From Actinomycetota bacterium (GTDB lineage Bacteria > Actinomycetota > Thermoleophilia > RBG-16-64-13): a stretch of DNA of 64,000 bases. Location: assembly GCA_018830645.1 (NCBI GenBank), contig JAHJSA010000023.1, positions 7,482-71,481 of the forward strand. The letters run 5' to 3'. The translations under genes were made by a program, and so were the position numbers. How positions within the stretch are numbered: the first letter of the stretch is position 1; the number at the start of each line of letters is the position of its first letter. Shown piece after piece: positions 1 to 64,000 of this stretch. Below the pieces are notes generated by a model. That model had not been told where the DNA came from. It did no database searches and worked only from the letters and a program-made list of their open reading frames with translations.

Positions 1-1046
1 ACACCACCCCCTCGGTGCTGATCGCCGAGGTGGCCGAGGCCCTCTGCGAGCGGTTCCCCTTCGAGATGGTGCGCTTCACCAACTCAGGCACGGAATCCAC
101 CATGGACGCCATTCGCCTGGCCCGAGGCTACACGGGTCGTGAGAAGATCATCAAACTCGAGGGCGGCTACCACGGCCACCATGACCTCGTGATGATGTCG
201 GTGCGTCCGCCTCTTGAGGAGGCCGGCCCGGAAGACAGGCCGAACACCGTGCCCTACTACGGCGGCATCACGAAGGGCACTGCCACGGAGGTAGTGGTGA
301 TCCCGTTCAACGACCTCGCCGCCCTTGAGCAGGCCTTCGCCGAGAACGCGGGTGAGGTTGCGGCCTTCATCCTCGAGCCCGTTCCGGAGAACATGGGCAT
401 CGTCCTTCCCGATGAGGGCTACCTGGCCGCCGCCAAGGAGATCTGCCACAAGCACGGCGCGTTGATCATCTTCGACGAAGTCAAGACGGGCATCACGTCG
501 AACTGGGGCGGCGCCGCCGCCGTCTACGGCGTCGCGCCGGATCTGTCCTGCCTCGCCAAGTCCATCGGCGGCGGGGTGCCCATCGGCGCTTTCGGCGGAA
601 GCCGGGAGATCATGGGCAAGATAGCCGACTGGACCGTAGCCCACCAAGGCACGTTCAACGGCAACCCCCTCGTGACGGCGGCTTCCCTGGCCGTGCTCAC
701 GAAGATCTGCACCCCGGACGCCACCGCCGCGGCCATCGCCCGTAACGATCGTCTGATCGCGGGCTGCCAGGCCATCATCGACGACACCGGCCTTCCCGCT
801 CACACGGTGAAGCTCGGCGCCAAGGGCTGCGTCACCTATGTGCCCGAGCGCGTGCGCACCTATCGCGACTACAAGAAGACAGACTTCGAGCTGGCGTATG
901 CCCACTGGATCTACATGATGAGCCACGGCATCTTCCTGCCTCCGGGCCTGGACGAGCAGTGGTTGGTGTCCGTACTCCATTCCGAGGAAGACATCGATAG
1001 GCACCTCACTGTCTTCGAGGGCTTCGTGCGCGAGGTGACCTCCTAG
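1..1046 (+). CDS. Class-III (PLP) aminotransferase, glutamate-1-semialdehyde 2,1-aminomutase (HemL)-like; 5' end truncated by window edge; ends in TAG
   Basis: Motifs IFDEVKTG and LAKSIGGGVPIGAFGGSREIM closely resemble the HemL PLP-lysine region; the track ORF starts at a GTG at 15 but the frame is open to nt 1 and ~90 N-terminal residues typical of the family are missing. Confidence 0.6.
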   Translation, partial: TTPSVLIAEVAEALCERFPFEMVRFTNSGTESTMDAIRLARGYTGREKIIKLEGGYHGHHDLVMMSVRPPLEEAGPEDRPNTVPYYGGITKGTATEVVVIPFNDLAALEQAFAENAGEVAAFILEPVPENMGIVLPDEGYLAAAKEICHKHGALIIFDEVKTGITSNWGGAAAVYGVAPDLSCLAKSIGGGVPIGAFGGSREIMGKIADWTVAHQGTFNGNPLVTAASLAVLTKICTPDATAAAIARNDRLIAGCQAIIDDTGLPAHTVKLGAKGCVTYVPERVRTYRDYKKTDFELAYAHWIYMMSHGIFLPPGLDEQWLVSVLHSEEDIDRHLTVFEGFVREVTS

Positions 1047-1091
1047 CGAGAGCGCCCGCGCCGTCGAGCGAACCGCCTCCCGGGAGAGATC

Positions 1092-2072
1092 ATGAGCAGC
1101 GTCCAACAGCAGGGCAGTACTATCGTCGTCGTGGGCGCGGGGCTGATGGGGGTGGGAGTCGCGCAGACCTTCGCGCAAGCCGGTCACCGGGTGGTCGTCA
1201 CCGACACGGACCAGGGCCGTCGCGACGAGGTCGCCACCCGGCTCGCGGCCCAGTTGGACTTCATGGTTCTACATGACCTGATCGGCGCCGAAGCGGCCGC
1301 CGGCGCAGCCGGCCTGGTCGCCACAGCATCTTCCATCGTGGAGGCGCTCGCCCCCGCAACGCAGGGCCGGGCCCCGTACCCCCTGATGGTCGTGGAGGCG
1401 GTGAACGAAGACTTGGCTCTCAAGCAGAGGCTGTTCGCCGAACTCGACGCCTCGACGCCGCCCACGACCATCCTCTGCAGCAACACTTCGGGGCTGTCGA
1501 TCACCCAGATCGCCCGCGATACCGTATCCCCCGAGCGGGTCTGCGGAGCCCACTTCTGGAACCCCCCACACCTGATACCCCTCGTCGAGGTGGTCTACGG
1601 CGAGAGCACCAGCGATTCGACCGCCGACTTGGTCGTCTCGCTTCTCGAAGACGCAGGCAAGACACCGGTCCGGGTGCGAAGAGACGTACCCGGGTTCGTG
1701 GGCAACCGGCTCCAGCATGCGCTACAACGGGAAGCCATGGCTCTCGTAGCGGCCGGCGTGGCGACCGCCGAGGAAGTGGATCTCGTGGTGACCCAGGGGT
1801 TCGGCCGAAGGCTCGGGGTGGTGGGCCCTCTCGCCGTGTGCGACATGTGCGGCCTCGACCTGATTCTGCAGGTCGACTCCTATCTGCTCCGCAATCTCGA
1901 ATCTTCGCCGGAACCCTCACCTCTCTTGGCCGAACTGGTATCGGAGGGGGCGGTGGGCGTGCGTTCGCATCGCGGCTTCCTGGAATGGGACGAAAAGCGG
2001 GTCACCTCGATGATCGCAGCCCGCGACGCGGCGCTCATCGCGGCCCTCAAAGCTCGGGACGCGAAGGCGTAG
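1092..2072 (+). CDS. 3-hydroxyacyl-CoA / 3-hydroxybutyryl-CoA dehydrogenase (NAD-binding Rossmann N-term)
   Basis: N-terminal VVGAGLMGVGVAQTFAQAGHRVVVTD dinucleotide fold; central WNPPHLIPLVEVV and C-terminal 3HCDH-type dimerisation region; RBS GGGAGAG upstream of ATG; TAG stop. Confidence 0.8.
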   Translation: MSSVQQQGSTIVVVGAGLMGVGVAQTFAQAGHRVVVTDTDQGRRDEVATRLAAQLDFMVLHDLIGAEAAAGAAGLVATASSIVEALAPATQGRAPYPLMVVEAVNEDLALKQRLFAELDASTPPTTILCSNTSGLSITQIARDTVSPERVCGAHFWNPPHLIPLVEVVYGESTSDSTADLVVSLLEDAGKTPVRVRRDVPGFVGNRLQHALQREAMALVAAGVATAEEVDLVVTQGFGRRLGVVGPLAVCDMCGLDLILQVDSYLLRNLESSPEPSPLLAELVSEGAVGVRSHRGFLEWDEKRVTSMIAARDAALIAALKARDAKA

Positions 2073-2130
2073 GACGGAGCTGCTGGCGCCGCCTCCCCGG
2101 GAAGACTACTTCCCGGGGAGGCGCCTGTCG

Positions 2131-2848
<718 letters not shown>

Positions 2849-2856
<8 letters not shown>

Positions 2857-3577
2857 CGTACTCCTCCTCCCCGAGGTAGGCGTCGAGGACCGCCGGGTTC
2901 TTGGAGATCTCGGCCGGAGTACCCTCCGCGATCTGGGAGCCGAAGTTGAGCACCACGATGCGGTGCGAGAGGTTCATGATCACCTTCATCACGTGCTCGA
3001 CCACCAGAAAGGTCATACCTTCGCTGTTGAGCCGGCGCACGAGAGCCAGGATGTCGTCGATCTCCACGGGAGTGAGCCCGGCGGCGACCTCGTCCAGCAA
3101 CAGCAGGTCTGGTTCGGTCGCAAGCCCCTTTCCGATCTCAAGACGTTTGAGCTCCATCAGCGTGAGGTCGCGGCCGAGCACGTCGGCCTTGTGGCCTATT
3201 CCCACCACATCGAGCACCTCGCGGGCCTTCGCTTCGGCCGCTCCAGTGGAGCCGTGCCGTACAAAGGCGCCGATCATCACGTTCTCGAGCGCGGTGATGT
3301 CGGGGAACGGCTGCACCACCTGGAACGTGCGCGTAAGCCCGAGCTTGCACATCTGGTGCGACTTGCGGCCGGTGACATCCTTGCCTTTGAAAAACACCGA
3401 TCCGGAGGTGGGCCGCAGGGCCCCGGCGAGCAGGTTGAAGCAGGTGGTCTTGCCGGCGCCGTTCGGGCCGATCAGACCGACGATCTCACCGCTGTCCACG
3501 TGGAACGTGAGGTCGCCCACAGCGGTGAGGCCTCCGAACACCCGGGTGAGGTTCTTCACCTCCAGCAGCGGAGTCAC
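2849..3577 (-). CDS. livG: Branched-chain amino acid ABC transporter ATP-binding protein LivG
   Basis: Walker A GPNGAGKTT; C-terminal LivG-type extension; true start is a GTG at 3577 preceded by GGAGGTG RBS (residue 256 of the track ORF, whose N-terminal 255 aa overlap livM in another frame). Confidence 0.85.
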
Positions 3578-4584
3578 GAGGCACCTCCTTCGGGCGCCGG
3601 GGCGGAAACCGAGTCGTCCGGGGTCTTCCAGATGCGGCTCCGGACGCTCTTCACGAGTCCCACTATGCCTTTCGGCATGAACAACATGGTGAACACCAGC
3701 ACGCCGCCGTAGAGGAGCAGGTGTGCTCCCTGGAACTGCGTGCCCAGTTCTGCCCGGGCGATCTCCGCCACGGGCACGAGTATCACAGCTCCCACCAGTG
3801 GGCCCCACACCGTGCCCAAGCCGCCGATGATGGCGAAGAGCAGTATCTGCACCGACACCATCTCGCCGAACACCACGCGCGGACCCACGTAGGTGAAGTA
3901 CTGAGCGAAGAACGTGCCGCCGGCGGCCGTCATGACGGCGCTGAGCACGTTGGCGTTGATCTTCGTGCCCAGGGTGTTCACGCCCATGGCTTCGGCGGCC
4001 TCTTCGTTCTCGCGCACGGCGATGAGCCGATACCCGAAGCGACGGCGGTTGAGCCACTGCGCGGTGAGCACCGCGAGCAACGTCATGACCAGGATGATGT
4101 AGAAGTAGGGCAACTTGCCGTCGAACTGCATCATGAACGGGTTGGTTCCGAGGTACTTCACCTCGAGTCCCGCGGCCCCGCCCATGGCCTTCCAGTTGCT
4201 CACCACGTAGACGGCCGCCTCCGCAAGGGCGATGGTCACCAGGGCGAAGTAGGCACCCTTCAAACCATAGCGGAACGTCGCGTAACCCACGAACCACCCG
4301 GCCGCGGCTGCGAACGCCATCCCCACGAACATGCCCACCCACGGGGTGAGTCCGAAGTTGAGCGCCAGGTACGTCGAGGCGTACGCGCCGATGCCCATGT
4401 AGAGCCCGTGTCCCAGCGAATGCTGGCCGGCGTACCCGCCCAGGATGTTCCAGGAGGTCGCAAGGTACGCCCAGATCAGGATGAGAATACCGATGTGCAC
4501 GTAGTAGGTCTTCAGAAAGAGCGGCAAGAAACCCGCCAGCCCGAAGACCACCACTGGGATGAGGAACTCCCTGTACCTTCTCAT
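3574..4584 (-). CDS. livM: Branched-chain amino acid ABC transporter permease LivM
   Basis: Multi-TM permease with LivM-like sequence; ATG at 4584 overlaps the livH TGA stop (ATGA coupling); the track ORF has a spurious 122-aa N-terminal extension. Confidence 0.85.
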   Translation of the reverse strand: MRRYREFLIPVVVFGLAGFLPLFLKTYYVHIGILILIWAYLATSWNILGGYAGQHSLGHGLYMGIGAYASTYLALNFGLTPWVGMFVGMAFAAAAGWFVGYATFRYGLKGAYFALVTIALAEAAVYVVSNWKAMGGAAGLEVKYLGTNPFMMQFDGKLPYFYIILVMTLLAVLTAQWLNRRRFGYRLIAVRENEEAAEAMGVNTLGTKINANVLSAVMTAAGGTFFAQYFTYVGPRVVFGEMVSVQILLFAIIGGLGTVWGPLVGAVILVPVAEIARAELGTQFQGAHLLLYGGVLVFTMLFMPKGIVGLVKSVRSRIWKTPDDSVSAPAPEGGAS

Positions 4585-5459
4585 GACTGCCTCTTGCTCA
4601 GGATGCCCTGCGGGCGGAACAGCAGGAAGAGTACGAAGATGCCGAAGGTGAGCACCCGCGAAAGCGAGCCCGGCATGATGGCCGCGCCGAGGCTCTCGGT
4701 GAGTCCGATGATCAGGCCCCCGACGAACGCGCCGAGGAAGTTGCCCATGCCGCCCAGGACAACCACCACGAAGGCTATAAGGCCGAGGAACAGGCCGACA
4801 GTGGGCGACGTGTAGTAGAAGGGCAACAGCAGCGAAGCCGCGATGCCCAAGCACGCCGATCCCATGCCGAAGGCAAGCAGGTAGGTGAAGCGCACATCGA
4901 CGCCCTGGAGAATCGCAGCCGTGGGGTTCTGCGCGGCAGCCCGGATCCAACGACCGATATCGGTGGTCTTGAGGATGTAGTACAGGGCGAGAGTCGCGAT
5001 GATGGAGCCGAAGAACGCGATGAGTTCGGTGAGAGTCACCACGACCCCGCCGACGGTGTAGTTGATGCCCGTGTAGCGCGTACGCACTGACAGAACGTCA
5101 GCCTTGAAGAGCACCAGCGCCAGATTCTGGAGGATCAACGAGATACCCAATGTGAGCATGATCTGGTTCATCTGGGGATGCTTGAGGATCGGCTTGATGC
5201 TCACCTGGAATATCCCGATCCCTATGAAGAACAACGCGGGAGTCGTGATCAGGATGGTCAGGTAGGGGTCCATCCCGAACTGCGTCACCAAGAAGTAGGT
5301 GAGGTACAGCCCGATCATGAGGAATTCGCCGTGAGCGAAGTTGATGATCTTCATGACGCCCCAGATGAGTGTCAGCCCGATGGAGATGAGGGCGAACACA
5401 CCACCGATCATCAGACCGCTGGCAATAGCCTGGAGGATCACTGAGAGTGAGAAAGTCAT
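4581..5459 (-). CDS. livH: Branched-chain amino acid ABC transporter permease LivH
   Basis: 292-aa hydrophobic protein with LivH-type motifs (NFAHGEFLMIGLY...). Confidence 0.85.
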   Translation of the reverse strand: MTFSLSVILQAIASGLMIGGVFALISIGLTLIWGVMKIINFAHGEFLMIGLYLTYFLVTQFGMDPYLTILITTPALFFIGIGIFQVSIKPILKHPQMNQIMLTLGISLILQNLALVLFKADVLSVRTRYTGINYTVGGVVVTLTELIAFFGSIIATLALYYILKTTDIGRWIRAAAQNPTAAILQGVDVRFTYLLAFGMGSACLGIAASLLLPFYYTSPTVGLFLGLIAFVVVVLGGMGNFLGAFVGGLIIGLTESLGAAIMPGSLSRVLTFGIFVLFLLFRPQGILSKRQS

Positions 5460-5592
5460 ACCGCCTCCGCGGAGGTTGCACTAGCTTGACGGGACTTCCT
5501 GCCGTGAAACCGGCCGGCCCCCACAAGGAGGGCCGGCCTGGATTTCCTACACGAGTCGGACCGCCGCCTCACAGCAGAGTCCGCACTCCACG

Positions 5593-6864
5593 CTACTCCG
5601 GTATCCGGATCTCGGCGGCGGCGTACTCGGCCGGCCACACCGGGATCAGCTCGCCGTCCTGGATCTGCACCACGAACAGCGGAGCACTCAGGTTCTGACC
5701 GTCGGGCCCGAACTCAAGTACGGCCGTGGGCAGTACCATGGTCGGCCCTGAGGGCATCTTCGTTGCCGCAAGGGCCTGGCGCACGGCTTCGCGGTCGGCG
5801 GAGCCGGCACGCTCGAGAGCGTCGGCGATCAGGTAGCCCGCCTGGTACGCGTATGCACCGTTACCGGTGATGTCGCGCCCGTACGCGGCGAAGAACTTGT
5901 CGTTCAGCACCTCGGCGCCGGCCGCATACTTGGTGTACTCGATCTCCGTGAGGATGCCCTCGGCAGCCTCGGCCAGGCGGGCGACGAACTCGGGGTCGAT
6001 GGTGCCGCCGGCGGCGTCAAAGAAGAGCTGCTTCATGCCCAACTTCTCACGCGCCTGAGCGATAAGGATGGAGTCGTTCAGGTAGGTCACCGTCAGCACG
6101 ACGTCCGGGTTCGCGGCCTTGATCTTGCTTACCTCGGTGGTGAGGTCGGCCTTGGCTGCGGGATAGGCCACCTCTACCACCATCTCCATACCGGCTTCTT
6201 CCAGGTACTTCTTCTGACCGGCAGAGGTGGACTCGCCGAAGTCGGTGTCCTCATGCAGGAGGGCCACTCTCTTCACGTCGAGGCCGATCAGGTCCTTCAG
6301 GTCCTTCAGCAATTCCACCTGATCCTTCGCGTACCAGGCCGCCTTCGGGCAGATGCGGAACGTGTACATGAAGTCGCGCTCGGTGATCGTGTCGGCGACA
6401 GCCATGCTCACGATGAACGGCGTCTTCAGCTTCTCGGCCGCCTGTGTCGAGGGAATGGCCACGCTGGACTGGTACGTACCGATGATCGCCGAGACTTCCT
6501 CCTGCTGCACGAGACGCTCGACCTCGCTGATCGCGACGTCAGGCTTGCCCTGGGAGTCGGCCTCGACCAGTTCGAGCATGGCGCCGCCCATGGACTTGAT
6601 GCCGCCCGCGGCGTTGATCTCTTCGATGGCCAGCTTGAGACCTTGCACGTTCTCCTCGCCGAGCTTCGCGAGGTCGCCGGTAACCGGGTAGAGCGACGCG
6701 ATCTTGACGCTCTCCGCCGTACCGGCAGTCGTTTCTGTGGTGCCCGCCGCCGTGGTGTCGGTAGTGCCCGCCGCCGTGGTCGTGGTTGTCGTCTCACCGC
6801 ACGCGGCGGTGAAGAGAGCCACGGCCAAGACCAGCACCATGACTACTATCAAACGACCCTTCAT
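5593..6864 (-). CDS. Branched-chain amino acid ABC transporter substrate-binding lipoprotein (LivJ/LivK family) with Thr-rich linker
   Basis: Signal peptide plus lipobox (LFTAAC), Thr/Ala/Gly-rich low-complexity linker encoded by tandem DNA repeats, then a periplasmic-binding-protein type I fold; first gene of the liv operon; ends in TAG. Confidence 0.85.
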   Translation of the reverse strand: MKGRLIVVMVLVLAVALFTAACGETTTTTTAAGTTDTTAAGTTETTAGTAESVKIASLYPVTGDLAKLGEENVQGLKLAIEEINAAGGIKSMGGAMLELVEADSQGKPDVAISEVERLVQQEEVSAIIGTYQSSVAIPSTQAAEKLKTPFIVSMAVADTITERDFMYTFRICPKAAWYAKDQVELLKDLKDLIGLDVKRVALLHEDTDFGESTSAGQKKYLEEAGMEMVVEVAYPAAKADLTTEVSKIKAANPDVVLTVTYLNDSILIAQAREKLGMKQLFFDAAGGTIDPEFVARLAEAAEGILTEIEYTKYAAGAEVLNDKFFAAYGRDITGNGAYAYQAGYLIADALERAGSADREAVRQALAATKMPSGPTMVLPTAVLEFGPDGQNLSAPLFVVQIQDGELIPVWPAEYAAAEIRIPE

Positions 6865-7078
6865 GTACGTACCCCCGTCTTCGAATGGTGTTGTGGAGCC
6901 CTGATTCGTGGACAGCGCCCAACGCTCCCGTGCTTTCAGGGATCCACTGGGAGGCCCGCGACCCTCAGTGGCCGCGATCGCAGCCTCATGACCGCCCCAG
7001 TCTACTCGAACTCCGGGCGGCTGTACAGAGCATCGCTGAACGGCGGTCAGACCACCGACCGCTCGACCACTGGTTGCC

Positions 7079-9610
7079 TCAGCGCACCACCAGGTTCACC
7101 AGCTTGCCGGGCACCACGATCTCCTTCACCAGCGACATTCCGTCCAGGTGCTTGGCCACGCCGGGCACCTGCTTTGCGGCGGCAAGGACGTCCTCACGGG
7201 ATGCGGCGGCGGGCACCGTGACGCGGTCGCGCACCCTGCCGTTCACCTGCACGGCCAGTTCGACAGTCTCGTGGGCGAGGAACCGGGGATCGGCTACGGG
7301 CCACGGTTCGTCCCAGACACGCTCGCGGCCCATCATCTCCCACAGCTCCGCTCCCAGGTGGGGAGCGAACGGCTCCAACAACCGCACAAGGGTCTCCGTC
7401 GCGACCGCCAGGACAGCCGCCTCATCCTGGGTGCGGCCGAACTCCTCGTCCTCCGCCGAGCCCCGAAACGCGGTGATCTCGTTGTTCAATTCCATGATGG
7501 CCGCAAGGGCGGTGTTGAAGTGGAAACGCTCCGCGATATCCATGGTCACCTTCTCGATCACCTGGTTCGTCTTGACAACGAGTCCCCGCATGCGTGGGGT
7601 GAGGGCGGTCTCGTCGGGGAGTCTGCGCGGTGCAGTGCTCGCGAACAGACCGGCGTCGATCGCTTCGGTGACCTGCCGCCAGACCCGGGTGAGGAAGCGG
7701 AAGGTGCCCTCGATGCCCTTGTCGTTCCATTCCACGTCGCTCTCCCCCGGGCCCATGAACATGATGTAGCTGCGGAGAGAGTCGGCGCCGTAGCGGGCCA
7801 CGTGCTCGTCGGGGTTCACCACGTTGCCCTTGCTCTTGGACATCTTGGCGCCCTTGTAGTAGATCATGCCCTGCGTGAAGAGGTTCCTGAAGGGCTCCTC
7901 GAAGCCAACCAGCCCCAGGTCGTAGAGCACCTTCGTGAAGAAGCGCGAGTACATCAGATGGAGGATCGCGTGCTCCACCCCGCCTATGTACTGGTCGACG
8001 GGCAGCCAGTAGTCCACCGCCGCCCGGTCGAAGGCGACATCGTCGCGCCACGGTGAAGCGTAGCGCAGGTAGTACCAGGACGAGTCAACGAACGTGTCCA
8101 TGGTGTCGGGATCGCGCGTGGCCGCGCCGCCACACGTGGGGCAGGTCGTATTGATCCAATGCTCGGCGGCCGCGAGGGGCGACTTTCCCTTCGGGGCGTA
8201 ATCGCGTATCTCGGGGAGCAGCAGCGGGAGCTGTTCCTCAGGCACCGCGGTCTCTCCGCACGTCTCGCAGTAGACGATTGGGATGGGGCATCCCCAATAG
8301 CGCTGACGCGAGAGCAGCCAATCGCGGAGCTTGTAGTTCACCGCGAAGTCGGCCTTGCCTTGCTCCCTGAGCCACTCCGTCACCGCGCGGATGCCCTCGG
8401 TCTTCGGCAGCCCGTCGAACCGCCCACTGTTGACCAGGAGTCCGTCGCCGGCGTAGGCGGCCGTCAACTCCCCTGCATCGTCCTTGAACTCGGCGGGGCT
8501 CTCGATCACCTCGACGACCGGCAGCCCGTACTTCCGGGCGAAGGCGTAGTCACGCTCGTCGTGCCCGGGTACGGCCATGATGGCTCCGGTGCCGTAGTCC
8601 ATGAGCACGTAGTCGGCTATGTATATGGGGATCAGCGCTCCGTTCACCGGGTTCACCGCGTGACGGCCCGTGAACACCCCGGTCTTCTCCTTCTCGGTGC
8701 TGGCCCGGTCGATCGCCGACATCCCCATCGCCGCGACGACGTAGCTCCGCACCTCGGCCTCGTAGACCGAACCCTGGACCAACTCGTCGACCAACGGATG
8801 CTCCGGAGCGAGGATGAAGAAGGTCGCACCGAACAGAGTATCGGGACGGGTGGTGAACACCGTGATCTCGTGTTCGCCGACGGTGAAGACCACCTCGGCG
8901 CCTTCCGAGCGTCCGATCCAATTGCGCTGCATCGTGATGACCCGCTCAGGCCAGGATTCGAGCTTGTCGAAATCGGCGAGCAGGCGCTCGGCGTAGTCGG
9001 TGATGCGGAAGAACCACTGGCGCAGCTTCTTGGCCTCGACGGCGGAGTCGCAACGCTCGCACACGCCTTGGATCACCTGCTCGTTCGCCAGCACAGTCTG
9101 GCACGACGGGCACCAGTTCACCGGGGCTTCCTTCTTGTAGGCGAGGCCCTTGTTGTAGAACTGGATGAACAGCCACTGGGTCCACTTGTAGTAGTCGGGT
9201 CGGCACGTCGCCAGTTCCCGGCTCCAGTCGATGGCCACCCCCAGCCTGCGGAGCTGCCGGTTGATGGTGCTGATCGCCCTCTCGGTGAAGGCGGCGGGAT
9301 GCTCGCCGGTCTGGATGGCCACGTTCTCGGAGTTGAGGCCGAAGGCGTCGTAGCCCATGGGGTGGAGCACTCGCTGACCCTTATGGCGGCGGTAGCGGGC
9401 GACCACGTCACCCATGGTGTAGTTCTTCACGTGCCCCATGTGCGCGCTACCGGAAGGGTACGGGAACATCTCGAGCACGTACGTGGAGCCGGGCCCCTCG
9501 CCCGAGGCCGGCTCTTCCGCAGTGGGGTTCGGTGCGAAGAAGGTCTCTTCGCGCTCCCAGACCTCCTGCCACTTCGTCTCGATGCGTTCCGGATCGTACG
9601 TTGCCGCCAT
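7079..9610 (-). CDS. leuS: Leucyl-tRNA synthetase
   Basis: 843 aa; class I HIGH-type motif (HMGHVKNY), KMSKS motif, CP1 editing domain. Confidence 0.95.
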   Translation of the reverse strand: MAATYDPERIETKWQEVWEREETFFAPNPTAEEPASGEGPGSTYVLEMFPYPSGSAHMGHVKNYTMGDVVARYRRHKGQRVLHPMGYDAFGLNSENVAIQTGEHPAAFTERAISTINRQLRRLGVAIDWSRELATCRPDYYKWTQWLFIQFYNKGLAYKKEAPVNWCPSCQTVLANEQVIQGVCERCDSAVEAKKLRQWFFRITDYAERLLADFDKLESWPERVITMQRNWIGRSEGAEVVFTVGEHEITVFTTRPDTLFGATFFILAPEHPLVDELVQGSVYEAEVRSYVVAAMGMSAIDRASTEKEKTGVFTGRHAVNPVNGALIPIYIADYVLMDYGTGAIMAVPGHDERDYAFARKYGLPVVEVIESPAEFKDDAGELTAAYAGDGLLVNSGRFDGLPKTEGIRAVTEWLREQGKADFAVNYKLRDWLLSRQRYWGCPIPIVYCETCGETAVPEEQLPLLLPEIRDYAPKGKSPLAAAEHWINTTCPTCGGAATRDPDTMDTFVDSSWYYLRYASPWRDDVAFDRAAVDYWLPVDQYIGGVEHAILHLMYSRFFTKVLYDLGLVGFEEPFRNLFTQGMIYYKGAKMSKSKGNVVNPDEHVARYGADSLRSYIMFMGPGESDVEWNDKGIEGTFRFLTRVWRQVTEAIDAGLFASTAPRRLPDETALTPRMRGLVVKTNQVIEKVTMDIAERFHFNTALAAIMELNNEITAFRGSAEDEEFGRTQDEAAVLAVATETLVRLLEPFAPHLGAELWEMMGRERVWDEPWPVADPRFLAHETVELAVQVNGRVRDRVTVPAAASREDVLAAAKQVPGVAKHLDGMSLVKEIVVPGKLVNLVVR

Positions 9611-9761
9611 GGGGTGGAGTTCCTTTCGCCGAACCGATACCGGTCACCGCGGCGCTCGTGGATCGACGCCGCCTGCCCGGCAGTCCCACAGTCGCCCGGG
9701 CTTCGGATGACTATTCTAACCTGTGGAGGAGTCAGAGAACTCACCGAGAAGTCAGGCAGCG

Positions 9762-10265
9762 ATGCACCACCCTCACCACATCCGCCCGGCGGCGACTCTC
9801 GTCGCCTCGCTCCTCGTCGCGTGGCTCTCGCTCGCGGCGACGGTCGCCGGCTGCGCCGCCGAGTCGGTTCCCCGGGAGCGAGTGGGAGCGTCCATCGATC
9901 CCACCACGCTCGAGTTCCCCGAGGTGGACCCGATCTACGTGCGGTCGCTGCGCGAAGCCGTCGAGCGGTTCCTCACGCACAGAAGAGACGGTGAGTGGTC
10001 GCAGGCGTACGATCTCCTGGACGCCGCGAGCAAGGAACTCGAATCGCCCGACGATTACGTGGCGAGGCACGAGTCACCCTCGGTCGTCACCCTGCTCGAC
10101 TACACGGTAGAGGGGGTCACGTTCGTGCCGGGGTATGACGACCTTGGGGTGGCCAGGGTCGAACTGCGGGTTCTCAATCGGAAGTCTGAGGAGACGTGGG
10201 TGGAGCACCTGTGGCTGGTACGGGAGGGAGATGCGTGGTTCGTGAGTCCGAACCTGTTGCGATGA
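9762..10265 (+). CDS. Hypothetical lipoprotein (His-rich N-terminus, signal peptide, lipobox VAGC)
   Basis: MHHPHH..LSLAATVAGC signal/lipobox; no recognisable catalytic motif; start chosen at the internal ATG of track ORF 9723..10265. Confidence 0.45.
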   Translation: MHHPHHIRPAATLVASLLVAWLSLAATVAGCAAESVPRERVGASIDPTTLEFPEVDPIYVRSLREAVERFLTHRRDGEWSQAYDLLDAASKELESPDDYVARHESPSVVTLLDYTVEGVTFVPGYDDLGVARVELRVLNRKSEETWVEHLWLVREGDAWFVSPNLLR

Positions 10266-10289
10266 GCGACCGCGCTTCCTCGCCGGTGG

Positions 10290-12317
10290 TCAGGCTCGGC
10301 CCACCGTGCCGCCCCGCCCGGCTCTGTCACGAACCCGACGAAGCTCTCCGGCCAGCCCTTTGATCTCGTCGCGCAGGGTGGCCGCGTACTCGAAGCGCAG
10401 CTCCTCCGCCGCCAAGAACATCTCCTCCTCCAGGGACACGATGAGCCGCTCGATCTCTTCCGGAGCCAGGTCAGCGCCGCCGGCCCCCGTCCTTCTCTTC
10501 TCCTTGTAGGGCACTTCACTCAAGCCGAGAAGTTGGGTGATGTCCGAGATGCCCTTGACGATCGTCTGCGGGACAACCCCATGGATCTCGTTGAACGCCT
10601 CCTGCGCCGCCCTACGGCGGTCGGTTTCGCTCAGGGCGCGTTCCATCGCGTTCGTCATCTTGTCGGCGTACATGATCACCCGGCCATCGATGTTCCGCGC
10701 GGCCCGCCCGATCGTCTGGATCAGAGCGGTCTCGCCTCGCAGGAAGCCCTCCTTGTCGGCGTCGAGGATCGCCACCAGGGTGACCTCGGGCAGGTCGAGC
10801 CCTTCCCGCAGTAGGTTGATGCCCACGAGCACGTCGAACTCGCCGAGCCTCAGGTCGCGCACGATCTGGATGCGCTCGAGAGTGTCGATCTCCGAGTGCA
10901 TGTAGCGCACGCGGAACCCCATCTCGAGCAGGTAGTCGGTGAGGTCTTCCGACATCTTCTTGGTGAGGGTGGTCACCAGCGAACGCTCTCCACGGTCGGC
11001 GCGCGACCGCACCTCGTTCATGAGGTCGTCGATCTGGTTGCGCGTGGGTCGCACCTCTACCATCGGGTCCACCAGCCCGGTGGGACGCACCAGTTGCTCC
11101 ACTACCTGGTCCGACACCGAGATCTCATACTCCGCGGGCGTCGCGGATACGAACACCACTTGCTTGACGCGCTCCTGGAACTCCTCGAAGCGCAATGGGC
11201 GGTTGTCAAGGGCCGAAGGGAGGCGGAAGCCGTTGTCGACGAGAGCGGTCTTGCGGCTACGGTCGCCGTGATACATGCCCCGCAGCTGTGGCACCGTGTT
11301 GTGCGATTCGTCGATGAACACGAGGAAGTCGTCTGAGAAGTAGTCGAGTAGGGTGTGCGGCGGCGTGCCCGGCTCCCTGCCGTCGAGAATGCGCGAGTAG
11401 TTCTCGATGCCCGAGCAGTACCCGACCTCGCGCAGCATCTCCATATCGTAGCGAGTGCGTTGCCTCAACCTGAAGGCCTCGAGCTGCTTCCCCTTGGACT
11501 CGAGCTCGGCGATCTGCACCTCGAGTTCTTCGCCGATCTCCTGCACGGCACGTTCGACGGCGCCCTCGGCGGTCACAAAGTGAGTGGCCGGATATATGGC
11601 CACCGCCGGGAGTCGACCAATCACGTTCTGCGTGAGGGGGTCGACCCGCACGATCTCCTCGATCTCGTCGCCGAAGAGACGCACCCGCACGGCCAGATCT
11701 TCGTAGGCCGGCCAGACCTCGAAACTGTCGCCCCGAACCCGGAACTTGCCCCGGGTGAACCCCACGTCGTTTCGCTCGTATTGGATCGCGACCAGCTTGG
11801 CGAACACCTCGCTCCGGTCGACCTCAGCGCCCTCGCGCAGCAGCACCACTTGGCGGAGGTACTCCTCGGGCGACCCCAGCCCGTAGATGCACGACACGGA
11901 GGCCACGATCACCACGTCGTCGCGCATCAGAAGGTTGCTCGTGGCCGAGTGCCGCAGGCGGTCGATCTCCTCATTGATGTGGGAGTCCTTCTCGATGTAG
12001 GTGTCGGTGGCGGCGATGTAGGCTTCCGGCTGGTAGTAGTCGTAGTACGAGACGAAGTACTCCACCGCGTTCTCGGGAAGGAACTCACGGAACTCGTTGC
12101 AGAGCTGGGCCGCGAGGGTCTTGTTGTGGGCGATGACGAGCGCGGGCCGGCCGGCCTTGGCGATCACATTGGCCATGGTGAAGGTCTTGCCCGACCCAGT
12201 CACTCCGAGCAGGGTCTGGAACCGGTCGCCGCGCTCGACTCCGGCCAGGAGGCGGTCGATGGCCTCCGGCTGGTCGCCGCGGGGAACGTAGTCGGCCCTG
12301 AGGTGGAAGCCGCTCAC
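10290..12317 (-). CDS. uvrB: Excinuclease ABC subunit B
   Basis: 675 aa; helicase Walker [15 protein letters not shown]-like DESH, UvrB interaction and C-terminal UVR domains. Confidence 0.95.
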
Positions 12318-12345
12318 GTCGGGCCCGATCGAGATCGTGGGGCGG

Positions 12346-13101
12346 TCACGGTGTGCGCCCGAAGGCCTCGGGGTGAGCCTGGAGATATATCAGCCGCAGC
12401 TTCTCGACCCGCTCCACGAAGCCGCGCGTCTCCGGGAAGGGGATGTCCTTCGGGTCGAGGGACGCTCCCTCTCCCAAGACCCCGCGGGCCAGCCACTCCG
12501 CGACGGTGCCTTGGCCGGCGTTGTAGGCGGCGAGCGTCGCGCGGACATCACCCTCGAACAGCTCGAGCAAGAACGCCAGGTAGTAGGTGCCGAGTTCGAT
12601 GTTCCACTCAGGATCCGTCAGGGTGCCCACGGCGCCGGCCGCCCAGTCGTCTCTGCCCTCGATCCACTCAGCGGTCGAAGGCATCAGCTGCATCAGGCCC
12701 ACCGCTCCGGCCGCCGAAACCGCCTCTGGGTCGTACCCGCTCTCCGCCTTGACCACCGCGGCCACCAAGTACGGGTCGACCCCGTGGCGCTCCGAGGCTT
12801 CACGTATCGTCTCTCGATACTCGATCGGATAGAGGCGGCTTTGGACTATCTTCAGGTCAAAGCCGCCCGGCGTGGCTATCTGGCCGGCCAAGAACACCAG
12901 AAGGACAGTGACGATAAGCACCGTGAAGGCCAACGGAGCCCCAGGCAAGGGCACCGGGTGCGCACTGTGTCGAGCCGGCGACGCCACCGCGCGCGGAACG
13001 GCGCGTGATCGTGCCGAACGCGCCTCAGGGCGGCCGCGCCCCCGACCGAGCCCTCGGGGCCCGCGGGACCGCCGGATGCTCATGACCGACGGCTCACTCA
13101 C
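12346..13101 (-). CDS. Membrane-anchored lytic transglycosylase (SLT domain) protein
   Basis: N-terminal TM helix followed by the SLT catalytic motif ...[26 protein letters not shown]...; sits between coaE and uvrB as in other actinobacteria. Confidence 0.7.
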
Positions 13102-13783
13102 CCCCCAACACCCGCCAGAGCTCCCCCGACGCGACTCGTTTCGCAGCCTCGTACACCTCGGACACGAACTCGGCTAGATCCTCAACGGTACCGTCGTTGG
13201 TATAGGCGAAGTCGGCCCCGGCGACGCGCTCCTCCTCCCCCGCCAATCTGGCGTCCAAGAAGTCGAACGCCTCGGCACCCACCCGGCTCGATGCCCGTTC
13301 CCTCCGCACCTCCCGCGGCGCCTCGAGCGTTGCGACAAGATCGAAGTGGCTCTGGAGCCCCGATTCGAACAAGAGGGGCACCTCGCACACGCGCACGTCA
13401 CCGGGGACGCCCCCGGTGAGGAAATCCTCGATGTCCCTCGCCACACGCGGATGAACGAGCGACTCGAGTGCGAGGAGCTCCTTCTCGTTGCCCATCACCA
13501 GCCTGCCGAGAACTGCACGATCGACCTTCCCACTGGCACCTATCACCTCAGCGCCGAACCGCGCGTGCAAGGCCATTTGGATCTCCGCCCGCTCGTAGAG
13601 GCGGTGGACGATCGCGTCGGACGAGATGGTCTGGGCGCCCAAAGCGGCGAACATCTCGAGTGCGAGGCTCTTTCCCGAGGCCACACCGCCGGTGAGACCG
13701 ACGGCGGCGCGACCATCCGGCCTCAATCGCCGTTCAGCGGAGAACTGCGCACTACTTGAGATATGTGTGCTCGTAGAATCCAT
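13094..13783 (-). CDS. coaE: Dephospho-CoA kinase
   Basis: P-loop GLTGGVASGKS and CoaE fold; start set at the ATG ~27 aa upstream of the P-loop (residue 41 of the track ORF), exact start uncertain. Confidence 0.75.
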   Translation of the reverse strand: MDSTSTHISSSAQFSAERRLRPDGRAAVGLTGGVASGKSLALEMFAALGAQTISSDAIVHRLYERAEIQMALHARFGAEVIGASGKVDRAVLGRLVMGNEKELLALESLVHPRVARDIEDFLTGGVPGDVRVCEVPLLFESGLQSHFDLVATLEAPREVRRERASSRVGAEAFDFLDARLAGEEERVAGADFAYTNDGTVEDLAEFVSEVYEAAKRVASGELWRVLGGE

Positions 13784-13927
13784 GCTCCCATTGTACCGTC
13801 CGGCTCGGCGGGACGACGCACCCGCCAAGGTCCTCATGCCACGTCCGCGCCCGACGCAGGTCTCTGGGGCGAAAAGAAGGGGCGCCCTCGGGCGCCCCTT
13901 CATGGATCACGACCTCAACTGGAGATA

Positions 13928-15481
13928 CTAGCGTTCGAACACCTCGTCGGAGAGACCGAGGCTGGTCGCAGCGCCTTCCGGCTCGCTTCCTTCTGCAACT
14001 TCCGGCTCGGTCTCTTCTGCGACTTCCGGTTCACCTTCCGCAGCGCCTTCCGGCTCGCCCGGGGCGGGGGCTTCTTCATCGCCCGCGGCGGGGGCTTCCG
14101 GCTCGGCAGAGCCAGCGACGTCCGCTTCGACCGATTCCTCCGCGCTCTGCTCAGGGAGCTCCACGTCGCCCTCGGCGCCATTCACCGGGGCCTCGCCGTC
14201 GGCGTCGGCCGCGACCAGATCGGAATCAGCGGGGCCCACTTCAACGACGCCACCCTCGACGACGCCACCCTCGGCCGCGGTTTCCTCAGCTGCGCCTTCT
14301 TCCGCCGCGGTTTCCTCAGCTGCCTCTAGCTCCTGGGCCATCGCGTCCTCATGGATGCGATACTCGGGCTCGAGACGCTTGAGCGAAAGCGAGAGCCGAC
14401 GACGATCGGGGTCGATCTCGATGATCTTGACGTTCACTTCCATACCGTTGCGCAGCACCTCGGAGGGGTCCTCGACGTGATGCTGGGCAAGCTCCGAGAT
14501 GTGGATCAGGCCCTCGACGCCCTCCTCGATCTCGACGAAAGCGCCGAACGAGACGAGCTTGGTGACCTTGCCGTGTACGATCTCGTTCACCTGACGGTTC
14601 TCAAAGACCTCCTGCCACGGATCCTTCTGGGTCTGCTTGAGGCCCAGCGAGATACGCTGACGGTCACGGTCGATGTCGAGCACCTTCACGGTGACCTCCT
14701 GCGCGACCGTGAGCACCTCAGACGGGTGGTTCACGTGGCTCCAGGAGAGCTCGGAGATGTGGACGAGGCCGTCGATGCCGTTCAGATCGACGAAGGCGCC
14801 GAAGTCCACGATGTTCGAGATGGTGCCGGTGACGAAGTCTCCCACGTTCATGCGGTCAAGGATCTGCTCGCGCACCCCGCGACGCTCTTCCTCGAGCACG
14901 GCACGGCGGCTGAGGACCACGTTGTTGCGGAAGCGGTTCAACTCGATGACGCGGCATATGAGCGTCTGACCGAGGAACTCGTCGAGATCGGCAACCCGCC
15001 GAATGTCGACCAAAGAGGCGGGCAAGAAGCCGCGCACGCCGAGGTCGATGATGAGCCCACCCTTGACCACTTCGATGACCGTGCCCTCGACCGGTGTGTG
15101 CTCCTCGGCAGCCTTCTCGATGCGTTGCCACGCGCGCTCGAACCGTGCACGTTTCTTCGACAGGATGAGCCGGCCGTCGGCGTCCTCTTTGGTCAAGACA
15201 AGAGCGTCGATCACATCACCGACGGACACCTCGTCGCTCGGATCCACCGACTTCTTGATGGAGAGCTCGTTGACGGGCACGACCCCTTCACTCTTATAGC
15301 CGATATCGACAAGGACCTCATCCTTGTCGACACGGACCACCGTGCCGGTCACTATGTCACCCTCCTCGAAGGTGACCATCGTGGCATCGTAGTTGGGGAC
15401 CATCACCCCATCGACCTCGATCATGAGGTCGTAGCCGCCCTGAAGGGTCTCGGGACTGTCGTCGGTCAGTTGGTCAGACAT
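13928..15481 (-). CDS. rpsA: 30S ribosomal protein S1 with long acidic C-terminal tail
   Basis: Four S1 domains; N-terminus MSDQLTDD... (ATG at residue 14 of the track ORF); ~120-aa Glu/Ala/Pro-rich repetitive tail. Confidence 0.9.
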   Translation of the reverse strand: MSDQLTDDSPETLQGGYDLMIEVDGVMVPNYDATMVTFEEGDIVTGTVVRVDKDEVLVDIGYKSEGVVPVNELSIKKSVDPSDEVSVGDVIDALVLTKEDADGRLILSKKRARFERAWQRIEKAAEEHTPVEGTVIEVVKGGLIIDLGVRGFLPASLVDIRRVADLDEFLGQTLICRVIELNRFRNNVVLSRRAVLEEERRGVREQILDRMNVGDFVTGTISNIVDFGAFVDLNGIDGLVHISELSWSHVNHPSEVLTVAQEVTVKVLDIDRDRQRISLGLKQTQKDPWQEVFENRQVNEIVHGKVTKLVSFGAFVEIEEGVEGLIHISELAQHHVEDPSEVLRNGMEVNVKIIEIDPDRRRLSLSLKRLEPEYRIHEDAMAQELEAAEETAAEEGAAEETAAEGGVVEGGVVEVGPADSDLVAADADGEAPVNGAEGDVELPEQSAEESVEADVAGSAEPEAPAAGDEEAPAPGEPEGAAEGEPEVAEETEPEVAEGSEPEGAATSLGLSDEVFER

Positions 15482-15633
15482 CGTAGTTGTTTTCCTCCTC
15501 GCAGAAAAAAAGGCGCGCACTAACAGCCGCTTCGCGGTGCGCTAGCGGCTAGTATACCTAGGGGGAAGGCAATTGCAACAAACCACGCTTTGCGGACCGC
15601 GCGGATGCCCCTCGGCCTCGGTAGGTTTGCTGC

Positions 15634-18384
15634 CTACTTGGCCGAGAGCCAGTCTTCGCCGACGCCGATATCCACCACAAGCGGAGGGTCCATCGCGAAG
15701 GCGGCGATCATCTCGTCGACCGCGATCCGCCTCACGTCTTGGGCCTCGTCTCGCAGGCATTCGAAGATGAGTTCGTCGTGCACCTGCAGCACCAGACGGG
15801 TGTGAGGCGACTCCTGCGCAAGACGCGCGCGGCAGCGGATCATCGCCACCTTGATGATGTCGGCGGCGGTGCCCTGGATGATCGAGTTCACGGCCAGACG
15901 CTCTCCGAGTTGTCTGGTCTGATGGTCGCCGGAGCGCAGCTCCGGGATGGGACGGCGCCGGCCCATCAAGGTGGCCACGAACCCCTGCTTCGTGGCATCG
16001 ACGATGGTGGCGTCGATGAAGGCTCGCACCAGCGGCATCCGCTCGAAGTAGCGTGCGATGTAGGCGGCGGCCTCCTCACGCGCGATGCCCAGCTGCTGCG
16101 CGAGGCCGAACGGCGAGATGCCGTACATGATGCCGAAGTTGACCGCCTTCGCCCAGCGGCGGCGCGTCTGTTCCGGAACCTGGATGTCGGCTCCGAACAC
16201 CTCAGCCGCCGTACGGGCGTGGATGTCCTCCCCGCGTCGAAACGGCTCCAGCAGGGTCGGCTCGCGAGAGATGTGAGCCATGATGCGCAGCTCGATCTGA
16301 GAGTAGTCGGCCACCACGAGGACGCCTCCCTCCTCGGCGGTGAAGCACCCTCTGATCCGAGTCCCGATCTCTGTCCTGATCGGGATGTTCTGAAGATTGG
16401 GATCGCTCGACGAGAGGCGTCCGGTCGCGGCCACCGTCTGATGAAACGTCGTATGCAGCCGCCCTGTGGTGGGGTCCACCGCGCTCGGCAGTGTCAGCAG
16501 ATACGTGGAGAGGAGCTTCGTCAGCTCTCGATACGTCTCGATGAGTTCGATGATGGGGTGCTTCGCGCGAAGCCCCTCCAGCGTGCGTGCGTCCGTCGAA
16601 TACCCCGTCTTGATCTTGCGCCCTCGCGGCAACCCGAGTCTGTCAAAAAGGATCCGGGCCAGCTGTTGAGGAGAACCGAGATTGAACTCCTCCCCGGCCT
16701 CCCGGTAGATCTCATCCTCGAGCCCATCAAGCTGGTCTTCCACTTTGGCCGTGATCTCTCCAAGACGGTAGCAGTCGAGATGGATGCCGGCATTCTCCAT
16801 GTCGATGAGCACACGGGTGAGAGGCAGCTCCACGTCCCGGAACAGACCCCACATGCCCAGCGCCTTCAGTTCACTCTCCTGAAGGCGCGAGAGCTCCAGG
16901 GCCGCCAGAGCCTGAGCGGCGCCTCGGTCCGGGCCCTCCGGCAGCGGCGGGAGACCCGCATCGGCGAGGAGGTCGTCCAACCCGTACGAGCGCTTCCCGG
17001 GAGACAGCAGGTAGGCGGCCACCATCGTGTCGTGGCCGGCTCGGTCGAGAAGCGTGGTGAGCAGACGGTCGCCCTTGAGATCGTGACACGCAGGCCGGCC
17101 TCGAGCGAGAAGACCCTTCACGATTCCGGCGACGCTCTCGGGACCGTCCAGCCTCACCGCAAATGCTCCGGCCGCCGCCCCGCCCCCGCCGGCCGGCTTC
17201 TGCGCGAACCACACATGCGAAGTCCCGGGGGACGCGCCCTCCCGCACACTCGACGACACCCCGAGAGCCCTGGTCCAGTCGAGAGCCGCTTCAAGGCCGG
17301 CGGGGAGGACCGAGCGGCTCTCCAGGGAGGGAGGCTCTGCTTCGGCCGCGCCGACGTCGGGATCTGACCCCCCATCCAAGACCGCCGCCGGCAGCCGGTC
17401 GAGCAGCGATGTGAACTCGAAACGCCGGAACAGAGTCAGGAGCTTCTCGCGATCGGGAGCCTGCCTGCGCATCTCGGCTACGTGCATATCGACCGGGACC
17501 TCCCGATCGATCAACGCCAACGTCTTCGACATGCGGGCGATGTCGGCGTGCTGCCCGAGAAGCTCGCGACGCTTCGGGCCCTTCACCCGATCGATGCTCG
17601 CGAGCACTCCTTCGAGCGAGCCGAACTCCTGCAGGAGTAGAGCCGCGGTCTTCTCTCCGATGCCGGGGACGCCTGGGATGTTGTCCGAGGTATCGCCCTT
17701 CAATCCGATCAGATCTGGGATGAGCAGCGGAGGCACACCGCACTTGTCGGTGACGCCCCCCGGATCGTACACCCGCACCTCGGAGATGCCTTTGGTGTTC
17801 GCCATCACCGAGACCCTATCCGTGACCAATTGCAGGGCATCGCGGTCTCCGGTGACGATCACCACCCGGCGACCCTCGGCGTCACCCTGGCGGGCCAGCG
17901 TCCCCAGGATGTCGTCGGCCTCGTACCCGGGTACGCTCAGGTTGACGAACCCGAGCGCTTCCGCCAGTTCATACAGATGCGGCCACTGGTCGCGCAAGAG
18001 GTCGGGCATGGGCTTGCGCTGTGCCTTGTACTCCTCGAACTCCTTGTGGCGGAAGGTCTTCTCACGCGAATCCCACGCGACGATGACGGCGGAGGGCTCG
18101 AACTCCACGAGGACCTTGATCATCATGGAGCAGAAGCCATAGAGCGCGTTGGTCGGGAACCCCTCCGAAGTGGCGATGGTATCGGGCAGGGCGAAGAACG
18201 CGCGATACGCCAGGTTGTTGCCGTCGATGAGGAAGAGGGGATTCCGCACCTTCCCCCCGCTGGTGGAGTGAGGTGCCTCTGACTCGGGCGAGGCGGCGCG
18301 CGCTGGTGTGAGGTGGTCGTCCACCCCCAGATTGTATCCCCCATGGGGCGGCGGCGCGGCGCCGCCCACGAACCAGGGGCTCAC
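15634..18384 (-). CDS. polA: DNA polymerase I
   Basis: 5'-3' exonuclease domain (LFLIDGNNLAYRAFFALP), polymerase motifs A/B/C (DYSQIELR, RRxAKxxNFGxxYG, VHDE); 3'-5' exo motifs look degenerate; the true start may lie ~40 codons inside the ORF. Confidence 0.9.
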   Translation of the reverse strand: MSPWFVGGAAPPPHGGYNLGVDDHLTPARAASPESEAPHSTSGGKVRNPLFLIDGNNLAYRAFFALPDTIATSEGFPTNALYGFCSMMIKVLVEFEPSAVIVAWDSREKTFRHKEFEEYKAQRKPMPDLLRDQWPHLYELAEALGFVNLSVPGYEADDILGTLARQGDAEGRRVVIVTGDRDALQLVTDRVSVMANTKGISEVRVYDPGGVTDKCGVPPLLIPDLIGLKGDTSDNIPGVPGIGEKTAALLLQEFGSLEGVLASIDRVKGPKRRELLGQHADIARMSKTLALIDREVPVDMHVAEMRRQAPDREKLLTLFRRFEFTSLLDRLPAAVLDGGSDPDVGAAEAEPPSLESRSVLPAGLEAALDWTRALGVSSSVREGASPGTSHVWFAQKPAGGGGAAAGAFAVRLDGPESVAGIVKGLLARGRPACHDLKGDRLLTTLLDRAGHDTMVAAYLLSPGKRSYGLDDLLADAGLPPLPEGPDRGAAQALAALELSRLQESELKALGMWGLFRDVELPLTRVLIDMENAGIHLDCYRLGEITAKVEDQLDGLEDEIYREAGEEFNLGSPQQLARILFDRLGLPRGRKIKTGYSTDARTLEGLRAKHPIIELIETYRELTKLLSTYLLTLPSAVDPTTGRLHTTFHQTVAATGRLSSSDPNLQNIPIRTEIGTRIRGCFTAEEGGVLVVADYSQIELRIMAHISREPTLLEPFRRGEDIHARTAAEVFGADIQVPEQTRRRWAKAVNFGIMYGISPFGLAQQLGIAREEAAAYIARYFERMPLVRAFIDATIVDATKQGFVATLMGRRRPIPELRSGDHQTRQLGERLAVNSIIQGTAADIIKVAMIRCRARLAQESPHTRLVLQVHDELIFECLRDEAQDVRRIAVDEMIAAFAMDPPLVVDIGVGEDWLSAK

Positions 18385-18447
18385 ACCGGGTTGGAGGAGC
18401 GCGACCGCCGCCCCCGGGGTCGGCCGCGCTCTTGCTCCGGCGGTCAG

Positions 18448-20055
18448 CTAGACGCCGAGGATGGTGTCCACTTCGGCCGCGTCCAGATCCATGACGTAGG
18501 GGATGCCCGACACCGCGGATGCCTCTGGCGTCAAGCACGCAAGATCGTCCCGGGTGAGATGCTCGAGCGAGAACTTGCGCGAGCCGGCCATCAACTGGCG
18601 CAGACCTTGGGCAAGACGCTGCGTGTACCCGTACACTCCCACGGCGCCATCCGGCACCGGGCCGATGTCGGCGTACTCCTCGCTCAGCAGCAGGCTGGAG
18701 GCGAAGACGGCATCGCGCGTATGACCGTGCTTCACCACGTGCTTGGGAAGATCGGCGGCGTCGATGTGCCGGCCCACGGTGGCACCGACCATCGCCGCGG
18801 TCAGCGGAGCGCGCGCCATGCCGACGAGACCCACGAACGGGGAACCCATCGCGATGGCCTTGTACAGGTGGTCTTCGAGGGAGAATCCGCCGGCGATGGC
18901 GATGGGCGGCACATACTCTCCGGCCGCGGCGAGACGCGCCGCATACTGGTATGTGAGGGAAGCCAGATAGAAGGTCGGCACCCCCCACTCGTTCATCATG
19001 CGCCACGGGCTCATGCCGGTGCCGCCACCGGCCCCGTCGACCGTGAGCAGGTCGAGCTTCGCCTCGGAGGCGAACTTGATCGCGCGAGCGAGGTCCGCGG
19101 GGCGGTAGGCGCCGGTCTTCAGGAACACGTAGGAGGCTCCGGCGTCGCGGAGCTGACCGACGCGCTCATGGAAGCCGTCGCGGGTGACCATGCCCACCCG
19201 GCTGTGTCGCTCGAACTCCTGGAAGGCCCGCCCAAAGCCCAGCTCGGCTTCGTGGCCCGCCGGGTCGGGCAGCACGAGGTAGCCACGTTCGCGCAACATG
19301 CGCGCCTTTGTCAGATCGGCGATCTTCACCTCGCCGCCGATGTCCTTCGCGCCCTGGCCCCACTTCAACTCGACGGCACGGACACCCAGCTCCTTCACCG
19401 CGTACTCCAACACCCCAAGGCGGCTGTCTTCGACGTTCTCCTGCACCACTATGGCTCCGCCGCCCCGGGCATACTTCCGGTACAGATCCACCCGCCTTCT
19501 CAGCTCCGGCGCATCTTCGATACGTGTTCCTGAGCCGTTCTTGATGACGGCTTCCTCGTCCATGCCCACGACGTTCTCGCCGATCGTGAGCATGATCCCC
19601 GAGATGGCGCAGCCGATCGCGAGCCCCTCCCAATGCCTGCGGGCCACGTCGGTGGAACCGAGGCCGGGCACCACTATGGGCAGTTTCAGCCGGATCCCGC
19701 CATCCTGCCCCAGAGCGACCGAGAGATCGACGTTGGAGAAGATAGCCTCGTCGGAGTCGGCGGCCACGCCGTGCGCGCCGACGGCCGTGCCCATGATCGA
19801 CAGATGTGAGTAGTCAACCGGGTAGTCCTTCTGCGCGGCCGAGGTCATGTGCCCGTAGGGTTGCGGGTAGAGCATCTCAGCTCCGCGGAGAGCCGACTGA
19901 CCGACCTCGCAGTACCCAGGGCAATCGTCTTGACAAACCGCACAGAGCCCGCTCTGAGGGTTGACGTCGCTCAACCGCGAGCGGGTGCCCGTTGCGCCTG
20001 ACCGGTTTGTGTACGAAAGGTTCATGCTGCCCCCATCCTCGGATGACACCGTCAT
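18448..20055 (-). CDS. Standalone FMN-binding glutamate synthase family protein (GltB domain-2 / YerD-like)
   Basis: 535 aa; GltS FMN-domain signature including VDGAGGGTG and a preceding Fe-S cluster-binding region; no amidotransferase domain. Confidence 0.75.
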   Translation of the reverse strand: MTVSSEDGGSMNLSYTNRSGATGTRSRLSDVNPQSGLCAVCQDDCPGYCEVGQSALRGAEMLYPQPYGHMTSAAQKDYPVDYSHLSIMGTAVGAHGVAADSDEAIFSNVDLSVALGQDGGIRLKLPIVVPGLGSTDVARRHWEGLAIGCAISGIMLTIGENVVGMDEEAVIKNGSGTRIEDAPELRRRVDLYRKYARGGGAIVVQENVEDSRLGVLEYAVKELGVRAVELKWGQGAKDIGGEVKIADLTKARMLRERGYLVLPDPAGHEAELGFGRAFQEFERHSRVGMVTRDGFHERVGQLRDAGASYVFLKTGAYRPADLARAIKFASEAKLDLLTVDGAGGGTGMSPWRMMNEWGVPTFYLASLTYQYAARLAAAGEYVPPIAIAGGFSLEDHLYKAIAMGSPFVGLVGMARAPLTAAMVGATVGRHIDAADLPKHVVKHGHTRDAVFASSLLLSEEYADIGPVPDGAVGVYGYTQRLAQGLRQLMAGSRKFSLEHLTRDDLACLTPEASAVSGIPYVMDLDAAEVDTILGV

Positions 20056-20295
20056 ATCACTGAGTCCTGCAGTGCGAAGCGAGATCGGAGGCTTCTAGGA
20101 CATCGGGCCAACTCTACGTGGTCACGTGTAGCTGCCGTTTAGCCTCTTGTATGAAGTTTTCGGATGGGTTGTACGCCTTGTGTACAGGAATGCGAATGGC
20201 GCGCCCGGGAAACGACACCGAGCGCGCCATTCGACGCTCGCGCTGCGACGGCCGGCCCCGGCTGGCGAGCCCGGGGCGCGAACCGCTGCTCGGCC

Positions 20296-21627
20296 CTAAA
20301 GGACGGGCAGGTACCTATCCAACTCGTAGGGAGTCACGACCGCCTTGTATTCGTCCCACTCAGCCTGCTTGTTGCGCACCAGGTACTCGAAGACGTGATC
20401 GCCGAGAGCCTCACGCATGAGCGCGGAGCCTTTGAACTCCTGGATGGCCTCGTGCAGATCGACGGGGAGCGAGTCGATACCCGCCGCGTCCCGCTCGTCC
20501 TCGGTCATCTCGTAGATGTTGTTGGTGGACTCCGGGGACAGCTCGTAGCCCTCTTCGATGCCTTTCAAACCGGCCGCCAGCATCACCGCGAAGGCAAGAT
20601 ACGGGTTGCAGGCCGGATCGGGGTTGCGCATCTCCACCCGTGTCGCTGTTTCCTTGCCCGGCTTGTACATGGGCACCCACACCATCGCCGAGCGGTTGCG
20701 GCGAGCCCAGCAGCAGTAGATGGGAGCCTCGTAGCCGGGAACGAGACGCTTGTACGAGTTCACCCACTGGTTGGTCACCAGGCACATCTCGCGCGCATGC
20801 TTCAGGAGTCCGGCGATGTACGACTTGCCCGCGGCCGAGAGGTGGTACTCGTCGTCGGCATCGAAGAAGGCGTTCCGCGGACCGGTGAACAGCGACTGAT
20901 GAGTGTGCATGCCCGACCCGTTCTCGCCGAAGATGGGCTTGGGCATGAAGGTGGCGTACATGCCACGGGCCTGCGCGACCTCTTTCACGGTGAGGCGGTA
21001 CGTCATGACCTGGTCGGCCATGATGAGGGCTTCCCGGTAGCGCAGGTCGATCTCGTGCTGGGACGGAGCCACCTCGTGATGCGAGTACTCGACGTCGATG
21101 CCGAGGTCCTGGAGCGCGAGGACGGTATCGCGGCGAAGATCGGTAGCGACATCAAGCGGCGTGAGGTCGAAGTAGCCACCCCGATCGAGCACTTCCGTGC
21201 CTTTGCTGTCCTTGAAGTAGAAGAACTCCAGCTCGGGGCCGAGATACATGGTGTATCCGAGATCAGCCGCCTTCTTGAGGGTGCGCTGCAGGATGTGGCG
21301 CGGGTCACCCGGGAACGGGGTGCCGTCGGGACGCTGGATGTCGCAGAACATGCGGGCCGTGCCACCCGAACCGCGCCGCCAGGGCAACACGACAAAGGTG
21401 GACGGATCGGGCATGGCGACCATGTCGGATTCCTGGATGCGCGTGAAACCCTCGATCGACGATCCGTCAAAACCCATGCCCTCATCGAAAGCCGAATCGA
21501 GCTGGGACGGAGTCACCGCGAAGCTCTTCAGGATCCCGAGGACGTCGGTGAACCAGAAGCGCACGAATTTGATGTCCTGATCGCGAACCACACGTAGGAC
21601 GTCGTCCTTCGTCATATCGTTGCCCAT
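20296..21627 (-). CDS. glnA: Glutamine synthetase, type I
   Basis: 443 aa; GS beta-grasp and catalytic domains (FDGSSIEG, KPIFGENGSGMHTHQS, NPYLAFA). Confidence 0.9.
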   Translation of the reverse strand: MGNDMTKDDVLRVVRDQDIKFVRFWFTDVLGILKSFAVTPSQLDSAFDEGMGFDGSSIEGFTRIQESDMVAMPDPSTFVVLPWRRGSGGTARMFCDIQRPDGTPFPGDPRHILQRTLKKAADLGYTMYLGPELEFFYFKDSKGTEVLDRGGYFDLTPLDVATDLRRDTVLALQDLGIDVEYSHHEVAPSQHEIDLRYREALIMADQVMTYRLTVKEVAQARGMYATFMPKPIFGENGSGMHTHQSLFTGPRNAFFDADDEYHLSAAGKSYIAGLLKHAREMCLVTNQWVNSYKRLVPGYEAPIYCCWARRNRSAMVWVPMYKPGKETATRVEMRNPDPACNPYLAFAVMLAAGLKGIEEGYELSPESTNNIYEMTEDERDAAGIDSLPVDLHEAIQEFKGSALMREALGDHVFEYLVRNKQAEWDEYKAVVTPYELDRYLPVL

Positions 21628-21831
21628 GAACTGACCTTCCTGGTGAGTTGTTGGTGCTGCCTACCGGGAAGGGTACCTGCCATTGGCCATAGGAACAACA
21701 CCAAGAGGGCCAACTTTCGACCCAAATCTATTAGCCATTTGGACAAGTGGCAGCGAACGGCTGTGATCGAGCGGTGCTGAGATCGACCGGGGCTCAAGCG
21801 AGCGGCGAGGCGGCACCCACGCCCGAGGTGA

Positions 21832-22707
21832 TCAGTAGGCGTAGAGCTTGCCGTAGGGACGGTGGGTGAACGGGGCTATCTTGCCGAAGGGCTGCGAAAG
21901 CACCTCGGTCTCGTCGAATCCGTGCACTCGACAGAAGTCGGTGACAAGCTCCTCGATGCGGGCCGTGTCCTCGGGAGACGGGTCGACCACACTCACCTCT
22001 TTGCCGAGTTGGTGCCCCTGCACCGACCCGCGAACGTAGATCACACCGCCGTGCATGCCCGTGCCCACGTACGACCCCAGGAGCGGCTCGCTCGAATCGC
22101 CCAACCCGAGCAGGATCATCTCCCCCCCGGCCATGTACTCGCCGAAGAAGTCGCGGGCGCGTCCGCCGATCACGATGACCGGGTGCTGCTCCCCGTAGGC
22201 CTTCATGTGGATGCCCACCCGGTAGCCCACATCGCCGCGCACGTAGACTCGACCGCCGCGCATGCCATACCCGACTACATCCCCCGCATCGCCGCGCACC
22301 ACTACCAGTCCACGGTTCATGGTGTTGGCGATGCCGTCTTGGGCGTTATCGTCCACGATGACCGTGGGACCGTCCATGAAGGCGGCCAGGTCGTTGCCGG
22401 GCACGCCGTTGACCAAGATGGTGAGGTGGTCGGCGCTGATGCCGGCGCCGATGTAGCGTTGGCCGTTGACGTTGTCGAGCGCCACAGTCGATACGCCCGC
22501 TCCCACCAGCTCCCGGATCTGCTCGTTCAAGGTCTTGTAGTAGACGCCCCGGGCGTCGATGTGAGCCGTATCGCCGTCACGTGTCACTAGCCCGCTCTCG
22601 AGGCCGGGCTGGCCGGCCGTGATACGGGCGGGCTCGATGCCCGTGGGCCCGCGCCGAGCGGGGCCGGTGGGGACTCTGCGCACTGATTCCGACGAAGGTG
22701 TCATCAC
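21832..22707 (-). CDS. Glutamate synthase GXGXG-domain subunit (archaeal-type GltB C-terminal domain homologue)
   Basis: Repeated G-x-G-x-G beta-helix motifs (YIGAGISADH, VVVRGDAGDVVGYGMRGG, VYVRGDVGYRVG); immediately downstream of the FMN subunit. Confidence 0.75.
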   Translation of the reverse strand: MMTPSSESVRRVPTGPARRGPTGIEPARITAGQPGLESGLVTRDGDTAHIDARGVYYKTLNEQIRELVGAGVSTVALDNVNGQRYIGAGISADHLTILVNGVPGNDLAAFMDGPTVIVDDNAQDGIANTMNRGLVVVRGDAGDVVGYGMRGGRVYVRGDVGYRVGIHMKAYGEQHPVIVIGGRARDFFGEYMAGGEMILLGLGDSSEPLLGSYVGTGMHGGVIYVRGSVQGHQLGKEVSVVDPSPEDTARIEELVTDFCRVHGFDETEVLSQPFGKIAPFTHRPYGKLYAY

Positions 22708-22717
22708 TCGGCTCTCC

Positions 22718-24244
22718 TTAGTGGCCGACGCCGGCCGGCTTCACGCCGATGATGTCCATGGTCGTCTGGTCGAGTCCGAGCGCGCGCAGACGTTCTCGGC
22801 TGCCACGCAGGCTCTCGATGGCGTTCACCCCGACAGCTCCAAGCACCTCGGCGATCTCGTGACTCCACGCGCGGATCAGGTTGGACACGCGTTCGGCGCC
22901 CCACTCCGGATCCAGGCGGCGAGTGAGCTCCGGGCGCTGTGTGGTGATGCCCCACGAGCAGCAGCCCGTGTGGCACTTCTGACACACGTGGCAGCCCATA
23001 GCGACCAACAACGCGGTGCCCACCCCGCAGGCGTCGGCGCCGAGTGCGATGGCCTTGACGATGTCGGCCGAACTGCGGATCCCGCCTGCGGCGACGATCG
23101 AGGCGCGGTTGCGGATGCCCTCGTCGCGCAGACGCTGGTCGACGACCGCGATCGCGATCTCGATGGGGATACCAACGTGATCGCGGATGATGGTCGGAGC
23201 CGCCCCGGTGCCGCCCTTGAATCCGTCGAGGTAGACGATATCGGCTCCCGCCCGCACGACGCCGGACGCGATGGCGGCCACGTTGTGCACGCAGGCGATC
23301 TTCACCGAAACCGGCTTGTAGCCGGTGGCTTCCTTGATGGCGTAGATGAGCTGCCGCAGGTCTTCGATGGAGTAGATGTCGTGGTGCGGGGCAGGCGAGA
23401 GGGCGTCGGTGCCCTGGGGGATCATGCGGGTGGTCGAGACCTGTTCGTCGATCTTCTCGCCGGGCAGGTGGCCCCCGATGCCGGGCTTGGCACCCTGGCC
23501 AATCTTGATCTCCACCGCCGCGCCGGCCTGCAGGTAGTCGGCGTGCACGCCGAAGCGGCCCGAGGCGCACTGCACGATGATGTTGTCCTGGTAGGGCTCG
23601 AGATCGGCGTGTAGTCCGCCTTCGCCCGTGTTCATGAACGTGCCCGACGCCTTGGCCGCCATGGCCAGGGCCCGGTGCACGTTCAGCGACACCGACCCGA
23701 AGCTCATGCCCCCGAACACGATCGGGGTCTCCAACATCAGTTGCGGGTCGAGTTCGGTGAGGAGCTTCGGAGGCCCCCCGTCGCCGTTTCCATACCCCAC
23801 CACGATGGAGTCCGGCTTGCGGCCCAGGAACGTGCGCAGCTCCATGGGCTCACGCAGCGGGTCGATCGAGGGGTTGGTCACCTGGCACGCGTCGAGCAGA
23901 AGGTGGTCGAATATGCGCAGGTACGGCTTGTCGGTGCCCATGCCCGTGAGCAGCACCCCGCCTGTCTCGGCTTGGCGCCACACGGCCTTCCGCAGAGCTG
24001 ACGACATGCTGTCGGACTCCTTGTAGGCGAGGGGGTTCTTCTCGATGGTGATCGCGTCGGCCGGGCAGAAGGTGACGCAGCGATGGCACGCAGCGCACTT
24101 GGAATGATCGGGCATGGGGCGATCGTCGGCGTCGAGGTGGTACACACCCCAGCCGCACTGGTGCACGCAGCGCCCGCACTTGATGCACGCCTCGCGGTCG
24201 ATGCGCACTCGGAACTCAGGTCTGACGAAGGTCATCTCAGCCAT
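22718..24244 (-). CDS. Glutamate synthase FMN-binding large-subunit homologue with N-terminal 2x[4Fe-4S] ferredoxin domain (archaeal-type)
   Basis: N-terminal CIKCGRCVHQC and CAACHRCVTFCP ferredoxin motifs; FMN/TIM-barrel domain with DGFKGGTGAAP and the C-terminal Cys cluster for the 3Fe-4S centre. Confidence 0.8.
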   Translation of the reverse strand: MAEMTFVRPEFRVRIDREACIKCGRCVHQCGWGVYHLDADDRPMPDHSKCAACHRCVTFCPADAITIEKNPLAYKESDSMSSALRKAVWRQAETGGVLLTGMGTDKPYLRIFDHLLLDACQVTNPSIDPLREPMELRTFLGRKPDSIVVGYGNGDGGPPKLLTELDPQLMLETPIVFGGMSFGSVSLNVHRALAMAAKASGTFMNTGEGGLHADLEPYQDNIIVQCASGRFGVHADYLQAGAAVEIKIGQGAKPGIGGHLPGEKIDEQVSTTRMIPQGTDALSPAPHHDIYSIEDLRQLIYAIKEATGYKPVSVKIACVHNVAAIASGVVRAGADIVYLDGFKGGTGAAPTIIRDHVGIPIEIAIAVVDQRLRDEGIRNRASIVAAGGIRSSADIVKAIALGADACGVGTALLVAMGCHVCQKCHTGCCSWGITTQRPELTRRLDPEWGAERVSNLIRAWSHEIAEVLGAVGVNAIESLRGSRERLRALGLDQTTMDIIGVKPAGVGH

Positions 24245-24253
24245 GGCAGACCT

Positions 24254-25495
24254 CTACGCGACCGCGTTGTACGCGGCTGAGGTGGCAAGGTTGACGCCGT
24301 CTTCCAGCCGCGCGATAACCGGCTCACCGGCACGCGGCATCCAGGTGAGCTCGGGTTTCGGGCAGATCTCGCGGATCGCTGACTCCTCGCTGGCCACGTA
24401 CACGGTCGTGCCCATGCGAGCCGCGGCCAAGGGCCGGAGCTTGATGCGGTCGCTGAGGGCCACCATTCCCTCGCCCATGCCCAGGACGACCGCGAACGGG
24501 CCGTTGAGCAGCGCGGGCCCGTAGACCGCCCGCAGAGCGGTGTACAGCTGACGGTCGTCCTTCTCCATCAGATCGATGTCCTTCCAGAAAGGACTGGCCA
24601 GCGCCTTGCAGGCGATCTCGACCGACAGCCCATGGCGTCGCAGCAAGAGGTCGAACAGATACGTGACCACCTCGGTGTCGGTGCGCATCGAGCACTTGTA
24701 CCCGAACATCTCCAGGTAGCGCTGGTTGATGCCATACGAGCTGATCTCGCCGTTGTGAACGATGCTGTAGTCGAGCAGGCAGAAGGGGTGTGCGCCGCCC
24801 CACCATCCCGGCGTGTTCGTGGGGAAGCGACCATGGCCGGTCCAGGTCCAACCCCTGTACTCGTCGAGGCGGTAGAACTCGCCTATCTCCTCGGGAAACC
24901 CCACGCCCTTGAAAGCGCCCATGTTGCGCCCCGAAGAGGCGACGAAGGCTCCCTTGATGTGGTTGTTCACGTCCATGACCGAGTGGACCACGTAATCTTC
25001 GGCGCTCAGCTGCGTCTCGGCCAAACGCTCGTCGCTGATCTCGAGGAAGTATCGCCAGAGGATGGGCTCGTCTTCGATGCCGCGCACCGACTTCGACGGG
25101 ATCGGCTCGTGATGTAGGATCACGAAATGCCGCGCCAGGTAGTACTCGGTGTCGTCCTTGGCTACGTCGTCGTTGAAGAGCATGTGGAAGCAGAAGGCGT
25201 AGGGGAAGTCGGGATAGATGCCGTAGCCAGCGAAGCCTCCTCCCAAGCCGTTGCCACGGTCGTGCATCGAAGACATGCTGCGCAGAGCGAGCTCGCCGCT
25301 CATGCGACCGCCCGATTCGTCACACACGCCCATCAGTCCGCACCCACCCAGGATGCGTTCCTCGGCCTCGGCCGTGTAGGCCGGTCGCGGAACGAGGTCA
25401 CTCGAACGCGAACCTGGCGCGGGCAGCCCCCCGTAGGGGCGCCTGGCGCTCCGCCTGTCGGCCTCGCCGAATCGGTTGAGACCGCGCGCGCTCAA
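24254..25495 (-). CDS. Class-II (Ntn) glutamine amidotransferase subunit of archaeal-type glutamate synthase; possible N-terminal propeptide
   Basis: GATase-2 fold with nucleophile context G-C-G-L-M-G-V; the Cys is not directly preceded by a start codon; TTG at 25495 overlaps the upstream gene stop (TTGA), implying a ~46-aa propeptide if used. Confidence 0.65.
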   Translation of the reverse strand: MSARGLNRFGEADRRSARRPYGGLPAPGSRSSDLVPRPAYTAEAEERILGGCGLMGVCDESGGRMSGELALRSMSSMHDRGNGLGGGFAGYGIYPDFPYAFCFHMLFNDDVAKDDTEYYLARHFVILHHEPIPSKSVRGIEDEPILWRYFLEISDERLAETQLSAEDYVVHSVMDVNNHIKGAFVASSGRNMGAFKGVGFPEEIGEFYRLDEYRGWTWTGHGRFPTNTPGWWGGAHPFCLLDYSIVHNGEISSYGINQRYLEMFGYKCSMRTDTEVVTYLFDLLLRRHGLSVEIACKALASPFWKDIDLMEKDDRQLYTALRAVYGPALLNGPFAVVLGMGEGMVALSDRIKLRPLAAARMGTTVYVASEESAIREICPKPELTWMPRAGEPVIARLEDGVNLATSAAYNAVA

Positions 25496-26844
25496 CGCTC
25501 CGCCTTCCGCGCGGACAGCATCTTCTTGAGTTCCTCTCCCCCGGTGCGCGGCAGTGGATCCAGCCCCAGTTTGGTCCGGGCGCTCTCCCTCGGCTCGCCC
25601 AGCGATCCTGTCGACAGGAACATGTCATACGCCGAGCGCACCGCAGCCGGCACGCTGCCACGTTCCGCTGACAGCTCCTTCAGCTTGCGGAACACTTCGG
25701 CCATACCCAGCCGGCTATGGCACCGCTCGTAGCACGTGTAGCACTCGAGGCACTTCCACAGGTCGGCACGGTCGATCACCCCGTCGATGTCGCCGGACAA
25801 GATCTCGCCGATGATGCCGGTCGGGCTGAAGCCCGATCCCGCCTTCGTGACCGGACAGTCTTCCTCGCAGGCATGGCAATCGGCGCACTTCTGCAGTTCG
25901 GTCACCGCGAAGTCGCGTGCGATCTCTCGATGCTGGGCGGCTCTCTCGTTCCACTTCTCGAGGAAAGGCTCGGTGCTCACTCGGTGCATCGAGAGCCCGA
26001 TCTCGTCGGGCTCGTGGCCGAGCGTAAGCGCGAACAGCTCCGAGTAGTAGAAGACAGGGAGACCGGCCCGGGCCTCGGCTCCCCGAAGGAGTGAGGCTTG
26101 ATTCAAGTCGAACTGCTGAAGACAGGAGGGGCACACCACCACGAGCGCATCCACTCCCACTCCAGTGAGGTCATCGAGCTTGTTCCGGCAGAGATCGAGG
26201 GCACTGTCGCGCTCGCCGACGCGGTCGAGAGCGCCGCCGCAGCAGTCCATCTTGGTCTCGTAGTCAACGACGGTCGCGCCCAGGGCCCGCACCAGGTCTT
26301 CGAGTTTGGTGGGATTGGTCGAGCTATCCCAACGCACAGCCGGGCTTGGCCGCAAGAGGTGGCAGCCGTAGTGCACGGCCACGCGCATGCCCCACAGGGG
26401 CTTCTGCACCATCTTCGCGATGGCGGCCGGGCCGAGCTCCTCGTAGAGCCACTCGGCCAGGTGACTCACCGCGGGCAGCGACACCTCACGTGGGTGGCCC
26501 TCACCTTCCGAGACGATGTCGGCGACTCGGTCGGCGAGCCGCCAATCGGCCCGAAGGGTCGCCGAGACCGACTTGAACGTTGAGTAGCAGCCGTTGCAGG
26601 GGGTGACGATGGAGACACCCGCTTCGTCGGCCAGGAAGAGGTTCCGCGCGGCCGTGGCGTAGTAGGCCTCTTCATCCATGGCCTTCATCAGCGTGCCTTC
26701 AGGGCAGCACGTGTAGCCTTCCACCGCGACGGGTAGGCCACCGGCGGCGGCGATTGCGATCCTCGTGGACTTCTCTATGAACGGGAAGCGGGCTGGGATG
26801 GTGCAACCCCAGAACACCGAGAACGTCTTGGGCATCACTGTCAC
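25492..26844 (-). CDS. Iron-sulfur protein with two N-terminal CCG (Cys-rich HdrB-type) domains and a C-terminal 2x[4Fe-4S] HdrC-like domain
   Basis: CCG motifs (YTCCPEG, TPCNGCYSTF, MDCCGGALD, VVCPSCLQQF) followed by CADCHACEEDCP and CLECYTCYERC ferredoxin motifs; translationally coupled to the amidotransferase gene. Confidence 0.7.
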   Translation of the reverse strand: MTVMPKTFSVFWGCTIPARFPFIEKSTRIAIAAAGGLPVAVEGYTCCPEGTLMKAMDEEAYYATAARNLFLADEAGVSIVTPCNGCYSTFKSVSATLRADWRLADRVADIVSEGEGHPREVSLPAVSHLAEWLYEELGPAAIAKMVQKPLWGMRVAVHYGCHLLRPSPAVRWDSSTNPTKLEDLVRALGATVVDYETKMDCCGGALDRVGERDSALDLCRNKLDDLTGVGVDALVVVCPSCLQQFDLNQASLLRGAEARAGLPVFYYSELFALTLGHEPDEIGLSMHRVSTEPFLEKWNERAAQHREIARDFAVTELQKCADCHACEEDCPVTKAGSGFSPTGIIGEILSGDIDGVIDRADLWKCLECYTCYERCHSRLGMAEVFRKLKELSAERGSVPAAVRSAYDMFLSTGSLGEPRESARTKLGLDPLPRTGGEELKKMLSARKAER

Positions 26845-26905
26845 CTGCTGAGTCTTGCGCCTTTATGCCGAGCGACACGAGATTACCGAGCACCCCCGAA
26901 GTCGT

Positions 26906-28048
26906 TCATCCACTGGGGGTAAGACAGTCTACCCCCGGAGGTCGCCTCGCATTCATGTACATCTGGCGTACAGGGCCACCCGCCTTCGTGGCCACATGTA
27001 CTACGTAGCCGAGACTTCGGGCGCGCCGGAATCCCGCTGGAGGCGGAGAGTATGTCTCGAGCGGGTTGGCGGGAAGCCCCTGGCGGGGCGAGCCGTGGTT
27101 GTAGTCTCGCGGCGCCACGTCGTTCGGCGAATCCGGATAGAAGATCGAGGCAAGGGTTTGGATGTGGTCCCTCCCGGGCCCGAGCTCGAACTGCCCGCCG
27201 CCGTACATGGGGATCGACTCCGCCTGACAGAATCCGATCGCTTCGAGCAACCGAGCCAGTGAGCCGAAGCGAGAGGGTTTGATGTTGATGGCCCCAGGTC
27301 GAGAGGCCAGCGCCTGTATGTCGGCGACCGAGTGGATGGGCGCATCCCAGCTGATGCGATCCTGTGCGTCGGCGATGAGCTCGAGCGCTTCATCGCATGG
27401 CGCGGGGTCCTCGATCCACACATCGGGGAAGCTCTCGACCACCCGACGGTAGAGGGCGGGGTCGAAGTCTTGATCGACCGGAGTACCGCGATAGGCCCCC
27501 TTGAGGTCGACCACGCGCACACGGCCGGTATCGGCGAGAGCGCGGCAGAGGTCGGGGCTCCACGAACTCTGCGCGTCGAGCTTGAACTCCAGCGAGGGCT
27601 GCGCTTCTAGCCAACCCAACACCACCATCGCGTCGGGAGGGTCGCCCAGCCGCGTCGAGACGACGAAGCGTGTGGGACGTTCCCCCACCCCGAGCGCACC
27701 ACCGAGTGATAGCCCGTTCTGGCGCAGGGCCAGATCGAGCGCGGCGCTCTCGAACCCCCACCGCGAGTAGGCCTCGGTCTCCAAAGGCAGGAGCGGTTCG
27801 AGCAGGGCCGAGAAACCGGCGAGATCGCCCTCGTAGCGCAAGTCGAACCGGGAGTGCACCGGGAGCACCGCCTCGTGGGCGGCGGCATCGTAGGTGACGT
27901 CTTCACCGCGCCCCTCCTCCCCCGCTCCCCGAAGGGTCACCACGGTGGTGACCCGCGTGAACCCGCTGGACACGTCTCGGCTCAGGGACGCGAGCCCGTG
28001 CCCCTTGACCGCCAGGGAGAGACCGGCCACACGCGCGTAATCGGTCAT
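26906..28048 (-). CDS. Enolase-superfamily protein (mandelate racemase/muconate lactonising enzyme, o-succinylbenzoate synthase-like)
   Basis: Pattern of barrel residues FKLD, VVDLKG, WIEDP, ISWDAPIHSVADI, INIKPSRFGS and MYGGGQFE resembles MLE/OSBS metal-ligand and catalytic-Lys positions; C-terminus of the ORF is probably shorter than the track suggests. Confidence 0.45.
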   Translation of the reverse strand: MTDYARVAGLSLAVKGHGLASLSRDVSSGFTRVTTVVTLRGAGEEGRGEDVTYDAAAHEAVLPVHSRFDLRYEGDLAGFSALLEPLLPLETEAYSRWGFESAALDLALRQNGLSLGGALGVGERPTRFVVSTRLGDPPDAMVVLGWLEAQPSLEFKLDAQSSWSPDLCRALADTGRVRVVDLKGAYRGTPVDQDFDPALYRRVVESFPDVWIEDPAPCDEALELIADAQDRISWDAPIHSVADIQALASRPGAINIKPSRFGSLARLLEAIGFCQAESIPMYGGGQFELGPGRDHIQTLASIFYPDSPNDVAPRDYNHGSPRQGLPANPLETYSPPPAGFRRARSLGYVVHVATKAGGPVRQMYMNARRPPGVDCLTPSG

Positions 28049-28064
28049 GCCTGCTCCTTCTGCG

Positions 28065-28943
28065 TTAGAGAGCCCGCCACGATTCGGGACGCATCACACC
28101 TGTGTCCGGGGCGTCGAGGAACGTGTCGAGCGCGCTAAGCATGCTCTCCTTGTCGGCCGGCAACCTGCCACCCACGGAGACGTAGTTGGAGGCGTGGTTC
28201 GAACGGAACAGCGCGTCAGATACGTTCGTGTGCGCGAGGATCGTGCGGAGCTCACTCAGCATTGACAGAGGATCGGGCACCACGAACTCCCCATTCGCCA
28301 CCCGGCGAGCGAGGGGTGTGCCCTCTACCACCATCAGACTGAGTACGCCGATGAACTGTGGGTCGGTGGCCGAGAGGGCGCGCCCGGTAGCGACGGCGTG
28401 CACCTGCGAGCGTTCCACGCCCGCGAGGCCGAGGATGGCGGTGATGGACATGCTCATGCCGGCGTTGACGGCGCGACGAGAGGCCTCGACCTGCTCCGCG
28501 ACCGTGACGCGCTTGTTGCAGGCTTCGAGGGTGGCGTCATCGCCGGATTCGAGGCCCAAGAAGAGCAGGGTCAGGCCGGCGGCCGCCAACCGGGTCAATT
28601 GCTCCGGGCTCTTCCGCAGCAGCGACTGAGCGGTGGCGTAGGAGCTCACCCGCTCAAGGTGCGGGAGCTCGTCGTGTAGGAGTGAGAGCAGCTCGAGCAG
28701 ACGGCTCTGGGGGAGCATGAGCGCGTCTCCATCGGCTAGGAACACGCGTCGCGCGTGTCGCTTGACCGCCAAGGGAAGACCCCGTACGTCCTCCACGACC
28801 TCCGAGAACGGCCGCACACGAAAGGGCTTCTCCAGGTACGTGGCGCAGAAGGTGCAGCCGTTGTTCGAGCACCCGTAGGTGACTTGAAGGATGAGGCTAT
28901 CTGCTTCACTGGGCGGCCGGATGACGGCGCCTTGGTAGCGCAT
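28065..28943 (-). CDS. Radical SAM domain protein
   Basis: CxxxCxxC motif in LQVTYGCSNNGCTFC; ~292 aa from ATG at 28943 (residue 109 of the track ORF, whose N-terminal extension is unlikely to be real). Confidence 0.7.
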   Translation of the reverse strand: MRYQGAVIRPPSEADSLILQVTYGCSNNGCTFCATYLEKPFRVRPFSEVVEDVRGLPLAVKRHARRVFLADGDALMLPQSRLLELLSLLHDELPHLERVSSYATAQSLLRKSPEQLTRLAAAGLTLLFLGLESGDDATLEACNKRVTVAEQVEASRRAVNAGMSMSITAILGLAGVERSQVHAVATGRALSATDPQFIGVLSLMVVEGTPLARRVANGEFVVPDPLSMLSELRTILAHTNVSDALFRSNHASNYVSVGGRLPADKESMLSALDTFLDAPDTGVMRPESWRAL

Positions 28944-29197
28944 GCGCTGAACGATAGCACAGGGTCGCAGGACATGGTCGCGGGGCAGGTTCGCAGAACA
29001 CAGTCGCAGAAGAGGTTCACCGCTCGGGGGCGATGGCGTTCGGTCGACCGTTCCGCACGCTCCGGCGCGAGGGCGGGAGGCATGCGTCTCCGCGCATGCT
29101 AGGTCGGGCGGGTTCAGTGACGGGGTCATTACATTTGTCCGGCTCCGGTAGGGTAAACTCTGGTAGCAACGATCGAGCTGATCTGGAGTGCGCCGCA

Positions 29198-30265
29198 ATG
29201 GGAGACACATCGTCGATGGACGAGACGGGAGCCGAGCAGGCCGTCGCCACTGAAGCCGACACGGCATGCGCGCTGCCGGGCAACCTTCCGGCGAGTTCGC
29301 CGGCGCCAGGCGCCGGGTCCGCGGGCCGGGACATGGTCGCCACGTACCAGGTGTTCCAGCGGGTGCAGGAGGGCGTGGTCGGCCGGAGCCGCGAGGTACG
29401 CGAGATCTTCGCGGCCATCCTCAGCCGCAAGCACATACTGCTCGAAGGGCCCCCAGGCACCAGTAAGTCGACCATCGTGCGATCGATCGCACGCTCGATG
29501 AACGTGCCCTTCTACTTCATCGAGGGCTCCATCGACCTCACACCCTCGAAGCTCCTCGGCTACTTCAACCCCGGCAAGGTGTTGCAGGACAGTTACCAGC
29601 GCGAGTACTTCGAGATGGGCCCCCTCACTCAGGCCATGGAAGAGGGTGGTGTGCTCTACTTGGAGGAGTTCAATCGCATGAGCTCCGAATCGGCCAACCT
29701 CCTGATCACGCCGATGGAAGAGGGCGTCATCAACATTCCGCGCTACGGCCAGGTCACGGCCCTCGACGGCTTCACCATCATCTGTTCGCAGAACCCCTAC
29801 GACGATGTCGGAACTCTGCAGGTGAGCCGCGCTTTCCTCGATCGGGTGGTGCGCATCCGCATGGACTACCAGTCGGAGGAAGAGGAGATCGAGATCGTCA
29901 AGTTGCGGTCCTGCAACTACGACGACGGGCTGGCCAAGACCGCCGTCCGAGTGACGCGCCTCACCCGCGACACACCTGAGATCAAGCTGGGCGCCTCGGT
30001 CCGCGCGGCCATCGACATCGTGACGATCGTGCAGAACCTCACCCTCCTCTCCGACGACGAGTTGCGTGCCGAAGACCTGGCGGATGCCTGCAAGATGGCC
30101 CTCACGAGCAAGATCTGGCTCTTGGAGACCATCAACGTGACCCCCGAAGAGGTGGTCGACCGCGTGATCGCCCGCGCCCGTCGCGAGCTCGGCGCCGACT
30201 TCTACCTCGGCGCCGACCAGGATAAAAAAAAAGTTTCGCAGAACTCCTGGAGGAGTCGGGGATAG
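29198..30265 (+). CDS. MoxR-family AAA+ ATPase
   Basis: Walker A GPPGTSKST, Walker B LYLEEFNR, sensor residues; start at ATG 29198 (residue 56 of the track ORF); the reading frame continues into the VWA gene if one A is added to the A9 run at 30224..30232. Confidence 0.8.
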   Translation: MGDTSSMDETGAEQAVATEADTACALPGNLPASSPAPGAGSAGRDMVATYQVFQRVQEGVVGRSREVREIFAAILSRKHILLEGPPGTSKSTIVRSIARSMNVPFYFIEGSIDLTPSKLLGYFNPGKVLQDSYQREYFEMGPLTQAMEEGGVLYLEEFNRMSSESANLLITPMEEGVINIPRYGQVTALDGFTIICSQNPYDDVGTLQVSRAFLDRVVRIRMDYQSEEEEIEIVKLRSCNYDDGLAKTAVRVTRLTRDTPEIKLGASVRAAIDIVTIVQNLTLLSDDELRAEDLADACKMALTSKIWLLETINVTPEEVVDRVIARARRELGADFYLGADQDKKKVSQNSWRSRG

Positions 30266-30312
30266 AGCTGCTCAAGCGTCGATTCGACACCGGTGAGATC
30301 ACCGCGTTCGAG

Positions 30313-31119
30313 ATGGCAGAGGCCATCAACCTCGACCCTCAGATGCAGCAGCAGTTCCTCGACGACGAGGAGTTCATAAAGTACTTCGCAAAACTGAACC
30401 ACCTTCTTCGCTCTCGCCTGCGCGAGAAGGCGTTCGTCCTCGCAAAGAGACTGATCTTGAAGGTGGCAAGCCAACTGGTGGGAACCGGAGTGCGCAAGGG
30501 CACCCTTCACCTTCGCCAAGGGACCTTCACCGACGAGATCGACATCGACGCGACCCTCGAGAACCTGGTCACGAACCCACTCGGAGATCTTGAGGAGAAC
30601 CTCGCGATCTGGGACCGCAAGCGAGAGGAGATCGGGTTTGTCATGATGTTCGACCACAGCTACTCCATGCGTGGGCCGAAGATCGTGCTCGCAGCGCTCT
30701 GCATAGCCGCCATCGCAATCTACTTCAAGAAGAACTACGGCGTGGTGGCGTTCAGCACCGATGTGGAGACGGTGAAGACCATCACCGACAAGATACACCA
30801 CGAGACGCTGCTTGATCGCGTCTTCGATCTGCCTATCGAAGGGCTCACCAACATATCGGGCGCCCTTGCCACCGGCCTCGGTCAACTCAAGAGCTACAAC
30901 AAGAAGTTCGGTCTCCTGCTCACCGACGGGGGTTGGACCACCGGCGAAGACCCCATGGCCGTCGCTTCACGGTTCGATCGCCTGAACGTGATCGCCTTTC
31001 CCCCCGCGAATCCCGACAAGGTGCGCCTCATCGCGGAGGCCGGACGTGGTACGTTCCAATTCGTGGACAACGAGGAGGCGATCACCGGCGCGATCGTGAG
31101 AGCCTTGCAGGCGCATTGA
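30313..31119 (+). CDS. von Willebrand factor type A (VWA) domain protein, MoxR partner
   Basis: MIDAS motif DHSYSMRG plus downstream T and D ligands; open frame extends upstream to 30226 with no start codon, suggesting a fusion or frameshift with the MoxR gene. Confidence 0.75.
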   Translation: MAEAINLDPQMQQQFLDDEEFIKYFAKLNHLLRSRLREKAFVLAKRLILKVASQLVGTGVRKGTLHLRQGTFTDEIDIDATLENLVTNPLGDLEENLAIWDRKREEIGFVMMFDHSYSMRGPKIVLAALCIAAIAIYFKKNYGVVAFSTDVETVKTITDKIHHETLLDRVFDLPIEGLTNISGALATGLGQLKSYNKKFGLLLTDGGWTTGEDPMAVASRFDRLNVIAFPPANPDKVRLIAEAGRGTFQFVDNEEAITGAIVRALQAH

Positions 31120-31214
31120 CACGAACGGCGAGCGGCGCCGCCACGGTGATGCATGACGCCGCGTTGGCGCGCACGAGGCCGCAGAGGCGCTGCCCGCGCG
31201 ACGCCACAGCGGCC

Positions 31215-32708
31215 CTATGCCGGCACGCCGGCCCCAGCGATCTCTTTGAGCGCCTCGGCCACCGCAGGCTCCAGCGGGATCGGCGCGTGCGTATCGGCCA
31301 CCTCCCAGGCACGGGCGCGGGCACGGGCCACAGGGTCATCGGTGCCCGGGTCCATCCGTGCCCGCGAAAGCAGCTGAGGCCGCCACATGAGGCGCGCGTG
31401 CCGCATCGAATGCTTGGTGGCGAGGAAGTGCCCTCGGGGACCCACCTGCGCAATCGTTTCGAGCGCCAAGGTATCGTCGTCGACTTGAATGGGGCGCGCC
31501 GTGAAGGTGAGGGCGTTCCACAACTCCACGCCCAGAAGTAGCTCCGCCGGATCGCACACCGTCGCATTCTCGAGGAGACCCGGCCCCACCATCGCGTCGG
31601 GCCTCGCGAGCAGTATCATCGTCCCGGTAAGAGCGTCTTCGAAGGCCGACTGCCAGCCCACCCGAGTCGAGCCGCAGGCCATGCCGCCCATGAGAGATGG
31701 CAGCTTGTAGAAGCGGGCCATAGCAGTGGCGGCATTGGTGACCATGGCTTCCTCCGGTGCTCCACCGGCCATGCGGCCGGTCAACGGGTCGAGGACGCTG
31801 GTCATGCAGCTGTAGAAAGCCCTGGCTCCGGGACAAACCAGCCCCAGCGTCGCCAGGGTGCCGATGATCTCCGCGTTCACGATCACCAGATTCCCGGCGG
31901 GACTCGCCGGAGCAGTTCCACAGGCGAGTGGCATCGACACGATGCCCACGGGCACGCCCGCCTCAGCGAACACGAACGCCGCCTCCAAGGCCTCACCCTC
32001 GTTGGCAAGTGGGCTGATGGAACACTGGAAGTTGGACATCACGGGGCGGCGGCGAAGCTCGTCGGCGCCGCCGGCCACGAGCCGCGCCATCTCCACGGCC
32101 GCGCGCGCCTGGTGGGGCTTGGTGACGGTCATGCACTGCACGTGCTTCCCCGTGTTGGCGAAGGTGGCCTCGAGCTCCCAGAGCGGCTGCCTCTCCACCG
32201 GCCGGTCCAGGGCGCTCACCATCTGCCACGCGAAGGCGATCTCTGGGAGGGCGTCGCAGATGCGGGTCAGAGCCGCCAGATCATCGTAGGTGGAATCCCG
32301 CCACTCCCCCGTGAACCGATCCACCATCAGCATGCCGCACCCGCTCGGGCCAAGGTAGGTGGTACAACCGTCCAGTGCCAAGTCGAAGCGCTCGTCGCGG
32401 GCAGCGAAGACGCAGTCTCGCGACAGGAACGAAAGCCCCTTCTCCACGAGCTCGGCGGACATGCGCACCCGGGTGCCTTCGACGCTCGCCCCGTGTTCAG
32501 CGAGCACCCCCAAGCCCCGCTCCCACGGGATGTCGAGCCCCACAGACCCAAGAACGTCCAAGGTGGCCTGGTGCACGCGGTGCACACCATCTTCGCCGAG
32601 CAGATCCAGCCGCGGCAGGTCGGTCGGCGGCAGGAACGCTCCTGGCTGGGAGCCGCCGGCTGCGCCTGCCGGCGCGGTCGACGGCGGCGGTCGGTAGTCG
32701 TTGCTCAC
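31215..32708 (-). CDS. MttB-superfamily methyltransferase without pyrrolysine (uninterrupted ORF; candidate quaternary-amine/methylated-amine:corrinoid methyltransferase)
   Basis: 497 aa, full-length homologue of the trimethylamine methyltransferase family, but no in-frame TAG at the position where the two neighbouring mttB genes carry it. Confidence 0.8.
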   Translation of the reverse strand: MSNDYRPPPSTAPAGAAGGSQPGAFLPPTDLPRLDLLGEDGVHRVHQATLDVLGSVGLDIPWERGLGVLAEHGASVEGTRVRMSAELVEKGLSFLSRDCVFAARDERFDLALDGCTTYLGPSGCGMLMVDRFTGEWRDSTYDDLAALTRICDALPEIAFAWQMVSALDRPVERQPLWELEATFANTGKHVQCMTVTKPHQARAAVEMARLVAGGADELRRRPVMSNFQCSISPLANEGEALEAAFVFAEAGVPVGIVSMPLACGTAPASPAGNLVIVNAEIIGTLATLGLVCPGARAFYSCMTSVLDPLTGRMAGGAPEEAMVTNAATAMARFYKLPSLMGGMACGSTRVGWQSAFEDALTGTMILLARPDAMVGPGLLENATVCDPAELLLGVELWNALTFTARPIQVDDDTLALETIAQVGPRGHFLATKHSMRHARLMWRPQLLSRARMDPGTDDPVARARARAWEVADTHAPIPLEPAVAEALKEIAGAGVPA

Positions 32709-32751
32709 GCCGTATGTCCTCCTTCGAGTGTGGGGCGATCAGGCCGTTGCA

Positions 32752-34158
32752 CTACAGCTCCGCATTGAGCTTCTTTCGGAGGGTTTCGACGGAGGCTATC
32801 TCCACCCCCAACAGCCTCCCGATGCGCGCCTTGGCCGCCAGGCCTCGGGCGGCGCCCGGCATCGCCGTCACCACGCCGATATCGAGCTCCTCACGCAGTT
32901 CTCGCATGACCACCTCGTCGGAGAGGTCGCTGACGCCGACTCCGAGCTTGCCGGCCACGAACGCTTTCGCCTCTGAGATCCGCATCTTGCGATGGAGTTG
33001 CATCCTGGCGACCAGATCTCCGGCCGCGCGGATGCCCCCCATCCCGGAGGCGAGCACGTGTGCCATGGGCATCCCTACGGGATCGCCCACGCCCACCTAT
33101 AACCCGTCCACGCGCCCGATCTCCACCATGGCCACGCTCGCTCGGGTCACGGCGTCCACCGGCGGGGTCTCGCACATGGGCACTCCCCCCACTCCCATGC
33201 CCACATTCGCGTGTATAGGGATGGAAGCGGCCTCGGAACAGGCCTTGACGAAGGTAACCGCCCGGGCGACGTTCCACGCACACGACCTGCGGGTGTTGGT
33301 GTTGACGACAGGGCCGAACACGGCGGCGCCCGCCTTCTCGACCAACTTCACCTGCTGGTGCGGATAGAGACCGGCCAGCCGCTCTCCCTTGTACGTGACC
33401 TCGCCGTGCATGCCGAGTACGAACTCGGCGGCCATACCCACCTGGATCGACAGGTGCGTGTTCGCGGAGAGCTCCTCGACCGCCAGAAGAGTGGCCAGGA
33501 ACTCGGCATCGCCCGCCGAGGCGGTGGTGTCGAAGTCCAGACCGTCTGCTCCGGCGTCTGCCATCTTCCTACCCACGTACACCATGTCGCGGGTGCAGGC
33601 CTCGGCCGCTGCCAGCTGCGCCGCTCGGGCCTCCTCGATCTTGCCCTCAGGGAGCAGATCAGAGGGGTTGCCGAACGGGCCGTCGGGCCGGGCGTAGGTG
33701 GCCAGGTTCGGCATCGCCCCGTAATACACGGGGATGATGGTGCCGAGTAGCACGCTCTCCATGCATTGCTGCTCGTTGGCGACGATGGGCTTCACGGGTT
33801 TGTACGAGTAGTCCGGGTGGCCGAGTTCGATGGTGTCGAAGCCGAAGGCGCGCTCGAAGAGACGGATGGCCTGTTCTCGCGACACCGGCACCCCGACGCC
33901 GCTGTCTCCCTGCTCGGCGTACAACGAACCCGCCACGCCGTCGTCGCTGAGCACGACCTCACGGCCGGGCTCCACTCCCACGATGCGCCCGGGATAGGCG
34001 AAGAGGTCGAATAGGTGGTCGCGCTCCTGCTCGGTGATGGTAGGGATACGCCCGCGGTCGGCCGCGTCTTCCGTGCCGGCCAGGATGTCGGCACGGACCT
34101 TGTCCGAGGACATCGCCTCAACGCGCCCATCGCCCATGCGCATGCGGTGGCTCGGCAT
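32752..34158 (-). CDS. mtbB: Dimethylamine:corrinoid methyltransferase MtbB, pyrrolysine-containing (in-frame UAG at 33097..33099)
   Basis: Two adjacent in-frame track ORFs (33097..34158 and 32752..33096) separated only by TAG; junction ...[33 protein letters not shown] matches the MtbB Pyl site; N-terminus MRMGDG..GDSGVG is also MtbB-like; ~468 aa in total. Confidence 0.9.
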
Positions 34159-35639
34159 CAGTTTCCTCCTTGGTTCCGGGCCGGACGGCCCAGGTGTTTC
34201 GCGATGACCGCCTCAGCTTCCGGGGGCAACGGCGCTACAGAGTGCTTGGCGAGGATCCTTCGGGCAACGGCGAGCGCCCGAGCGTGGGCGTCCTCACCCC
34301 CGCGCTTCTCCCAGGCGCCCCGCATGCGACGGTCGATCACCTGAGCCTCCGACTGCTCGCGACGAGCCAGTTCCCGGGTATGCCTCTCGCGCAGGAAGTT
34401 GCCATCGGACCCTACTCTCAGAATGGATTCGAGACCGATGGAGGCGACATCGCTGCGGATGCCTTCGAGCACCCGCCGGTTCATGCGTGCGATCTCGTCA
34501 TCCATCACCATCTGACCGAAGTCGAAGGTCAGGCCTAATTCGAGCATCCCCATGCCATAGATCAGGTTGGCCCCTGCCAACGCTGGTAACAGACTGGTGA
34601 GGGTCTTCTCGTGGCCCGCCTGCACGTCGGGTAGTTTGCTGTCTGCCTAACCGCCGGCCACCCAGCAGGGCAGGTAGTAGAACTCACTCATCTCGGCGAC
34701 GGCGGCGGAGATGAGGGCGAGTTCGGGAGCTCCGACGGGCGCAGTGGCGTGGCGCAGGTCGAAGGTGGTGGTGCTGCTGCCGTAGATGACCGGAGCCCCG
34801 GGGCGGGTGAGTTGAGCGAGCGTAAGCGCCGAGAGCACCTCCGCGTTGTGGGTGACCATGGTGCCGGACAGGCTGATCGGACCGGTCGCCCCGGCCATGG
34901 CCATGGAGATGACGTTCGAGGCGATCCCGTGGCGCGCGCACCCCATCATGATCTCCGGGGTGGGCGAGTAGAGGGCCAGGGGACTCGTGGGGCAGGTGTC
35001 GATGGAGAATATGGGGCGCTCGCGCAAGGCTTCAGCCCCGCCGACCACCGCTGCCCCGATCTCGGCGAGTTCATCGATCTGCTCTCCGGTCTCGACGCCC
35101 GCGTGCACGTGCTTCGTGGTATTGCGGAGCGCCGCGACGAAGCCCTCCAGGTAGGCGCTCTCGGAGGGCACGTCGGTGGGCGTCACCGCCATCTCGAAGG
35201 TATCGCACATCTCGAGGGCGTCGCAGAGCCGAGCTATGCGGGCGAGATCGTCCAGGGTGGAGTCCCGGTGCTCCCCCGTCTCGAGATCGTAGACTTTGGT
35301 GCCCTCACCGAAGTTGGTGTAGCCCACCGAACGGCCGCCCATGAGGTAGTCGCGCTCGCCATCCCGCGAGGCCAGGAGGATCGTGCCCGGAGCCGACTCC
35401 AGTGCCTCTTCAACCACGTTCCGGGGGAAGCGGACAATCCGCGTGTGGGTGTCCACGACGCACCCTGCCCCGTCGAGGACATCGAGCGCCTCGTCCACCG
35501 GCACCTTCACACCGGCCGTCTCGAGAACGACCAGGGTGGCCTCATGGATCGCTTCCCGACCCGCGGCGCCCAACACATCGAAGCTGAGCCGCGGTACGCC
35601 CGCTCGCTCCTCATCCCTCAGCTTCTCTCTCCACCCCAT
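34158..35639 (-). CDS. mttB: Trimethylamine:corrinoid methyltransferase MttB, pyrrolysine-containing (in-frame UAG at 34647..34649)
   Basis: Track ORFs 34647..35687 and 34158..34625 share a frame across a single TAG: ...[51 protein letters not shown]; ~493 aa from ATG 35639 (RBS AAGGAAGG), Pyl at ~331 as in MttB. Confidence 0.9.
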
Positions 35640-35644
35640 ATGCC

Positions 35645-36169
35645 TCAGGCCTTCCTTTCCAGAGCGGGATCTTCGGGGACTTCCCACATATAGCTGAACT
35701 TCTCGTTCCCCAGGATGGTGAACACCTCGGTTGAGAGAATGCTCCCGCCCGGCGCGAGCGGGCCGCCGAGGAACTCAAGGAGCTCCTCGCTTCCTCGGAA
35801 CACGGCTTCCACCAGGAGGTTATAACGACCGGTGCAGTACCCCACCCAGCACACCCGGTTGAGTGCGGCGAAGGCGCGGGCGACCTCCCGCAGATCGCCT
35901 GCGACAACATTCACGCCGATCATGACGTTGATGGGATAGCCGGTGGCCGCAGGGTCCAGCAAACCCACGATCTGCATCACTCCGGTTTCGTGCAACCGTT
36001 CGATGCGTTTGCGCACCGTGGGCACGGACACGCCGGTGGCCCGCGCGATCTCCGCGTTCGGCAGGCGTCCGTCGCTCTGCAGGAGGGCGAGGATCTTGCG
36101 GTCCAGTGAATCAAGGTGCTCCGGACGCGGCTCGCTCCTCCGATGCTCGTCCACCAGACCCCCAGTCAA
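35645..36169 (-). CDS. Lrp/AsnC family transcriptional regulator
   Basis: N-terminal HTH (LDRKILALLQSDGRLPNAEIARATGVSVPTVRKRIERL) and C-terminal RAM ligand-binding domain; directly upstream of mttB. Confidence 0.8.
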   Translation of the reverse strand: MTGGLVDEHRRSEPRPEHLDSLDRKILALLQSDGRLPNAEIARATGVSVPTVRKRIERLHETGVMQIVGLLDPAATGYPINVMIGVNVVAGDLREVARAFAALNRVCWVGYCTGRYNLLVEAVFRGSEELLEFLGGPLAPGGSILSTEVFTILGNEKFSYMWEVPEDPALERKA

Positions 36170-36293
36170 GTGAGCAATGACTTCGCCAACGTATCGTTAT
36201 CGCTTCGATAAGTCAATCTCAACATTGATTACCGTTTCGATAAGTACGTCGCCGGAAGGAGCTTCGTATGCCCGCGCGGCGCGGGCATCGGAA

Positions 36294-39497
<3,204 letters not shown>

Positions 39498-39527
39498 GTT
39501 GGGCTCCTCATGGCGGTGTGTGGGATG

Positions 39528-39560
39528 ACTCGGGCTCGGGCTCGGGCTCGGGCTCGGCCG
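39528..39560. repeat. Hexanucleotide microsatellite (CTCGGG/GGGCTC)x~5 in the carB upstream intergenic region
   Basis: gactcgggctcgggctcgggctcgggctcggccgg read directly; it lies in the shadow-ORF Ser-Pro repeat region upstream of the carB start. Confidence 0.7.
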
Positions 39561-39585
39561 GCCCCGGCCGGCCGCTCCGGGCATT

Positions 39586-40833
39586 CTATCGCCTGAGCGA
39601 CGTCCGGCGGAGAGGCCACTGCACCCCGCCGCATCGGTGCGCACTACCCACCCCCGACTGGATCGCCTGGCGCAGACGCCCCGCGTCCTGCCGCGATCCG
39701 ATTACCACCGCCCCGACGACCCGCCCGTCGTGGAACCAGAGCGTACGACCGCGACCCAAGGCGGGGCATCCGATCACCCTCTGCTCCACACCCTCACCCA
39801 AGGATCGCAAAGCCTCTGAGCTCGTGCAGCCCATGAAGGCAACCCGCCGTTCAAACACCGGCAATACGTTGAACGGGATCTCACCCGAGAGCCTCGCATC
39901 GGCGCCCGCCATGTTGGCTCCTGCCACCGCTCCCTGAGCACACGCACTCGGCCAGGTGGCGAAGGCCTCCACCTGCCCGGTGACGGCGTGGCGCGTGAGC
40001 GCCGCGTCGCCGGCGGCGAAGACATTGGGGATCCCCGTGCGCATACCCGCGTCAACCGCCAAGCCCCGGTCGGCGCGGACACCGACGGGGGCGGCCCAGG
40101 CGGTGTTCGGCGCAGCTCCCTTGGCCGCGACACACAGATCGGCCGGTACGGCGTCGCCCCGGGTAGTCGTCAAGAATCGCCGCCTCCCGGCGTCCTCGAA
40201 GGCGGACGCACCGCGGCCAAGCAGGAAACGGATGCCTGCTTCCTCGAGCCACCCCTGCACTATCGTCGCTTCGCCGACCTCGGCATTCCGGCAGAGGATC
40301 TGATCGGACCGAGCAAGTACGGTCACCTGTTTCCCGAGCTTCCGCACCGCCATGGCGATCTCGAGCCCGGCGAGACCGGCCCCGAGAACGGCCACGCTCT
40401 CGGCTTCCTCCAGACGCCCCTGCAGGATCCGGGCGTCGGCCAAAGTGCGCAGAGTCAGGGGACCGTCGGCGCCGGTCGCTCCGGGCACCTCTTCTCCCCG
40501 GGCCGCCGCCCCCGTAGCGATCAGCAGCGTGGTGTACTTGATCGCCCCTCCCTGCTCCACCAAGACAGCGAGCCTCTCGAAGTCGACTCCGACCACCCGG
40601 GTGCCCGACACGAGCACGGCCTGGTGAGCGTCGTAGAAGCGCTGGTCGGCCAGGGCGAGGCCCTTCTCCTCGACCGTGCCCGCCAGCAGATAGGGCAGCA
40701 GAGCCGGGGAGTACGCCGGGCAGCACTCGGCCGTGACCACGATGATACGGCCCGCCTCGTCCCGACGGCGGATGGCCCGTACCGCGGCCAGACCTGCCGC
40801 GCCGGCGCCCAAGACCACGTAGGTCTCGCTCAC
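39586..40833 (-). CDS. FAD-dependent pyridine nucleotide-disulfide oxidoreductase (NADH oxidase / CoA-disulfide reductase family)
   Basis: N-terminal VVLGAGAAGLAAV FAD fold, second GAGLAGLE NAD(P) fold, and the CPAY-type motif (AECCPAYSP); GTG start at 40833 (residue 102 of the track ORF). Confidence 0.7.
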   Translation of the reverse strand: MSETYVVLGAGAAGLAAVRAIRRRDEAGRIIVVTAECCPAYSPALLPYLLAGTVEEKGLALADQRFYDAHQAVLVSGTRVVGVDFERLAVLVEQGGAIKYTTLLIATGAAARGEEVPGATGADGPLTLRTLADARILQGRLEEAESVAVLGAGLAGLEIAMAVRKLGKQVTVLARSDQILCRNAEVGEATIVQGWLEEAGIRFLLGRGASAFEDAGRRRFLTTTRGDAVPADLCVAAKGAAPNTAWAAPVGVRADRGLAVDAGMRTGIPNVFAAGDAALTRHAVTGQVEAFATWPSACAQGAVAGANMAGADARLSGEIPFNVLPVFERRVAFMGCTSSEALRSLGEGVEQRVIGCPALGRGRTLWFHDGRVVGAVVIGSRQDAGRLRQAIQSGVGSAHRCGGVQWPLRRTSLRR

Positions 40834-40873
40834 GTGCACGCACCTGTCGGCGCGTCTCCCCGAGGGGCGCGGG

Positions 40874-42727
40874 TCACCGCGTCGCCCCTTCCAGGTCGAG
40901 GGCGGCCAGCTTGGCCTCGGTGGGCCGTCCGTGCGTGTCCCAGCCTCGAGCCTCGTAGTACTGGGGCAGGAGGATATCCAGGCGCGGCAGATTGCCCTTG
41001 CTCGCGCCCGCGGTGAAGGGGGTCTCGAGCATCCGCTTCGGGAGGGTGTCGTCGGCGGCGGTGAGTCCGGCGCCCAGGTTGAAGAGGCGTTCCTGGTTGA
41101 AGATGCGCTCACCGGCCGCCAGGAAGCCCGCTTCACCCCCGAACGAGAGGCCGGTGGCCTTCTCCATCAGGTCGATGAAGACGCGGACGTCGGGCATCCC
41201 GATCACGATGAAGTTACAGATGCCCGAGGAGTCGATCATGCAGTAGAAGTCCTGGATCTTCTTGGCTACCTCAGCCTTCCCCTCCACAGCGAAGCGGTCG
41301 AGGTTCTCGCCGGTCTCGACAATGCCCAGGAGCGAGATGCCGAAGAACTCCACGCAGTGTACCTCTTGGCGGATGTGGCACGCGCCCCGGTTGGACGTGG
41401 CATACCCGAGGGCGAAGCCCTGCCCCCCGCGTGGGTCGTAGTTCGGGAACTCCTGCTTCTTGACGGTCATGCTGAGCTCGGGGTGCCCGTAGCGCTCGGC
41501 CAGGCGATACGAGCCCTCTGCCAGACTGTCGCCGAAGCCTTCCCGGCGGGCGATCTTCTCCAGGAGCTCCACCACGGCCGCACCATCACCGAAACCGAGG
41601 GGCCCACCGCTGTCGGACTCGGGGACAAGCCCCCGCTCGCTCAACTCCATGGCGCAGGCGATGGTCACGCCCGCTGAGATGGTGTCGAGGCCCATTTCGT
41701 TGCAGATGTAGTTGCTCTTCATGATCGCTTCGACATCATCGACGCCACAGACGGCCCCAAGGGAACCCAGGGTCTCGTACTCGGGACCTTCACCTCGTCC
41801 TTTGAACGGCCCGCTCTTGACCTGCGTCACCCGGCCACAGGCCAAGGGGCAGCCGAAGCAGGCTTTGGTCTTACCGACGCCCTTCAGGTTGTAGCGGGAG
41901 ACGGCGGTGCCCCCGATGGCGGCCGCGCCCTCGAATGTGCCCTGTTGGAAGTTGCGGGTGGGCAGGAGGCCCACCTCGTCGGCAAATTCGACCACGTCTG
42001 AGGTGCCGTACTCACCAACAGTGATTGACATGAAGGGGTCCTTGAACTCCTCGCGGGCGGCCCGCACCGCCGCCTGGAAGCCGGCCGGATCGGCCACCCT
42101 CACGCCGCCGCTGCCCCGCACAACGATGGCCTTCAGTCTCTTGGAACCCATGACGGCCCCCACACCTGAGCGCCCGGCTGCCCGGCCGCCGTCGTTCATG
42201 ACGGCCGCGAAGCGCACAAGGTTCTCGCCGGCCGGTCCGATGCAGGCCACCTTGGCCTCCTCGTCGGTCTCGGCTAGGAGCAGCTCGGTAGTATCGCTCA
42301 CCGCCCGACCCCAGAGGTCGCCCGCATCTCGGATCTCCACCCGGTCGTCGTCGATCCACAGGTAGACCGGTCTCGGCGAGGTGTTCTCGACGATGATCGC
42401 GTCGTAGCCCGCGAACTTGAGCTCCGCGCCGAAGTAGCCACCCGAGTTGGAGTTGGCGATGCCACCGGTGAGCGGCGACTTAGTGACCAGGGTGTATCGA
42501 CTCGAGGCCGGGGCCGACGTAGCCGTCAAGGGGCCGGTCGCGAACACCAGCTTGTTGTGGGGACCCAGCGGGTCGACCGTCGGGTCGACCTCGCTGAGAA
42601 GGTAGTGGATGCCGAGCCCGCGCCCCCCGATGGCCCGTTCGAGTACGGCGGTGTCTATGGACTCCGTGCGGGTGGTGCCCGCAGCCAGGTCGACCCGAAG
42701 TAGGCGTCCGATCCAGCCTGCCATCAT
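40874..42727 (-). CDS. Aldehyde:ferredoxin oxidoreductase (tungsten/molybdopterin AOR family)
   Basis: ~617 aa; AOR N-terminal domain (MAGWIGRLLRVDLAAGT...) and C-terminal pterin/4Fe-4S domains; ATG overlaps the stop of the upstream ferredoxin gene. Confidence 0.85.
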   Translation of the reverse strand: MMAGWIGRLLRVDLAAGTTRTESIDTAVLERAIGGRGLGIHYLLSEVDPTVDPLGPHNKLVFATGPLTATSAPASSRYTLVTKSPLTGGIANSNSGGYFGAELKFAGYDAIIVENTSPRPVYLWIDDDRVEIRDAGDLWGRAVSDTTELLLAETDEEAKVACIGPAGENLVRFAAVMNDGGRAAGRSGVGAVMGSKRLKAIVVRGSGGVRVADPAGFQAAVRAAREEFKDPFMSITVGEYGTSDVVEFADEVGLLPTRNFQQGTFEGAAAIGGTAVSRYNLKGVGKTKACFGCPLACGRVTQVKSGPFKGRGEGPEYETLGSLGAVCGVDDVEAIMKSNYICNEMGLDTISAGVTIACAMELSERGLVPESDSGGPLGFGDGAAVVELLEKIARREGFGDSLAEGSYRLAERYGHPELSMTVKKQEFPNYDPRGGQGFALGYATSNRGACHIRQEVHCVEFFGISLLGIVETGENLDRFAVEGKAEVAKKIQDFYCMIDSSGICNFIVIGMPDVRVFIDLMEKATGLSFGGEAGFLAAGERIFNQERLFNLGAGLTAADDTLPKRMLETPFTAGASKGNLPRLDILLPQYYEARGWDTHGRPTEAKLAALDLEGATR

Positions 42728-43203
42728 CGGTTCCCCCCTTCGAGGCGCATCTTGTCGGCCATTGCCCTGCGCTTGGCCCGCGGCGAGGAGTCCACAGCCG
42801 CGAAGTCGAGGGCTTTGGTAGCACACGCTTCGACACAGGCCGGGTGGCCGCCGCAAAGATCACACTTCCGCACACACCCCCGGCCGTCGTCCTCCACCGC
42901 GCCGAAGGGACAGGCGAGCGTGCACATGTGGCAGCCCACACAACGATCCCGGTTGAGGGAGACCACGTAGCTGCCATCGATCTCGGCGGCATGCATGGCT
43001 CCCGAGGGACAGACGGCCGCACAGGCCGGCTCGGCGCACTGCAGGCACACCTGCGGCAGAAAGAAGGCATCCTCGGTGAAGATGCTCACCCTCACCGCAG
43101 ACTTGCGCGGGTTGAACTCCTCGTAGTGGGCGAAGGAACACGCCGTCTCGCAGGAGCGACACCCCGTGCACCTGTCGACATCGATCACCAGCTGGTTCCC
43201 CAT
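42724..43203 (-). CDS. 4Fe-4S ferredoxin-type protein (multi-cluster; probable AOR electron-transfer subunit)
   Basis: Four Cys-x2-Cys-x2-Cys-x3-Cys-Pro-like motifs (CTGCRSCETAC, CLQCAEPACAAVCP, CVGCHMCTLACP, CDLCGGHPACVEAC). Confidence 0.7.
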   Translation of the reverse strand: MGNQLVIDVDRCTGCRSCETACSFAHYEEFNPRKSAVRVSIFTEDAFFLPQVCLQCAEPACAAVCPSGAMHAAEIDGSYVVSLNRDRCVGCHMCTLACPFGAVEDDGRGCVRKCDLCGGHPACVEACATKALDFAAVDSSPRAKRRAMADKMRLEGGNR

Positions 43204-43269
43204 CTCGAACCCCCTCCTCGCGGCATTATGATGAGATCGCACCGGCGCGCCGGCCGCGCATCATGTTGA

Positions 43270-43563
43270 CTAACCTCCCGAAAGCGGCATGAAGAGCCTG
43301 ATGCGATCACCCTCCCGCACCGAGTCGGCCGGCAGCGAATTCCGCCCATTGACGGTGACGAGCACCCTCATTCCGGCGGGTAGCCCACAGACGTCGGTAA
43401 GCACCGCAGCCACCGTACTCCCTGCGGGCACGCTCACCGCGACGGCACGACCGGTCTCGATCCGCGGACGGAACCGTTCGAGACCGAGGTGCAATTGCAC
43501 GGTCACGGCGATCGGCGAAACGGTGCGGTCGGCGCCCGCGCCACGTTCTCCACCTACTTCCAT
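43270..43563 (-). CDS. MoaD/ThiS-like ubiquitin-fold sulfur-carrier protein
   Basis: ~98 aa ending in the diglycine ...RLFMPLSGG; position next to AOR and ferredoxin is typical for cofactor-maturation partners. Confidence 0.45.
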   Translation of the reverse strand: MEVGGERGAGADRTVSPIAVTVQLHLGLERFRPRIETGRAVAVSVPAGSTVAAVLTDVCGLPAGMRVLVTVNGRNSLPADSVREGDRIRLFMPLSGG

Positions 43564-43741
43564 CCGAAGACCTTCTGTCCGTGACGACGTCTGCGTCTGA
43601 TGTTGTTGTCGTCGACCCACATGCTGACCTCATCGTCGATGAGCACCGCATCGAACGCGACCCCAATCCCGATTCGCGTCTTGTTCCCGCGATTATCCGC
43701 ACGGGTAAGAACGAGTGCATCGTATCGAAATTTATACTCCG

Positions 43742-43750
43742 GGGGGGGGT
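43742..43750. repeat. G9 homopolymer in the intergenic region upstream of the TetR regulator gene
   Basis: ctccgggggggggtcgag read directly; a lone 9-G run in otherwise non-repetitive sequence. Confidence 0.6.
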
Positions 43751-43833
43751 CGAGGAGTACTACAGCGCATTCCGACCGCCGGACATGATCTCTCGGCCGG
43801 GTACGCCATCGGCAGAACAGGAGTCGTGAAGAA

Positions 43834-44499
43834 GTGGAACTCGGCCTCGATCAGGACACCAGAGTTCCCCGTCGCGGCCGGCAGCGTCTTCCACGCGTAC
43901 CCTCCCGCAGTCCCGCGAGCTCCTTGCCCCCGACGGCGCGCAAGATCCTCATCGCCGCCAAGCACCTGCTCACGACCCGGGGCCTAAGCGCCCTCACCCT
44001 AGAGACCGTGACCAACAGAGCAGGCGTCAACAAGGCTCTGGTGCGCTACTACTTCGGGAGCAAAGCTGGATTGATCGAAGCCGTGGTCGACGAGATCGTT
44101 CTGGACGAGTGCGCGTCCATGGCGAACGACCTCTCAGCCAACACGACCGTGGCCGAACGCGTGCGGAGTTTCGTGGCGAGTGTCCGCCGAATGGCTACGA
44201 ACGTCGACGGCTACCGGGCCTTCTTCGACGTACTCCCTCACGGCGCCCGCGATCGCGGCCTCCGCCGAAGGCTCACGTACCTCTACGACCTCTGGTACGA
44301 GTGGAACCTGGAGTGGCTCGGCCTCGACGACGCGACCGCGGATGACGAACGCGCCGCTGGATTGCGGGCGATGGGCGCCTTCACCGCCGCCGTCATCGAC
44401 GGTATCGCCGTGCAGGCCTTGATCCACGGCGCCGAGTACGACGTCGAGCCGACGCTCGACATCCTGGAGCGCTGCCTGCTCCGCATGCTGGAGGAGTAG
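43834..44499 (+). CDS. TetR/AcrR family transcriptional regulator
   Basis: HTH region KILIAAKHLLTTRGLSALTLETVTNRAGVNKALVRYYFGSKAGL; divergent from the methylamine island. Confidence 0.75.
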   Translation: MELGLDQDTRVPRRGRQRLPRVPSRSPASSLPPTARKILIAAKHLLTTRGLSALTLETVTNRAGVNKALVRYYFGSKAGLIEAVVDEIVLDECASMANDLSANTTVAERVRSFVASVRRMATNVDGYRAFFDVLPHGARDRGLRRRLTYLYDLWYEWNLEWLGLDDATADDERAAGLRAMGAFTAAVIDGIAVQALIHGAEYDVEPTLDILERCLLRMLEE

Positions 44500-44602
44500 C
44501 CGCAGGGCGATCGAAACGACGGAAGCCGGTCCGCCCCCGAAGGGACGGACCGGCCTCGTTCAAGCCACCAACGCAGTGGCTCGCGCCCGCTCTGGGTTCC
44601 GC

Positions 44603-46063
44603 CTACTCCTCCGCCGAGACGATGATCTTCTTCATCGCCTCGTGGACCGCGGGATCGAGCGGCATCGCCTCGTGGGTCTTCAGCAGATCGGCGGCCATAG
44701 CCTCGGCACGCGTCGCCACGTCGGTCCCACCTTTCTTCGTCCATGCTCCCCGCGTACGCCTGTCGAAGAGCTTCACCTTCGACTGCTCCGAGGGCATGTA
44801 CTTCAGCGTGTGCTTCTCCTTCAGGAAGTTCTTGCCCGAACCGATCTTGTGGATCACCTCGGTGCCGATGGTGTCGTTGTCCACGGGTGAACCGCGCACC
44901 ACGCGCTTGACCATCGAGGCGATCTCGTTGTCGATCAGGAGCTGTCCGTAGGAGAACGTGACACCCAGTTCGAGCATCCCCATACCGTATATCAGGTTGG
45001 ACCCTGCCAACGCTGGTAGCAGACTGGTGATGGTTTTCTCGTGCCCGGCCTGAGCGTCGATCACTTTGCTATCCGCCTAACCACCGGCAACGTAGCTCGG
45101 CAGATTGTAGTAGTTGGACAGTTCGGCCACCGCCGCGGAGATCATGCCCAGCTCTGGCGCCCCTACGGGGGCCGTGGCGTAGGTCATGTCGAACATGGTG
45201 GTGGAGCTTCCGTACATGGCGGGAGCGCCCTTGCTGGTGAGCTGCGCCAGCGTGAGGCCGGCCAGCACCTCTGCGTTGTGGGTGACCAGCGTGCCCGATA
45301 CCGACACCGGGCTCGATGCGCCCGACATGGCCATGCTGAGCACGTTGATGGGGCATCCCCAGCGCGCGCTCTCCATGATGACCTCGCAGGTCACCGTGTG
45401 GAGCATCAGGGGGCTGGTGGGGCACACCAGGGTGGAGACCAGCGGCCTCTCCCGGAGCTCCCTGTCGCCGCCCGCGATGAGCGCGGCCATCTCGAACATC
45501 TTGCGGGCGTTGGCACCCGAAGAGACGTCGATGTGATGCACGTGCTTACTCGTGTTCAGGAACGCGGCTTCGAGCATGTGCAGGTCGTATGAGGCGTCGG
45601 GCATGTCGCGAGCGACGACGGCCGTCGAGTACACGTCGACGTTCTCCATCGCGTCGCAGGCGAGCGCCGTCCTTCCCATGTCTTCCTTTGTGGTCTCGTT
45701 CACTTCGCCCGTCTCGGGATCGGTGACCATGATCCCGCAGCCGAAGTTGGTGTAGCCCACGTGCTTGCCGCCCATCCAGTAGTCGTACCTGGGATCGCGC
45801 GCCGCGAGCAGGATGCTGCTCGGGCACGACGCCAGGGCTTCCTCGACCACGTAGGCCGGGAACTTCACGATCTTGGTGGCACGATCGACGATGCAGCCGC
45901 CCTCTTCGAGAACGTCCACTGCTTCCTCGAGATGAACCTCGACCCCGGTCAGCCGGAGGACTTCCAGCGTGGCGTCGTGGATGGCGTCGAGCTGACTGCT
46001 CGAGTACATCCTGAGACCCCAGCCTTGGTATTCCTCCGTACTGGCTCTCGGTCCTCGGATCAT
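44603..46063 (-). CDS. mttB: Trimethylamine:corrinoid methyltransferase MttB (second copy), pyrrolysine-containing (in-frame UAG at 45077..45079)
   Basis: Track ORFs 45077..46165 and 44603..45064 are in frame across one TAG: ...[54 protein letters not shown]; paralogous to the 34158..35639 copy. Confidence 0.9.
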
Positions 46064-46106
46064 GTGCGCACCTCCTTTCTCTCGCTCGTAGTGACAGGCC
46101 GTCTCA

Positions 46107-46772
46107 CTAGGAGACGGCTTCCTTGGCCTTCGCCACCGTCTCGGTGGCGCTCTCGGCGTAGACATCCGCGCCGATCTTGTCGGCCCAGTGCTGGGTGGCG
46201 GCGGCGCCGCCCACCATCGTCTTCACATTCCCCCTGATGCCCGCCTCGGTGAGGGCCGCCTCCAACTTGGCCTGATTCACCATGGTGGTGGTCATGAGGG
46301 CCGAGCTACCCACCAGATCGGCGTTGGTCTCCTGCGCCATGCGGACGAATTCGCCGATGGCCACGTCGCGGCCAAGGTCATGCACCTCGAACCCGGACAC
46401 GCCGAGAAGCGTGCCCACGATCGTCTTTCCGATGTCGTGCACGTCACCTTCGATCGTGCCGATGACCACCGTGCCGAGCTTCTCGACCGCCGATGCTTCG
46501 GGCAGGGCCTCTTCCAGTATTGCAAGCGCGGCCGTCATGCAGTCCGCGGCGATGATCATCTCGGGAAGGCTCATCTCTTCCGCCTCGAACATCTCCCCGG
46601 CCCGGCGCATGCCCACCGTGAACCCTTCCTGCAGGAGCCGGACTGGATCTAGACCGCTCTCCAACGCATCCTTGGCCAGCTGTACCGCACCGTCCTCATC
46701 GATGTCGAGGACGAGCTCCTGCGCCTTCTGGATGGCTTCCTCCATGCTAAGTGTCGCCATGTACCGGTTCAC
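46107..46772 (-). CDS. mttC: Corrinoid (cobalamin-binding) protein, MttC-like
   Basis: B12-binding domain with DxHxxG (GDVHDIGK) and SxL / GG motifs; N-terminal corrinoid cap helix; immediately upstream of mttB. Confidence 0.85.
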   Translation of the reverse strand: MNRYMATLSMEEAIQKAQELVLDIDEDGAVQLAKDALESGLDPVRLLQEGFTVGMRRAGEMFEAEEMSLPEMIIAADCMTAALAILEEALPEASAVEKLGTVVIGTIEGDVHDIGKTIVGTLLGVSGFEVHDLGRDVAIGEFVRMAQETNADLVGSSALMTTTMVNQAKLEAALTEAGIRGNVKTMVGGAAATQHWADKIGADVYAESATETVAKAKEAVS

Positions 46773-46874
46773 CTCCTCTCATCCGTCTTCGTCACTGTCT
46801 TCCCTCGATCACTCCTCGCGCCGAACAACAGAGTTCGACCCCACGGAGCACGTCAACCGCCCGTTGCGCGCACG

Positions 46875-46991
46875 TCAGAGCTTCTTGACGAACGTACGAG
46901 CTTGATAGAGCGCCAGAGCCGGCAGAGTCACGAACAGGATGATCGCAACCGCCGGACCCGCTCCGAAAGCCCAGAACTCACTCACGTTCAC
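46875..46991 (-). CDS. Small hydrophobic peptide (38 aa, single predicted TM)
   Basis: GTG start 6 nt after a GGAGGTGG RBS that directly follows the upstream gene's TAA; translation (V/M)NVSEFWAFGAGPAVAIILFVTLPALALYQARTFVKKL; below the length cutoff of the ORF track. Confidence 0.4.
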   Translation of the reverse strand: MNVSEFWAFGAGPAVAIILFVTLPALALYQARTFVKKL

Positions 46992-47005
46992 GTAAGACCA
47001 CCTCC

Positions 47006-47284
47006 TTAGACCAGGAGCCCAGTATCGCTCATGCGCTGACGGCCGAACTCGGTAAGGCTGTACTTGAGCAGTATCTTCTCCTTCCCGAAGCTCTTGCTCG
47101 GATCAATGGTCTCCTCGATGGCATCGATGAGCCCCCCCGAGTAGAGGTCCGCAAGGGTGACCCGGTTGTTGCCGTACCAGTACTCGCCCTCGAGACCGCC
47201 GTACTCGGCGTTCAGTAACTCAGCGAGTTCGTAGTCCCACTTGGCTCCCTCGGTCTGCAGGATCTGCAGCAGGCGCCCTTTCAT
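47006..47284 (-). CDS. Hypothetical small soluble protein (~92 aa)
   Basis: ORF from the internal ATG (MKGRLLQILQTEGAKWDYELAELL...); no recognisable motif; lies between the membrane protein gene and the small peptide. Confidence 0.4.
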   Translation of the reverse strand: MKGRLLQILQTEGAKWDYELAELLNAEYGGLEGEYWYGNNRVTLADLYSGGLIDAIEETIDPSKSFGKEKILLKYSLTEFGRQRMSDTGLLV

Positions 47285-47315
47285 GTGTAGCTTCGCCACG
47301 TATCCCCCTCTCAGC

Positions 47316-48395
47316 TTAGCTGCCCGCAGTGTCCGAGTTCTCCGATGAGCCCCCAAGATGCGAGACCGATCGGATGACCTCAAGAACATCGCGGCGCTCG
47401 GTGTACATGATCACTCCACCGGCGATGACGATCAGGCCGCCGATCAGGAAGTTCAGGTCAGGCATGGTCAAGGTGAAGATGCCCAGGAAGATTATGGCGA
47501 ACACCCCGTAGAAATCGGCGATCGCCTGCCCGCGACCCACACCGATGAGCGGGAACGACTTATACCACGATACGTAGCAGAAGCCGAATGTCAGCCCGGC
47601 CAACAGCAACCACACGAGGTTCGTGAAGTGAAGCGCATCGACGAGCATCGTGATCGCATCGCCGCCGGTGAGGATCGCCGTGACCGGCAAGATGAGAACT
47701 ACCCAATAGAGAACCTCGGCCGTGAAGCGGATCGTGAGCCCCACGTCTGGGTCTACTACATCGAGCGCCCGACCGGCGAACGCGCCTTCGATACCCCAGC
47801 CCGTCGCAGCCATGATCCCGCCCACGTAGCCGAGCCACGAGCCGGTGCCCGTACCGGTCATCTCAGCGAGGATCCCCGGTGCGTAGACGACCAGACCTCC
47901 GCCAACGATCACCAGGATGCCGAGTGCCGCCCGGGTGGTTATCTTCTCTGCATACCAGACCCGGGCCAAGCCGGCGCCCACAATCGGATAGAGCAGGGCG
48001 GCAACAGCCGCGAAGACACCGCCAACGTAGCCGATGGCAAGAAAGCTACCGAAGATCGCCATGGGACCGCCGAAGACCGCTCCTGCGAAGAACCACTTCG
48101 AGACCTTGCGCATCTGCCGAATAGTCCTACCGTATTCCCGCATCTTGCCCAACACCGCAACCCAGACGTACATCGCGAGCAGCACAGCGATGGCGTTGAG
48201 CGCGGTGATAACCGCTGCCGCCATCAGGAAGTCCCTGGTTGTATCGGCGATGGCGTTGAACGGCGCTTCGTACCAGATCGCGGTGCCGGGCACGTACCAG
48301 GCACCCCACAGCACAGCGCACCACAGCGCCCACACGAACCCCCACCGCACCGACCGCTCGGTGTGATCCCTTCGTGCCTTCGTCAGATCCGACAT
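47316..48395 (-). CDS. Integral membrane protein (~10 TM), putative permease, possibly a methylamine permease analogue
   Basis: 359 aa, highly hydrophobic with repeated Gly-rich TM segments; inserted between pylC and the mttC-mttB pair; family not assignable from sequence alone. Confidence 0.55.
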   Translation of the reverse strand: MSDLTKARRDHTERSVRWGFVWALWCAVLWGAWYVPGTAIWYEAPFNAIADTTRDFLMAAAVITALNAIAVLLAMYVWVAVLGKMREYGRTIRQMRKVSKWFFAGAVFGGPMAIFGSFLAIGYVGGVFAAVAALLYPIVGAGLARVWYAEKITTRAALGILVIVGGGLVVYAPGILAEMTGTGTGSWLGYVGGIMAATGWGIEGAFAGRALDVVDPDVGLTIRFTAEVLYWVVLILPVTAILTGGDAITMLVDALHFTNLVWLLLAGLTFGFCYVSWYKSFPLIGVGRGQAIADFYGVFAIIFLGIFTLTMPDLNFLIGGLIVIAGGVIMYTERRDVLEVIRSVSHLGGSSENSDTAGS

Positions 48396-48412
48396 CTATC
48401 GACCCCCTTTCG

Positions 48413-48434
48413 TGCGATGCCTAGCAGCATCGCA
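48413..48434 (-). terminator. Perfect 8-bp GC-rich hairpin (TGCGATGC-n6-GCATCGCA) ~18 nt upstream of the membrane-protein start and downstream of pylC
   Basis: Inverted repeat read directly; no U-tract, so a terminator or RNA-stability/attenuator role cannot be distinguished. Confidence 0.3.
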
Positions 48435-48716
48435 GCCTCTAGAAACCCACCGACTCCAGATCCTCAGTGCCGATCCCCCCTCTCTTCGAGCCTCGGTGTA
48501 CTTGTATGGACAGGTACGCGAGAATGTCCGCGCCCCGGACGACCGCCTCATGATACCTGGACGCACCAACAATACGCAACAGACTCGCACCCATCCTGAA
48601 AGCCGCAGTGACCCCTGTCTCGTGCCTAGACAGGCTTGAGACACCACGGCCGCGACCCCCTGAGCAATCCGCTCGTGTGGGTGGCGCACCGAGCGCGGCA
48701 ACAGCCCGGGGGTGGG

Positions 48717-49904
48717 TCAACGAGCACCTCCCCCTATCGACCCAGTCCGTACGCTCACCGGGTCAGGCGTCGCCGACAACCCGGAGTCGCGCGCGAGCCG
48801 GCGAACGGCCTCCTCCGCGCGGGCACGTGCGTCTACCGCGTCGACGCCTACGCAGATCATGGTGGCCGACCAGGTCTCTCGCCCCTCGGCACGGTCCGTG
48901 AGCACCTCGTCCGCGCCGAAGGCGTCTTCCAGGAGCCGCAGCGGCCCCGCCGTGCTCATCACGTGTTCCCCGAGAACCTCCAGGCTGCCCATGGAGGCGT
49001 GCACGTGTTGGTAGCAGACTCCACGACCGCCCGGGGGCAGTGAGCCGGGGAGACCGGCGCCACGTGCGATATCCGCGACCAACGCCACCACATTGAGTCC
49101 CGTGGAGTGCAGTACCGCGGTGGGCGTCTGGCTGGGTAGCCGCGCGTCGATCTCGATCAGCCGCGGAACGTCGCCGTCCAACATGACCTCGACGTCCATG
49201 AGACCCACGAGCCCCATGCGTTCGGCAAGACGCACCCCGGCAGCGGACATGGCCTCGAGAGACCCTCCGGCCGCGGTCACCGGAGCGACCACGCGCTTGC
49301 AGTCGTACACGTGGTCGAACTCGAGCAACGTGGGCACCAGAGGCAGCGCCCCATCCGGCGTCCCGATCACCTCCAACGACAGCGAAGGCCCGTCGACGTA
49401 CTGCTGCACGACGACTTCATGACCCGCGGTCTCGAGCCTCTCTCGAGCCGCTTCGAGGTCGCTCTCGGTCCAGACGACGCTCACCCCCTCGCTGCCGCTC
49501 GACCCGCTCGGCTTGACCACCGCGGGGAAGCCGCACTCGGGCCACGGTAGGGGCCGCGGAACATCCAGTTCGGCGAAGAGACGGTCGGAACGAAGCTTCG
49601 AGCAGGAGAGCTCGTAGGAAGGAAGGTGGAAGGCCAGAGGTACACCCCAGGACGGCACGACTTCGCTCAGCCACCGCAGGGTCTTCAGGTCTTCGCAGGC
49701 GGGCAGGATCACGTCGCACGCTCCGAGCACCACCCGCGCTCGTTTCACGTCGGCCGTGACGTCGAACACGTGGCTCTCTGTTGCCAATCCCGAGGCGGGC
49801 GTGGCGGGCGCCCTATCGACGAGGACAACCTCGAATCCAGCCTTGATGCCCAAATAGACCGCCTCGGTCCCTTGTAGACGTCCTCCCACGACGCCCAGGC
49901 GCAT
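48717..49904 (-). CDS. pylC: Pyrrolysine biosynthesis ATP-grasp ligase PylC (3-methylornithine--L-lysine ligase)
   Basis: Start VVGGRLQGTEAVYLGIKAGFEVVLVDR... and the IEIDARLPSQTPT motif match PylC; ATG overlaps the pylB TGA. Confidence 0.9.
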   Translation of the reverse strand: MRLGVVGGRLQGTEAVYLGIKAGFEVVLVDRAPATPASGLATESHVFDVTADVKRARVVLGACDVILPACEDLKTLRWLSEVVPSWGVPLAFHLPSYELSCSKLRSDRLFAELDVPRPLPWPECGFPAVVKPSGSSGSEGVSVVWTESDLEAARERLETAGHEVVVQQYVDGPSLSLEVIGTPDGALPLVPTLLEFDHVYDCKRVVAPVTAAGGSLEAMSAAGVRLAERMGLVGLMDVEVMLDGDVPRLIEIDARLPSQTPTAVLHSTGLNVVALVADIARGAGLPGSLPPGGRGVCYQHVHASMGSLEVLGEHVMSTAGPLRLLEDAFGADEVLTDRAEGRETWSATMICVGVDAVDARARAEEAVRRLARDSGLSATPDPVSVRTGSIGGGAR

Positions 49905-51001
49905 CACCACTGGGCCTGCGCCCTCAACCCCGGAGCCTGCGTCCCGGCGAGCCAGCCTTCGTACTCCGGCAAGGAGGCCACCTTCAACCCGAGGGGAGCG
50001 AGATGCCGCTCCACTCCGGCCACGGTACGGAAGCCCTCATCGATGTCGAGCGTTGACTGTGAGACTCCGGCCAGCCCGCTTGCGGGAGGGATGATGGATG
50101 TGACGACGTTGGCGCCCGCACGCAGGCGGGCCTCCAGACCCCGAAGGCCGTCGATGTCGAGAGAGGCTGGGATCAGGCGATCGGGCATGGTGAGCCGCAT
50201 GGTGGCTAAGGTGACCATCTCGGCCAGCAGGGTGGGCGTGTCGAGGCCGCCCATAGGAGTGCCCTTCTGGGGGACGAAGCCCATCACCCGCACCTGCTGC
50301 ACACCCTGCGCCCTCATGGTGACGAGGGAGCGCGCCCGGTCGGCGGCCGTCTCGCCCACACCCAGAAGGATGCCGTCTTCAGCGTGTAGTCCAGCGCCCA
50401 GGGCCCGGCTCCTCGCGCCGACACGCGCCGCGAAATCCTGCCCCGGCCGAAGCTTGCGGAACAACTGCGGTGAGTGGGTCTCCTGGTAGCAGGCATACCA
50501 GTCGGCCCCCGCCTCGGCGAGCTGCCGCAGCACGGCATCCGGCACCACGCCCGGAGACACCATCACCGGCACCCCTGCCGCTCCTCGGACGTCCGCCACG
50601 AGTTCCACCAGATGGTCGAACCGGCCGGCGTCGTGGATCTCCGGGTCCTCCCCCAGGGTCAGATCCACGAGGTGCACGCCCGAGCCGGCCAAGCCGCAGG
50701 CTATCTCGACCACCTCAGCCGCGGTCTTGCGGTACCGGGGACTCGCGTCGTTGCCCTTGCGGTAGAAGCAGAACGTACAGCGATTGCGGCAATACGTCGA
50801 GAAGTAGACGAAACCGTATAGAAAGATCTTGCGCCCGAAGTAGCGCTCCCTCAGTCTCTGCGCGGTGTCGAAGATGAGAGCGGCCTCATCCGGCTCCTGC
50901 ACTTCGAGCAGCGTCTCGATCTCGGGCACCCGGAGGCGTTCCCCCGCGAGCGCGCGCTCGACGATCGCTTCCACTTCCCGGCGTCGTGGCCGTCCGGTCA
51001 C
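49904..51001 (-). CDS. pylB: Pyrrolysine biosynthesis radical SAM enzyme PylB (3-methylornithine synthase)
   Basis: FVYFSTYCRNRCTFCFY radical SAM cluster motif; RLIPASLDIDGL...AGANVVTSIIPP matches PylB; GTG start at 51001 (residue 179 of the track ORF) preceded by a G-rich RBS. Confidence 0.9.
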   Translation of the reverse strand: MTGRPRRREVEAIVERALAGERLRVPEIETLLEVQEPDEAALIFDTAQRLRERYFGRKIFLYGFVYFSTYCRNRCTFCFYRKGNDASPRYRKTAAEVVEIACGLAGSGVHLVDLTLGEDPEIHDAGRFDHLVELVADVRGAAGVPVMVSPGVVPDAVLRQLAEAGADWYACYQETHSPQLFRKLRPGQDFAARVGARSRALGAGLHAEDGILLGVGETAADRARSLVTMRAQGVQQVRVMGFVPQKGTPMGGLDTPTLLAEMVTLATMRLTMPDRLIPASLDIDGLRGLEARLRAGANVVTSIIPPASGLAGVSQSTLDIDEGFRTVAGVERHLAPLGLKVASLPEYEGWLAGTQAPGLRAQAQW

Positions 51002-51012
51002 CTGCGAACCCC

Positions 51013-51900
51013 CTATTCCTCCGCGACCGGATGCGATCCCGGCCGGGTGCCTTGTACGTTGAGGCGCGCCCCGTCGAGGTACACGAGACTCCTCCCTACC
51101 GGGTGGATACGAGACCCACCCGTCTGCATCATGGCTAGACGCTCGAGGCCGAACCCCCACCCGGCCCACGGACCGTTGACGCCCCACTGCTCGTCGAGTG
51201 GGTGCGGTCCGACGACGCCTGAGGCCACCTCGATGCCGCGCACCTCCACATCGAACGTCGCGCCATATACGCCGGAATCGGTCTCGACGATCTTGTATTG
51301 CAGGCCCAGGGGCCTCATGGCGACATCGGCCAGCATCCGCAGGCGATCGGCGGGGTCGCCGCTCGGCTCGAACTCCACAAGGTTGAGCATGGTGAACTCC
51401 GAGAGGTGGTTCGAGCCCTTCGACTCCTTGCGGAAACAGGGTCCCACTTCGAAGATGCTCACGGGGGGCGGCCATAGCCGTTGGAGGTGACTGAGCAGGT
51501 AGTAGAGGTTCGGTGCCAGCATCGGGCGCAGGCATCGGTCGGTGTCGACCCAGTACACCTGGCGCCAGAGCGGGTGTACTTCACCGATCCCCATCTTCGC
51601 CAGGGCGCCCTTGCTCATCATGAGCGGCGTGGCCACCTCGACGAAACCATCCGCCACCAGCGCCGCGACCAAGACCGACTCCACCGTGCGCAGCACCGGG
51701 CGTCGCCTCTCGGTGCGCAGAGAGTCGAGCCGATCGACGTTCGCCTGGCTGAGTTCCCGATGGTTCCCCTCGTAGCGGGCGTCGCGCTCCTCAGCCGAGT
51801 CGAACGTGTCGGCCAGCGCGGCATCGTCAAGCCCGATCTCGGCTAAGCGCTGCCTCTGCTGCGGCGAGAATCCGAGTGCGATGTCTCCCTGGCCTATCAC
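51013..51900 (-). CDS. pylS: Pyrrolysyl-tRNA synthetase, C-terminal catalytic subunit (PylSc)
   Basis: Class II aaRS motifs conserved with PylS: CLRPMLAPNLY, FEVGPCFRKES, EFTMLNL, GPHPLDEQWG, GFGLERL; GTG start overlaps the pylSn TGA (GTGA). Confidence 0.9.
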   Translation of the reverse strand: MIGQGDIALGFSPQQRQRLAEIGLDDAALADTFDSAEERDARYEGNHRELSQANVDRLDSLRTERRRPVLRTVESVLVAALVADGFVEVATPLMMSKGALAKMGIGEVHPLWRQVYWVDTDRCLRPMLAPNLYYLLSHLQRLWPPPVSIFEVGPCFRKESKGSNHLSEFTMLNLVEFEPSGDPADRLRMLADVAMRPLGLQYKIVETDSGVYGATFDVEVRGIEVASGVVGPHPLDEQWGVNGPWAGWGFGLERLAMMQTGGSRIHPVGRSLVYLDGARLNVQGTRPGSHPVAEE

Positions 51901-52262
51901 ACGAACGAGGTGCTCTCGAACTTCTCGAGCTTCCAGGATGGTATACGGCACCGCGGACACGGCTCGTCGTAGATCTTGTTGCGCAGATGACGGGCGACCC
52001 GACTGTTCCGGGAGTTCCGCATGCGGATGTCATGCCCGCAGTGCGTCTGCAACTCCACGAACCCGCCCCTGAGCTTCACCGAACGGACGCCATGCAACAG
52101 GCCGGTCTTCGACGGCCACAGCTTCACCTTCTCGATCACCCCGTAGGGGGCGGCATGCCGCCGCACCGTGCGCTTCTTCGCGCCGGGGATAGGAGCCAAG
52201 ACCCAGTCGGGCAGCTTCCCGCCTGTCCCAACGTCTCCGTTCGTGGAGCCGACCACGTCCAC
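51897..52262 (-). CDS. pylSn: Pyrrolysyl-tRNA synthetase N-terminal tRNA-binding domain protein (PylSn)
   Basis: 121 aa; LQTHCGHDIRMRNSRNSRVARHLRNKIYDEPCPRCRI closely parallels the Zn-binding region of the Methanosarcina PylS N-terminal domain; GTG start 45 nt downstream of pylT. Confidence 0.85.
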   Translation of the reverse strand: MDVVGSTNGDVGTGGKLPDWVLAPIPGAKKRTVRRHAAPYGVIEKVKLWPSKTGLLHGVRSVKLRGGFVELQTHCGHDIRMRNSRNSRVARHLRNKIYDEPCPRCRIPSWKLEKFESTSFV

Positions 52263-52307
52263 CTACCGCCCGCCCTTCCTCTCACCACTCTCTTCTGCAT
52301 GATGGTG

Positions 52308-52379
52308 TGGAGGAGAGTCCGGGAGTCCAACCCGGCTACGAAGATTTAGAGTCTCCGCGGTCATGCCGACCAACCCTCC
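52308..52379 (-). tRNA. pylT: tRNA-Pyl (CUA anticodon) gene pylT
   Basis: Minus-strand 72-nt sequence GGAGGGTTGGTCGGCATGACCGCGGAGACTCTAAATCTTCGTAGCCGGGTTGGACTCCCGGACTCTCCTCCA folds with a 7-bp acceptor stem, single U8, a 4-bp D stem with 5-nt D loop, a 6-bp anticodon stem, loop CU-CUA-AA, a 3-nt variable loop and a 5-bp T stem. These are the hallmark atypical features of tRNA-Pyl. Confidence 0.85.
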
Positions 52380-52457
52380 TTGTTGCCGGCCGCCGGGCGG
52401 CCGGCTCGGGGTGCACCGCCCGTCTGTGGGGCGGTGCACCACTACTCGTAGGCGGTC

Positions 52458-53486
52458 TTAGACCGCCGCCTCTTCCGCGGCCTCCACCATGGCCCTCAGG
52501 TTCTCGGTCTCCGCCGAAGGCGGCACCGAGCAGCCGGGAGCGATCATGTCGTAGCCATCGGCCAGAGCCTTACGCACGTCGTTCTTCACGTCCTCGGGCG
52601 TGCCGGAGAAGAGCGTCACCACCGCGTCCACACCGCCGATCAGGGCGATGTGCCGGGGGAACCCGCGCAGCACCTCTTTGGCGGCGACGGCATCCACCGA
52701 CGGCTCCACGCTGATCGCGGTCACACCGGTCTCGGCGACCTCCGCCATGATCGGGTTGAGCTTCCCGCAGATGTGCATGATCGTGAGAACGCCGGGGAGG
52801 TTGGCGATCTGCTTCGCCTCATACGGCTGAGCGAGGTTGCGGAAGATGGGCGGGCTGATCACGTCGATCGAGGCCATCATGTCTTCGATGACGATGATGT
52901 CCGCACCCGCGTCCACAAGGGCTTTGCCCAGCATGGTGCCGGCCTGCTCGGCCACTTCCATGAGGGGCACCAGGCTCTCCGGCTTCTTGAAACTCGCCTT
53001 GAGTGCGTCGGTGATGCCGATCAGATTGGCCACGATCGAGAAGGGGCCGACGATGTTGCCCATCACCGCGACATCGTCGCCAACGGCTTCCTTCATCAGC
53101 CGCACGGCCTCGATCAATTCAGGCACGCGTCCGCGGGTGAGGAAGTCGTCGGGAAGAGCGATCTCGTCCCCGGCGTGGAAGGCGTGCACGTCGATACGCG
53201 GGATACCCTCGCGCCCGGCGTACTTGACGGTGCAGCCCAGAGCCTCGCTCTCGACGGTCTGGCAGTACGGGGCACGCACAGCGTCGAAGCCGAGTACGGA
53301 GTGGGCCGCCAGAGCCAGTTTGGCCATCGACTCGGCCTTCTGGTGGGCCTCCGGCCATTCCGCTCCACACGCGTCCATCTGCGCATAGGTCGCCGTCTGG
53401 TTGGCCGAGAAGACCGGTGGACGGTCCACGGGCAAACCGGCAAGCGCTGCTAGTACACGTTCCTTCGAAGTCATCACACCTCTCAC
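52458..53486 (-). CDS. Uroporphyrinogen decarboxylase (URO-D) family methylcorrinoid methyltransferase (MtbA/MtaA/MtqA-like)
   Basis: 342 aa URO-D fold typical of the methylcobamide:CoM / methylcorrinoid:tetrahydrofolate methyltransferases that partner with corrinoid proteins; lies between pylT and mtbB. Confidence 0.8.
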   Translation of the reverse strand: MRGVMTSKERVLAALAGLPVDRPPVFSANQTATYAQMDACGAEWPEAHQKAESMAKLALAAHSVLGFDAVRAPYCQTVESEALGCTVKYAGREGIPRIDVHAFHAGDEIALPDDFLTRGRVPELIEAVRLMKEAVGDDVAVMGNIVGPFSIVANLIGITDALKASFKKPESLVPLMEVAEQAGTMLGKALVDAGADIIVIEDMMASIDVISPPIFRNLAQPYEAKQIANLPGVLTIMHICGKLNPIMAEVAETGVTAISVEPSVDAVAAKEVLRGFPRHIALIGGVDAVVTLFSGTPEDVKNDVRKALADGYDMIAPGCSVPPSAETENLRAMVEAAEEAAV

Positions 53487-54887
53487 CTATCCCATCTTCG
53501 CTTTCAGTCTGTCCACACTGTTGATACTGATACCGAGCAATTCTGCGATACGGATCTTAGCCTCTATCCCCTTGGCGCATCCGGGCACTGAGGTGATCAC
53601 ACCTATGTCGAGGTCTTCGCGCATCTCCCGCATCACCGTGACCTCGGAGAGGTCGGCGACGCTGATCTTCAGCTTGTCGGCCACGTAGGCTTTGGCTTCC
53701 GGTAGGCGCATCCTGCGCGCGAGCTGCATCCGAGCGACCAGGTCTCCGGCCGTACGGATGCCGCCCATACCAGCGGCCACCCCGTGGGCGATGGGCATCC
53801 CGTAGGGATCGCCCACACCCACCTATAATCCGTCGACGCGGGCGATCTCGACCATCGCGACCGAGGCCCGCGAGACACTGTCGATAGGCGGGGTCTCGAA
53901 CACCGGGGAGCCACCCACCCCCATGCCCATGTTCACGTGCACCGGGATGTTGGCCACCGCGGTGACCGCCTTGACGAAGGTGACGGCGCGGGCAAGGTTC
54001 CAGGCCATCGACTTGCTGGTGTTGGTGTTCACGACAGGTCCGAAGATGTCGCCTCCGGCCTTCTCGACGAGACCAACTTGGTGGTGCGGGTAGAGCCCGG
54101 CGAGACGCGTGCCGTCGTACTCGAGCTCGCCGTGGATACCGAGTACGAACTCCCCGGCCATGCCAACCTGGATCGCAAGATTCGGGTGTTTGGCCTTCAG
54201 CTGCTCGACTGCCTGAAGCGAGGCTTTGAAGTCCGCGTCGCCCGCCGCGCCCGTCGTATCGAAGTTCACGCCGTCGGCGCCCACCTCGGCCAGCTTGCCG
54301 CAGATGTAGACGATGTCGCGGGTCGCGTGCTCGACCGCCAGTTCCTGGGCCTCACGCGCCTCCTTGATCTTGCCCATCGGCAGGAGGTCGGAGGGGTTGC
54401 CGAACGGGCCGTCGGGCGCGTAGTAGGTGCCGAGGTTCGGCATGGCTCCGTAGAAGATGGGCACGATGGTGCTGAGCAGGATGTTCTCGAGCGCCTGCTG
54501 CTCCTGGGCGATGATCGGCTTGACCGGCTTCCAGGAGTAGTCCACATGCCCGAGTTCCATGGTATCGGCCGCGAAGGCCCGCTCGTGCACCTGCACGCCC
54601 TGCAACCGGCTCAGCGGGATACCGACCCCGCTGTTGCCTTGGTCGCCGTCGAGGCGCAACGTGCCGATGTCGTGCGTGAGTACGACCTCGTTCCCCGAGT
54701 CGACGCCCACTACGCGCGCATTGCTCTTGAAGAGGTCGAGCAGGAAGTCGATCTCGTCGTCTTTGAGGGGTGGGATGCGGCCGCGATCGGCTGCGTCTGC
54801 GGAGCCGGCGATCAGATCGGCCTTCAGCTCGTCAGCCGTCATATCGATCACGTGCCCGTCCCCCATCCGGGTCGGGTACTTCGTCAT
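53487..54887 (-). CDS. mtbB: Dimethylamine:corrinoid methyltransferase MtbB (second copy), pyrrolysine-containing (in-frame UAG at 53823..53825)
   Basis: Track ORFs 53823..54887 and 53487..53822 abut in frame across TAG: ...[33 protein letters not shown]; N-terminus [24 protein letters not shown] is MtbB-like. Confidence 0.9.
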
Positions 54888-54942
54888 GCGAGCACTCTCC
54901 TCATTCGTCTAGCGACCACTCATTCGTCTGGCGACCACTCCG

Positions 54943-55590
54943 CTACCCCTGCACCAACTCGAGGGCCTTCTGCACGGCCTCCTGGGCGTTCTCGGCGTAG
55001 GCGTCGGCGCCGATCTTGTCGGCCCAATACTGAGTGACGACCGCCCCGCCCACCATGGTCTTCACCTGGTCGCGGATGCCCGCCTCCTTCAGCATCTTCT
55101 CCAAGGCCTTCTGCCCGACCATCGTCGTGGTCATGAGGGCCGAGGTACCCACGATCGCGGCCCCCGTCTCCTTGACCTTCTCGACGAACGTGTCCAGGGG
55201 GACGTCGCGGCCGAGGTCCACCACATCGAAGCCGTACACCCGCATCAGGGTCGCCACGATGCCTTTGCCGATGTCGTGCACGTCGCCCTCGATCGTGCCG
55301 ATGACGGCCGTGCCGGCCTTCTTCTCTCTCTGATCCTCGGGAAGCGACGCCTCTAGAATAGCGACGGCCGCAACCATGGCCTCAGAAGCAAGGATCACCT
55401 CCGGCAGGAACATGGTGCCCCGTTCGAAGAGGTCGCCCACGTCGCGCATGCCCGGAGTGAATCCCTCGTTGATCACCTTGAGGGGGTCGAGGCCCAGCTT
55501 CACCGCCTCAGTCGCAATCGCCTTCGCCTCGTCCTCATCGGCCGACACCACAGCCTTGGCTGCGGCTTCGAGCAATTCTTGTTCTGTCAT
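54943..55590 (-). CDS. mtbC: Corrinoid (cobalamin-binding) protein, MtbC-like
   Basis: B12-binding domain with GDVHDIGK (DxHxxG) and the corrinoid cap; upstream of mtbB. Confidence 0.85.
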   Translation of the reverse strand: MTEQELLEAAAKAVVSADEDEAKAIATEAVKLGLDPLKVINEGFTPGMRDVGDLFERGTMFLPEVILASEAMVAAVAILEASLPEDQREKKAGTAVIGTIEGDVHDIGKGIVATLMRVYGFDVVDLGRDVPLDTFVEKVKETGAAIVGTSALMTTTMVGQKALEKMLKEAGIRDQVKTMVGGAVVTQYWADKIGADAYAENAQEAVQKALELVQG

Positions 55591-55759
55591 CTCGCCCTCC
55601 CGCTTGTAGTCGTGGGGCTCGATGGCCCCCCAGAAGCACCTCTATGGAGACCGCTGCCCAAGAGAGACCGCTCTCCACTACGAAAGCACACTACCCACAT
55701 CGACCGGTCGAGACACCGCGGCGACAGTGTCTCGACCGGGTTGAACACAGCGCCAGACG

Positions 55760-57370
55760 TTAGAGCCAGAAGATGGCGTAGGCGGTGAATACCACCGCCA
55801 CACCTGCAGCCAGAGTCACATAGGGCAACACTCCGGCCTTGCGGGGACCGAGTTCAGTCTCGCCCGCGGGCAACAGGTCCGCCCACATGTGGTCGGGGAA
55901 CTTGCCCTTGTCGGTGATGTAGTGCCTCACGGCGAACACTGGGATGACGAGAGCGGCAGATACGAAGCCCGTGGCCAGTGTCCCGGGACCCCACACGTTG
56001 GCCCCCGCGCCCAGAAGGAACGCGTTCACGAACGCCAGTACTACACCTGCGCCCAAGAGGAAGTTGGGGGCGCGCCACGGCCGAGGTACGTGCTTGTTGT
56101 CGATGCGGTGGATCCACCCGGCGTTCAGGTTGAGGAAGTTGAAGATCAAGTAGTTCACGTTCGACACGGCAAGCACGAACAAGTAGTCCGACATCAGCAG
56201 GAGGATCAGGTTGAACGTGAGGTCGGTCCACATGGCGCGGGTGGGCGCCCCGTGAGGGTTCACGTGATCCAGGTACTTGGGCAGCCATCCGTCGACGCCA
56301 CCCTGGTAGAGGGTGCGCGAAGAACCGGCCATCGAGGTCATCACGGCCAGCAGGAGGGTGAACACGAGCATGACCACCAGGACGTTGGTGACGACAGCGC
56401 CGCCGCCGACCATACCGGCCAGGGCTTCGCCGACGCCCGCTCCGCTGGCGATACCCGGTTCGAGCATGCCCTCTGTTCCCAAGACGCCCTGGAAGGCCAC
56501 CGGCACCACGACGTACACGGCGATGCACAGGAGGCCGGAGTAGAGGATGGCGCGAGGGGTATCGCGGCCCGGGTTCTTGAACTCACTTGTGTAGCAGATG
56601 GCGGTCTCGAACGCGTAGGCCGACCAGGCCGCGATGAACAGACCGCCCATGAAGAGCGTCCACCCACCCAGATCCCACGAACCCGCGATGACGTTGCCGG
56701 CATCATCCAAGGCGAGCGGGGTGAACGGCGAGAAGTTGCTGAGTGAGACATCGCCGGTGAGCAACGGCACGACGCTCACGACGAGCAGCGGCATGAGCGC
56801 ACCCACGGCAAGTACTGTCTGGATCCGGGCGGTGCGCAGGATGCCGTGGTGCTGCATGGCGAACACCGCGAGGAGCATGGCTGCACCGATGAAGAAGGTG
56901 GCGTTCACACGGATCGACAGGTCATCCTTGAGGAAGTCGAGCGGTATCAGCGTCACCTGCCACGTGTTGATCGCGGCGTCAGGCGCAAAGAAGATCGAAA
57001 GAAGGTAGCCCGCGCCGAGACCGCAGCCGATGGCCAGCACCGGGGTCCAGGCGAGCCAGTTGCACCAGAGCGAGACCGGCGCCAAGAGCTTGCTGTAGCG
57101 CACCCAGGCCGTGGCGCCATACACAGAAGCCCCTCCCGACTTGCTGGGGAAGAGGCCGGCGATCTCGGCGTAGGTGAACGCTTGGATGAAGCCGAACAGA
57201 ACGGAGATGGTCCACACGAGCCAGGCCGGCGCCCCCACGGTCGCCGAGATGCCCCCCATGGAGAAGAGCACCAGCGCGGGCACGCCGATCGCGACCCAGA
57301 AGGCCCCCTTCCAGTCGATATCGCGCTTCAGAACACCGGCCTCGTGCGACACGTACGTTTCCGATGACAT
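55760..57370 (-). CDS. APC-superfamily permease (amino acid/polyamine/organocation), candidate methylamine transporter
   Basis: 536 aa, ~12 TM, APC-type Gly-rich helices; located between the mtbC and mtmB genes. Confidence 0.75.
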   Translation of the reverse strand: MSSETYVSHEAGVLKRDIDWKGAFWVAIGVPALVLFSMGGISATVGAPAWLVWTISVLFGFIQAFTYAEIAGLFPSKSGGASVYGATAWVRYSKLLAPVSLWCNWLAWTPVLAIGCGLGAGYLLSIFFAPDAAINTWQVTLIPLDFLKDDLSIRVNATFFIGAAMLLAVFAMQHHGILRTARIQTVLAVGALMPLLVVSVVPLLTGDVSLSNFSPFTPLALDDAGNVIAGSWDLGGWTLFMGGLFIAAWSAYAFETAICYTSEFKNPGRDTPRAILYSGLLCIAVYVVVPVAFQGVLGTEGMLEPGIASGAGVGEALAGMVGGGAVVTNVLVVMLVFTLLLAVMTSMAGSSRTLYQGGVDGWLPKYLDHVNPHGAPTRAMWTDLTFNLILLLMSDYLFVLAVSNVNYLIFNFLNLNAGWIHRIDNKHVPRPWRAPNFLLGAGVVLAFVNAFLLGAGANVWGPGTLATGFVSAALVIPVFAVRHYITDKGKFPDHMWADLLPAGETELGPRKAGVLPYVTLAAGVAVVFTAYAIFWL

Positions 57371-57453
57371 CTATCCCCCCAATCTAGGTCTGACGGGTGT
57401 GGATCCGGGGTGGGGCGGCGCACGCCGCCCCACCCCGGATCCCCGGGCGTCTT

Positions 57454-58878
57454 CTACCAGTGCTTGTAGTTGACGCCGAGATCCTGCATCGCTTTCACGG
57501 CTTCGTCGTACACGGCCAAATACTCGGCGGTGGGAACGACCTTGATCGGGTCGTAGCACTCGTCGAACGGCTGACCCGCCGGCGCCGTCTTGTAGTCTTT
57601 CTCGTAGCTGCCCACCAGAGCGTCGAGGATACGGTTGGCCTCTTCGAGCGGCATCCCGGCCACCGCGTGGGCGACCTCGCCCATGAAGCGGGCCTCGAGC
57701 CCCGTGGTCTTGTTCGTGGCCACGCCTTTGGCCGAGGCAACTCCGGAGAGTATCTCGCGACCGCTGACGGTGTCGGTGATGGACTGAGCCGCAGTCTCGA
57801 GCAGGCACATCTTCGTGCCGGGCCCCGCGACTGTGTAGTACTGGTTGCCCAACATCAGGTTCGTGTGCTCCTCGATGGCCCGTGCGCAGTGCCCGGCTAC
57901 CGCCAGCGGCTCCCTGGCCGTGGTGATGCCCCACCGCACGTGGATGGGCCCGTCGAGATGCCACGTCGCCTGCGTCATCACGAACGCGTTCAACGTGGTG
58001 GCCACGTCGACGATGGTGGTCTCTTCGAGTCCACCCGCGTACCCTCCGAAGATGGGCATCTGCTCGCACATGATGATGTTCCCGGCTAGTACGTAATGAG
58101 CGGTGAAGGTCAACGCACCTACGTCGATCTTCAGCTCATTGAGCTGGGACACTTCATGGCTGTCAGACTGCCGCATCCCCCCGGGGAAGTCGGCTGCGAT
58201 GACTCCACCGGGAGACAGGGACGTCTCATTGCCCTATAACCCCATCCCGGGCCTGCCGGCCCTTGCCTGAGCCAGGCGGACCTGGTAGGCCTCTTGCCTC
58301 ACGGCAGCAATCTCCCACGGGCTGTTCGGTGTGGGGTCGTAGCCGTTGATCGTCTGCATCACCCCGTCCACGATGGTGTCTACGATGCTTTCCTTCGCGT
58401 AGGATTCGTGGATCGGCAGGAAGAGCGGCTCGGAGCATGGAGCCCCGGTAGGCCCTCCTTGGATCACCGGCGGCCTGGTGTCCTTGTGACTGCGAGGGCT
58501 CAGGAGCCGCGAATCACGCCCCTCCCCCAGCACGCAGGACTTGGGCGCCGCTGCAATACTGGCCCACACCTCTTCTTCCGTGTACTTGATCACGCGCCCG
58601 GTATCCATGCAGTAGATACCGCACTCCACCAGCATCTCCATGCCGGCTTTGAAGAGGTTGGCTACCAGTGCGGGGTCCGTGGGGACCATGACCTTCTTGT
58701 CCATCTGGATGCCGTGCTTCTCTTTCAAACGCGAGGCCGTCTTGGGGATGATCTCGTAGTCCCACGCGTTCTCATCCACACGCTGGCCGGTCTTCGCACG
58801 GTTGAAGGCTTCGAAGACGGTGACCTTCTGCGCTAGCGCCACGTTGGCTTCCCCCCTTTCTCTCGATCGGATGTGCAT
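57454..58878 (-). CDS. mtmB: Monomethylamine:corrinoid methyltransferase MtmB, pyrrolysine-containing (in-frame UAG at 58234..58236)
   Basis: Track ORFs 58234..58878 and 57454..58176 are in frame across TAG: ...ARAGRPGMGL-TAG-GNETSLSPGGVIAADFPGGMRQSDSHEVSQLNELKID, colinear with the MtmB Pyl-202 region (AGRPGMGV-O-GPETSLS...TDSHEVSQLNELKID); ~474 aa. Confidence 0.9.
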
Positions 58879-58891
58879 TGAGTCGGCCGGT

Positions 58892-59542
58892 TCATCCGCT
58901 GACCAGTTCGATGGCCACCTTCACTGCGTCCGCGGCATTGTCGGCGTAGCCGTCGGCGCCTATCTTGTCCACCCACTCTTGGGAGACGGGGGCACCGCCG
59001 AACAGGCACTTGACGTTGTCGCGGATGCCGATCTCGATGAGGCCGTTCACGATCTCGCGCTGGGCGGGCATCGTGGTGGTCATCAAGGCCGAGCCCGTGA
59101 CGATATCGACGTTCTCCGCCTTGGCCTTCGCCACGACGTCGTCTACGGGGACATCGCGGCCCATGTCGATGACTTCGAAGCCGTTGGCGGCGAACATCGT
59201 CTTCACGATGTTCTTCCCGACGTCATGGATATCGCCCTGCACCGTGTGGCAGATCACCTTGCCTCGGCTCATGGCGCCCCGCTCGTCGGCGGTCATCCCC
59301 TCCGTCAGAATTTCCACAGCCCCTTGAAAGGCTTCCGCCGCGATAATGATCTGCGGAACGAACATCTCGCCCTCATCGAACAGGTCGCTGATGATGTTCA
59401 TGCCCTTCGAGAGTCCCTCCTGGATAGCATCCACAACCGTGATCCCGGCCGCCTTCGCCTCGTGCGCCGCCTCTGCGGCCACCTCGGGCTCGAGTTCCGA
59501 TACCCCCGAGGCCAGTTTCGCTAGGATCTCTTCTCGATTCAC
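58892..59542 (-). CDS. mtmC: Corrinoid (cobalamin-binding) protein, MtmC-like
   Basis: B12-binding domain with GDIHDVGK; first gene of the mtmCB-type unit. Confidence 0.85.
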   Translation of the reverse strand: MNREEILAKLASGVSELEPEVAAEAAHEAKAAGITVVDAIQEGLSKGMNIISDLFDEGEMFVPQIIIAAEAFQGAVEILTEGMTADERGAMSRGKVICHTVQGDIHDVGKNIVKTMFAANGFEVIDMGRDVPVDDVVAKAKAENVDIVTGSALMTTTMPAQREIVNGLIEIGIRDNVKCLFGGAPVSQEWVDKIGADGYADNAADAVKVAIELVSG

Positions 59543-60139
59543 CTACTCACCCCCTCGCTCCTAGGTCCGTTTGCCGAATACACGTTGCCGGCGACACATG
59601 ATCACTGCCGTGCACCCGACCCCGTATAGGGAGATCCCTGTCGCCGCAGGCCGACTACTGCATGCTGCGTCTCCCCCAACACACGCCCGGCGGGCCCTCT
59701 GCCACAACCCATCTAGACAGGTGCGCGCCGGGCCAAGCAGAGCTACTTTACGTACCGCGAAAGCATATGTCAAACCCCTCTGGACGAGTTCGACTGTACG
59801 GTCATACAGGGCTGGAGGCCGCCCAGACCTCGGTGCCATCCTCGCGAAGCCCCCGTCTAGACCGCTTGACAGGAATCCGCGTAGTGACTAATGTTGCGAG
59901 CGTTGAGTTGAAACCGCCGGGGGGCGGATGAGGGCGGACGCTCAGGGGGGCTCCGAAGAAGGATTCCGGCAGGGCCTGCGTATGCTCGGGGTCAAGCGGG
60001 AGCACTTCAGACCTCTCGACCGACCTCCCGTGGCAGCCAGGAGCGTGCAACTCCGGAAAGGGGGCCGACTTCGTACACCCGCGTCTCACGCGTGTACCGC
60101 TAGAACCAATACCGTAGCCACATCGAGAAAGGGGGGAAC
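59543..60139. promoter_or_regulatory. ~600-bp lower-GC divergent intergenic region between the mtmC operon start and the small-membrane-protein operon
   Basis: Longest non-coding stretch in the window and lower GC than the flanks; no ORF with coding character; must carry promoters for both divergent units. Confidence 0.4.
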
Positions 60140-60499
60140 ATGAGCGCACCGGGCGTGGACGAGGTCGTCGCCGCGGCATTGGCACAGGAAGACACGGCGC
60201 ACAAGCACGATCCGCGTATCGACAAGATGTACAAGAACGACGTGATCACGATTTACGCGTTCGTGATCGCATTGTGGATAGTCCTCTGGAGCGTATTCTT
60301 CTTCGCAGCCAATCCGTACATCGAAGATAACCTTCTCAGAGTCGTCTTGATCGTACTCGGCCTTTCCGCTTCGATCTTCAACACAGTCGGAATGGTGCAG
60401 AACACCCGCAGACTGGCGACGGAGCGGGTCCGCTTCTACTCGCAAGACCTCTATTGGCAAGATCAGAAACGGGCCCTAAAAGCGTCCTCCAGGGGGTGA
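60140..60499 (+). CDS. Small integral membrane protein (119 aa, 2-3 TM)
   Basis: Hydrophobic segments; the TGA stop overlaps the next gene's ATG (ATGA). Confidence 0.45.
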   Translation: MSAPGVDEVVAAALAQEDTAHKHDPRIDKMYKNDVITIYAFVIALWIVLWSVFFFAANPYIEDNLLRVVLIVLGLSASIFNTVGMVQNTRRLATERVRFYSQDLYWQDQKRALKASSRG

Positions 60500-60660
60500 T
60501 GACCGTGGCTAAACACGAAGAGTGGATACCGTACAAAGACTACAAGGAACCGAAACAGAGCATCTTCATGCAGGTCTTCGACGTATTGTTCATACTGGTC
60601 CTCTGCTACATCTTCTTGCTCGTTCCGATCATGCTCACTGGAAAGGTCTTGGTGGGCTAG
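60498..60660 (+). CDS. Small membrane protein (53 aa, 1 TM)
   Basis: MTVAKHEEWIPYKDYKEPKQSIFMQVFDVLFILVLCYIFLLVPIMLTG; overlapping start/stop with the upstream ORF. Confidence 0.4.
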
Positions 60661-60662
60661 TC

Positions 60663-60977
60663 ATGGGCGCATTGATAGATCCTCGAGCTGCGACCTTCCG
60701 CAAGATCGCCGCCGTCTGCCTGCTGTGTGTGATCCTGATGCTGAGCTTTTCCGGCTCCGCTTGGGCTGAAGAAGGCACCACCACCACCGACGAGGCGGCG
60801 GCCGTTGAGGAGACCCCCGCACTCGACTACTCGTTCACGTGGCCTACGTTCATCCTATGCCTCGGCCTGGTGGTCGGCTACTACATCTTTGTCCTGAGAA
60901 TCTCGGAGAAAGAGTTCAAGGGCGTCGTGGCTGAGAGGTTCGGCCCCAAGCGGCTGGAAGAGGAGGGGAACAGTTGA
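60663..60977 (+). CDS. Small secreted/membrane protein with signal peptide and acidic Thr-rich segment (~105 aa)
   Basis: MGALIDPRAATFRKIAAVCLLCVILMLSFSGSAWA signal sequence plus a C-terminal TM; ATG at residue 48 of track ORF 60522..60977. Confidence 0.45.
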   Translation: MGALIDPRAATFRKIAAVCLLCVILMLSFSGSAWAEEGTTTTDEAAAVEETPALDYSFTWPTFILCLGLVVGYYIFVLRISEKEFKGVVAERFGPKRLEEEGNS

Positions 60978-61165
60978 GCGACGGCACCGCACAACTCATC
61001 AACTACGTGGTGTGGGCCATCTCGATCGGGATCTTTGGCTGGCTCATCATCGACGCGCTGCGAATCGAGACCACCTACGACCGCGACCTGCTCGTGAGCT
61101 CACGAGAGGGCGAGATCGAAAAGGAGATCCAAGCCGAGCACCACGACACACCGCAGGGGGTCTGA
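60974..61165 (+). CDS. Small membrane protein (63 aa, 1 TM)
   Basis: TTG start overlapping the upstream TGA; hydrophobic helix VVWAISIGIFGWLIIDAL. Confidence 0.35.
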   Translation: MSDGTAQLINYVVWAISIGIFGWLIIDALRIETTYDRDLLVSSREGEIEKEIQAEHHDTPQGV

Positions 61166-61169
61166 GGCC

Positions 61170-62552
61170 ATGGTAGAACAAGCACGTCTCAGTCTGCTTC
61201 GCGTACTCGGACCGCTCCACGTGTGGGCACTCGGCGTGGGCATCGTGCTCGTGGGCGAGTTCATGGGATGGAACTTCACCGTCGCGAAGGGTGGTGTGTT
61301 CGGAGCGCTCGTGGCCTGTTGGTTCGCGGGTATCCTCTACTCATGCGTGGCCATGATCGACTCCGAGGTCTCGTCCACGGTGGCCTCCGCCGGCGGACAG
61401 TACGCGCAGGCGAAGCATATCCTGGGTCCGCTCGCGGCCTTCAACCTCGGGCTGTTCCTGATATTCGAATACAGCATGCTGGAAGCCGCCGACGCCATCG
61501 TGATCGGCGCCATCGTGCAGCAGCTGCACCCGGCGCTCAGTCCCACCGCGTTCGTGGTGCTCACCATCGCGTTCCTCACCTGGCTCAACTACCGTGGGGT
61601 CCATACCTCTCTCACCTTCAACGCCGTGATCACCGGCGTGGCATTCCTGACGATCATCGCCCTCTTGTTCGGATCTGAGTTCTGGAATCCAGGCAAGATC
61701 ATCAAGACAGAGGAGCTCTTCACGCAACTCCCCGGTCATGCCGATCCCAAGTCACCTTATGGCTGGCTCGGGTTCCTTGCCGCTCTGCAGTTCGGCATCT
61801 GGTACTACCTCGGCATCGAAGGGACCTGCCAGACGGCAGAGGAATGCCGTTCAGCGCCCAGAGCCCTGCCGATCGGCACCATGTCGGGCTTGATCACGCT
61901 GCTCATCGCAGCGACCATCACCTGGTACGTCGGCACGGGCCTGGTCGATTGGGTGACGCTGGGCTCCTCGGCCTATCCGCTGTATGACGCGGCGCTCGCC
62001 ACGGGCAAGCAGTGGGTGATCGTGCTTCTCTTCATCGGCACGATACTCTCCTGCCTCGCCTCCGCGAACGGGTGTATCAACGACGCGTCTCGGGCTTGGT
62101 TCGCGATGGGTCGCGACCAATTCATCCCGAAGTTCTTCGGTGGCGTCCATCCTAAGTACAAGACCCCGTACCGCGCCATCCTGTTCCTCGTGCCGATCGC
62201 CATCGCCTTCGGCTACACCGGTCTGCTCGACCAGGTGATCACCTTCTCGATCATGTCGGGGCTGTTGATGTACGCGATCATGCCCATCAACATGATCCGT
62301 TTCAGGCGTCTCTACCCGATGGGCTCGATCAAACGAGGCTACGTCTATCCGTTCCACCCCTTCCCGTCGTATGTGCTGTTGCTGTTTGCGGCCGCGACGT
62401 TCGTGGCCATATACTTCGGGTATTGGAGGAACATGGTCGCCGCCCTGCTGTTCTACCTCTTTGCTTCCATCTGGTTCGTGTACCACAGGTACAAGATGGT
62501 CGACAGGTCCAGGCTCTACACGATGCCGTGGCCACGACCGAAGGGATACTGA
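61170..62552 (+). CDS. APC-superfamily permease (ethanolamine/amino-acid permease-like)
   Basis: 460 aa, 12 predicted TM, APC-family sequence features. Confidence 0.8.
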   Translation: MVEQARLSLLRVLGPLHVWALGVGIVLVGEFMGWNFTVAKGGVFGALVACWFAGILYSCVAMIDSEVSSTVASAGGQYAQAKHILGPLAAFNLGLFLIFEYSMLEAADAIVIGAIVQQLHPALSPTAFVVLTIAFLTWLNYRGVHTSLTFNAVITGVAFLTIIALLFGSEFWNPGKIIKTEELFTQLPGHADPKSPYGWLGFLAALQFGIWYYLGIEGTCQTAEECRSAPRALPIGTMSGLITLLIAATITWYVGTGLVDWVTLGSSAYPLYDAALATGKQWVIVLLFIGTILSCLASANGCINDASRAWFAMGRDQFIPKFFGGVHPKYKTPYRAILFLVPIAIAFGYTGLLDQVITFSIMSGLLMYAIMPINMIRFRRLYPMGSIKRGYVYPFHPFPSYVLLLFAAATFVAIYFGYWRNMVAALLFYLFASIWFVYHRYKMVDRSRLYTMPWPRPKGY

Positions 62553-62707
62553 TCCCGTAGCAGGCGGAGTCGACGCAAGGCGCCGTGGGCCGGACACTGT
62601 CCGGCCCACGGACTGCCTGCAGAGACCAGTTTCGGAGCGAGGGCCGCGGATGCGGAACATGAAGGAGGCCCCAAGTCGACATTTCGTTCGCGCTCAAGAT
62701 CGTACTC

Positions 62708-63400
62708 TTGGTCCCGGTCGCTCTTCTCCTCTGGTGGCGCATCAAGCACGCCTACCGCGATGAGCACGTCGGTCGAGAGGGTCTACTCGACGCATTCGTC
62801 GCGGCGCTCCCCGACGCGACCGTCGACAAAGGACCCCAGGGTCTTCCCCGGCTGCGCGGGCGGCTGGACGGAGCTGCACTCCTGGTGAGCCTCCACGCCG
62901 ACACACTCGCCTTGCGTACCTTGCCGACCTTGCGGTTGGAGGCCCGATGGGACCGCCCGCACAATGCGGTGGTCGACGTGATGCTGGATCCGAGTGGCAC
63001 GGAGTACTTCGCCGAAGGCCTCGGCCTCGGGGGGCGTGCAGCCCCCCCCGAAGGCTGGCCGGACACCACGATAGTGCAAGTCTCGGGCATCGAGGCCGTC
63101 CCGATCGTCGAGCGCCTGTCGGCAGTCGATCCCCGCGCCTTCCCTGCACTCAAGCACATCCTGGTTAGCCGGGATGAACTCAGGCTCACGATGAATTGCG
63201 CCCGAGCCGACCGGCAGACCTACCGCGTGTTACGCTCAGCCACGTTCAAACCCGACGCCGTCGGGCCCGTCATCGTGAAGCAGACGATAGATGCCCTCCG
63301 CACGTTGGAAGTGGCGGCCTCAGGCGCGCCCGCCGCCGGCCCGGAGGAGAGCACTGTCACGGCCGCGCCCGCCGCGAACCCGAACGAGAAGGACTTCTAG
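62708..63400 (+). CDS. Hypothetical protein with N-terminal TM segment
   Basis: ORF with coding-like composition; TTG start, no RBS; function unknown. Confidence 0.4.
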   Translation: MVPVALLLWWRIKHAYRDEHVGREGLLDAFVAALPDATVDKGPQGLPRLRGRLDGAALLVSLHADTLALRTLPTLRLEARWDRPHNAVVDVMLDPSGTEYFAEGLGLGGRAAPPEGWPDTTIVQVSGIEAVPIVERLSAVDPRAFPALKHILVSRDELRLTMNCARADRQTYRVLRSATFKPDAVGPVIVKQTIDALRTLEVAASGAPAAGPEESTVTAAPAANPNEKDF

Positions 63401-63769
63401 ATGCTCAAACGCACGCGCCCGCCGGCTGCGAACCAGCCGCCCAAGAAGCCGTATTCAGTGACCCTCGTGACGGTGGCGGCGATGCTGCTACCCGGCTCCG
63501 GTCAGGTGCTCAACGGCCACCCCGTACGCGGTATCACCATGCAGTTCTTCATGATGCTGATGGCGTTCATCACATATCAGGTGACCGACCCGGATATCTC
63601 CTTCGTGGGCAGGATCGCCGGCGGGATCCTCGTGTACCTCGTCTCCGTGCTGGACGCCCGAGGCATGGCGGTGCGGCGGATGCGGGCCTGGGAGCGGGCC
63701 ACGAGCCCCGAGACAGCGGGCGCAGACCCCGAGACCGCAGGATCCGAGAGCGCCGAACCTAGCCCCTGA
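63401..63769 (+). CDS. Hypothetical small membrane protein (122 aa, 2 TM)
   Basis: Hydrophobic helices, Pro/Glu-rich C-terminus; ATG directly follows the upstream stop. Confidence 0.4.
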   Translation: MLKRTRPPAANQPPKKPYSVTLVTVAAMLLPGSGQVLNGHPVRGITMQFFMMLMAFITYQVTDPDISFVGRIAGGILVYLVSVLDARGMAVRRMRAWERATSPETAGADPETAGSESAEPSP

Positions 63770-64000
63770 TCACGAGCACCGGACAGTGGGCGGCATGGAG
63801 CACCTGGGTGCTCACCGAACCCAACAGGAGGCTCGCGAGACCCCCGTGACCCCGGCTGCCCACCACGATCAGGCTGCACGTACCGTCTTCGTGGGCAGCA
63901 TCCACGATGCCGGCCGCGGGCGACCTGTCTTCGATCAGGAGCGAATCCACGACTACATCTCCACCCGAGGCCGCAGCTCGGATACGCTCCTCCGACTCAG
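63759..64000 (-). CDS. Universal stress protein (UspA family) C-terminal part; gene continues beyond the window end
   Basis: ...SLIVVGSRGHGGLASLLLGSVSTQVLHAAHCPVLVIRG is the conserved UspA ATP-binding C-terminus; the frame is open to the window edge. Confidence 0.6.
   Translation of the reverse strand, partial: ESEERIRAAASGGDVVVDSLLIEDRSPAAGIVDAAHEDGTCSLIVVGSRGHGGLASLLLGSVSTQVLHAAHCPVLVIRG

What the first reader, a model, noticed from the sequence alone, without database searches (positions are those of the whole stretch)
18448..26844. Archaeal-type split glutamate synthase operon coupled to an HdrB/HdrC-like Fe-S protein and glnA, plus a standalone YerD-like FMN protein
The gene order is HdrB/C-like (CCG domains + 2x[4Fe-4S]), then a class-II amidotransferase, then the FMN subunit with N-terminal ferredoxin domain, then the GXGXG subunit, then (204-nt gap) glnA, then (240-nt gap) a second FMN-GltS-family protein. 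The Hdr-like gene's TGA overlaps the amidotransferase's TTG (TTGA), implying co-translation. A CCG-domain protein as a dedicated redox partner of a three-subunit GOGAT is not a textbook arrangement. It hints at ferredoxin- or thiol/disulfide-linked electron supply for ammonia assimilation in this anaerobe.
Basis: partly seen in the sequence, partly recalled or inferred. Interest (0 to 1): 0.6.

Follow-up and report, generated by a model that had tools for sequence, protein, structure and literature searches.

The report
Glutamate synthase with HdrBC-like fourth subunit
A three-piece, archaeal-style glutamate synthase is always encoded directly behind a fused heterodisulfide-reductase B/C-like iron-sulfur protein, in bacteria and archaea alike, which points to an undescribed way of feeding electrons into ammonia assimilation.

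Summary
On the minus strand lie six genes:
- an HdrB-HdrC fusion (2 CCG motifs plus 2 ferredoxin-type cluster motifs)
- a class-II amidotransferase, whose TTG start overlaps the Hdr-like TGA stop
- a ferredoxin-FMN glutamate synthase subunit
- a GXGXG subunit
- type I glnA
- a second FMN-binding GltS-family protein

- Hdr-like followed by amidotransferase: 82 of 82 informative related loci.
- All three GOGAT genes: 52 of 52.
- A start codon within 11 nt of the Hdr-like stop: 85 of 88.

The same four-gene unit, with unrelated flanks, occurs at 30-36% Hdr identity in a Thermoplasmata-like archaeon, a Lokiarchaeion and Candidatus Schekmanbacteria. A split HdrB+HdrC version sits directly upstream of the FMN subunit. 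A C-then-B fusion sits with HdrA instead, which serves as a control.

All 18 cluster cysteines are conserved, and the AlphaFold model superposes on HdrB (TM 0.92).

Best reading: a four-subunit glutamate synthase whose electron-input module is HdrBC-like and probably oxidises a thiol, by analogy with thiol:fumarate reductase. The donor is unproven. I found no paper describing this. It is a new variant of a known kind.

The parts
25492..26844 (-). HdrB-HdrC fusion protein. Residues about 1-300 are HdrB-like with two CCG motifs; residues about 305-410 are HdrC-like with two CX2CX2CX3C motifs; a conserved C-terminal tail follows. The probable true start is the ATG at 26835 (447 aa).
   Evidence: Pfam and NCBIfam. 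PDB phmmer: HdrB chains 9sfi_C, 8rvu_b and 5odc_B at E about 1e-55 over the full length, and HdrC 5odc_C at E 4e-15. AF2 pLDDT 91; Foldseek TM 0.91-0.93, rmsd 2.1 A to HdrB. All 10 CCG cysteines and 8 ferredoxin-type cysteines are invariant or nearly invariant in 26 diverse family members and in 119 of 119 close ones.
25492..25495 (-). TTGA: the start codon of the amidotransferase overlaps the stop codon of the Hdr-like gene (translational coupling).
   Evidence: Sequence. The ortholog L001 has an in-frame Met one codon upstream of the position aligned with the window's TTG start. A 4-nt overlap occurs in 56 of 88 related loci, and a start within 11 nt in 85 of 88.
24254..25495 (-). Class-II (Ntn) glutamine amidotransferase subunit (GltB1-type), with an N-terminal pro-sequence of about 50 residues before the nucleophile Cys in 'ILGG-CGLMGV'.
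   Evidence: Pfam GATase_2/6/7. A pro-sequence of variable length precedes the conserved Cys in all orthologs, partly conserved as RPxYxxExExRILGG.
22718..24244 (-). Synthase subunit (GltB2-type): an N-terminal 2x[4Fe-4S] ferredoxin domain (CIKCGRCVHQC, CAACHRCVTFC), then the FMN/2-oxoglutarate domain with the GltB Fe-S cysteine triad plus two extra Cys (GCHVCQKCHTGCC).
   Evidence: Pfam Glu_synthase 460 bits plus Fer4 families. PDB hits to GltB large chains at E about 1e-65. In the alignment to Azospirillum GltB 2vdc_A, three of these cysteines fall on GltB cysteines in GCIMVRQCHSNTCP. That these three are the [3Fe-4S] ligands is from my own knowledge.
21832..22707 (-). GXGXG subunit (GltB3-type). 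The N-terminal 40 or so residues of the ORF are doubtful.
   Evidence: Pfam GXGXG 110.6 bits. Orthologs align from residue about 2 (close) or about 33-46 (distant).
21707..21723 (-). Terminator-like hairpin in the 204-nt gap between the GXGXG gene and glnA. It is a possible end of the four-gene transcript.
   Evidence: Consensus scan only. The region is AT-richer. No Rfam match.
20296..21627 (-). Glutamine synthetase type I (GlnA, 443 aa).
   Evidence: TIGR00653 516 bits, above the 429 cut-off. It lies within 3 kb downstream of the GXGXG gene in 29 of 36 related loci.
20219..20240 (-). Terminator-like hairpin just after glnA.
   Evidence: Consensus scan only.
18448..20055 (-). Stand-alone 'FMN-binding glutamate synthase family protein' (535 aa) with an N-terminal CAVCQDDCPGYC motif. 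Function unknown.
   Evidence: Pfam Glu_synthase over residues 295-410 only, 45 bits. No NCBIfam hit and no PDB sequence hit. Homologs of 61-63% identity occur across many bacterial and archaeal phyla. It is found next to this cluster at three different positions in different lineages.

Best explanation
The first four genes encode one enzyme: an archaeal-type glutamate synthase (amidotransferase + ferredoxin/FMN synthase + GXGXG subunits) with a fourth subunit, an HdrB-HdrC fusion, as its dedicated electron-input module.

**Proposed path** (inferred, not shown):
1. A two-electron donor is oxidised at the pair of non-cubane [4Fe-4S] clusters of the HdrB-like half. The donor is most likely a thiol or dithiol.
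2. Electrons pass through the two cubane clusters of the HdrC-like half.
3. They continue through the two clusters of the N-terminal ferredoxin domain of the synthase subunit.
4. They reach its GltB-type Fe-S cluster and then FMN.
5. FMN reduces the 2-iminoglutarate formed from 2-oxoglutarate and the ammonia channelled from glutamine hydrolysis.

GlnA next door supplies the glutamine, completing a GS-GOGAT cycle.

In function this mirrors thiol:fumarate reductase (TfrAB) of methanogens, where an HdrB-like CCG module taps the thiol pool for a biosynthetic flavin-dependent reduction. It fills the role played by GltD (NAD(P)H) or FrhB-like 'subunit 4' (F420H2) in other glutamate synthases.
For: **Shown here**
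- *Domain identity* of all four proteins.
- *Adjacency.* Hdr-like followed by amidotransferase in 82 of 82 loci; the full set in 52 of 52.
- *Junction.* The translationally coupled stop/start junction is conserved in 85 of 88 loci.
- *Breadth.* The same four-gene unit occurs at 30-36% Hdr identity, with unrelated flanks, in a Thermoplasmata-like archaeon (L096), a Lokiarchaeion (L097/P0142) and Candidatus Schekmanbacteria (L104). P0165's contig and three of four short contigs of other distant members (L099-L101) also continue into an amidotransferase; the fourth (L098) is suggestive only.
- *Split version.* HdrB (304 aa) plus HdrC (141 aa) lies immediately upstream of a ferredoxin-FMN synthase gene (L102). 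This ties the module specifically to the redox subunit.
- *Control.* A C-then-B fusion of similar similarity sits with HdrA/FlpD and 2-oxoacid:ferredoxin oxidoreductase genes, not GOGAT (L103).
- *No rival partner.* No HdrA, GltD or FrhB-like gene lies in any of the inspected operons.
- *Intact HdrB site.* All 10 CCG cysteines and 8 ferredoxin-type cysteines are conserved, together with HdrB residues R67, N68, K222, Q244, D246 and Q249. The fold matches HdrB at TM 0.92. The HdrB site therefore looks intact rather than vestigial.
- *Regulation.* Nitrogen-regulatory neighbours occur in other lineages: a PdtaS-like kinase with an ANTAR regulator upstream and GlnR downstream, and an AsnC-type regulator upstream in the archaeon.

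**Precedent**
- A swappable 'subunit 4' is documented: FrhB-like subunits of putative F420-dependent archaeal glutamate synthases (PMC3087415, PMC3448663).
- TfrB appears among the NCBIfam matches (E 3e-17).
Against: - No biochemical, expression or structural-complex evidence was available. Physical association is inferred from gene order only.
- The donor is unknown.
- One of the three arginines that bind coenzyme B in M. thermolithotrophicus HdrB (R240) is Leu here, though it is also Val in the Methanothermobacter enzyme. The CoM-side 'CCPAPG' is 'CCPEGT'. R208 is variable outside the Actinomycetota clade. CoM-S-S-CoB is therefore unlikely to be the universal substrate.
- Actinomycetota are not known to make CoM or CoB (own knowledge).
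- The synthase subunit already carries its own ferredoxin domain, which could accept electrons from ferredoxin without help.
- No Rosetta-stone fusion of the Hdr-like protein to a GOGAT subunit was found.
Confidence: 0.55

Rival explanations
1. Same four-subunit complex, but no thiol chemistry. The HdrBC-like subunit is only an Fe-S wire or docking platform. It takes electrons from reduced ferredoxin, from another redox protein encoded elsewhere, or from menaquinol at the membrane surface, as CCG proteins do in type-E succinate:quinone reductase, GlpC and EtfD.
For: - CCG-domain proteins with non-thiol partners exist. LutA and EtfD appear among the structural matches. SdhE/MFR anchor, GlpC, GlcF and LldF-type families appear among the NCBIfam matches.
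- The organism has ferredoxin-linked enzymes: an aldehyde:ferredoxin oxidoreductase at 40874-42856.
- CoB/CoM-binding features are only partly kept.
Against: - The protein is far closer to true HdrB (E 1e-55, 34-35% identity, TM 0.92) than to SdhE, LutA or EtfD.
- It keeps the non-cysteine residues conserved in HdrB.
- The model shows no long hydrophobic segment (not analysed formally).
- The synthase subunit's own ferredoxin domain would make an extra relay redundant.
Confidence: 0.25
2. The module works in the canonical Hdr direction. The FMN subunit takes the place of HdrA. Electrons leave the flavin or ferredoxin domain through HdrC and HdrB to reduce a disulfide. This could be an overflow or safety valve, or glutamate oxidation coupled to disulfide reduction.
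For: - The N-terminal ferredoxin domain of the synthase subunit resembles the C-terminal ferredoxin domain of HdrA (7bkb_A residues 588-651, E 1e-6). From my own recollection of the HdrABC structure, that is the part of HdrA that feeds HdrC.
- In L102 the HdrB+HdrC+FMN genes occur without adjacent amidotransferase or GXGXG genes, and with a glutamate dehydrogenase gene nearby.
Against: - In 52 of 52 full loci the amidotransferase and GXGXG subunits are present, and glnA usually follows. Nitrogen regulators flank the operon. All this points to assimilation, not glutamate catabolism.
- Similarity between 2x[4Fe-4S] domains is generic.
Confidence: 0.08
3. The HdrBC-like protein is a redox-sensing regulatory subunit. 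It gates glutamate synthase activity according to the thiol/disulfide state of the cell and does not carry catalytic electron flux.
For: Only indirect. It diverges faster than the catalytic subunits: 55-69% identity against 73-90% for the FMN subunit in the same loci.
Against: - Eighteen strictly conserved cluster cysteines and a complete HdrC-type wire are costly for a sensor.
- The position as first, translationally coupled gene suggests stoichiometric assembly.
Confidence: 0.07
4. Fortuitous adjacency: the Hdr-like gene belongs to another pathway and merely lies next to the GOGAT genes in this lineage.
For: None found.
Against: - 82 of 82 and 52 of 52 conservation, with conserved overlapping junctions.
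- The same unit in three further phylum-level groups from both domains, with different flanks.
- Upstream neighbours vary (enolase-superfamily gene, ANTAR regulator, AsnC regulator, small GTPase, FBP aldolase).
Confidence: 0.02

Closest known systems
Archaeal-type (split) glutamate synthase, GltB1/GltB2/GltB3 (for example the Methanocaldococcus MJ1350-1352 type)
   Same: Three separate genes for the amidotransferase, the FMN/Fe-S synthase with an N-terminal 2x[4Fe-4S] domain, and the GXGXG domain. The order is amidotransferase-synthase-GXGXG.
   Different: A fourth, translationally coupled gene for an HdrB-HdrC fusion always precedes them. The amidotransferase has a pro-sequence before Cys1.
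Putative F420H2-dependent glutamate synthases FGltS(I)/(II) of methanogens, with an FrhB/FdhB-like 'subunit 4' (PMC3087415, PMC3448663)
   Same: The same logic: an archaeal-type GOGAT core plus an extra, exchangeable electron-input subunit inferred from gene context.
   Different: The input subunit here is HdrBC-like (CCG non-cubane clusters), not FrhB-like (FAD/F420 site). It is found in bacteria as well as archaea.
Thiol:fumarate reductase TfrAB of Methanothermobacter (recalled from the literature; the family is named in NCBIfam NF004898)
   Same: A CCG-domain, HdrB-like Fe-S module coupled to a flavoenzyme that performs a biosynthetic reduction. This is the proposed functional analogy: thiols as reductant.
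   Different: TfrB is fused to a succinate-dehydrogenase-type Fe-S subunit and serves an FAD fumarate reductase. Similarity to the window protein is weak (62 bits). The acceptor here is 2-iminoglutarate on FMN.
Heterodisulfide reductase HdrABC (5ODC, 7BKB, 8RVU)
   Same: HdrB fold with both CCG motifs. HdrC-type double cubane-cluster domain. 34-35% identity and TM 0.92 to HdrB.
   Different: No HdrA partner. B and C are fused in B-then-C order. The scores fall below the HdrB and HdrC equivalog cut-offs. CoM/CoB-contacting features are only partly kept. It is linked to GOGAT genes rather than hydrogenase, formate dehydrogenase or Flx genes.
Bacterial NADPH-glutamate synthase GltBD
   Same: The same chemistry at the FMN site. 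The GltB Fe-S cysteine triad is conserved. Electrons arrive through a chain of Fe-S clusters from a separate input subunit.
   Different: The input subunit is GltD (FAD, NADPH) in GltBD. No GltD-like gene lies in the window or in the inspected operons.

Membership tests
Archaeal-type split glutamate synthase (GltB1/2/3) | Class-II (Ntn) amidotransferase subunit with a nucleophile Cys | tested here: met
   GATase_2 42.5 bits against a cut-off of 19.9. The conserved 'G-CG[LIM]' Cys is at residue 51, behind a pro-sequence that would have to be cleaved. Cleavage itself was not testable.
Archaeal-type split glutamate synthase (GltB1/2/3) | FMN/2-oxoglutarate synthase domain with the GltB Fe-S cluster cysteines | tested here: met
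   PF01645 459.8 bits. Three cysteines align with cysteines of Azospirillum GltB 2vdc_A, with two extra Cys. That those GltB cysteines are the [3Fe-4S] ligands is from my own knowledge.
Archaeal-type split glutamate synthase (GltB1/2/3) | N-terminal 2x[4Fe-4S] ferredoxin domain on the synthase subunit | tested here: met
   Fer4 family hits at residues 12-76. Two CX2CX2CX3C motifs are visible in the sequence.
Archaeal-type split glutamate synthase (GltB1/2/3) | Separate GXGXG subunit | tested here: met
   PF01493 110.6 bits against a cut-off of 32.5.
Archaeal-type split glutamate synthase (GltB1/2/3) | Glutamine + 2-oxoglutarate to 2 glutamate activity | not testable with these tools
   Needs an enzyme assay.
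HdrB (CCG-domain, non-cubane [4Fe-4S] protein) | Two CCG motifs (C...CC...CXXC), ten cysteines | tested here: met
   C14, C46, C47, C83, C86 and C161, C201, C202, C238, C241. Conserved in 119 of 119 close and 24 of 24 diverse homologs.
HdrB (CCG-domain, non-cubane [4Fe-4S] protein) | HdrB fold | tested here: met
   AF2 pLDDT 91. Foldseek TM 0.91-0.93, rmsd 2.1 A to 5odc_B, 8rwn_B and 7bkb_B.
HdrB (CCG-domain, non-cubane [4Fe-4S] protein) | Score above the NCBIfam equivalog cut-off for CoB-CoM heterodisulfide reductase subunit B | tested here: not met
   TIGR03288 238.5 bits against a cut-off of 345.15. NF041780 106 against 450.
HdrB (CCG-domain, non-cubane [4Fe-4S] protein) | Residues that hold CoM and CoB in M. 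thermolithotrophicus HdrB (R14, R201, R240; G46, G198; from PMC13261682) | tested here: inconclusive
   R14 corresponds to R19 and R201 to R208. Both are kept in the window protein and its clade. R240 corresponds to L247, but that position is also Val in Methanothermobacter HdrB. CCPAPG is CCPEGT. R208 is variable in distant members.
Canonical heterodisulfide reductase complex HdrABC | Association with HdrA (FAD, bifurcating subunit) | tested here: not met
   No HdrA-like gene in the window's annotated genes or in the gene tables of L013, L015, L096, L097 and L104. The C-then-B fusion control L103 does have one.
HdrC | Two CX2CX2CX3C motifs for two [4Fe-4S] clusters, HdrC-like fold | tested here: met
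   C320, C323, C326, C330 and C365, C368, C371, C375 are invariant. 5odc_C E 4e-15. Foldseek TMt about 0.6. The TIGR03290 score of 62 is below the 160 cut-off.
F420-dependent glutamate synthase (FGltS) | FrhB/FdhB-like F420-binding subunit next to the GOGAT genes | tested here: not met
   No such gene in the operon here or in the inspected loci.
NAD(P)H-glutamate synthase (GltBD) | GltD-type FAD/NAD(P)H subunit | tested here: not met
   None among the annotated genes of the 64-kb window or in the inspected operons. The rest of the genome was not available.
N-methylglutamate synthase MgsABC (methylamine pathway) | Three GltB-like subunits without external electron input, next to gmaS (GS-like) and mgdABCD | tested here: not met
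   The synthase subunit carries a ferredoxin domain and the GltB Fe-S triad. The neighbouring GS passes the true GlnA type I cut-off. No mgd genes are present. The description of Mgs features is from my own knowledge.
Thiol:fumarate reductase-like thiol-oxidising module (TfrB) | Thiol-dependent reduction of the flavoenzyme's substrate | not testable with these tools
   Only weak sequence similarity (NF004898 62 bits against a cut-off of 385). It is used as a functional analogy, not as membership.

The most novel reading that the evidence does not exclude
A fourth class of glutamate synthase, beside the NAD(P)H-, ferredoxin- and putative F420-dependent ones. It would be a thiol-oxidising (disulfide-forming) GOGAT in which an HdrBC-type module draws the two electrons for glutamate synthesis from a low-molecular-weight or protein thiol. 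Nitrogen assimilation would then be coupled directly to the cellular thiol/disulfide pool. The enzyme is spread across Asgard archaea, Thermoplasmata/Methanomassiliicoccales, Altiarchaeales, Actinomycetota, Schekmanbacteria, Planctomycetota and Armatimonadota. In methanogen relatives the thiols could be CoM-SH and CoB-SH, as for thiol:fumarate reductase.
Probability: 0.3. Interest if true: 0.8.

Novelty: new variant of a known kind. Interest (0 to 1): 0.65.

Why it matters
- **An open question becomes testable.** The physiological reductant of archaeal-type glutamate synthases is largely unknown. Only gene-context proposals such as F420 exist. A strictly conserved, translationally coupled HdrBC-like fourth subunit gives a concrete hypothesis for a large set of uncultured anaerobes in both domains.
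- **A new job for the HdrB site.** It would extend the known uses of the non-cubane HdrB active site beyond energy metabolism (methanogenesis, sulfur oxidation, sulfate reduction) to central nitrogen assimilation.
- **Annotation.** These genes are currently labelled 'heterodisulfide reductase subunit B/C'. That label can mislead metabolic reconstructions of MAGs into inferring Hdr-based energy conservation.

Tried and rejected
- **Literature.** Six full-text searches combined glutamate synthase with Hdr, CCG, HdrBC, archaeal-type and F420 terms. The candidate papers were read. None describes an HdrBC-GOGAT unit. They yielded only the FrhB 'subunit 4' precedent and unrelated GltD-like domains. 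This covers only the open-access library.
- **Metagenome scan with the 26-sequence alignment.** It failed for lack of a conserved stretch. A 9-sequence alignment worked.
- **Rosetta-stone fusions** of the Hdr-like protein with a GOGAT subunit. The long hits turned out to be TPR-CCG proteins, C-then-B fusions or a probable frameshift artefact.
- **RNA elements.** An Rfam search of 17500-30000 for a glutamine riboswitch, ANTAR targets or similar found nothing at E up to 1. The promoter scan found nothing. The terminator-like hits are weak consensus matches.
- **Amidotransferase start.** I tested whether the TTG start was an artefact and the real start lay further downstream. I rejected this for three reasons:
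  - no other in-frame start lies upstream of the nucleophile Cys
  - the extension is conserved at protein level
  - L001 has an in-frame Met one codon upstream of the aligned position
- **N-methylglutamate synthase reading.** The methylamine genes nearby prompted it. I rejected it on the Fe-S and ferredoxin features and the true GlnA.
- **Second FMN protein.** No PDB sequence relative and no NCBIfam model. Its function stays open.
  - checking whether the same genomes lack gltD
  - checking the context of further stand-alone HdrB relatives such as P0161 and P0162
  - multimer structure prediction

Full report
**1. What is there**

The window has 65% G+C. By its closest relatives it comes from an uncultured Actinomycetota bacterium. 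The Hdr-like protein is 100% identical to MBU2601193.1 from an 'Actinobacteria/Actinomycetota bacterium' MAG. Next relatives are Thermoleophilia and Gaiellales MAGs.

Between 18448 and 26844, six genes lie head to tail on the minus strand. Pfam and NCBIfam identify them as follows.

| Gene | Coordinates | Size | Identity |
|---|---|---|---|
| i | 25492-26844 | 450-aa ORF | Two CCG stretches (91 bits) plus a C-terminal double [4Fe-4S] domain. Best NCBIfam matches are HdrB (TIGR03288, 238 bits) and HdrC (TIGR03290, 62 bits), both below the equivalog cut-offs |
| ii | 24254-25495 | 413 aa | Class-II glutamine amidotransferase |
| iii | 22718-24244 | 508 aa | N-terminal ferredoxin domain plus the Glu_synthase FMN domain (460 bits) |
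| iv | 21832-22707 | 291 aa | GXGXG |
| v | 20296-21627 | 443 aa | GlnA type I, above cut-off |
| vi | 18448-20055 | 535 aa | Only a partial Glu_synthase match |

- The stated gaps (204 and 240 nt) and the TTGA stop/start overlap are exact.
- Genes ii, iii and iv are separated by 9 and 10 nt.
- The Hdr-like gene probably starts at the ATG at 26835, behind an AGGTGA box. This gives the 447 aa of the public protein.

**2. The Hdr-like protein is a real HdrB-HdrC fusion**

- *Sequence.* Against PDB sequences, residues 8-297 match HdrB of four methanogen complexes over their full length (E about 1e-55). Residues about 308-406 match HdrC (E 4e-15).
- *Structure.* An AlphaFold2 model built on 26 diverse homologs has pLDDT 91. 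It superposes on HdrB with TM 0.91-0.93 and rmsd 2.1 A, and on HdrC with TM about 0.6. LutA, a Helicobacter CCG protein and EtfD follow far behind.
- *Cluster ligands.* All ten cysteines of the two CCG motifs, and all eight cysteines of the two CX2CX2CX3C motifs, are conserved. They are invariant or nearly so in 26 homologs of 30-50% identity, and present in 119 of 119 close homologs.
- *Other residues.* R67, N68, Y195, K222, Q244, D246 and Q249 are conserved too. They are also the majority residues in the stand-alone HdrB-like set.
- *Substrate contacts.* A 2026 paper on M. thermolithotrophicus Hdr names the contacts for coenzyme B (R14, R201, R240) and coenzyme M (backbone of G46 and G198) (PMC13261682).
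  - In the window protein, R14 and R201 correspond to R19 and R208. Both are invariant in its own clade.
  - R240 corresponds to Leu. That position is also Val in Methanothermobacter HdrB.
  - CCPAPG is replaced by CCPEGT.
  - R208 is not conserved in distant family members.
- *Conclusion.* The cluster site looks catalytically intact, but the heterodisulfide of methanogens is unlikely to be the general substrate.

**3. The GOGAT subunits**

- *Synthase subunit.* It aligns with the FMN domain of bacterial and plant GltB (E about 1e-65). Three of its cysteines fall on GltB cysteines that, from my own knowledge, ligate the [3Fe-4S] cluster, and it has two more (GCHVCQKCHTGCC against GCIMVRQCHSNTCP). 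Its N-terminal 70 residues hold two ferredoxin-type motifs.
- *Amidotransferase.* Its nucleophile Cys sits at residue 51 (ILGG-CGLMGV). No alternative in-frame start exists between the TTG and that Cys. The extension is partly conserved at protein level in orthologs (RPxYxxExExRILGG). L001 has an in-frame Met one codon upstream of the aligned position. Distant orthologs also have extensions before the Cys, of varying length. The subunit is therefore probably made as a pro-protein and self-processed, as is known for GltB and PurF (own knowledge).

**4.

*Close and medium relatives.*
- Twelve GTDB species genomes (Hdr identity 60-92%) all show Hdr-like, amidotransferase, synthase, GXGXG and glnA in that order. 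The outer flanks change in five of them.
- Eighty metagenome loci (42-76% identity) were added.
- After removing duplicates, the counts are as follows.

| Test | Loci |
|---|---|
| Amidotransferase follows the Hdr-like gene | 82 of 82 with at least 400 nt of downstream sequence |
| All three GOGAT genes follow | 52 of 52 with enough sequence |
| glnA within 3 kb downstream | 29 of 36 |
| In-frame start for the amidotransferase within 11 nt of the Hdr-like stop | 85 of 88 |
| 4-nt overlap | 56 of 88 |

- The three junction exceptions show fragmented hits that suggest assembly errors.

*Distant relatives.*
- An exhaustive search of 1.84 billion cluster representatives found about 35 full-length B-then-C fusions, down to 30% identity. 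Ordinary 290-aa HdrB proteins came next in the ranking.
- Context look-ups for these gave the results below.

| Protein | Identity | Locus and taxon | Context |
|---|---|---|---|
| P0153 | 32% | L096, an archaeon (Cdc6, prefoldin, Pcc1 nearby; homologs named Thermoplasmata/Methanomassiliicoccales) | Same four overlapping genes, behind an AsnC-type regulator |
| P0142 | 33% | L097, named Lokiarchaeia | Same four genes |
| P0396 | 36% to P0153 | L104, Candidatus Schekmanbacteria | Same four genes, between an aldolase and an RF-1-family gene |
| P0165 | 32% | contig without DNA | Hdr-like, then amidotransferase |

- Four short contigs (L098-L101) continue into a partial ORF. It is a significant amidotransferase match in three and suggestive in L098.
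- Names attached to other members include Sigynarchaeota, Altiarchaeales, Halobacteriota, Planctomycetota and Armatimonadota.

*Two informative variants.*
- P0151 is a stand-alone HdrB of 46% identity. It is followed by a 141-aa HdrC-like gene and then directly by a ferredoxin-FMN synthase gene, with no amidotransferase or GXGXG gene adjacent (L102). This ties the module to the redox subunit.
- P0159 is a C-then-B fusion of 34% identity. It lies with an HdrA/FlpD-like gene and 2-oxoacid:ferredoxin oxidoreductase genes and no GOGAT genes (L103). This is a natural negative control.

*Regulators.* In two Coriobacteriia-like loci, a PdtaS-like kinase and an ANTAR response regulator lie upstream and a GlnR-type regulator lies downstream. 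This fits nitrogen control.

Fortuitous adjacency is excluded.

**5. How it most likely works**

*Shown:* the domain content, the intact cluster ligands, the strict and translationally coupled linkage, and the absence of HdrA, GltD or FrhB-type genes in the inspected operons.

*Inferred:* the Hdr-like protein is the fourth subunit and the electron entry point. The proposed chain runs from the non-cubane clusters, through the HdrC clusters and the ferredoxin-domain clusters, to the GltB-type cluster, FMN and finally 2-iminoglutarate.

*The donor.* I favour a thiol or dithiol for three reasons.
- The protein is much closer to true HdrB than to quinone- or lactate-linked CCG proteins.
- It retains the HdrB active-site residues.
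- There is a precedent, recalled from the literature and not tested here. Thiol:fumarate reductase of Methanothermobacter uses a CCG module to reduce fumarate with CoM-SH and CoB-SH.

From my own rough estimate, based on the glutamate dehydrogenase equilibrium and glutamine hydrolysis and not computed here, the acceptor couple lies around -0.05 to -0.13 V. Common thiol couples at about -0.14 to -0.29 V could then drive it, whereas menaquinol would be marginal.

*Alternatives:* a plain relay from ferredoxin or another partner, reverse operation as a disulfide reductase fed by the flavin, or a redox-sensing role. These are listed with their tests.

*Precedent for a swappable input subunit.* FrhB-like 'subunit 4' has been proposed for F420-dependent archaeal glutamate synthases (PMC3087415, PMC3448663).

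**6. The other two genes**

- *glnA.* It is a genuine type I glutamine synthetase. It has its own AT-richer upstream region and terminator-like hairpins before and after it. It is probably a separate transcript, kept next to the operon in most relatives.
- *The 535-aa protein.* It belongs to a very widespread and highly conserved family. Homologs of 61-63% identity occur in Planctomycetota, Acidobacteriota, Bathyarchaeia, Zixibacteria and others, named 'FMN-binding glutamate synthase family protein'. It has no solved relative by sequence. In different lineages it lies after glnA, between the GXGXG gene and glnA (L015), or just upstream of the Hdr-like gene (L027, L036). Being rearranged but still linked hints at a role in the same metabolism. 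Its function remains unknown.

**7. Novelty and verdict**

Six full-text searches and the papers read turned up no description of an HdrBC-linked glutamate synthase. Public annotations call the gene 'heterodisulfide reductase subunit B/C' or '4Fe-4S dicluster domain-containing protein'.

The components are all known kinds, and a variable input subunit has a precedent. I therefore rate it a new variant of a known kind, not categorically new.

Three points make it interesting:
- the linkage is strict and spans both domains
- it gives a testable answer to the unresolved question of the reductant of archaeal-type GOGAT
- it would move HdrB chemistry into nitrogen assimilation

The main weakness is that everything beyond gene content and context is inference.

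Noticed in passing
window 44603-54887 (minus strand), with tRNA at 52308-52379: A complete pyrrolysine system in an Actinomycetota MAG.
- tRNA-Pyl with anticodon CTA.
- PylS C-terminal domain gene at 51013-51960 (TIGR02367 284 bits, above cut-off).
- PylB within the ORF 49904-51535 (438 bits; the ORF overlaps pylS, so the true start is probably further downstream).
- PylC at 48717-49910 (312 bits).
- PylD and PylSn were not looked for.
   Followed up: partly
window 32752-34158, 34158-35687, 44603-46165, 53487-54887 (all minus strand): Two dimethylamine (MtbB-type) and two trimethylamine (MttB-type) methyltransferase genes each carry one in-frame TAG at the expected pyrrolysine position (codons 354, 347, 363 and 355). 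Nearby genes:
- an uninterrupted MttB-family gene (31215-32708)
- a cognate corrinoid protein (46107-46772)
- an MtaA/MtbA-like methyltransferase (52458-53486)
- an AsnC-type regulator (35645-36169)

Methylamine demethylation releases ammonia, which the adjacent GS-GOGAT genes could assimilate.
   Followed up: partly
window 24254-25495; L096, L097, L013, L015: Every amidotransferase subunit of this operon type has an N-terminal extension before the nucleophile Cys (about 17 to 77 residues in the examples inspected). This implies obligatory pro-peptide removal. The extension begins at the stop codon of the Hdr-like gene.
   Followed up: partly
L013 5801-7799 and 15160-15831; L015 5038-7095 and 16293-16964: In Coriobacteriia-like relatives the operon is preceded by a PdtaS-like GAF histidine kinase and an ANTAR response regulator. 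It is followed, after glnA, by a GlnR-type OmpR-family regulator. In the window these are absent; an enolase-superfamily gene and a radical-SAM gene lie upstream instead.
   Followed up: no
L102 7001-9856: A split HdrB (304 aa) plus HdrC (141 aa) pair lies directly upstream of a ferredoxin-FMN glutamate synthase subunit, with no amidotransferase or GXGXG gene adjacent. A glutamate dehydrogenase gene lies 5 kb upstream. This may be an ammonia-dependent or reverse-acting variant.
   Followed up: no
window 40874-42856 and 29033-31119: A tungsten-type aldehyde:ferredoxin oxidoreductase (AFOR) and a MoxR AAA+ / VWA pair. The former supports an anaerobic, ferredoxin-using lifestyle.
   Followed up: no
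L011 11060-14134: In one MAG contig the stop-to-stop frame that holds the amidotransferase runs on for 1024 codons into the synthase gene. This is either a natural GltB1-GltB2 fusion or an assembly error.
   Followed up: no
window 20100-20200 and 21700-21760 (minus strand): The two long intergenic regions, upstream of glnA and upstream of the second FMN gene, are locally AT-richer, and both contain a GGCTAA element. No Rfam family matches. Possible regulator binding sites.
   Followed up: no

Follow-up and report, generated by a model that had tools for sequence, protein, structure and literature searches.

A conserved poly-A run between a MoxR-class AAA+ ATPase and a VWA domain as a probable programmed recoding site

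A run of nine adenines (A9) lies at the junction between the reading frame of a MoxR-class AAA+ ATPase and that of a VWA domain in the 64,000-nucleotide stretch of DNA analyzed here (the window). On the basis of sequence comparison we propose, with a probability of roughly 0.6, that this run is a conserved programmed recoding site, acting mainly by transcriptional slippage, within what is functionally a single gene. From this one gene the cell would probably make two products, the ATPase by itself and a fusion of the ATPase to the VWA domain. Standard decoding would yield a short NorQ/CbbQ-like AAA+ ATPase ending a few codons past the run, while in some rounds of expression decoding would move to the -1 frame within the run, most likely through RNA polymerase slipping on the nine A's to give an A10 mRNA, with a -1 ribosomal slip on A_AAA_AAA perhaps adding to the shift. 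The long product, of ~640 aa and about 70 kDa, would comprise the ATPase, a flexible hinge (ADQDKKK), a helical linker and a MIDAS-containing VWA domain. Sharing the ATPase module, the two isoforms may co-assemble into a hexameric ring carrying one or a few VWA arms, with the frequency of slippage setting the subunit ratio. We infer the occurrence of slippage and its efficiency, as well as the assembly and its client, from the anatomy, conservation, homology to in-frame fusions and fold of the ATPase-VWA gene, which are themselves observed. Recoding of this type is already known, and a literature search found no earlier report of it in this ATPase-VWA protein family.

The A9 run reported in the first-pass annotation between the MoxR and VWA frames is present (Table 1) and is the sole A run of at least eight across the 64 kb window, which has a measured GC content of 64.9% rather than the ~67% initially estimated. 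The 0 frame crosses the run as ...GAT AAA AAA AAA GTT... to end in the TAG listed in Table 1, while the -1 frame reads KKSFAELLEESGIELLKRRFDTGEITAFEMAEAINLDP... and continues into the VWA domain with no stop before its terminal TGA. The original description of the -1 frame as open stands on the downstream side but needed correction upstream, where a TAA composed of the preceding T and the first two A's closes it. The -1 frame is thus open from 30226 only, beginning within the A9 run, and any shift must therefore occur in the run. As also noted at first pass, the VWA frame has no start of its own before the ATG at 30313, with ATG, GTG and TTG all absent from the intervening stretch. The predicted junction peptide of the conceptual fusion is ...DQDKKKSFAELLEE....

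Table 1. Coordinates of features at the ATPase-VWA junction, numbered from the first letter of the window.
Feature	Position	Strand	Remark
0-frame ORF, MoxR-class AAA+ ATPase of CbbQ/NorQ type	29198..30265	+	ends ...DQDKKKVSQNSWRSRG
Walker A motif GPPGTSKST	29447-29473	+	within the ATPase
TAA closing the -1 frame on the upstream side	30223..30225	+	T before the run and first two A's
A9 homopolymer, candidate slip site	30224..30232	+	0 frame AAA AAA AAA = KKK
-1 frame ORF, helical linker domain then VWA domain	30226..31119	+	stop TGA 31117-31119
Stretch from the run to the first start codon	30233..30312	+	-1-frame protein SFAELLEESGIELLKRRFDTGEITAFE
0-frame stop TAG, end of short product	30263..30265	+	10 codons past the run
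First ATG of the -1 frame	30313..30315	+	start site if the VWA protein is translated separately
MIDAS motif DHSYS, intact	30652-30666	+	within the VWA domain

The run is at odds with the codon usage of its surroundings. In 12 genes of the window (GC3 = 0.83) lysine is encoded by AAA 13 times, three of these being inside the run, against 105 AAG codons, such that with 10 AAA to 105 AAG outside the run three consecutive AAA codons are unexpected. The three AAA codons are nevertheless kept in relatives that differ at 43-44% of the flanking third positions. The features of a slippage site are found together here, with an A run of at least about 8-9 at a frame junction, conserved against codon bias, and followed by a -1 ORF with homology to fusions and a prompt 0-frame stop. 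In the relatives the 0-frame TAG arises from a -1-frame GTA, a rare codon that accounts for 21 of 378 valine codons. A link between this TAG and pyrrolysine decoding was considered and dropped as unnecessary, because the conserved -1-frame Val-Glu or Val-Gly leaves GTA-G as the sole option for a stop.

The start of the ATPase is ambiguous, with ATG codons at 29033, 29198 or 29333 and the conserved core running from near 29333; the 355-aa product starting at 29198 is recorded as an exact copy on two public contigs. The protein matches Pfam AAA_5 (PF07728) at 74.1 bits against a cut-off of 22, covering profile positions 1-138 of 139, with the Walker A and B motifs and the arginine residues intact and the motifs GPPGTSKST, LYLEEFNR, SQNP and VSRAFLDR invariant or nearly so across 55 homologues. 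For the ATPase in the AlphaFold2 model, a Foldseek search gave NorQ as the best match (9qh9_C; E = 2.7e-17, TM(target) 0.85, rmsd 2.8 A) and the CbbQ structures 6l1q and 5c3c at TM 0.81-0.85, with NorQ and CbbQ together spanning TM 0.81-0.87. A VWA partner of the ATPase is present in cis or adjacent. Membership of the magnesium chelatase I/D subunits finds no support, with TIGR02031 scoring 20.1 against a cut-off of 499.55 and TIGR02442 scoring 25.1 against 779.45; the PF01078 match is confined to residues 149-201 and there were no BchI/ChlI chains among the best 60 PDB sequence matches.

Only a -1 shift, or an mRNA with A10, would join the VWA domain to the ATPase. The domain matches Pfam VWA (PF00092) at 28.1 against a cut-off of 23.8 and VWA_CoxE (PF05762) at 26.5 against 26.4, and the metal-site residues of its DxSxS...T...D signature (D441, S443, S445, T506, T531 and D532) are invariant across 55 homologues, with residues 392-595 predicted to form the alternating strands and helices of a Rossmann-like fold. 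The AlphaFold2 model of the fusion, for which the input alignment held database proteins only, has a mean pLDDT of 88.3, dropping below 50 solely at residues 294-300, which correspond to the slip site and form the only disordered segment in the model. The region between the run and the first ATG can be aligned to the linker of proteins that are fused in frame, and the 86 nt ahead of the ATG evolve as -1-frame coding sequence, with pairwise differences among eight relatives of 0.26, 0.20 and 0.43 at -1-frame codon positions 1, 2 and 3. The VWA frame retains 71-95% amino-acid identity with invariant MIDAS residues, indicating purifying selection.

The poly-A split in the -1 arrangement was found at about 29 DNA loci in three phyla. 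Eight Thermoleophilia-type loci have T-A9 with the VWA in the -1 frame (L001-L004, L006, L007, L021 and L098); L098, which comes from an independent ENA assembly, has a junction identical to that of the window. At a ninth, L005, the -1 arrangement is kept with the run interrupted as A4GA4. About 20 further loci with A9-A14 in the -1 arrangement belong to Thermincola (L008 and L009), Syntrophaceae (L010) and Desulfobacterales-like sequences, about 17 of these being metagenomic. Three loci from long-read assemblies (L006, L011 and L050) carry extra frame breaks. At the protein level all 27 close clusters (74-97% identity) end in [DEGS]KKK followed by 2-6 residues, and no in-frame close relative was present in a database of 5.8 billion proteins. 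More distant homologues (38-46% identity) are single in-frame AAA+-then-VWA proteins of 600-680 aa that cover 99% of the conceptual fusion, so judged by sequence the fusion is the norm of the family. The proposal made at first pass that frameshifting or transcriptional slippage generates a MoxR-VWA fusion is strongly supported by these in-frame homologues and by the conserved -1 split.

Across 27 loci in the -1 arrangement the run is 9-14 A's long and never shorter than nine, while its codon phase differs, the three phases being represented by 12, 5 and 10 loci. A T precedes the run in 21 of the 27 despite the high GC3, and the 0-frame stop falls 1-11 codons past the run, being TAG in 23. At L044 and L045 the run reads GGC-A14 and GCT-A13, respectively, an edge substitution having changed its length with the -1 relation preserved. 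As the run varies from 9 to 14 with the -1 relation kept, it is the frame relation that is selected, and not a random indel. Two coherent in-frame subclades (L016/L056 and L020/L022/L027/L035) are nested within the -1 clade in a neighbor-joining (NJ) tree, and these relatives keep A10 or A11 with a -1-frame stop 0-2 codons past the run, such that a long and a short product would be expected from either arrangement. L057 has a +1 arrangement, with A10 followed by TGA. Orthologues with separate genes and an unconserved upstream stretch, which the first-pass annotation had named as the outcome that would speak against recoding, do not occur in the clade; only much more distant relatives at 31-39% identity, for instance on Rhodococcus plasmids, carry the two genes cleanly apart, with no A run. 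A search of a plasmid collection returned distant MoxR homologues only, among them two such Rhodococcus loci, which are useful only as an outgroup state. Since these more distant family members are two separate genes, the system does not require covalent fusion.

In the main rival reading the same two products arise from a shift made mostly by the ribosome, with tRNA-Lys slipping by -1 on A_AAA_AAA, or on A_AAA_AAG in Thermincola, while the mRNA keeps its A9 unaltered. All of the sequence features are also compatible with such frameshifting; we nonetheless consider it rather unlikely to be the principal route. A heptamer of the X_XXY_YYZ type lies in phase with the 0 frame at every -1 locus, as expected of dnaX-type sites, and Thermincola carries the exact dnaX heptamer in CTA AAA AAA AAG. 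The first-pass annotation had likened the run in the window to this A_AAA_AAG heptamer, but the one in phase there is A_AAA_AAA. The interrupted run of L005 is too short for slippage and would abolish it, such that either a short-run ribosomal shift suffices at this locus, a single-tRNA slip on A_AAA_G being possible, or the copy is decaying. In E. coli, reporter cassettes with A7-A11 gave 10-63% shifted product, increasing with run length and with the two mechanisms not separated (PMC3711429).

A ribosomal shift of the dnaX type would be expected to rely on stimulatory elements, either a hairpin or pseudoknot downstream, a Shine-Dalgarno-like element some 10 nt upstream, or both, and these are not conserved. 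Strong downstream hairpins occur at the single loci L002 (-25.0 kcal/mol, 1st percentile), L004 (-17.2 kcal/mol) and L047 (-17.5 kcal/mol), but RNAalifold found no conserved fold in eight Thermoleophilia-type junctions (-2.28 kcal/mol, 8 pairs), and MFE percentiles of 45-nt segments at 22 loci had medians of 0.47 downstream and 0.51 upstream, showing no enrichment. In the window itself the fold of 30180-30320 (141 nt) has z = -2.29 with a strong hairpin immediately upstream of the run; it was rejected as a stimulator of slippage because it derives from a local LGAD...LGAD repeat and is absent in relatives. The purine-rich, Shine-Dalgarno-like GAGG/AGGA motifs ahead of the run lie only 2-5 nt from it, their spacing being judged by eye only. 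Going by dnaX and prfB, motifs at this distance are too near the run to act as a dnaX-type -1 stimulator. Seven A's would be enough for the ribosome, yet the run is at least nine at all 27 loci and its codon phase is not conserved, while the +1 form of L057 and the in-frame A10-TGA forms are explained most simply by RNA-level indels. Runs of more than seven A's are a recognized slippage motif and dnaX of Thermus uses A9 (PMC3711429). With run lengths of at least nine, the variable phase, the +1 form of L057 and the lack of a conserved RNA structure, slippage is most likely the favored mechanism over frameshifting.

Public annotation records two genes, and the pair could be just that, with the ATPase ending at its TAG, the VWA protein started at the ATG by independent initiation or reinitiation, the two partners pairing non-covalently in the manner of NorQ/NorD or CbbQ/CbbO and the run incidental. 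MoxR proteins and their VWA partners are mostly separate proteins (PMC4660213; PMC13036017), as they are in the relatives at 31-39% identity including those on Rhodococcus plasmids, and an ATG sits at the position of 30313 in seven of eight Thermoleophilia-type loci, so a shorter, independently started VWA protein is possible. However, the eighth (L007) has GTG, the first starts in other clades lie at unconserved positions 6-67 codons past the run, and no GGAGG/AGGAGG-type ribosome-binding motif is present in the 16 nt before the ATG of the window (GATCACCGCGTTCGAG). The 26-29 codons before the ATG lack a start, show third-position-biased substitution and align with the fusion linker. Two ordinary genes would also leave unexplained the conservation of AAA AAA AAA against a 10:1 bias to AAG, the preceding T, the rare GTA that makes the 0-frame stop and the constancy of the -1 relation across A9-A14, and we regard this reading as improbable.

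Phase variation at the DNA level, in which the run changes length at replication to switch the VWA fusion on (in frame) or off (A9), is very improbable. Poly-A of 9-14 is slippery for DNA polymerase too (PMC3711429), in-frame and out-of-frame forms with A9-A11 both occur in the family and the run lengths of L044 and L045 differ. Against this, tract length and frame are constant among close relatives, with exactly A9 in every intact-run Thermoleophilia-type locus, the independent L098 included, and all 27 protein clusters split with no in-frame close relative among 5.8 billion proteins. The Desulfobacterales-like runs vary by edge substitution and not by frame-toggling indels, and the in-frame forms fall into two coherent subclades instead of being scattered. 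A sequencing or assembly error at the homopolymer that hides a true A10, or a recent frameshift that makes a pseudogene, is effectively refuted; a true A10 and a frameshift mutation had both been raised at first pass. Homopolymers are error-prone and extra frame breaks do occur in three loci from long-read assemblies, but many studies and platforms gave the identical arrangement, at about 29 loci in all, with A9 in eight separate assemblies and the exact junction in the independent ENA assembly, purifying selection acts on the VWA frame downstream and the 0-frame stop just past the run is itself conserved.

The gene is found in pyrrolysine-type methylamine methyltransferase operons (mtbB/mttB) of Actinomycetota, Bacillota and Desulfobacterota, and the client is therefore probably a component of the methyltransferase system. 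DUF2284 and radical-SAM neighbors are present in bacterial pyrrolysine operons that have the ATPase/VWA gene. It is possible, although still doubtful, that the poly-A MoxR-VWA protein is an unrecognized accessory factor for the maturation or reactivation of pyrrolysine-type methylamine methyltransferases, with an activity dependent on a ratio of ATPase-only to ATPase-VWA subunits set by slippage. If so, the ring produced by this ratio would bear just one arm for binding the client, one operon would combine two recodings, UAG as pyrrolysine and poly-A slippage, and evolution would have toggled the DNA frame (-1, in frame and +1) while keeping the slippery tract as both isoforms are needed. Literature searches combining pyrrolysine with MoxR, slippage with VWA/AAA+, pyrrolysine with Thermoleophilia and DUF2284 with corrinoid returned nothing relevant.

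Public databases split every member of the clade into a "MoxR family ATPase" ORF and a second ORF for a truncated "VWA protein". If the recoding site is accepted, the start annotated for the VWA product is wrong, falling on an internal Met, and dozens of gene models would be corrected. A multi-phylum family that keeps its poly-A while the frame relation switches would offer unusually clean comparative evidence for selection of both isoforms, with the range from A9 to A14 providing a simple system for the tuning of slippage efficiency by run length. It would also flag an uncharacterized ATPase/VWA factor in bacterial pyrrolysine operons, including those of an actinobacterial lineage.

In domain order the predicted long isoform resembles BchD (ChlD), with the short isoform corresponding to BchI (ChlI). 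BchD consists of an AAA+ module, a flexible charged linker and a C-terminal VWA/integrin-I domain. By score the protein is not a member of this group, TIGR02031 matching only weakly, and no CobN/BchH-type partner was seen in the gene neighborhood. Among systems with recoding the nearest is the poly-A recoded "magnesium chelatase" cluster (Antonov et al., 2013, NAR 41:6514, PMC3711429; reviewed in Atkins et al., 2016, PMC5009743), which likewise has two overlapping ORFs of ~1 kb annotated as adjacent genes, a conserved A-rich stretch (A7-A11, A_AAA_AAR) at which the frame shifts by -1, an AAA+-type "chelatase" ATPase upstream and in-frame fusion homologues elsewhere. Its hosts are Pseudomonas, Burkholderia, Delftia, Herpetosiphon, Methanocaldococcus and Methanococcus, with fusions in Chloroflexus and Rubrobacter (PMC3711429). 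The present family appears to differ from that cluster, being set apart by profile scores and by absence from the top matches rather than by alignment: the ATPase is of AAA_5 or NorQ-CbbQ type, with scores well short of the BchD-ChlD and cobaltochelatase cut-offs in NCBIfam, and none of the genera of the cluster occurred among the best 120 matches of two family protein searches, one of them seeded with an Anaerolineae fusion. The paper does not name the downstream domain of the cluster, and it describes neither a pyrrolysine/methylamine link nor in-frame forms retaining poly-A (PMC3711429).

The dnaX gene, although of a different protein family and functionally unrelated, offers a precedent for the proposed logic, in that one gene gives long (tau) and short (gamma) AAA+-family subunits with a common N-terminal ATPase module, both of which go into one complex at a set ratio. 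E. coli uses -1 frameshifting on A_AAA_AAG with an upstream Shine-Dalgarno element and a downstream hairpin, of a type not conserved here, while Thermus thermophilus relies on transcriptional slippage at A9 without dedicated stimulators (PMC3711429). The in-frame A10-TGA members L020, L022, L027 and L035 would follow the logic of Thermus dnaX, with the long form from standard decoding and the short form from slippage, whereas in the window the polarity would be reversed. Also close are the chaperone pairs CbbQ-CbbO (Rubisco activase) and NorQ-NorD (iron insertion into NO reductase), in which a MoxR-class AAA+ protein also has a MIDAS-VWA partner, midasin/Rea1 being a covalent version with six AAA modules and one VWA. 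The stoichiometry of CbbQ6O1 has been measured and one VWA protein per MoxR hexamer proposed as general (PMC4660213), while a finger of the NorD VWA goes into the pore of NorQ (PMC13036017). One CbbO on six CbbQ and a single NorD finger inside the pore of NorQ offer a rationale for a sub-stoichiometric VWA-bearing form, and slippage at the run would be a natural genetic solution to this 6:1 stoichiometry problem, recoding not having been found reported for either pair in the cited literature. In these pairs the VWA is provided by another, larger protein with its own gene, whereas here the VWA would be attached to a copy of the ATPase itself, and the genomic context suggests methylamine methyltransferase or corrinoid proteins as the client rather than Rubisco or NO reductase.

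At the junction of the ATPase and VWA genes, the first-pass annotation had placed a run of nine A's, a MoxR frame ending shortly afterwards, an open -1 frame leading into the VWA ORF and no start codon in that frame ahead of an ATG, all of which was borne out with ATG, GTG and TTG checked as starts (see table). Across the run the 0 frame, that of the AAA+ ATPase, reads ...GAT AAA AAA AAA GTT... (...DQDKKKVSQNSWRSRG), and the -1 frame, that of the linker and VWA domain, translates as KKSFAELLEESGIELLKRRFDTGEITAFEMAEAINLDP... uninterrupted to its stop. A TAA at the start of the run closes the -1 frame, which limits the shared span of the two frames to the run and the sequence up to the 0-frame stop. 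The slippery heptamer in 0-frame phase is A_AAA_AAA and not the dnaX A_AAA_AAG. The peptide across the predicted fusion junction is DKKKSFAE (...GADQDKKKSFAELLEE). The GC content of the window is 64.9%, and its further long homopolymers are G9 (43741-43749), C8 (63042-63049) and A7 (15505-15511). The ATPase ORF could begin at any of three ATGs, 29033, 29198 or 29333 (window 29033-29333), the longest version (ATG 29033) overlapping a divergent radical-SAM gene (28065-29267), and the N-terminal extensions vary among relatives and are not conserved.

Coordinates of features at the junction and in the surrounding pyrrolysine genes (window positions, except where a locus is named)
Feature	Position	Strand	Basis or remark
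A9 run	30224-30232	+	sequence; sole A run of at least 8 in the window
TAA closing -1 frame (T before run plus first two A's of run)	30223-30225	+	sequence
0-frame stop TAG	30263-30265	+	sequence
First ATG/GTG/TTG of -1 frame (ATG)	30313	+	sequence
-1-frame stop TGA	31117-31119	+	sequence
MttB-superfamily protein, 497 aa, full-length, without internal stop	31215-32708	-	349.6 against TIGR02369 cut-off of 525
MtbB ORF, interrupted at Pyl UAG	33097-34158, continuing 32720-33096	-	ORF stops at profile position 353/463
MttB ORF, interrupted at Pyl UAG	34647-35687 and 34158-34625	-	ORF stops at profile position 337/500
tRNA-Pyl, anticodon CTA	52308-52379	-	
Second A8 run	L022 1463-1470, L027 2827-2834, L035 2027-2034, L050 4341-4348		

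A conceptual fusion was made by inserting one extra A into the run. Pfam matches in its N-terminal half were AAA_5 (74.1 bits), AAA_3 and bpMoxR, with VWA and VWA_CoxE in its C-terminal half, and the fusion scored far under the NCBIfam cut-offs for BchD-ChlD and the cobaltochelatase subunits. The closest solved sequences were midasin AAA modules, the MoxR protein 2r44, NorQ and CbbQ, with no BchI/ChlI chain among the best 60 such matches. An AlphaFold2 model built with 55 homologues had a mean pLDDT of 88.3, and its only stretch below 50 was ADQDKKK at the slip site (residues 294-300). A helical linker (301-384) and then a VWA fold (392-595) come after this stretch. Foldseek neighbours of the modelled ATPase included NorQ (TM 0.85, rmsd 2.8 A) and CbbQ. 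Throughout the family, neither the Walker A and Walker B motifs nor the MIDAS residues (DxSxS, T, D) vary. The window ATPase is of the NorQ/CbbQ type, not the ChlI/BchD type.

Searching the protein database with the conceptual fusion returned two classes of match. Homologues at 38-46% identity are each one polypeptide of 600-680 aa with 99% query coverage; their sources are Desulfobacterales, other Proteobacteria, Anaerolineae and archaeal MAGs. All close relatives (74-97% identity, Thermoleophilia/Gaiellales MAGs) are proteins of 330-362 aa covering the first half only and ending in ...[D/E/G/S]KKK plus 2-6 residues in 27/27 clusters read. DNA loci drawn from GTDB species representatives and metagenomes (L-numbers) account for this, since they carry a poly-A run with the VWA part in the -1 frame, a split gene referred to here as MoxR~VWA. 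Seven loci (L001-L004, L006, L007 and L021) have exactly T-A9, a VWA part that is always -1 and a 0-frame stop 2-3 codons past the run. The -1 arrangement was also found in Thermincola ferriacetica (Bacillota; L008, L009; CTA AAA AAA AAG), in a Syntrophaceae MAG (L010; A10) and in all of some 17 metagenome loci with A9, A10, A11, A13 or A14. Among 27 loci the minimum run is nine (A9 in 13, A10 and A11 in six each, A13 and A14 in one each), a T precedes the run in 21 and so creates a TAA in the -1 frame (e.g., L001 4891-4909, L043 3933-3960), and the 0-frame tail is 1-11 codons long, ending in TAG in 23. A metagenome contig from an independent ENA assembly encodes the exact 355-aa 0-frame product of the window, with an identical GAT-A9-GTTTCGCAG junction.

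Codon usage points to selection on the site. In 12 window genes with a GC3 of 0.83, lysine is encoded by AAA 13 times, three of them in the run, versus 105 times by AAG. The 0-frame TAG in relatives arises from a -1-frame Val codon GTA followed by G, GTA being rare among Val codons (21/378). The window is exceptional in its clade in having GCA GAA instead of GTA GAG, which lengthens the tail of the short product, the ATPase alone, to 10 residues.

In a neighbor-joining tree of ATPase domains the poly-A forms make up one clade spanning Thermoleophilia, Thermincola and Desulfobacterales-like sequences, within which two groups of in-frame fusions are nested (L016/L056 and L020/L022/L027/L035). 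These nested fusions keep an A10 or A11 run at the homologous position, with a -1-frame stop 0-2 codons past it, e.g., A10-TGA. The opposite, +1 arrangement was seen in one locus (L057, 3924-3936), where A10 lies directly before the 0-frame TGA (GCA AAA AAA AAA TGA) and the VWA frame is +1. Run length can also shift with the frame relation unchanged, as between GGC-A14 (L044) and GCT-A13 (L045). Outside the poly-A clade lie archaeal and Anaerolineae-like in-frame fusions without any A run; at greater distance MoxR and VWA are separate genes, among them a Rhodococcus plasmid set that is annotated in this way. The conserved unit is thus a slippery tract with a nearby alternative-frame stop rather than the frame encoded in the DNA, as would be expected if both isoforms were needed and slippage made them in either arrangement. 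One Desulfobacterales-like subclade has a second, in-frame A8 run (..IEKKAVVMMLD..) just 5' of the VWA MIDAS motif; L050 (3896-3934 and 4341-4348) carries two runs, an A9 and this A8, plus a second frame break further on, and its in-frame sister L035 carries A9 and A11. The otherwise in-frame loci L017 (TAG, ~3718-3720) and L018 (TGA, ~1501-1503) have a single in-frame stop within the ATPase or linker, retain no more than A6 where the slip site would lie, and could be pseudogenes, errors or cases of other recoding.

The homologues, the conserved split and the selection on the site support the recoding interpretation of the junction, and programmed recoding at the A run, of either type, is given a probability of about 0.85. 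Runs of more than seven A's are a recognised slippage motif, with Thermus dnaX (A9) as the model (Antonov et al., 2013; PMC3711429). RNA polymerase slippage is moderately favored as the main route, on the grounds that the minimum run is nine, that the codon phase of the run varies (12, 5 and 10 loci in the three phases), that +1 and in-frame forms exist and that conserved stimulators are missing. A search for conserved RNA structure at the junction found none (consensus fold energy -2.28 kcal/mol), and across 22 loci the 45 nt on either side of the run showed no stronger folding than elsewhere in the gene (median percentiles 0.47 downstream and 0.51 upstream). A hairpin upstream of the run in the window was rejected as a stimulator, as it arises within a local repeat and relatives do not share it. 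A -1 ribosomal slip on A_AAA_AAA/G, which the sequence would allow equally, is the less likely route. It is favored by the Thermoleophilia species representative L005 (920-932), where the arrangement is still -1 and the VWA frame still intact with GAT AAA AGA AAA G (A4GA4) in place of A9. A consensus error or a decaying copy could account for L005, or a short-run ribosomal slip may suffice.

Separate initiation of the VWA protein is a minor possibility. The first -1-frame starts lie 6-67 codons past the run at positions not conserved between clades, and L007 has GTG at the site of the ATG in other loci. In Thermoleophilia-type loci, the 86 nt from run to ATG differ at 0.26, 0.20 and 0.43 of -1-frame codon positions 1, 2 and 3, against 0.27, 0.27 and 0.44 in the flanks upstream of the run, and this stretch aligns with the linker of in-frame fusions. 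By this substitution pattern the 86 nt, which hold no start codon, appear to be translated in the -1 frame. Of the other explanations, a sequence error, a pseudogene and phase variation were rejected or judged unlikely.

Genes for pyrrolysine-type methylamine methyltransferases flank MoxR~VWA, the window being a pyrrolysine island (31215-35687 (-), 44980-45079, 52308-52379 (-), 53726-53825 and 58137-58236) with five PYLIS Rfam matches (mtbB x2, mttB x2, mtmB-type x1). Directly after the VWA frame, and on the other strand, comes the MttB-superfamily gene, whose product is probably a non-Pyl MttB homologue. The host belongs among Thermoleophilia-like actinobacteria; of the loci, L001 from the MAG 'Actinomycetes bacterium LH_M24' is the closest. 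The association recurs in other Thermoleophilia loci, Thermincola and Desulfobacterales-like metagenome loci, and in three phyla MoxR~VWA shows synteny with Pyl-type mtbB, mttB or both (window; L001, L004-L009, L042-L045, L049, L060, L064, L094). Within the locus sequence examined it was seen in ~16/29 loci of -1 arrangement, and it was absent from the in-frame relatives checked. The gene order is mtbB, DUF2284, EamA, MoxR~VWA (A9), mttB in L008 and corrinoid protein, mtbB, DUF2284, MoxR~VWA (A11), radical SAM in L043, the predicted metal-binding protein DUF2284 thus lying between mtbB and MoxR~VWA in both. Radical-SAM genes adjoin MoxR~VWA in Thermoleophilia and L043 and are not close homologues. 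The in-frame A10 relative L020 is directly preceded, on its own strand, by genes for a CobW/COG0523-type metallochaperone GTPase and rubrerythrin (1489-2974), a hint that the family may act in metal insertion. Literature searches found none linking MoxR/VWA proteins with pyrrolysine systems and nothing relevant on pyrrolysine and Thermoleophilia.

Slippage of RNA polymerase at the A run would yield mRNA joining the ATPase and VWA frames, and if a covalent VWA arm were carried by the minority of the ATPase subunits, one gene could supply an asymmetric ring. The subunit ratio would then depend on how often slippage occurs, in the manner of dnaX tau and gamma. The CbbQ hexamer binds one CbbO VWA protein, one VWA per MoxR hexamer having been proposed as general (PMC4660213), and in NorQD a finger of the NorD VWA domain enters the NorQ hexamer pore (PMC13036017); minority VWA-bearing subunits would be expected to give a ring of similar asymmetry. 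The nearest known parallel is the 'magnesium chelatase' cluster of 23 genes, in which a -1 shift at A7-A11 gave 10-63% shifted product in E. coli and which has fused homologues elsewhere (Antonov et al., 2013; PMC3711429). The recoding logic is common to both, whereas profile scores and best-match lists set the MoxR~VWA ATPase apart from the ChlI/BchD type; organisms of that cluster were absent from the best matches of two family protein searches. MoxR~VWA adds to the known poly-A recoding by which an AAA+ ATPase and a VWA domain become joined, and gains further interest from its multi-phylum conservation, from the toggling of frame while the tract persists and from its setting in pyrrolysine operons.

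Follow-up and report, generated by a model that had tools for sequence, protein, structure and literature searches.

A pyrrolysine-independent MttB-superfamily gene beside pyrrolysine-encoding mttB and mtbB in an actinobacterium, and its proposed role in methylated-amine metabolism

Among the described members of the MttB superfamily that lack pyrrolysine (Pyl), MtgB of Desulfitobacterium hafniense (PDB 2QNE, 9YCE) is a TIM-barrel protein in which the residues Y97, R312, H348 and F356 bind glycine betaine (PMC13080624). MtpB, MtcB, MtyB and MthB of Eubacterium limosum are characterised non-Pyl members that methylate a separate corrinoid protein, with proline betaine, carnitine, gamma-butyrobetaine and phosphocholine as substrates. 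The Arg equivalent to R312 binds the acidic group and is conserved in all five of these enzymes (PMC13080624). In the Pyl-containing MttBs, Tyr364 is among the residues reported to be invariant (PMC9842639). Borton et al. (2023, PMC10653893) catalogued as 'MtxB', from human-gut genomes, those homologues that lack an amber codon, align across the Pyl position and have a substrate that cannot be assigned from sequence. A non-Pyl homologue is already known from within a Pyl-mttB locus, as Kivenson et al. (2021, PMC8318568) reported a 'putative glycine betaine methyltransferase' at such a locus in marine Deltaproteobacteria.

We analysed a gene that fits the MtxB definition exactly, and that is located in a 64,000-nucleotide stretch of DNA (the window) from an environmental Actinomycetota MAG rather than a gut genome. 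A sequence-only reading of the window had pointed to the coexistence of this gene, which we call mtxB, with Pyl-mttB and Pyl-mtbB; given the deltaproteobacterial locus, the novelty of this arrangement is lower than that reading implied.

The mtxB gene and the operon around it

The mtxB gene occupies positions 31215..32708 of the minus strand, the strand on which the other window features given with coordinates below also lie. It encodes 497 amino acids from a GTG start, preceded at 9 nt by the Shine-Dalgarno sequence GGAGG, to a TAG stop at 31215-31217, and the open reading frame listing of the window showed no internal stop or TAG codon. The product matched the Pfam family MTTB (PF06253) over residues 30-489 of 497 (E=1.2e-67; 228.5 bits, cutoff 25), bearing out the earlier description of a 497-residue MttB homologue without an amber codon. 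The GC content of its codon positions (0.70/0.52/0.83) is typical of real genes in this window of 65% GC. Furthermore, the protein is identical to MBU2601197.1 in NCBI (from an Actinomycetota MAG, 224-kb contig), and two independent assemblies (SRR6514730, ERR2191546) contain it unchanged, which makes three assemblies in total and ruled out a chance open reading frame of GC-rich DNA. MtxB retains 68 of the 77 positions at which 59 relatives show conservation of 85% or more, which is within the range of bona fide family members, and departs from its clade at some conserved sites, for instance with Ser122 for the Asp of the 'DGCG' motif and with Trp177 for a His. These observations confirmed that mtxB is an intact, genuine gene.

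The genes upstream of mtxB contain in-frame amber codons, as the sequence-only reading had described. A spacer of 43 nt (32709..32751), which contains the GGAGG motif 9 nt before the GTG and no terminator-like site, separates mtxB from mtbB copy 2, encoding a dimethylamine (DMA) methyltransferase (32752..34158; Pyl TAG at 33097-33099, terminal TAG at 32752-32754; Pfam Dimeth_Pyl, E=8e-207). The ATG of mtbB copy 2 overlaps the TGA of mttB copy 2, encoding a trimethylamine (TMA) methyltransferase (34158..~35639; Pyl TAG at 34647-34649), which probably starts at the ATG at 35639, with the GTG at 35687 also possible. Directly upstream of mttB copy 2 is a gene for an Lrp/AsnC-family regulator (35645..36169). 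Scanning the operon for promoters and terminators yielded nothing above shuffled expectation, a result that was in itself neutral on the operon call. From the shared strand, the 43-nt gap and the absence of any promoter- or terminator-like site above chance we infer the single operon in which the sequence-only reading had placed these genes; transcription of mtxB together with Pyl-mttB and Pyl-mtbB, controlled by the Lrp-type regulator, is probable. No gene for a corrinoid protein, a reductive activator or a second methyltransferase (MT2) was found inside the operon. We also considered, and rejected, read-through of the mtxB TAG into a functional C-terminal extension: the next stop is 106 codons further on, antisense to a VWA gene, relatives that also end in TAG have no conserved extension, and TAG is a common stop here.

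Clade placement, structure model and catalytic-site residues

To place MtxB we used neighbour-joining, not maximum-likelihood, trees with 100 bootstrap replicates. MtxB fell inside a clade of 93 non-Pyl sequences (bootstrap 98), while 16 Pyl-MttBs formed a monophyletic group (bootstrap 82, or 96 with three non-Pyl sisters) that excluded it. MtxB is thus not a Pyl-MttB whose amber codon mutated to sense, in agreement with the sequence-only reading, which had proposed phylogenetic placement relative to MtgB, MtpB, MtcB and MtyB; the tree covered MtgB, whose sequence was reconstructed from PDB alignments and which branched far outside the clade of MtxB, and the comparison with MtpB, MtcB, MtyB and MthB was made by published description. 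The clade is without any characterised member. The subclade of MtxB itself had a bootstrap of 70, with no other member linked to Pyl genes, and MtxB formed a long branch: no full-length relative in a set of 1.84 billion representatives exceeded 44% identity to it. Of representatives at the 50% identity level, 4787 gave a match to the protein. Clade hosts found in this search were only uncultured Chloroflexota, Actinomycetota, Bacillota and Desulfobacterota. A single-protein genome scan with MtxB gave no relative among the species representatives searched, so that the MAG of mtxB itself is absent from that set, and the pattern search of genomes was built on a 9-sequence alignment, the 60-sequence alignment being too diverse for pattern design.

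Pairwise comparisons gave the same separation from the Pyl-MttBs. MtxB is 31% identical to either Pyl-MttB of the window, versus 53% between those two, which in turn are 44-48% identical to MttB of M. barkeri; across these Pyl-MttBs (the M. barkeri protein, PDB 7XCL, and both window copies) its identity was 27-31%, and it was 27% identical to MtgB. The sole NCBIfam model that matched MtxB was the Pyl-MttB equivalog TIGR02369, at 349.6 bits and hence below the cutoff of 525, versus 629 bits for the neighbouring Pyl-MttB.

The fold is that of the superfamily. An AF2 model of MtxB (pLDDT 92.7, pTM 0.91) showed a TIM barrel and a C-terminal extension as in the solved members, and Foldseek aligned it to 9yce, 7xcl, 2qne and 4yyc with TM scores of 0.88-0.92 (0.90 for MttB) and an rmsd of about 2 A. 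The best sequence match in the PDB was MtgB (6e-51), with MttB at 8.5e-43.

As the sequence-only reading had proposed, we inspected the residue in the Pyl-equivalent column. MtxB has Ala344 there (codon GCC), as do 60 of 92 clade relatives with Ala, in contrast to the Leu of MtgB and to the in-frame TAG at the Pyl334 position of the MttBs. MtxB keeps only 4 of the 29 residues that are invariant in the Pyl clade and differ from the consensus of its own clade. The catalytic Tyr364 of MttB is replaced by Val374 and Gly372 by Ala382, while the equivalents of Gly110 and Met249 are kept.

The four glycine-betaine contacts of MtgB were likewise all replaced in MtxB. The R312 column contains Leu339, and none of the 93 clade members has Arg there, unlike MtgB and, by description, MtpB, MtcB, MtyB and MthB (PMC13080624). 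The Y97 column contains Cys124 (in the phmmer alignment) or Gly123 (MAFFT), the H348 column Val374 or a gap, and the F356 column Ala382. Two Trp residues, Trp161 (100% conserved in the clade) and Trp352 (98%), are absent from both the Pyl clade and MtgB, and the AF2 model predicts them at the ends of strands or in loops of the catalytic face. The absence of the anchoring Arg together with the two clade-specific Trp residues suggests that the substrate is more likely to be a methylated amine that offers no carboxylate or phosphate as an anchor than to be a betaine, so that the glycine betaine, proline betaine or carnitine implied by the sequence-only reading is an unlikely substrate class. Even in the absence of this Arg, another residue may hold an acidic substrate; Arg349 of MtxB is near the Pyl loop.

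Genome context of the clade and the methylamine island of the window

The linkage of mtxB to Pyl-mttB and Pyl-mtbB that had been pointed out in this window recurs elsewhere, as a Pyl-mttB and/or mtbB gene was present within 6 kb in 16 of the 66 genome loci of the clade. A cognate corrinoid protein gene was within 6 kb in 41 of these loci, and 49 contained further MTTB paralogues. In two loci of deltaproteobacterial MAGs (L048 and L070) the genes are arranged as in the mtxB operon, in the order mttB(Pyl)-mtbB(Pyl)-homologue; in L048 these genes are flanked by a gene of the Lrp family, to which the regulator upstream of the mtxB operon also belongs. The deltaproteobacterial homologues (those of PMC8318568, L048 and L070) resemble mtxB in standing beside Pyl-mttB, and all belong to the 93-member clade. 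They differ from it in falling into another subclade (bootstrap 99), with Gly at the Pyl column, and in being 36-37% identical to MtxB, so that the mttB-mtbB-homologue arrangement looks recurrent rather than simply inherited. At other loci a clade relative stood beside a corrinoid protein, a pterin-binding methyltransferase and a RACo activator (L003) or beside a RACo activator (L010), and the contexts of L005/L006, L007 and L008 were heterogeneous and individually uninformative.

In the window, tRNA-Pyl (anticodon CUA; 52308..52379), pylSn (51897-52262), pylSc (~51013-51960), pylB (~49904-51000), pylC (48717-49910), mtmB and the second mttB and mtbB copies are located 12-28 kb from mtxB. These are mttB copy 1 (44603..46063; Pyl TAG at 45077-45079), with a gene for an MttC-like corrinoid protein at 46107..46772 (TIGR02370, 236 bits); mtbB copy 1 (53487..54887; Pyl TAG at 53823-53825), with an MtbC-like corrinoid protein gene at 54943..55590; and mtmB (57454-58878; Pyl TAG at 58234-58236), with mtmC at 58892-59542. 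Between tRNA-Pyl and mtbB copy 1 is a gene for an MtaA/MtbA-type (URO-D family) methylcorrinoid methyltransferase (52458..53486), the only candidate MT2 found in the window. We did not find pylD among the open reading frames flanking pylC, nor a RACo/RamA domain among the scanned open reading frames of the window. This island amounts to an almost complete Pyl/methylamine system of an actinobacterium, and our search for literature on Pyl in Thermoleophilia or Actinomycetota returned nothing relevant. In this host, genes that end in TAG are about as frequent as those that end in TGA.

As the mtxB operon itself encodes no corrinoid protein, the MttC-like protein encoded at 46107-46772, the nearest to mtxB at a distance of 13 kb, is a candidate methyl acceptor for MtxB.

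Proposed function of MtxB and the alternatives to it

We propose, with a probability of roughly 0.6, that mtxB encodes a functional, Pyl-independent and corrinoid-dependent MT1 of the MttB superfamily ('MtxB') for a methylated amine, likelier a non-acidic one than a betaine, and that its activity feeds into the TMA/DMA pathway. By analogy with relatives of solved structure, MtxB would form a TIM-barrel homodimer whose catalytic face binds a methyl-ammonium compound and presents one of its N-methyl groups to the Co(I) of a separate corrinoid protein; the same corrinoid-methylating chemistry is presumed for MtgB and MtxB, and an MT1 role is characterised for the E. limosum enzymes. The neighbouring clusters would have to supply the corrinoid partner (of the MttC, MtbC or MtmC type), and the MtaA/MtbA-type protein is the candidate for the second methyltransferase that would discharge the resulting methyl-Co(III). 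Given co-transcription with Pyl-mttB, its neighbour and probably part of the same transcript, and with Pyl-mtbB, methyl groups obtained by MtxB would join those of TMA and DMA in one pathway. A broader range of methylated amines, as the sequence-only reading suggested from the coexistence of these genes, is a reasonable hypothesis.

An alternative that we consider unlikely is that MtxB is a betaine-type methyltransferase for acidic quaternary amines, like MtgB, MtpB, MtcB, MtyB or MthB, and would widen the range of the organism to glycine betaine, proline betaine, carnitine or phosphocholine. Such substrates are used by all five of the five characterised non-Pyl members (PMC12155760, PMC13080624), MtgB was the best PDB sequence match of MtxB, and some clade relatives adjoin SBP_bac_3-type ABC transporters. 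However, the low identity to MtgB, its distant branching, and the absence of the R312-type Arg and of the other three contacts argue against this, and an enzyme of the MtgB type was rejected on the basis of those four replacements. Moreover, MtcB and MtyB differ in specificity although they are 53% identical (PMC8604678), so that no substrate can be transferred to MtxB at 27-44% identity.

A more specific and rather speculative version of the proposed MT1 role is that MtxB and its clade demethylate a non-acidic methyl-ammonium compound whose product feeds the co-encoded Pyl enzymes, for example tetramethylammonium to TMA. The mttB(Pyl)-mtbB(Pyl)-mtxB operon would then account for three steps, from (CH3)4N+ to TMA, DMA and MMA, and Trp161 and Trp352 would hold the cation, in place of a pyrrolysine adduct or of an Arg that anchors a carboxylate. 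The missing Arg, the two Trp residues, the small residue at the Pyl column and the recurrent embedding in Pyl operons are compatible with this idea, and nothing in them is specific to tetramethylammonium. If it were true, MtxB would act on a quaternary amine devoid of an acidic group, a first for the MttB superfamily, and this bacterial route would differ from that of methanogens, for which a non-Pyl MtmB homologue has been reported (PMC13044021).

It is very unlikely that MtxB is a helper of the Pyl enzymes rather than an MT1. In that role it would be either the bacterial methyl-corrinoid:acceptor methyltransferase that is so far missing, working in reverse, or a protein without Pyl that forms oligomers with MttB and the corrinoid protein or serves them as a scaffold. 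The operon does have two MT1 genes with no corrinoid protein and no MT2, and neither was found within 6 kb of the two deltaproteobacterial operons of the same order (L048 and L070). In addition, the second methyltransferase of bacterial TMA systems has been called uncharacterised (PMC8318568), and the C-terminal loop of the MttB dimer partner helps to hold MttC (PMC9842639). However, no superfamily member is known to act in either way, the window already encodes an MtaA/MtbA-type MT2, and for the majority of the clade the genome or locus has no Pyl genes and the homologue adjoins a corrinoid protein of its own, as is usual for MT1s. Finally, although mtxB is adjacent to Pyl-mttB and its TIGR02369 score (350 bits) is above its general Pfam score, we reject the view that it is a decayed, Pyl-less copy of that neighbour with amber changed to sense, and hence a pseudo-enzyme or weak TMA methyltransferase, because this is contradicted by the sub-cutoff score, the identities, the tree, the few Pyl-clade invariants kept (with Val374 for Tyr364 and Ala at the Pyl column), and an intact reading frame with family-typical conservation.

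Most of the several thousand lineages of the MttB superfamily have no substrate assigned, and the six substrates that have been assigned are all TMA or acidic quaternary amines. MtxB is another case in which the annotation 'trimethylamine methyltransferase' would mislead metabolic prediction. It marks a well-supported clade that is widespread in uncultured members of the four phyla named above, that has no acidic-group anchor, that carries an aromatic signature of its own and that is found repeatedly in Pyl methylamine operons. Through this clade, a possibly new class of substrates for anaerobic methylotrophy becomes open to concrete tests, as does the way in which Pyl-using bacteria arrange their methylamine catabolism.

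The uninterrupted gene and its probable operon

The sequence-only reading had described an uninterrupted MttB-superfamily gene at window 31215-32708 (-), a description that held. The open reading frame is real: it runs for 497 codons from a GTG start to a TAG stop with zero internal stops, has GGAGG 9 nt before the start, and matches Pfam MTTB over residues 30-489 (E=1.2e-67). Its codon-position GC (0.70/0.52/0.83) resembles that of the real genes of the window, whose overall GC is 65%, and the same protein sequence stands in NCBI under MBU2601197.1 (Actinomycetota bacterium MAG, 224-kb contig) and recurs in two independent assemblies. Nor is the gene degenerating, as it keeps 68 of the 77 positions conserved at >=85% in 59 relatives (the low end of the other members' range, yet inside it), and its AF2 model (pLDDT 92.7) superposes on MtgB, MttB and the S. 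meliloti homologue with a TM of about 0.9.

The three genes directly upstream, all on the (-) strand, are mtbB (32752-34158; Dimeth_Pyl E=8e-207; in-frame TAG at 33097-33099), mttB (34158-~35639; TIGR02369 629 bits vs a cutoff of 525; in-frame TAG at 34647-34649) and an Lrp/AsnC regulator (35645-36169). The TGA of mttB overlaps the ATG of mtbB, the gap between mtbB and the uninterrupted gene is 43 nt, and a scan of the operon for promoter- and terminator-like sites found none above chance. From this gap, the common strand and the scan we infer, soundly in our view, that the gene shares an operon with the pyrrolysine (Pyl) genes mtbB and mttB; of the earlier claim of one operon, adjacency, strand and spacing were observed, and co-transcription is probable. 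The operon contains second copies of mttB and mtbB and encodes no corrinoid protein, activator or second methyltransferase. The genes downstream, VWA and MoxR, are convergent.

The methylamine and pyrrolysine island

A nearly complete methylamine/pyrrolysine island of this Actinomycetota MAG lies at window 44603-59542 (-), comprising mtmC, mtmB(Pyl), an amino-acid permease, mtbC, mtbB(Pyl), an MtaA/MtbA-type methyltransferase, tRNA-Pyl (CUA), pylSn, pylSc, pylB, pylC, an EamA transporter, mttC and mttB(Pyl). At 47316-52379 the order is tRNA-Pyl, pylSn, pylSc, pylB, pylC and then the EamA transporter; pylD was found neither beside pylC nor among the window ORFs scanned, so that the Pyl biosynthesis set is incomplete within the window. 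We saw no gene in the window for a pterin-binding methyl-THF transferase. The URO-D-family protein at 52458-53486 scored ~320 bits on methylcobamide:CoM methyltransferase (MtaA/MtbA) models, under their equivalog cutoffs. A literature search for pyrrolysine with Thermoleophilia or Actinomycetota found nothing on Pyl in Actinomycetota.

Of the 48 genes called in the window, 21 end in TAG and 22 in TGA, and nearby back-up stops were not enriched. This TAG frequency is unexpected where TAG also encodes Pyl, and suggests that TAG is read as Pyl conditionally or within tight limits. Directly behind the stop of mtbB copy 1, a TAG at 53487-53489, the MtaA/MtbA-type gene follows in the same frame (window 52458-54887), and read-through would yield an MtbB-MtbA fusion. 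A GATase-domain gene (24254-25495) also ends in TAG, in frame with the downstream glutamate-synthase-domain gene (window 22718-25495).

The remaining window genes are housekeeping (LeuRS, UvrB, PolA, S1, GlnA, glutamate synthase, CarB). Just past the operon of the uninterrupted gene, window 18448-26844 holds glutamine synthetase, several glutamate-synthase-domain genes and an HdrD-like CCG/4Fe-4S protein, a set of genes that would fit the assimilation of ammonia freed from methylamines.

A separate clade and its neighbourhoods

When 1.84 billion cluster representatives were searched exhaustively with HMMER, 4787 matched as superfamily members; the closest full-length relatives were <=44% identical to the protein, and two frameshifted fragments 47-52%. 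After an earlier, smaller tree, we constructed a neighbour-joining tree of 168 sequences (MAFFT alignment, 100 bootstraps) that took in this protein, the window Pyl-MttBs, database representatives and all MTTB genes of the retrieved loci; its references were M. barkeri MttB and D. hafniense MtgB, whose sequences we rebuilt from PDB alignments, and MtpB, MtcB, MtyB and MthB lie outside it. All 16 sequences whose Pyl column (that of MttB Pyl334) carries an in-frame TAG were monophyletic (bootstrap 82, or 96 once three non-Pyl sisters are included). Our protein fell outside them, among 93 uninterrupted sequences that form a clade of their own (bootstrap 98).

A neighbourhood survey that took a single genome from each species yielded 66 loci with members of this clade; their sources are all uncultured and belong to Chloroflexota, Actinomycetota (Thermoleophilia in many cases), Bacillota or Desulfobacterota. 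A methyltransferase-cognate corrinoid protein lay <=6 kb away in 41/66 and further MTTB paralogues occurred in 49/66; at locus L003 the relative adjoins a corrinoid protein, a pterin-binding methyltransferase and a RACo activator, and at L010 a RACo activator. Such neighbourhoods are the usual layout of substrate:corrinoid methyltransferases.

Pyl-mttB and/or mtbB occurred within 6 kb in 16 of the 66 loci (a count covering this clade alone), with TAG at the Pyl site confirmed in 13. The window's order, mttB(Pyl)-mtbB(Pyl)-non-Pyl homologue, recurred in Desulfobacterales L048 (2762-7263), with an Lrp-family gene upstream near the operon, and in Deltaproteobacteria L070 (2738-7401), whose homologues are 36-37% identical to ours and belong to a different subclade. 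Pyl-mtbB stood immediately upstream of the homologue in three Actinomycetota loci (L058, L072, L073), and L057 and L063 had the order mtbB(Pyl)-mttB(Pyl)-mtbC-homologue. These operon-embedded homologues form another subclade with Gly at the Pyl column (bootstrap 99), and a third, Thermoleophilia subclade (bootstrap 100) lies near divergent Pyl-mttB, with a corrinoid protein gene in several loci. As the gene is the only Pyl-linked member of its own subclade (bootstrap 70), the association holds for the clade as a whole and seems to recur instead of having been passed down in one piece.

Eight soil Thermoleophilia MAG loci (L004, L009, L025, L035, L039, L050, L051, L066) carried TAG-confirmed Pyl-mttB on the strand opposite the clade member, inside arrays of <=6 MTTB paralogues. 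A corrinoid protein gene followed Pyl-mttB in L025, L035, L039, L050 and L051, and SBP_bac_3-type ABC transporters stood in the arrays of L004 and L009.

Substrate site and probable function

The best-supported reading is a functional Pyl-independent substrate:corrinoid methyltransferase, an 'MtxB' in the sense of PMC10653893, which would methylate an island corrinoid protein from a methylated amine and would be co-regulated with TMA and DMA demethylation.

The sequence-only reading had implied betaine-type substrates, an implication that the substrate site does not bear out. MtgB binds glycine betaine through Y97 and F356 (cation-pi) and R312 and H348 (carboxylate) (PMC13080624, 2026). R312 is conserved in MtcB, MtpB, MthB and MtyB (PMC13080624), all of which use acidic quaternary amines (PMC13080624; PMC12155760). 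All four residues are replaced here, R312 by Leu339, F356 by Ala382, H348 by Val374 or a gap, and Y97 by Cys124 (window about 32337-32339) or Gly123, the alignment being ambiguous by one residue; Arg occupies the R312 column in 0/93 clade members. The protein is apparently unlike CHARACTERISED non-Pyl enzymes, an MtgB-like site was rejected, and a betaine-type acidic substrate is probably not used; a betaine-type enzyme in spite of the missing Arg is unlikely. Since MtcB and MtyB differ in specificity at 53% identity (PMC8604678), no substrate can be transferred to this protein at 27-44%.

The clade has signature tryptophans, Trp161 (100% conserved; window about 32226-32228) and Trp352 (98%; about 31653-31655), which neither the Pyl clade nor MtgB has. 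In the AF2 model both lie on the catalytic face, one at the end of a strand and the other where the helix behind the Pyl-equivalent loop begins. The Pyl column usually holds a small residue (Ala or Gly), and a Cys beside the Gly110 equivalent is frequent ('DGCG'; here SGCG).

It is doubtful that the protein feeds the Pyl enzymes by demethylating a non-acidic quaternary amine such as tetramethylammonium; if it did, the operon would be a three-step demethylation cascade. Still more improbable is a role beside the Pyl enzymes as their helper or as a partner acting in reverse. A decayed Pyl-MttB copy is hardly credible and, as far as sequence comparison goes, firmly excluded by the tree, by 31% identity to each window Pyl-MttB (53% mutually; 44-48% to M. 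barkeri MttB), by retention of only 4 of the 29 Pyl-clade invariants that differ in this clade, by Val374 at the position of Tyr364, catalytic in MttB (PMC9842639), and by a sense codon for Ala344 (about 31677-31679) at the Pyl column.

Non-Pyl MttB homologues are abundant and already known. Pyl and non-Pyl members are known together in one organism (PMC10653893), and a Pyl-mttB locus of marine Deltaproteobacteria has been described with a non-Pyl homologue inside it (PMC8318568). Our analysis excludes the decayed-copy and MtgB-like readings, and adds a large uncharacterised clade with its own putative active-site signature and with repeated links to Pyl-methylamine operons.

Follow-up and report, generated by a model that had tools for sequence, protein, structure and literature searches.

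The DNA under study (hereafter the window) is a stretch of 64 kb with a GC content of 65%, and its host markers comprise a bacterial-type LeuRS, UvrB, PolA, ribosomal protein S1 and a lytic transglycosylase. The host belongs to the Thermoleophilia group of the Actinomycetota and is neither an archaeon nor a methanogen. The gene of interest is mtbB copy 1, whose complete coding sequence lies at 32752..34158 on the minus strand and comprises 468 codons, with an in-frame UAG as codon 354 (33097..33099, minus strand) and a terminal TAG at 32752-32754. The first-pass annotation had designated it mtbB copy 1 with an in-frame UAG at these very nucleotides; identity and position are both upheld here, and the strand, which had been left unstated, is the minus strand.

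The upstream open reading frame (ORF; 33097..34158, minus strand) starts with ATG and ends in TAG after 353 codons, and the same frame runs on for 114 codons to 32755 (32752..33096, minus strand), giving the two abutting in-frame ORFs of 353 aa and 114 aa, parted only by TAG, that had been described earlier. The junction can be read directly as EIGRVDGL-[TAG], in keeping with the VDGL-[UAG]-VGVGDP of that description. The motif AGGAGG (34165..34170, minus strand), a strong Shine-Dalgarno sequence, stands 6 nt upstream of the ATG (34156-34158), which itself overlaps the TGA of the upstream mttB (TGATG).

Abutting ORFs alone are weak evidence for a single gene, since several pairs of unrelated neighbours in this window share a frame with just one TAG between them, as at 62708/63401 and 24254/22718. 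The mtbB case is lifted above chance by homology across the junction, in one Pfam stretch, and by a match to the PYLIS_2 RNA family that begins on the TAG. When the TAG is masked, the joined protein matches PF09505 (Dimeth_Pyl) at 687.8 bits (E=8e-207; cut-off 25) in a single stretch, residues 4-462 aligning with positions 3-462 of the 463 in the profile, and it scores 588.7 bits against the NCBIfam equivalog TIGR02368 (cut-off 369.1). The joined length of 468 aa and this full-length family match agree with the prior estimate that a total of ~468 aa fits MtbB, and in tblastn searches copy 1 was aligned over its full length, across the TAG, in the related loci L001-L014.

A tight linkage to mttB and to a non-Pyl MttB homologue had also been reported, and such is the setting of the gene, with a TAG-interrupted mttB upstream and an uninterrupted MttB-family gene downstream. 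The mttB gene (trimethylamine methyltransferase; 34158..35687, minus strand; start uncertain) carries its TAG at 34647-34649, and both of its pieces are matched by TIGR02369 and PF06253. The MttB-superfamily homologue without pyrrolysine (Pyl) lies at 31215..32708 on the minus strand, 43 nt downstream of mtbB copy 1, and has Ala at the Pyl column; it scores 228 bits with PF06253 and 350 with TIGR02369, the latter being under the cut-off of 525, and the syntenic loci L001 and L002 lack it. The mttB-mtbB operon is immediately preceded by an AsnC/Lrp-type regulator gene (35645..36169, minus strand; NCBIfam AsnC/Lrp matches), with synteny kept in L001. A scan of 31000-36400 for sigma-70 promoters and terminators returned nothing above chance.

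The remaining methylamine genes are found at some distance. The second mtbB copy (53487..54887, minus strand) has 466 codons with a TAG at 53823-53825, is 63% identical to copy 1, and is matched in both pieces by TIGR02368 and PF09505. A gene for an mtbC-like cognate corrinoid protein (54943..55590, minus strand; TIGR02370, 259 bits versus a cut-off of 215) and one for an MtbA/MtaA-family methylcobamide methyltransferase of the URO-D fold (52458..53486, minus strand; NF004889, 323 bits versus 244; PF01208, 244 bits) both adjoin copy 2, ~20 kb away, and neither adjoins copy 1. Further TAG-interrupted genes are mttB2, a Pyl-type mttB with its TAG at 45077, and mtmB, with its TAG at 58234.

Two other candidates were considered and rejected. 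The pair at 62708..63769 on the plus strand (230 aa + TAG + 122 aa) was weighed as a sixth Pyl gene; neither piece matches any family, the second opens with Met directly after the TAG, and the pair resembles two small membrane proteins. Programmed fusions past a terminal TAG (mtbB2 to mtbA and three other pairs) were likewise set aside, 4 of 20 being in frame, which is the level of chance (one in three).

The UAG codon and the frame beyond it

The TAG had been proposed to sit at the Pyl position of MtbB, and global alignment places it there, at residue 356 of the full-length homologue P0018, a residue which we take to be the Pyl position of Methanosarcina barkeri MtbB1. P0018 reads VDGI-Q-IGVGDP at the junction, its TAG having been called Q by the gene caller. 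The pieces of copy 2 flank the same column, the upstream one covering TIGR02368 positions 3-355 and the downstream one Pfam positions 355-462. Among the 120 best homologues listed from a database of 5.8 billion proteins, 75 are exactly 353 aa long and most others are near that length, which indicates that gene callers cut at or near the same codon; only two of these 120 are full length (468 aa), and both show the TAG as Q within VDG[IF]-Q-[IV]GVGDP.

A scan of species-representative genomes yielded 15 mtbB loci, of which 11 belong to Actinomycetota (mostly Thermoleophilia or Gaiellales), three to Desulfobacterales and one to a Thermoplasmata archaeon. This codon is TAG, never TGA or TAA, in 15/15 loci, and it is followed by 111-118 open codons in all 14 that reach past it. 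Past the TAG, there are more synonymous than non-synonymous changes (21 vs 11 against L001; 24 vs 17 against L002), the same pattern as upstream (114 vs 34), and this segment evolves under purifying selection.

These observations bear on whether the locus is a pseudogene or encodes a truncated enzyme, the TAG being a nonsense mutation that leaves a 353-residue product only and a decaying downstream frame. Such decay is extremely improbable: different phyla share the TAG at this codon, the frame past it is open in 14/14 loci long enough, with a synonymous excess, and the TAG is retained in both divergent paralogues of the window, even though pylD was not found (in the window and 16 kb along the contig) and TAG is frequent here as a genuine stop. 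Structure points the same way, as the AlphaFold model of P0018 (pLDDT 83.8, pTM 0.88) has the Pyl column within beta-strand 354-357, followed by helices to residue 467, close to the C-terminus. A PDB sequence search with the joined copy 1 protein returned no relative at E<=0.01, which leaves no solved MtbB for mapping the Pyl site, and a Foldseek comparison of the P0018 model with the PDB gave generic TIM barrels only, with TM-scores of 0.2-0.3, a weak fold assignment.

The public gene annotation divides mtbB copy 1 into the 353-aa protein and a 104-aa ORF starting at an internal ATG. Taken at face value, this division would mean a split gene, in which translation truly ends at the TAG and is started anew for the 114 codons beyond, at the GTG directly after the TAG or at one of the ATGs 9 and 11 codons on, yielding two polypeptides that assemble; a weak AGGGA does lie 5 nt before the second ATG, and public gene callers give exactly these two products. 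The downstream segment was accordingly searched for a ribosome-binding site and start of its own, as the first-pass annotation had recommended. There is no GGAGG-type site ahead of the GTG, and the start is not conserved, the codon after the TAG being GTG in the window but ATT or ATC (Ile, a non-start) in the Desulfobacterales loci L012-L014 and in P0018. The ten codons right after the TAG are kept as protein in all relatives, and the conserved residues between the TAG and the ATGs (VG.GDP.GM) imply that this part is translated. A mere split, moreover, would not demand TAG in 15/15 loci to the exclusion of TGA and TAA, and a Pyl system co-occurs. Independent translation of the 114-codon piece is unlikely, and a split gene as a whole is highly improbable; the divided entry in the public records is a gene-caller artefact, and reading the UAG as Pyl restores the complete enzyme from the two ORFs.

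The mRNA from the codon onward carries a PYLIS_2-type element (33000..33099, minus strand), with hairpin 1 at ~+7 to +38 and hairpin 2 at ~+73 to +92 from the U of UAG. It matches Rfam RF02509 (PYLIS_2, "Pyrrolysine insertion sequence mtbB"; derived from Theil Have et al. 2013, PMC3639795) with 91.4 bits versus a gathering score of 36 (E=3.9e-21) over the full model length, positions 1-100, the first base falling on the TAG and both hairpins being formable. The fold z-score of the region in the window sequence is -4.2 versus shuffles, and when the Rfam structure was imposed on 16 sequences 81% of cells were paired versus 30-44% in slid controls. Double changes are seen in only 3 of the 18 PYLIS_2 pairs in a region that is also coding-constrained, and columns 81/96, two third-codon positions, covary cleanly (GC:6, CG:5, UA:3, UG:2, none broken). 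Overall, the data are compatible with a structured element, the covariation being modest and confounded by coding constraint; the RF02509 match partly mirrors conserved coding sequence, and the function of the element is unproven. Pyl can be inserted without PYLIS, whose effect is limited to a higher yield (PMC3639795). The four other TAG-interrupted genes of the window also match, each to its own type: mtbB copy 2 to PYLIS_2 (53726-53825, 92 bits), mttB (34550-34649, 85.4 bits) and mttB2 to PYLIS_3, and mtmB to PYLIS_1.

Taken together, it is very probable that a single gene, mtbB, occupies 32752-34158 on the minus strand and encodes a dimethylamine:corrinoid methyltransferase of 468 residues, with codon 354, UAG, read as pyrrolysine. 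All the checks that the first-pass annotation had suggested speak for its interpretation.

Pyrrolysine genes and ordinary TAG stops

A pyrrolysine decoding system is present in the same window. The gene pylT (52308..52379, minus strand), found with ARAGORN, specifies a tRNA-Pyl with anticodon CUA, an encoded CCA and an apparent U73 discriminator, and its cloverleaf fold shows the atypical architecture of a tRNA-Pyl, with a D loop of 5 nt, an extended anticodon stem and just 2-3 nt in the variable loop. The U73 was examined by sequence comparison with L020, L022 and L031, of which L022 and L031 have G73. Downstream on the same strand follow, in order, pylSn (N-terminal subunit of PylRS; 51897..52262; TIGR03912, 101.5 bits versus a cut-off of 51), pylSc (catalytic subunit; 51013..51960, start uncertain; TIGR02367, 283.6 bits versus 178), pylB (methylornithine synthase; 49904..~50977; TIGR03910, 438 bits versus 348, the match covering residues 187-529 of the ORF 49904..51535) and pylC (3-methylornithine--lysine ligase; 48717..49910; TIGR03909, 311.7 bits versus 248), all on the minus strand.

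The gene pylD was not found in this cluster, which leaves the last step of Pyl biosynthesis unaccounted for. No scanned ORF of the 64-kb window matched TIGR03911, a model that was confirmed on L022 and L031 (234 and 176 bits); the gene table of the next 16 kb of the source contig held no Pyl-related Pfam family; and tblastn with two confirmed PylD sequences gave nothing better than E=1.8 in the window, L016, L018 and L020, and no PylD in those further 16 kb either. After pylC come 320 nt without a family match and then an EamA-type transporter. These 320 nt were considered as a pylD remnant and rejected, there being no HMM match and a lone tblastn match (E=3.2) that lies in the pylC frame. The closest clusters, L020, L025 and L026, have the order mtbA-pylT-pylSn-pylSc-pylB-pylC-mttC-mttB, again without pylD, while L027 ends within pylC; the absence from the cluster is thus a feature of the clade and not a local deletion. 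Among 80 metagenome loci containing pylC, pylD stands beside it in 59, many of the remainder being short contigs. Most probably, pylD lies elsewhere in the genome, given that five Pyl-type genes are maintained under selection.

The UAG might, on the other hand, be read through but not as Pyl, an intermediate, another lysine derivative or a near-cognate ordinary amino acid being inserted in the absence of PylD. Such decoding would suit a clade (window, L020, L025, L026) from whose cluster pylD is missing, when more distant relatives carry it beside pylC, and whose tRNA-Pyl has an unusual U73. However, pylB, pylC and pylS are intact, with scores at equivalog level, the selection on the five Pyl-type methyltransferase genes persists, only 80 kb of genome has been examined and pylD may lie outside it, and Pyl is needed for catalysis in this enzyme class (PMC8318568). 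We consider insertion of another residue very unlikely, and reading of codon 354 as Pyl remains the preferred interpretation.

TAG is, at the same time, an ordinary stop codon of this organism. It ends ~20 of the ~49 ordinary genes of the window (about 40%), compared with ~23 for TGA and 6 for TAA, these counts resting on a GC3-based gene list, and the TAG-ending genes have no back-up stop nearby. The terminal stop of mtbB copy 1, which the first-pass annotation had missed, is itself a TAG, with the next in-frame TAA or TGA 84 codons on; its C-terminus KKLNAEL corresponds to AKLEAEL in L002, and the orthologues in L001 and L002 stop at the same residue with TGA. Since so many genes end in TAG with no back-up stop, unrestricted Pyl decoding would be costly here. 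Pyl-using bacteria are held to cope by regulation and not by avoidance of TAG (PMC3941956), a view that the heavy use of TAG stops here fits.

The same genes speak to the idea that TAG has been fully reassigned as a sense codon (a "Pyl code"), the mtbB TAG being one of many. A preprint (10.1101/2024.09.30.615893) reports such a code in some archaea; in this window, though, the ~20 TAG-ended genes end where their homologues or the ORF structure end, examples being mtbB itself (C-terminus matching that of the TGA-ended L002), CPSase, PolA and ribosomal protein S1, and if these TAGs were sense codons, genes would be fused or lengthened by tens to hundreds of codons. Full reassignment is already contradicted by these genes and is scarcely conceivable.

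The side points of interest in this system are its lineage, the U73 of tRNA-Pyl, pylSn adjoining pylSc, the lack of a clustered pylD and the heavy use of TAG stops. None of them alters the nature of the mtbB feature.

Proposed function and comparison with known systems

By its family membership, the product of mtbB would be a dimethylamine:corrinoid methyltransferase partnered by an MtbC-type corrinoid protein and an MtbA-type enzyme. In the proposed scheme, the first two reactions of Pyl synthesis would fall to pylB and pylC, and PylSn and PylSc would charge the pylT product to give Pyl-tRNA(CUA). At UAG-354 this tRNA would compete with release factor 1, and the ribosome would go on into the last 114 codons, possibly favoured by the two conserved hairpins after the UAG (PYLIS_2), by analogy with mtmB. 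The Pyl of the MtbB product would then bind dimethylamine, and the Co(I) corrinoid of the MtbC-type protein would be methylated, from which the MtbA-family enzyme would hand the methyl group on, in a bacterium most probably to tetrahydrofolate and not to coenzyme M. Because so many ordinary genes of this genome stop at TAG, Pyl decoding is probably confined to times when methylamines are available, the behaviour described for bacteria that use Pyl.

If Pyl decoding is active, one and the same mtbB mRNA must be read through at UAG-354 and yet stop at UAG-469. We give a small chance to the broader proposal of an under-described Thermoleophilia-type clade with a distinct Pyl system (U73, pylSn directly upstream of pylSc, no clustered pylD), run amid TAG stops, which also end the Pyl-enzyme genes themselves, with context-dependent discrimination between UAG codons. 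Were it true, the candidates for the discriminating signal would be the PYLIS-type hairpins and a shared T-UAG-G context, and the long-open question of PYLIS function would become directly testable; pure competition together with regulation, the alternative, would need no such signal.

An internal UAG is the rule for mtbB and a long-known, defining property of the gene (PMC3941956). The feature described here is well known and its mechanism is textbook matter, the one unusual point being the soil-type actinobacterial host. As of 2014, mtbB was almost exclusive to Methanosarcinales (PMC3941956); Pyl-containing bacterial mtbB genes have been reported in Deltaproteobacteria (PMC8318568), and PylRS was noted in no more than two Actinobacteria in a 2022 survey (PMC9630628). 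Nothing relevant came from searching the literature for Pyl in Thermoleophilia or Gaiellales. The nearest mtbB loci come from metagenome-assembled genomes of Actinomycetes and Thermoleophilia (90%, 88% and 77% identity), and close relatives are found in at least 11 species-level actinobacterial genomes. The soil and wetland Thermoleophilia thereby gain a complete set of methylamine genes (mtmB, two copies each of mtbB and mttB, corrinoid proteins, transporters and pyl genes), which suggests a non-methanogenic, Pyl-dependent methylamine sink in soils.

A first close comparison is with the MtbB1-3 proteins of Methanosarcina barkeri, M. mazei and M. acetivorans, which belong to the same family, are ~467 aa long and have a single UAG at the same column within VDG[IL]-O-[IV]GVGDP. 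Methanosarcina MtbB, a dimethylamine:corrinoid methyltransferase, was reportedly described with Pyl-356 by Paul, Ferguson and Krzycki in 2000, a paper cited in PMC3941956. The likeness extends to a downstream PYLIS_2-type RNA and to linkage with mttB, corrinoid proteins, an MtbA-type enzyme and pyl genes, and the identity between the window mtbB and the Methanosarcina-like P0018 is ~54%. Unlike Methanosarcina, the host is a GC-rich actinobacterium in whose examined sequence no methanogenesis genes were seen, and coenzyme M is therefore an improbable methyl acceptor; the mtbB of this host also ends in TAG, and its PylRS is split into Sn and Sc.

Closer in kind of host are the marine Desulfobacterales and Deltaproteobacteria with mtbB (Kivenson et al. 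2021, PMC8318568) and the Firmicutes homologues (Emergencia, Anaerotruncus), which are bacterial like the window organism. The Desulfobacterales loci L012-L014 have the in-frame UAG at the same column, and in the deltaproteobacterial and Firmicutes systems several mttB copies and a pyl cassette co-occur, as they do here. Their mtbB genes share 55-57% identity with that of the window and belong to other phyla. The window clade is set apart by having neither pylD beside pylC, the arrangement of most pylC-containing metagenome loci, nor the G73 of L022 and L031.

For the coexistence of Pyl codons and TAG stops, the comparison is with Acetohalobium arabaticum and its conditional genetic-code expansion (Prat et al. 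2012, as summarised in PMC3941956). According to that summary, TAG is kept there as a normal stop and Pyl decoding is thought to be limited to growth on methylamines. Acetohalobium belongs to another phylum, and in the window AsnC/Lrp and TetR regulator genes flank the operons; by analogy, restricting Pyl decoding in this manner is likely to be the solution in the window organism too.

TAG as stop and as pyrrolysine codon

Among the roughly 49 ordinary genes of the window, translation is terminated by TAG in about 20, by TGA in about 23 and by TAA in 6, and the genome, in spite of encoding pyrrolysine, shows no sign of avoiding TAG. Genes ending in TAG include those at 32752, 53487, 44603, 57454, 54943, 46107, 51013, 36294 and 15634 (all on the minus strand), and the genes for the pyrrolysine enzymes, for corrinoid proteins and pylSc itself are likewise terminated by this codon. 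Beyond the terminal TAGs of the window genes, the next TAA or TGA is encountered after 0 to 993 codons (median about 41).

Each of the five pyrrolysine-coding TAGs (33097, 53823, 34647, 45077 and 58234, minus strand) is preceded by T (position -1) and followed by G (position +4), the contexts being TTA-TAG-G or GGT-TAG-G; for comparison, only 7 of the 20 terminal TAGs are followed by G at +4.

At the end of mtbB copy 2, the second dimethylamine methyltransferase gene, an MtbA-family gene starts in frame four codons past the terminal TAG (53474-53489, minus strand), the junction reading TAG GTG AGA GGT GTG ATG. If this TAG were read through, an MtbB-MtbA fusion would result; the in-frame placement could be a matter of chance, at one in three.

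Neighbourhood of the mttB-mtbB operon

An MttB-superfamily gene devoid of pyrrolysine (31215-32708, minus strand) carries alanine in the pyrrolysine column (GGM-A-CGS), and has no counterpart in L001 and L002, two related and otherwise syntenic mtbB loci, in which mtbB is terminated by TGA as against TAG in the window. Just past the right end of the window on the source contig (L018), another non-pyrrolysine MttB gene is accompanied by a third pyrrolysine-type mttB.

Upstream of the AsnC/Lrp regulator, an AT-richer intergenic region (36180-36290, minus strand) with repeated TTATCG...CGATAA motifs may represent the operator or promoter of the mttB-mtbB operon; a sigma-70 scan returned nothing.

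Adjoining the operon is a block of genes (20296-31119) comprising a MoxR-type AAA ATPase (29033-30265, plus) and a VWA protein (30313-31119, plus), both syntenic with mtbB in L001 and L002, a radical SAM protein (28065-29267, minus), a DUF8230 protein (26906-28048, minus), an HdrB/HdrC-like CCG-ferredoxin fusion (25492-26844, minus), the split glutamate-synthase-like subunits GATase_2 (24254-25495), Fer4+Glu_synthase (22718-24244) and GXGXG (21832-22707), and a GlnA-type ligase (20296-21627). The block could serve ammonia assimilation following demethylation, or an N-methylglutamate-type route.

The pyl cluster

In tRNA-Pyl (52308-52379, minus strand), an acceptor stem of 7 bp leads into U-CCA, so that the discriminator base is apparently U73 and the CCA end is encoded in the gene. 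The same U73 and CCA are present in the related cluster L020 (L020:3504-3575), and the usual G73 is found in the more distant loci L022 and L031. U73 in tRNA-Pyl is given for only three bacteria (PMC9630628).

In 59 of the 80 metagenome loci with pylC, this gene is followed by pylD. No pylD was found in the cluster of the window (48717-52379, minus strand), in a further 16 kb of contig sequence beyond the window, or in the clusters of the nearest relatives L020, L025 and L026, where pylC leads directly to mttC. In the window, 320 nt without match (48396-48716) follow pylC, and an EamA-type transporter (47316-48395, minus) and a 127-aa ORF without family match (47006-47389, minus) are inserted between pylC and mttC.

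The usual order in bacteria is pylT-Sc-B-C-D-Sn; that of the window is pylT-Sn-Sc-B-C. Here pylSn (51897-52262, minus strand) lies directly upstream of pylSc (51013-51960, minus strand), the two ORFs sharing 64 nt in different frames, an arrangement that looks like the fused archaeal gene in split form.
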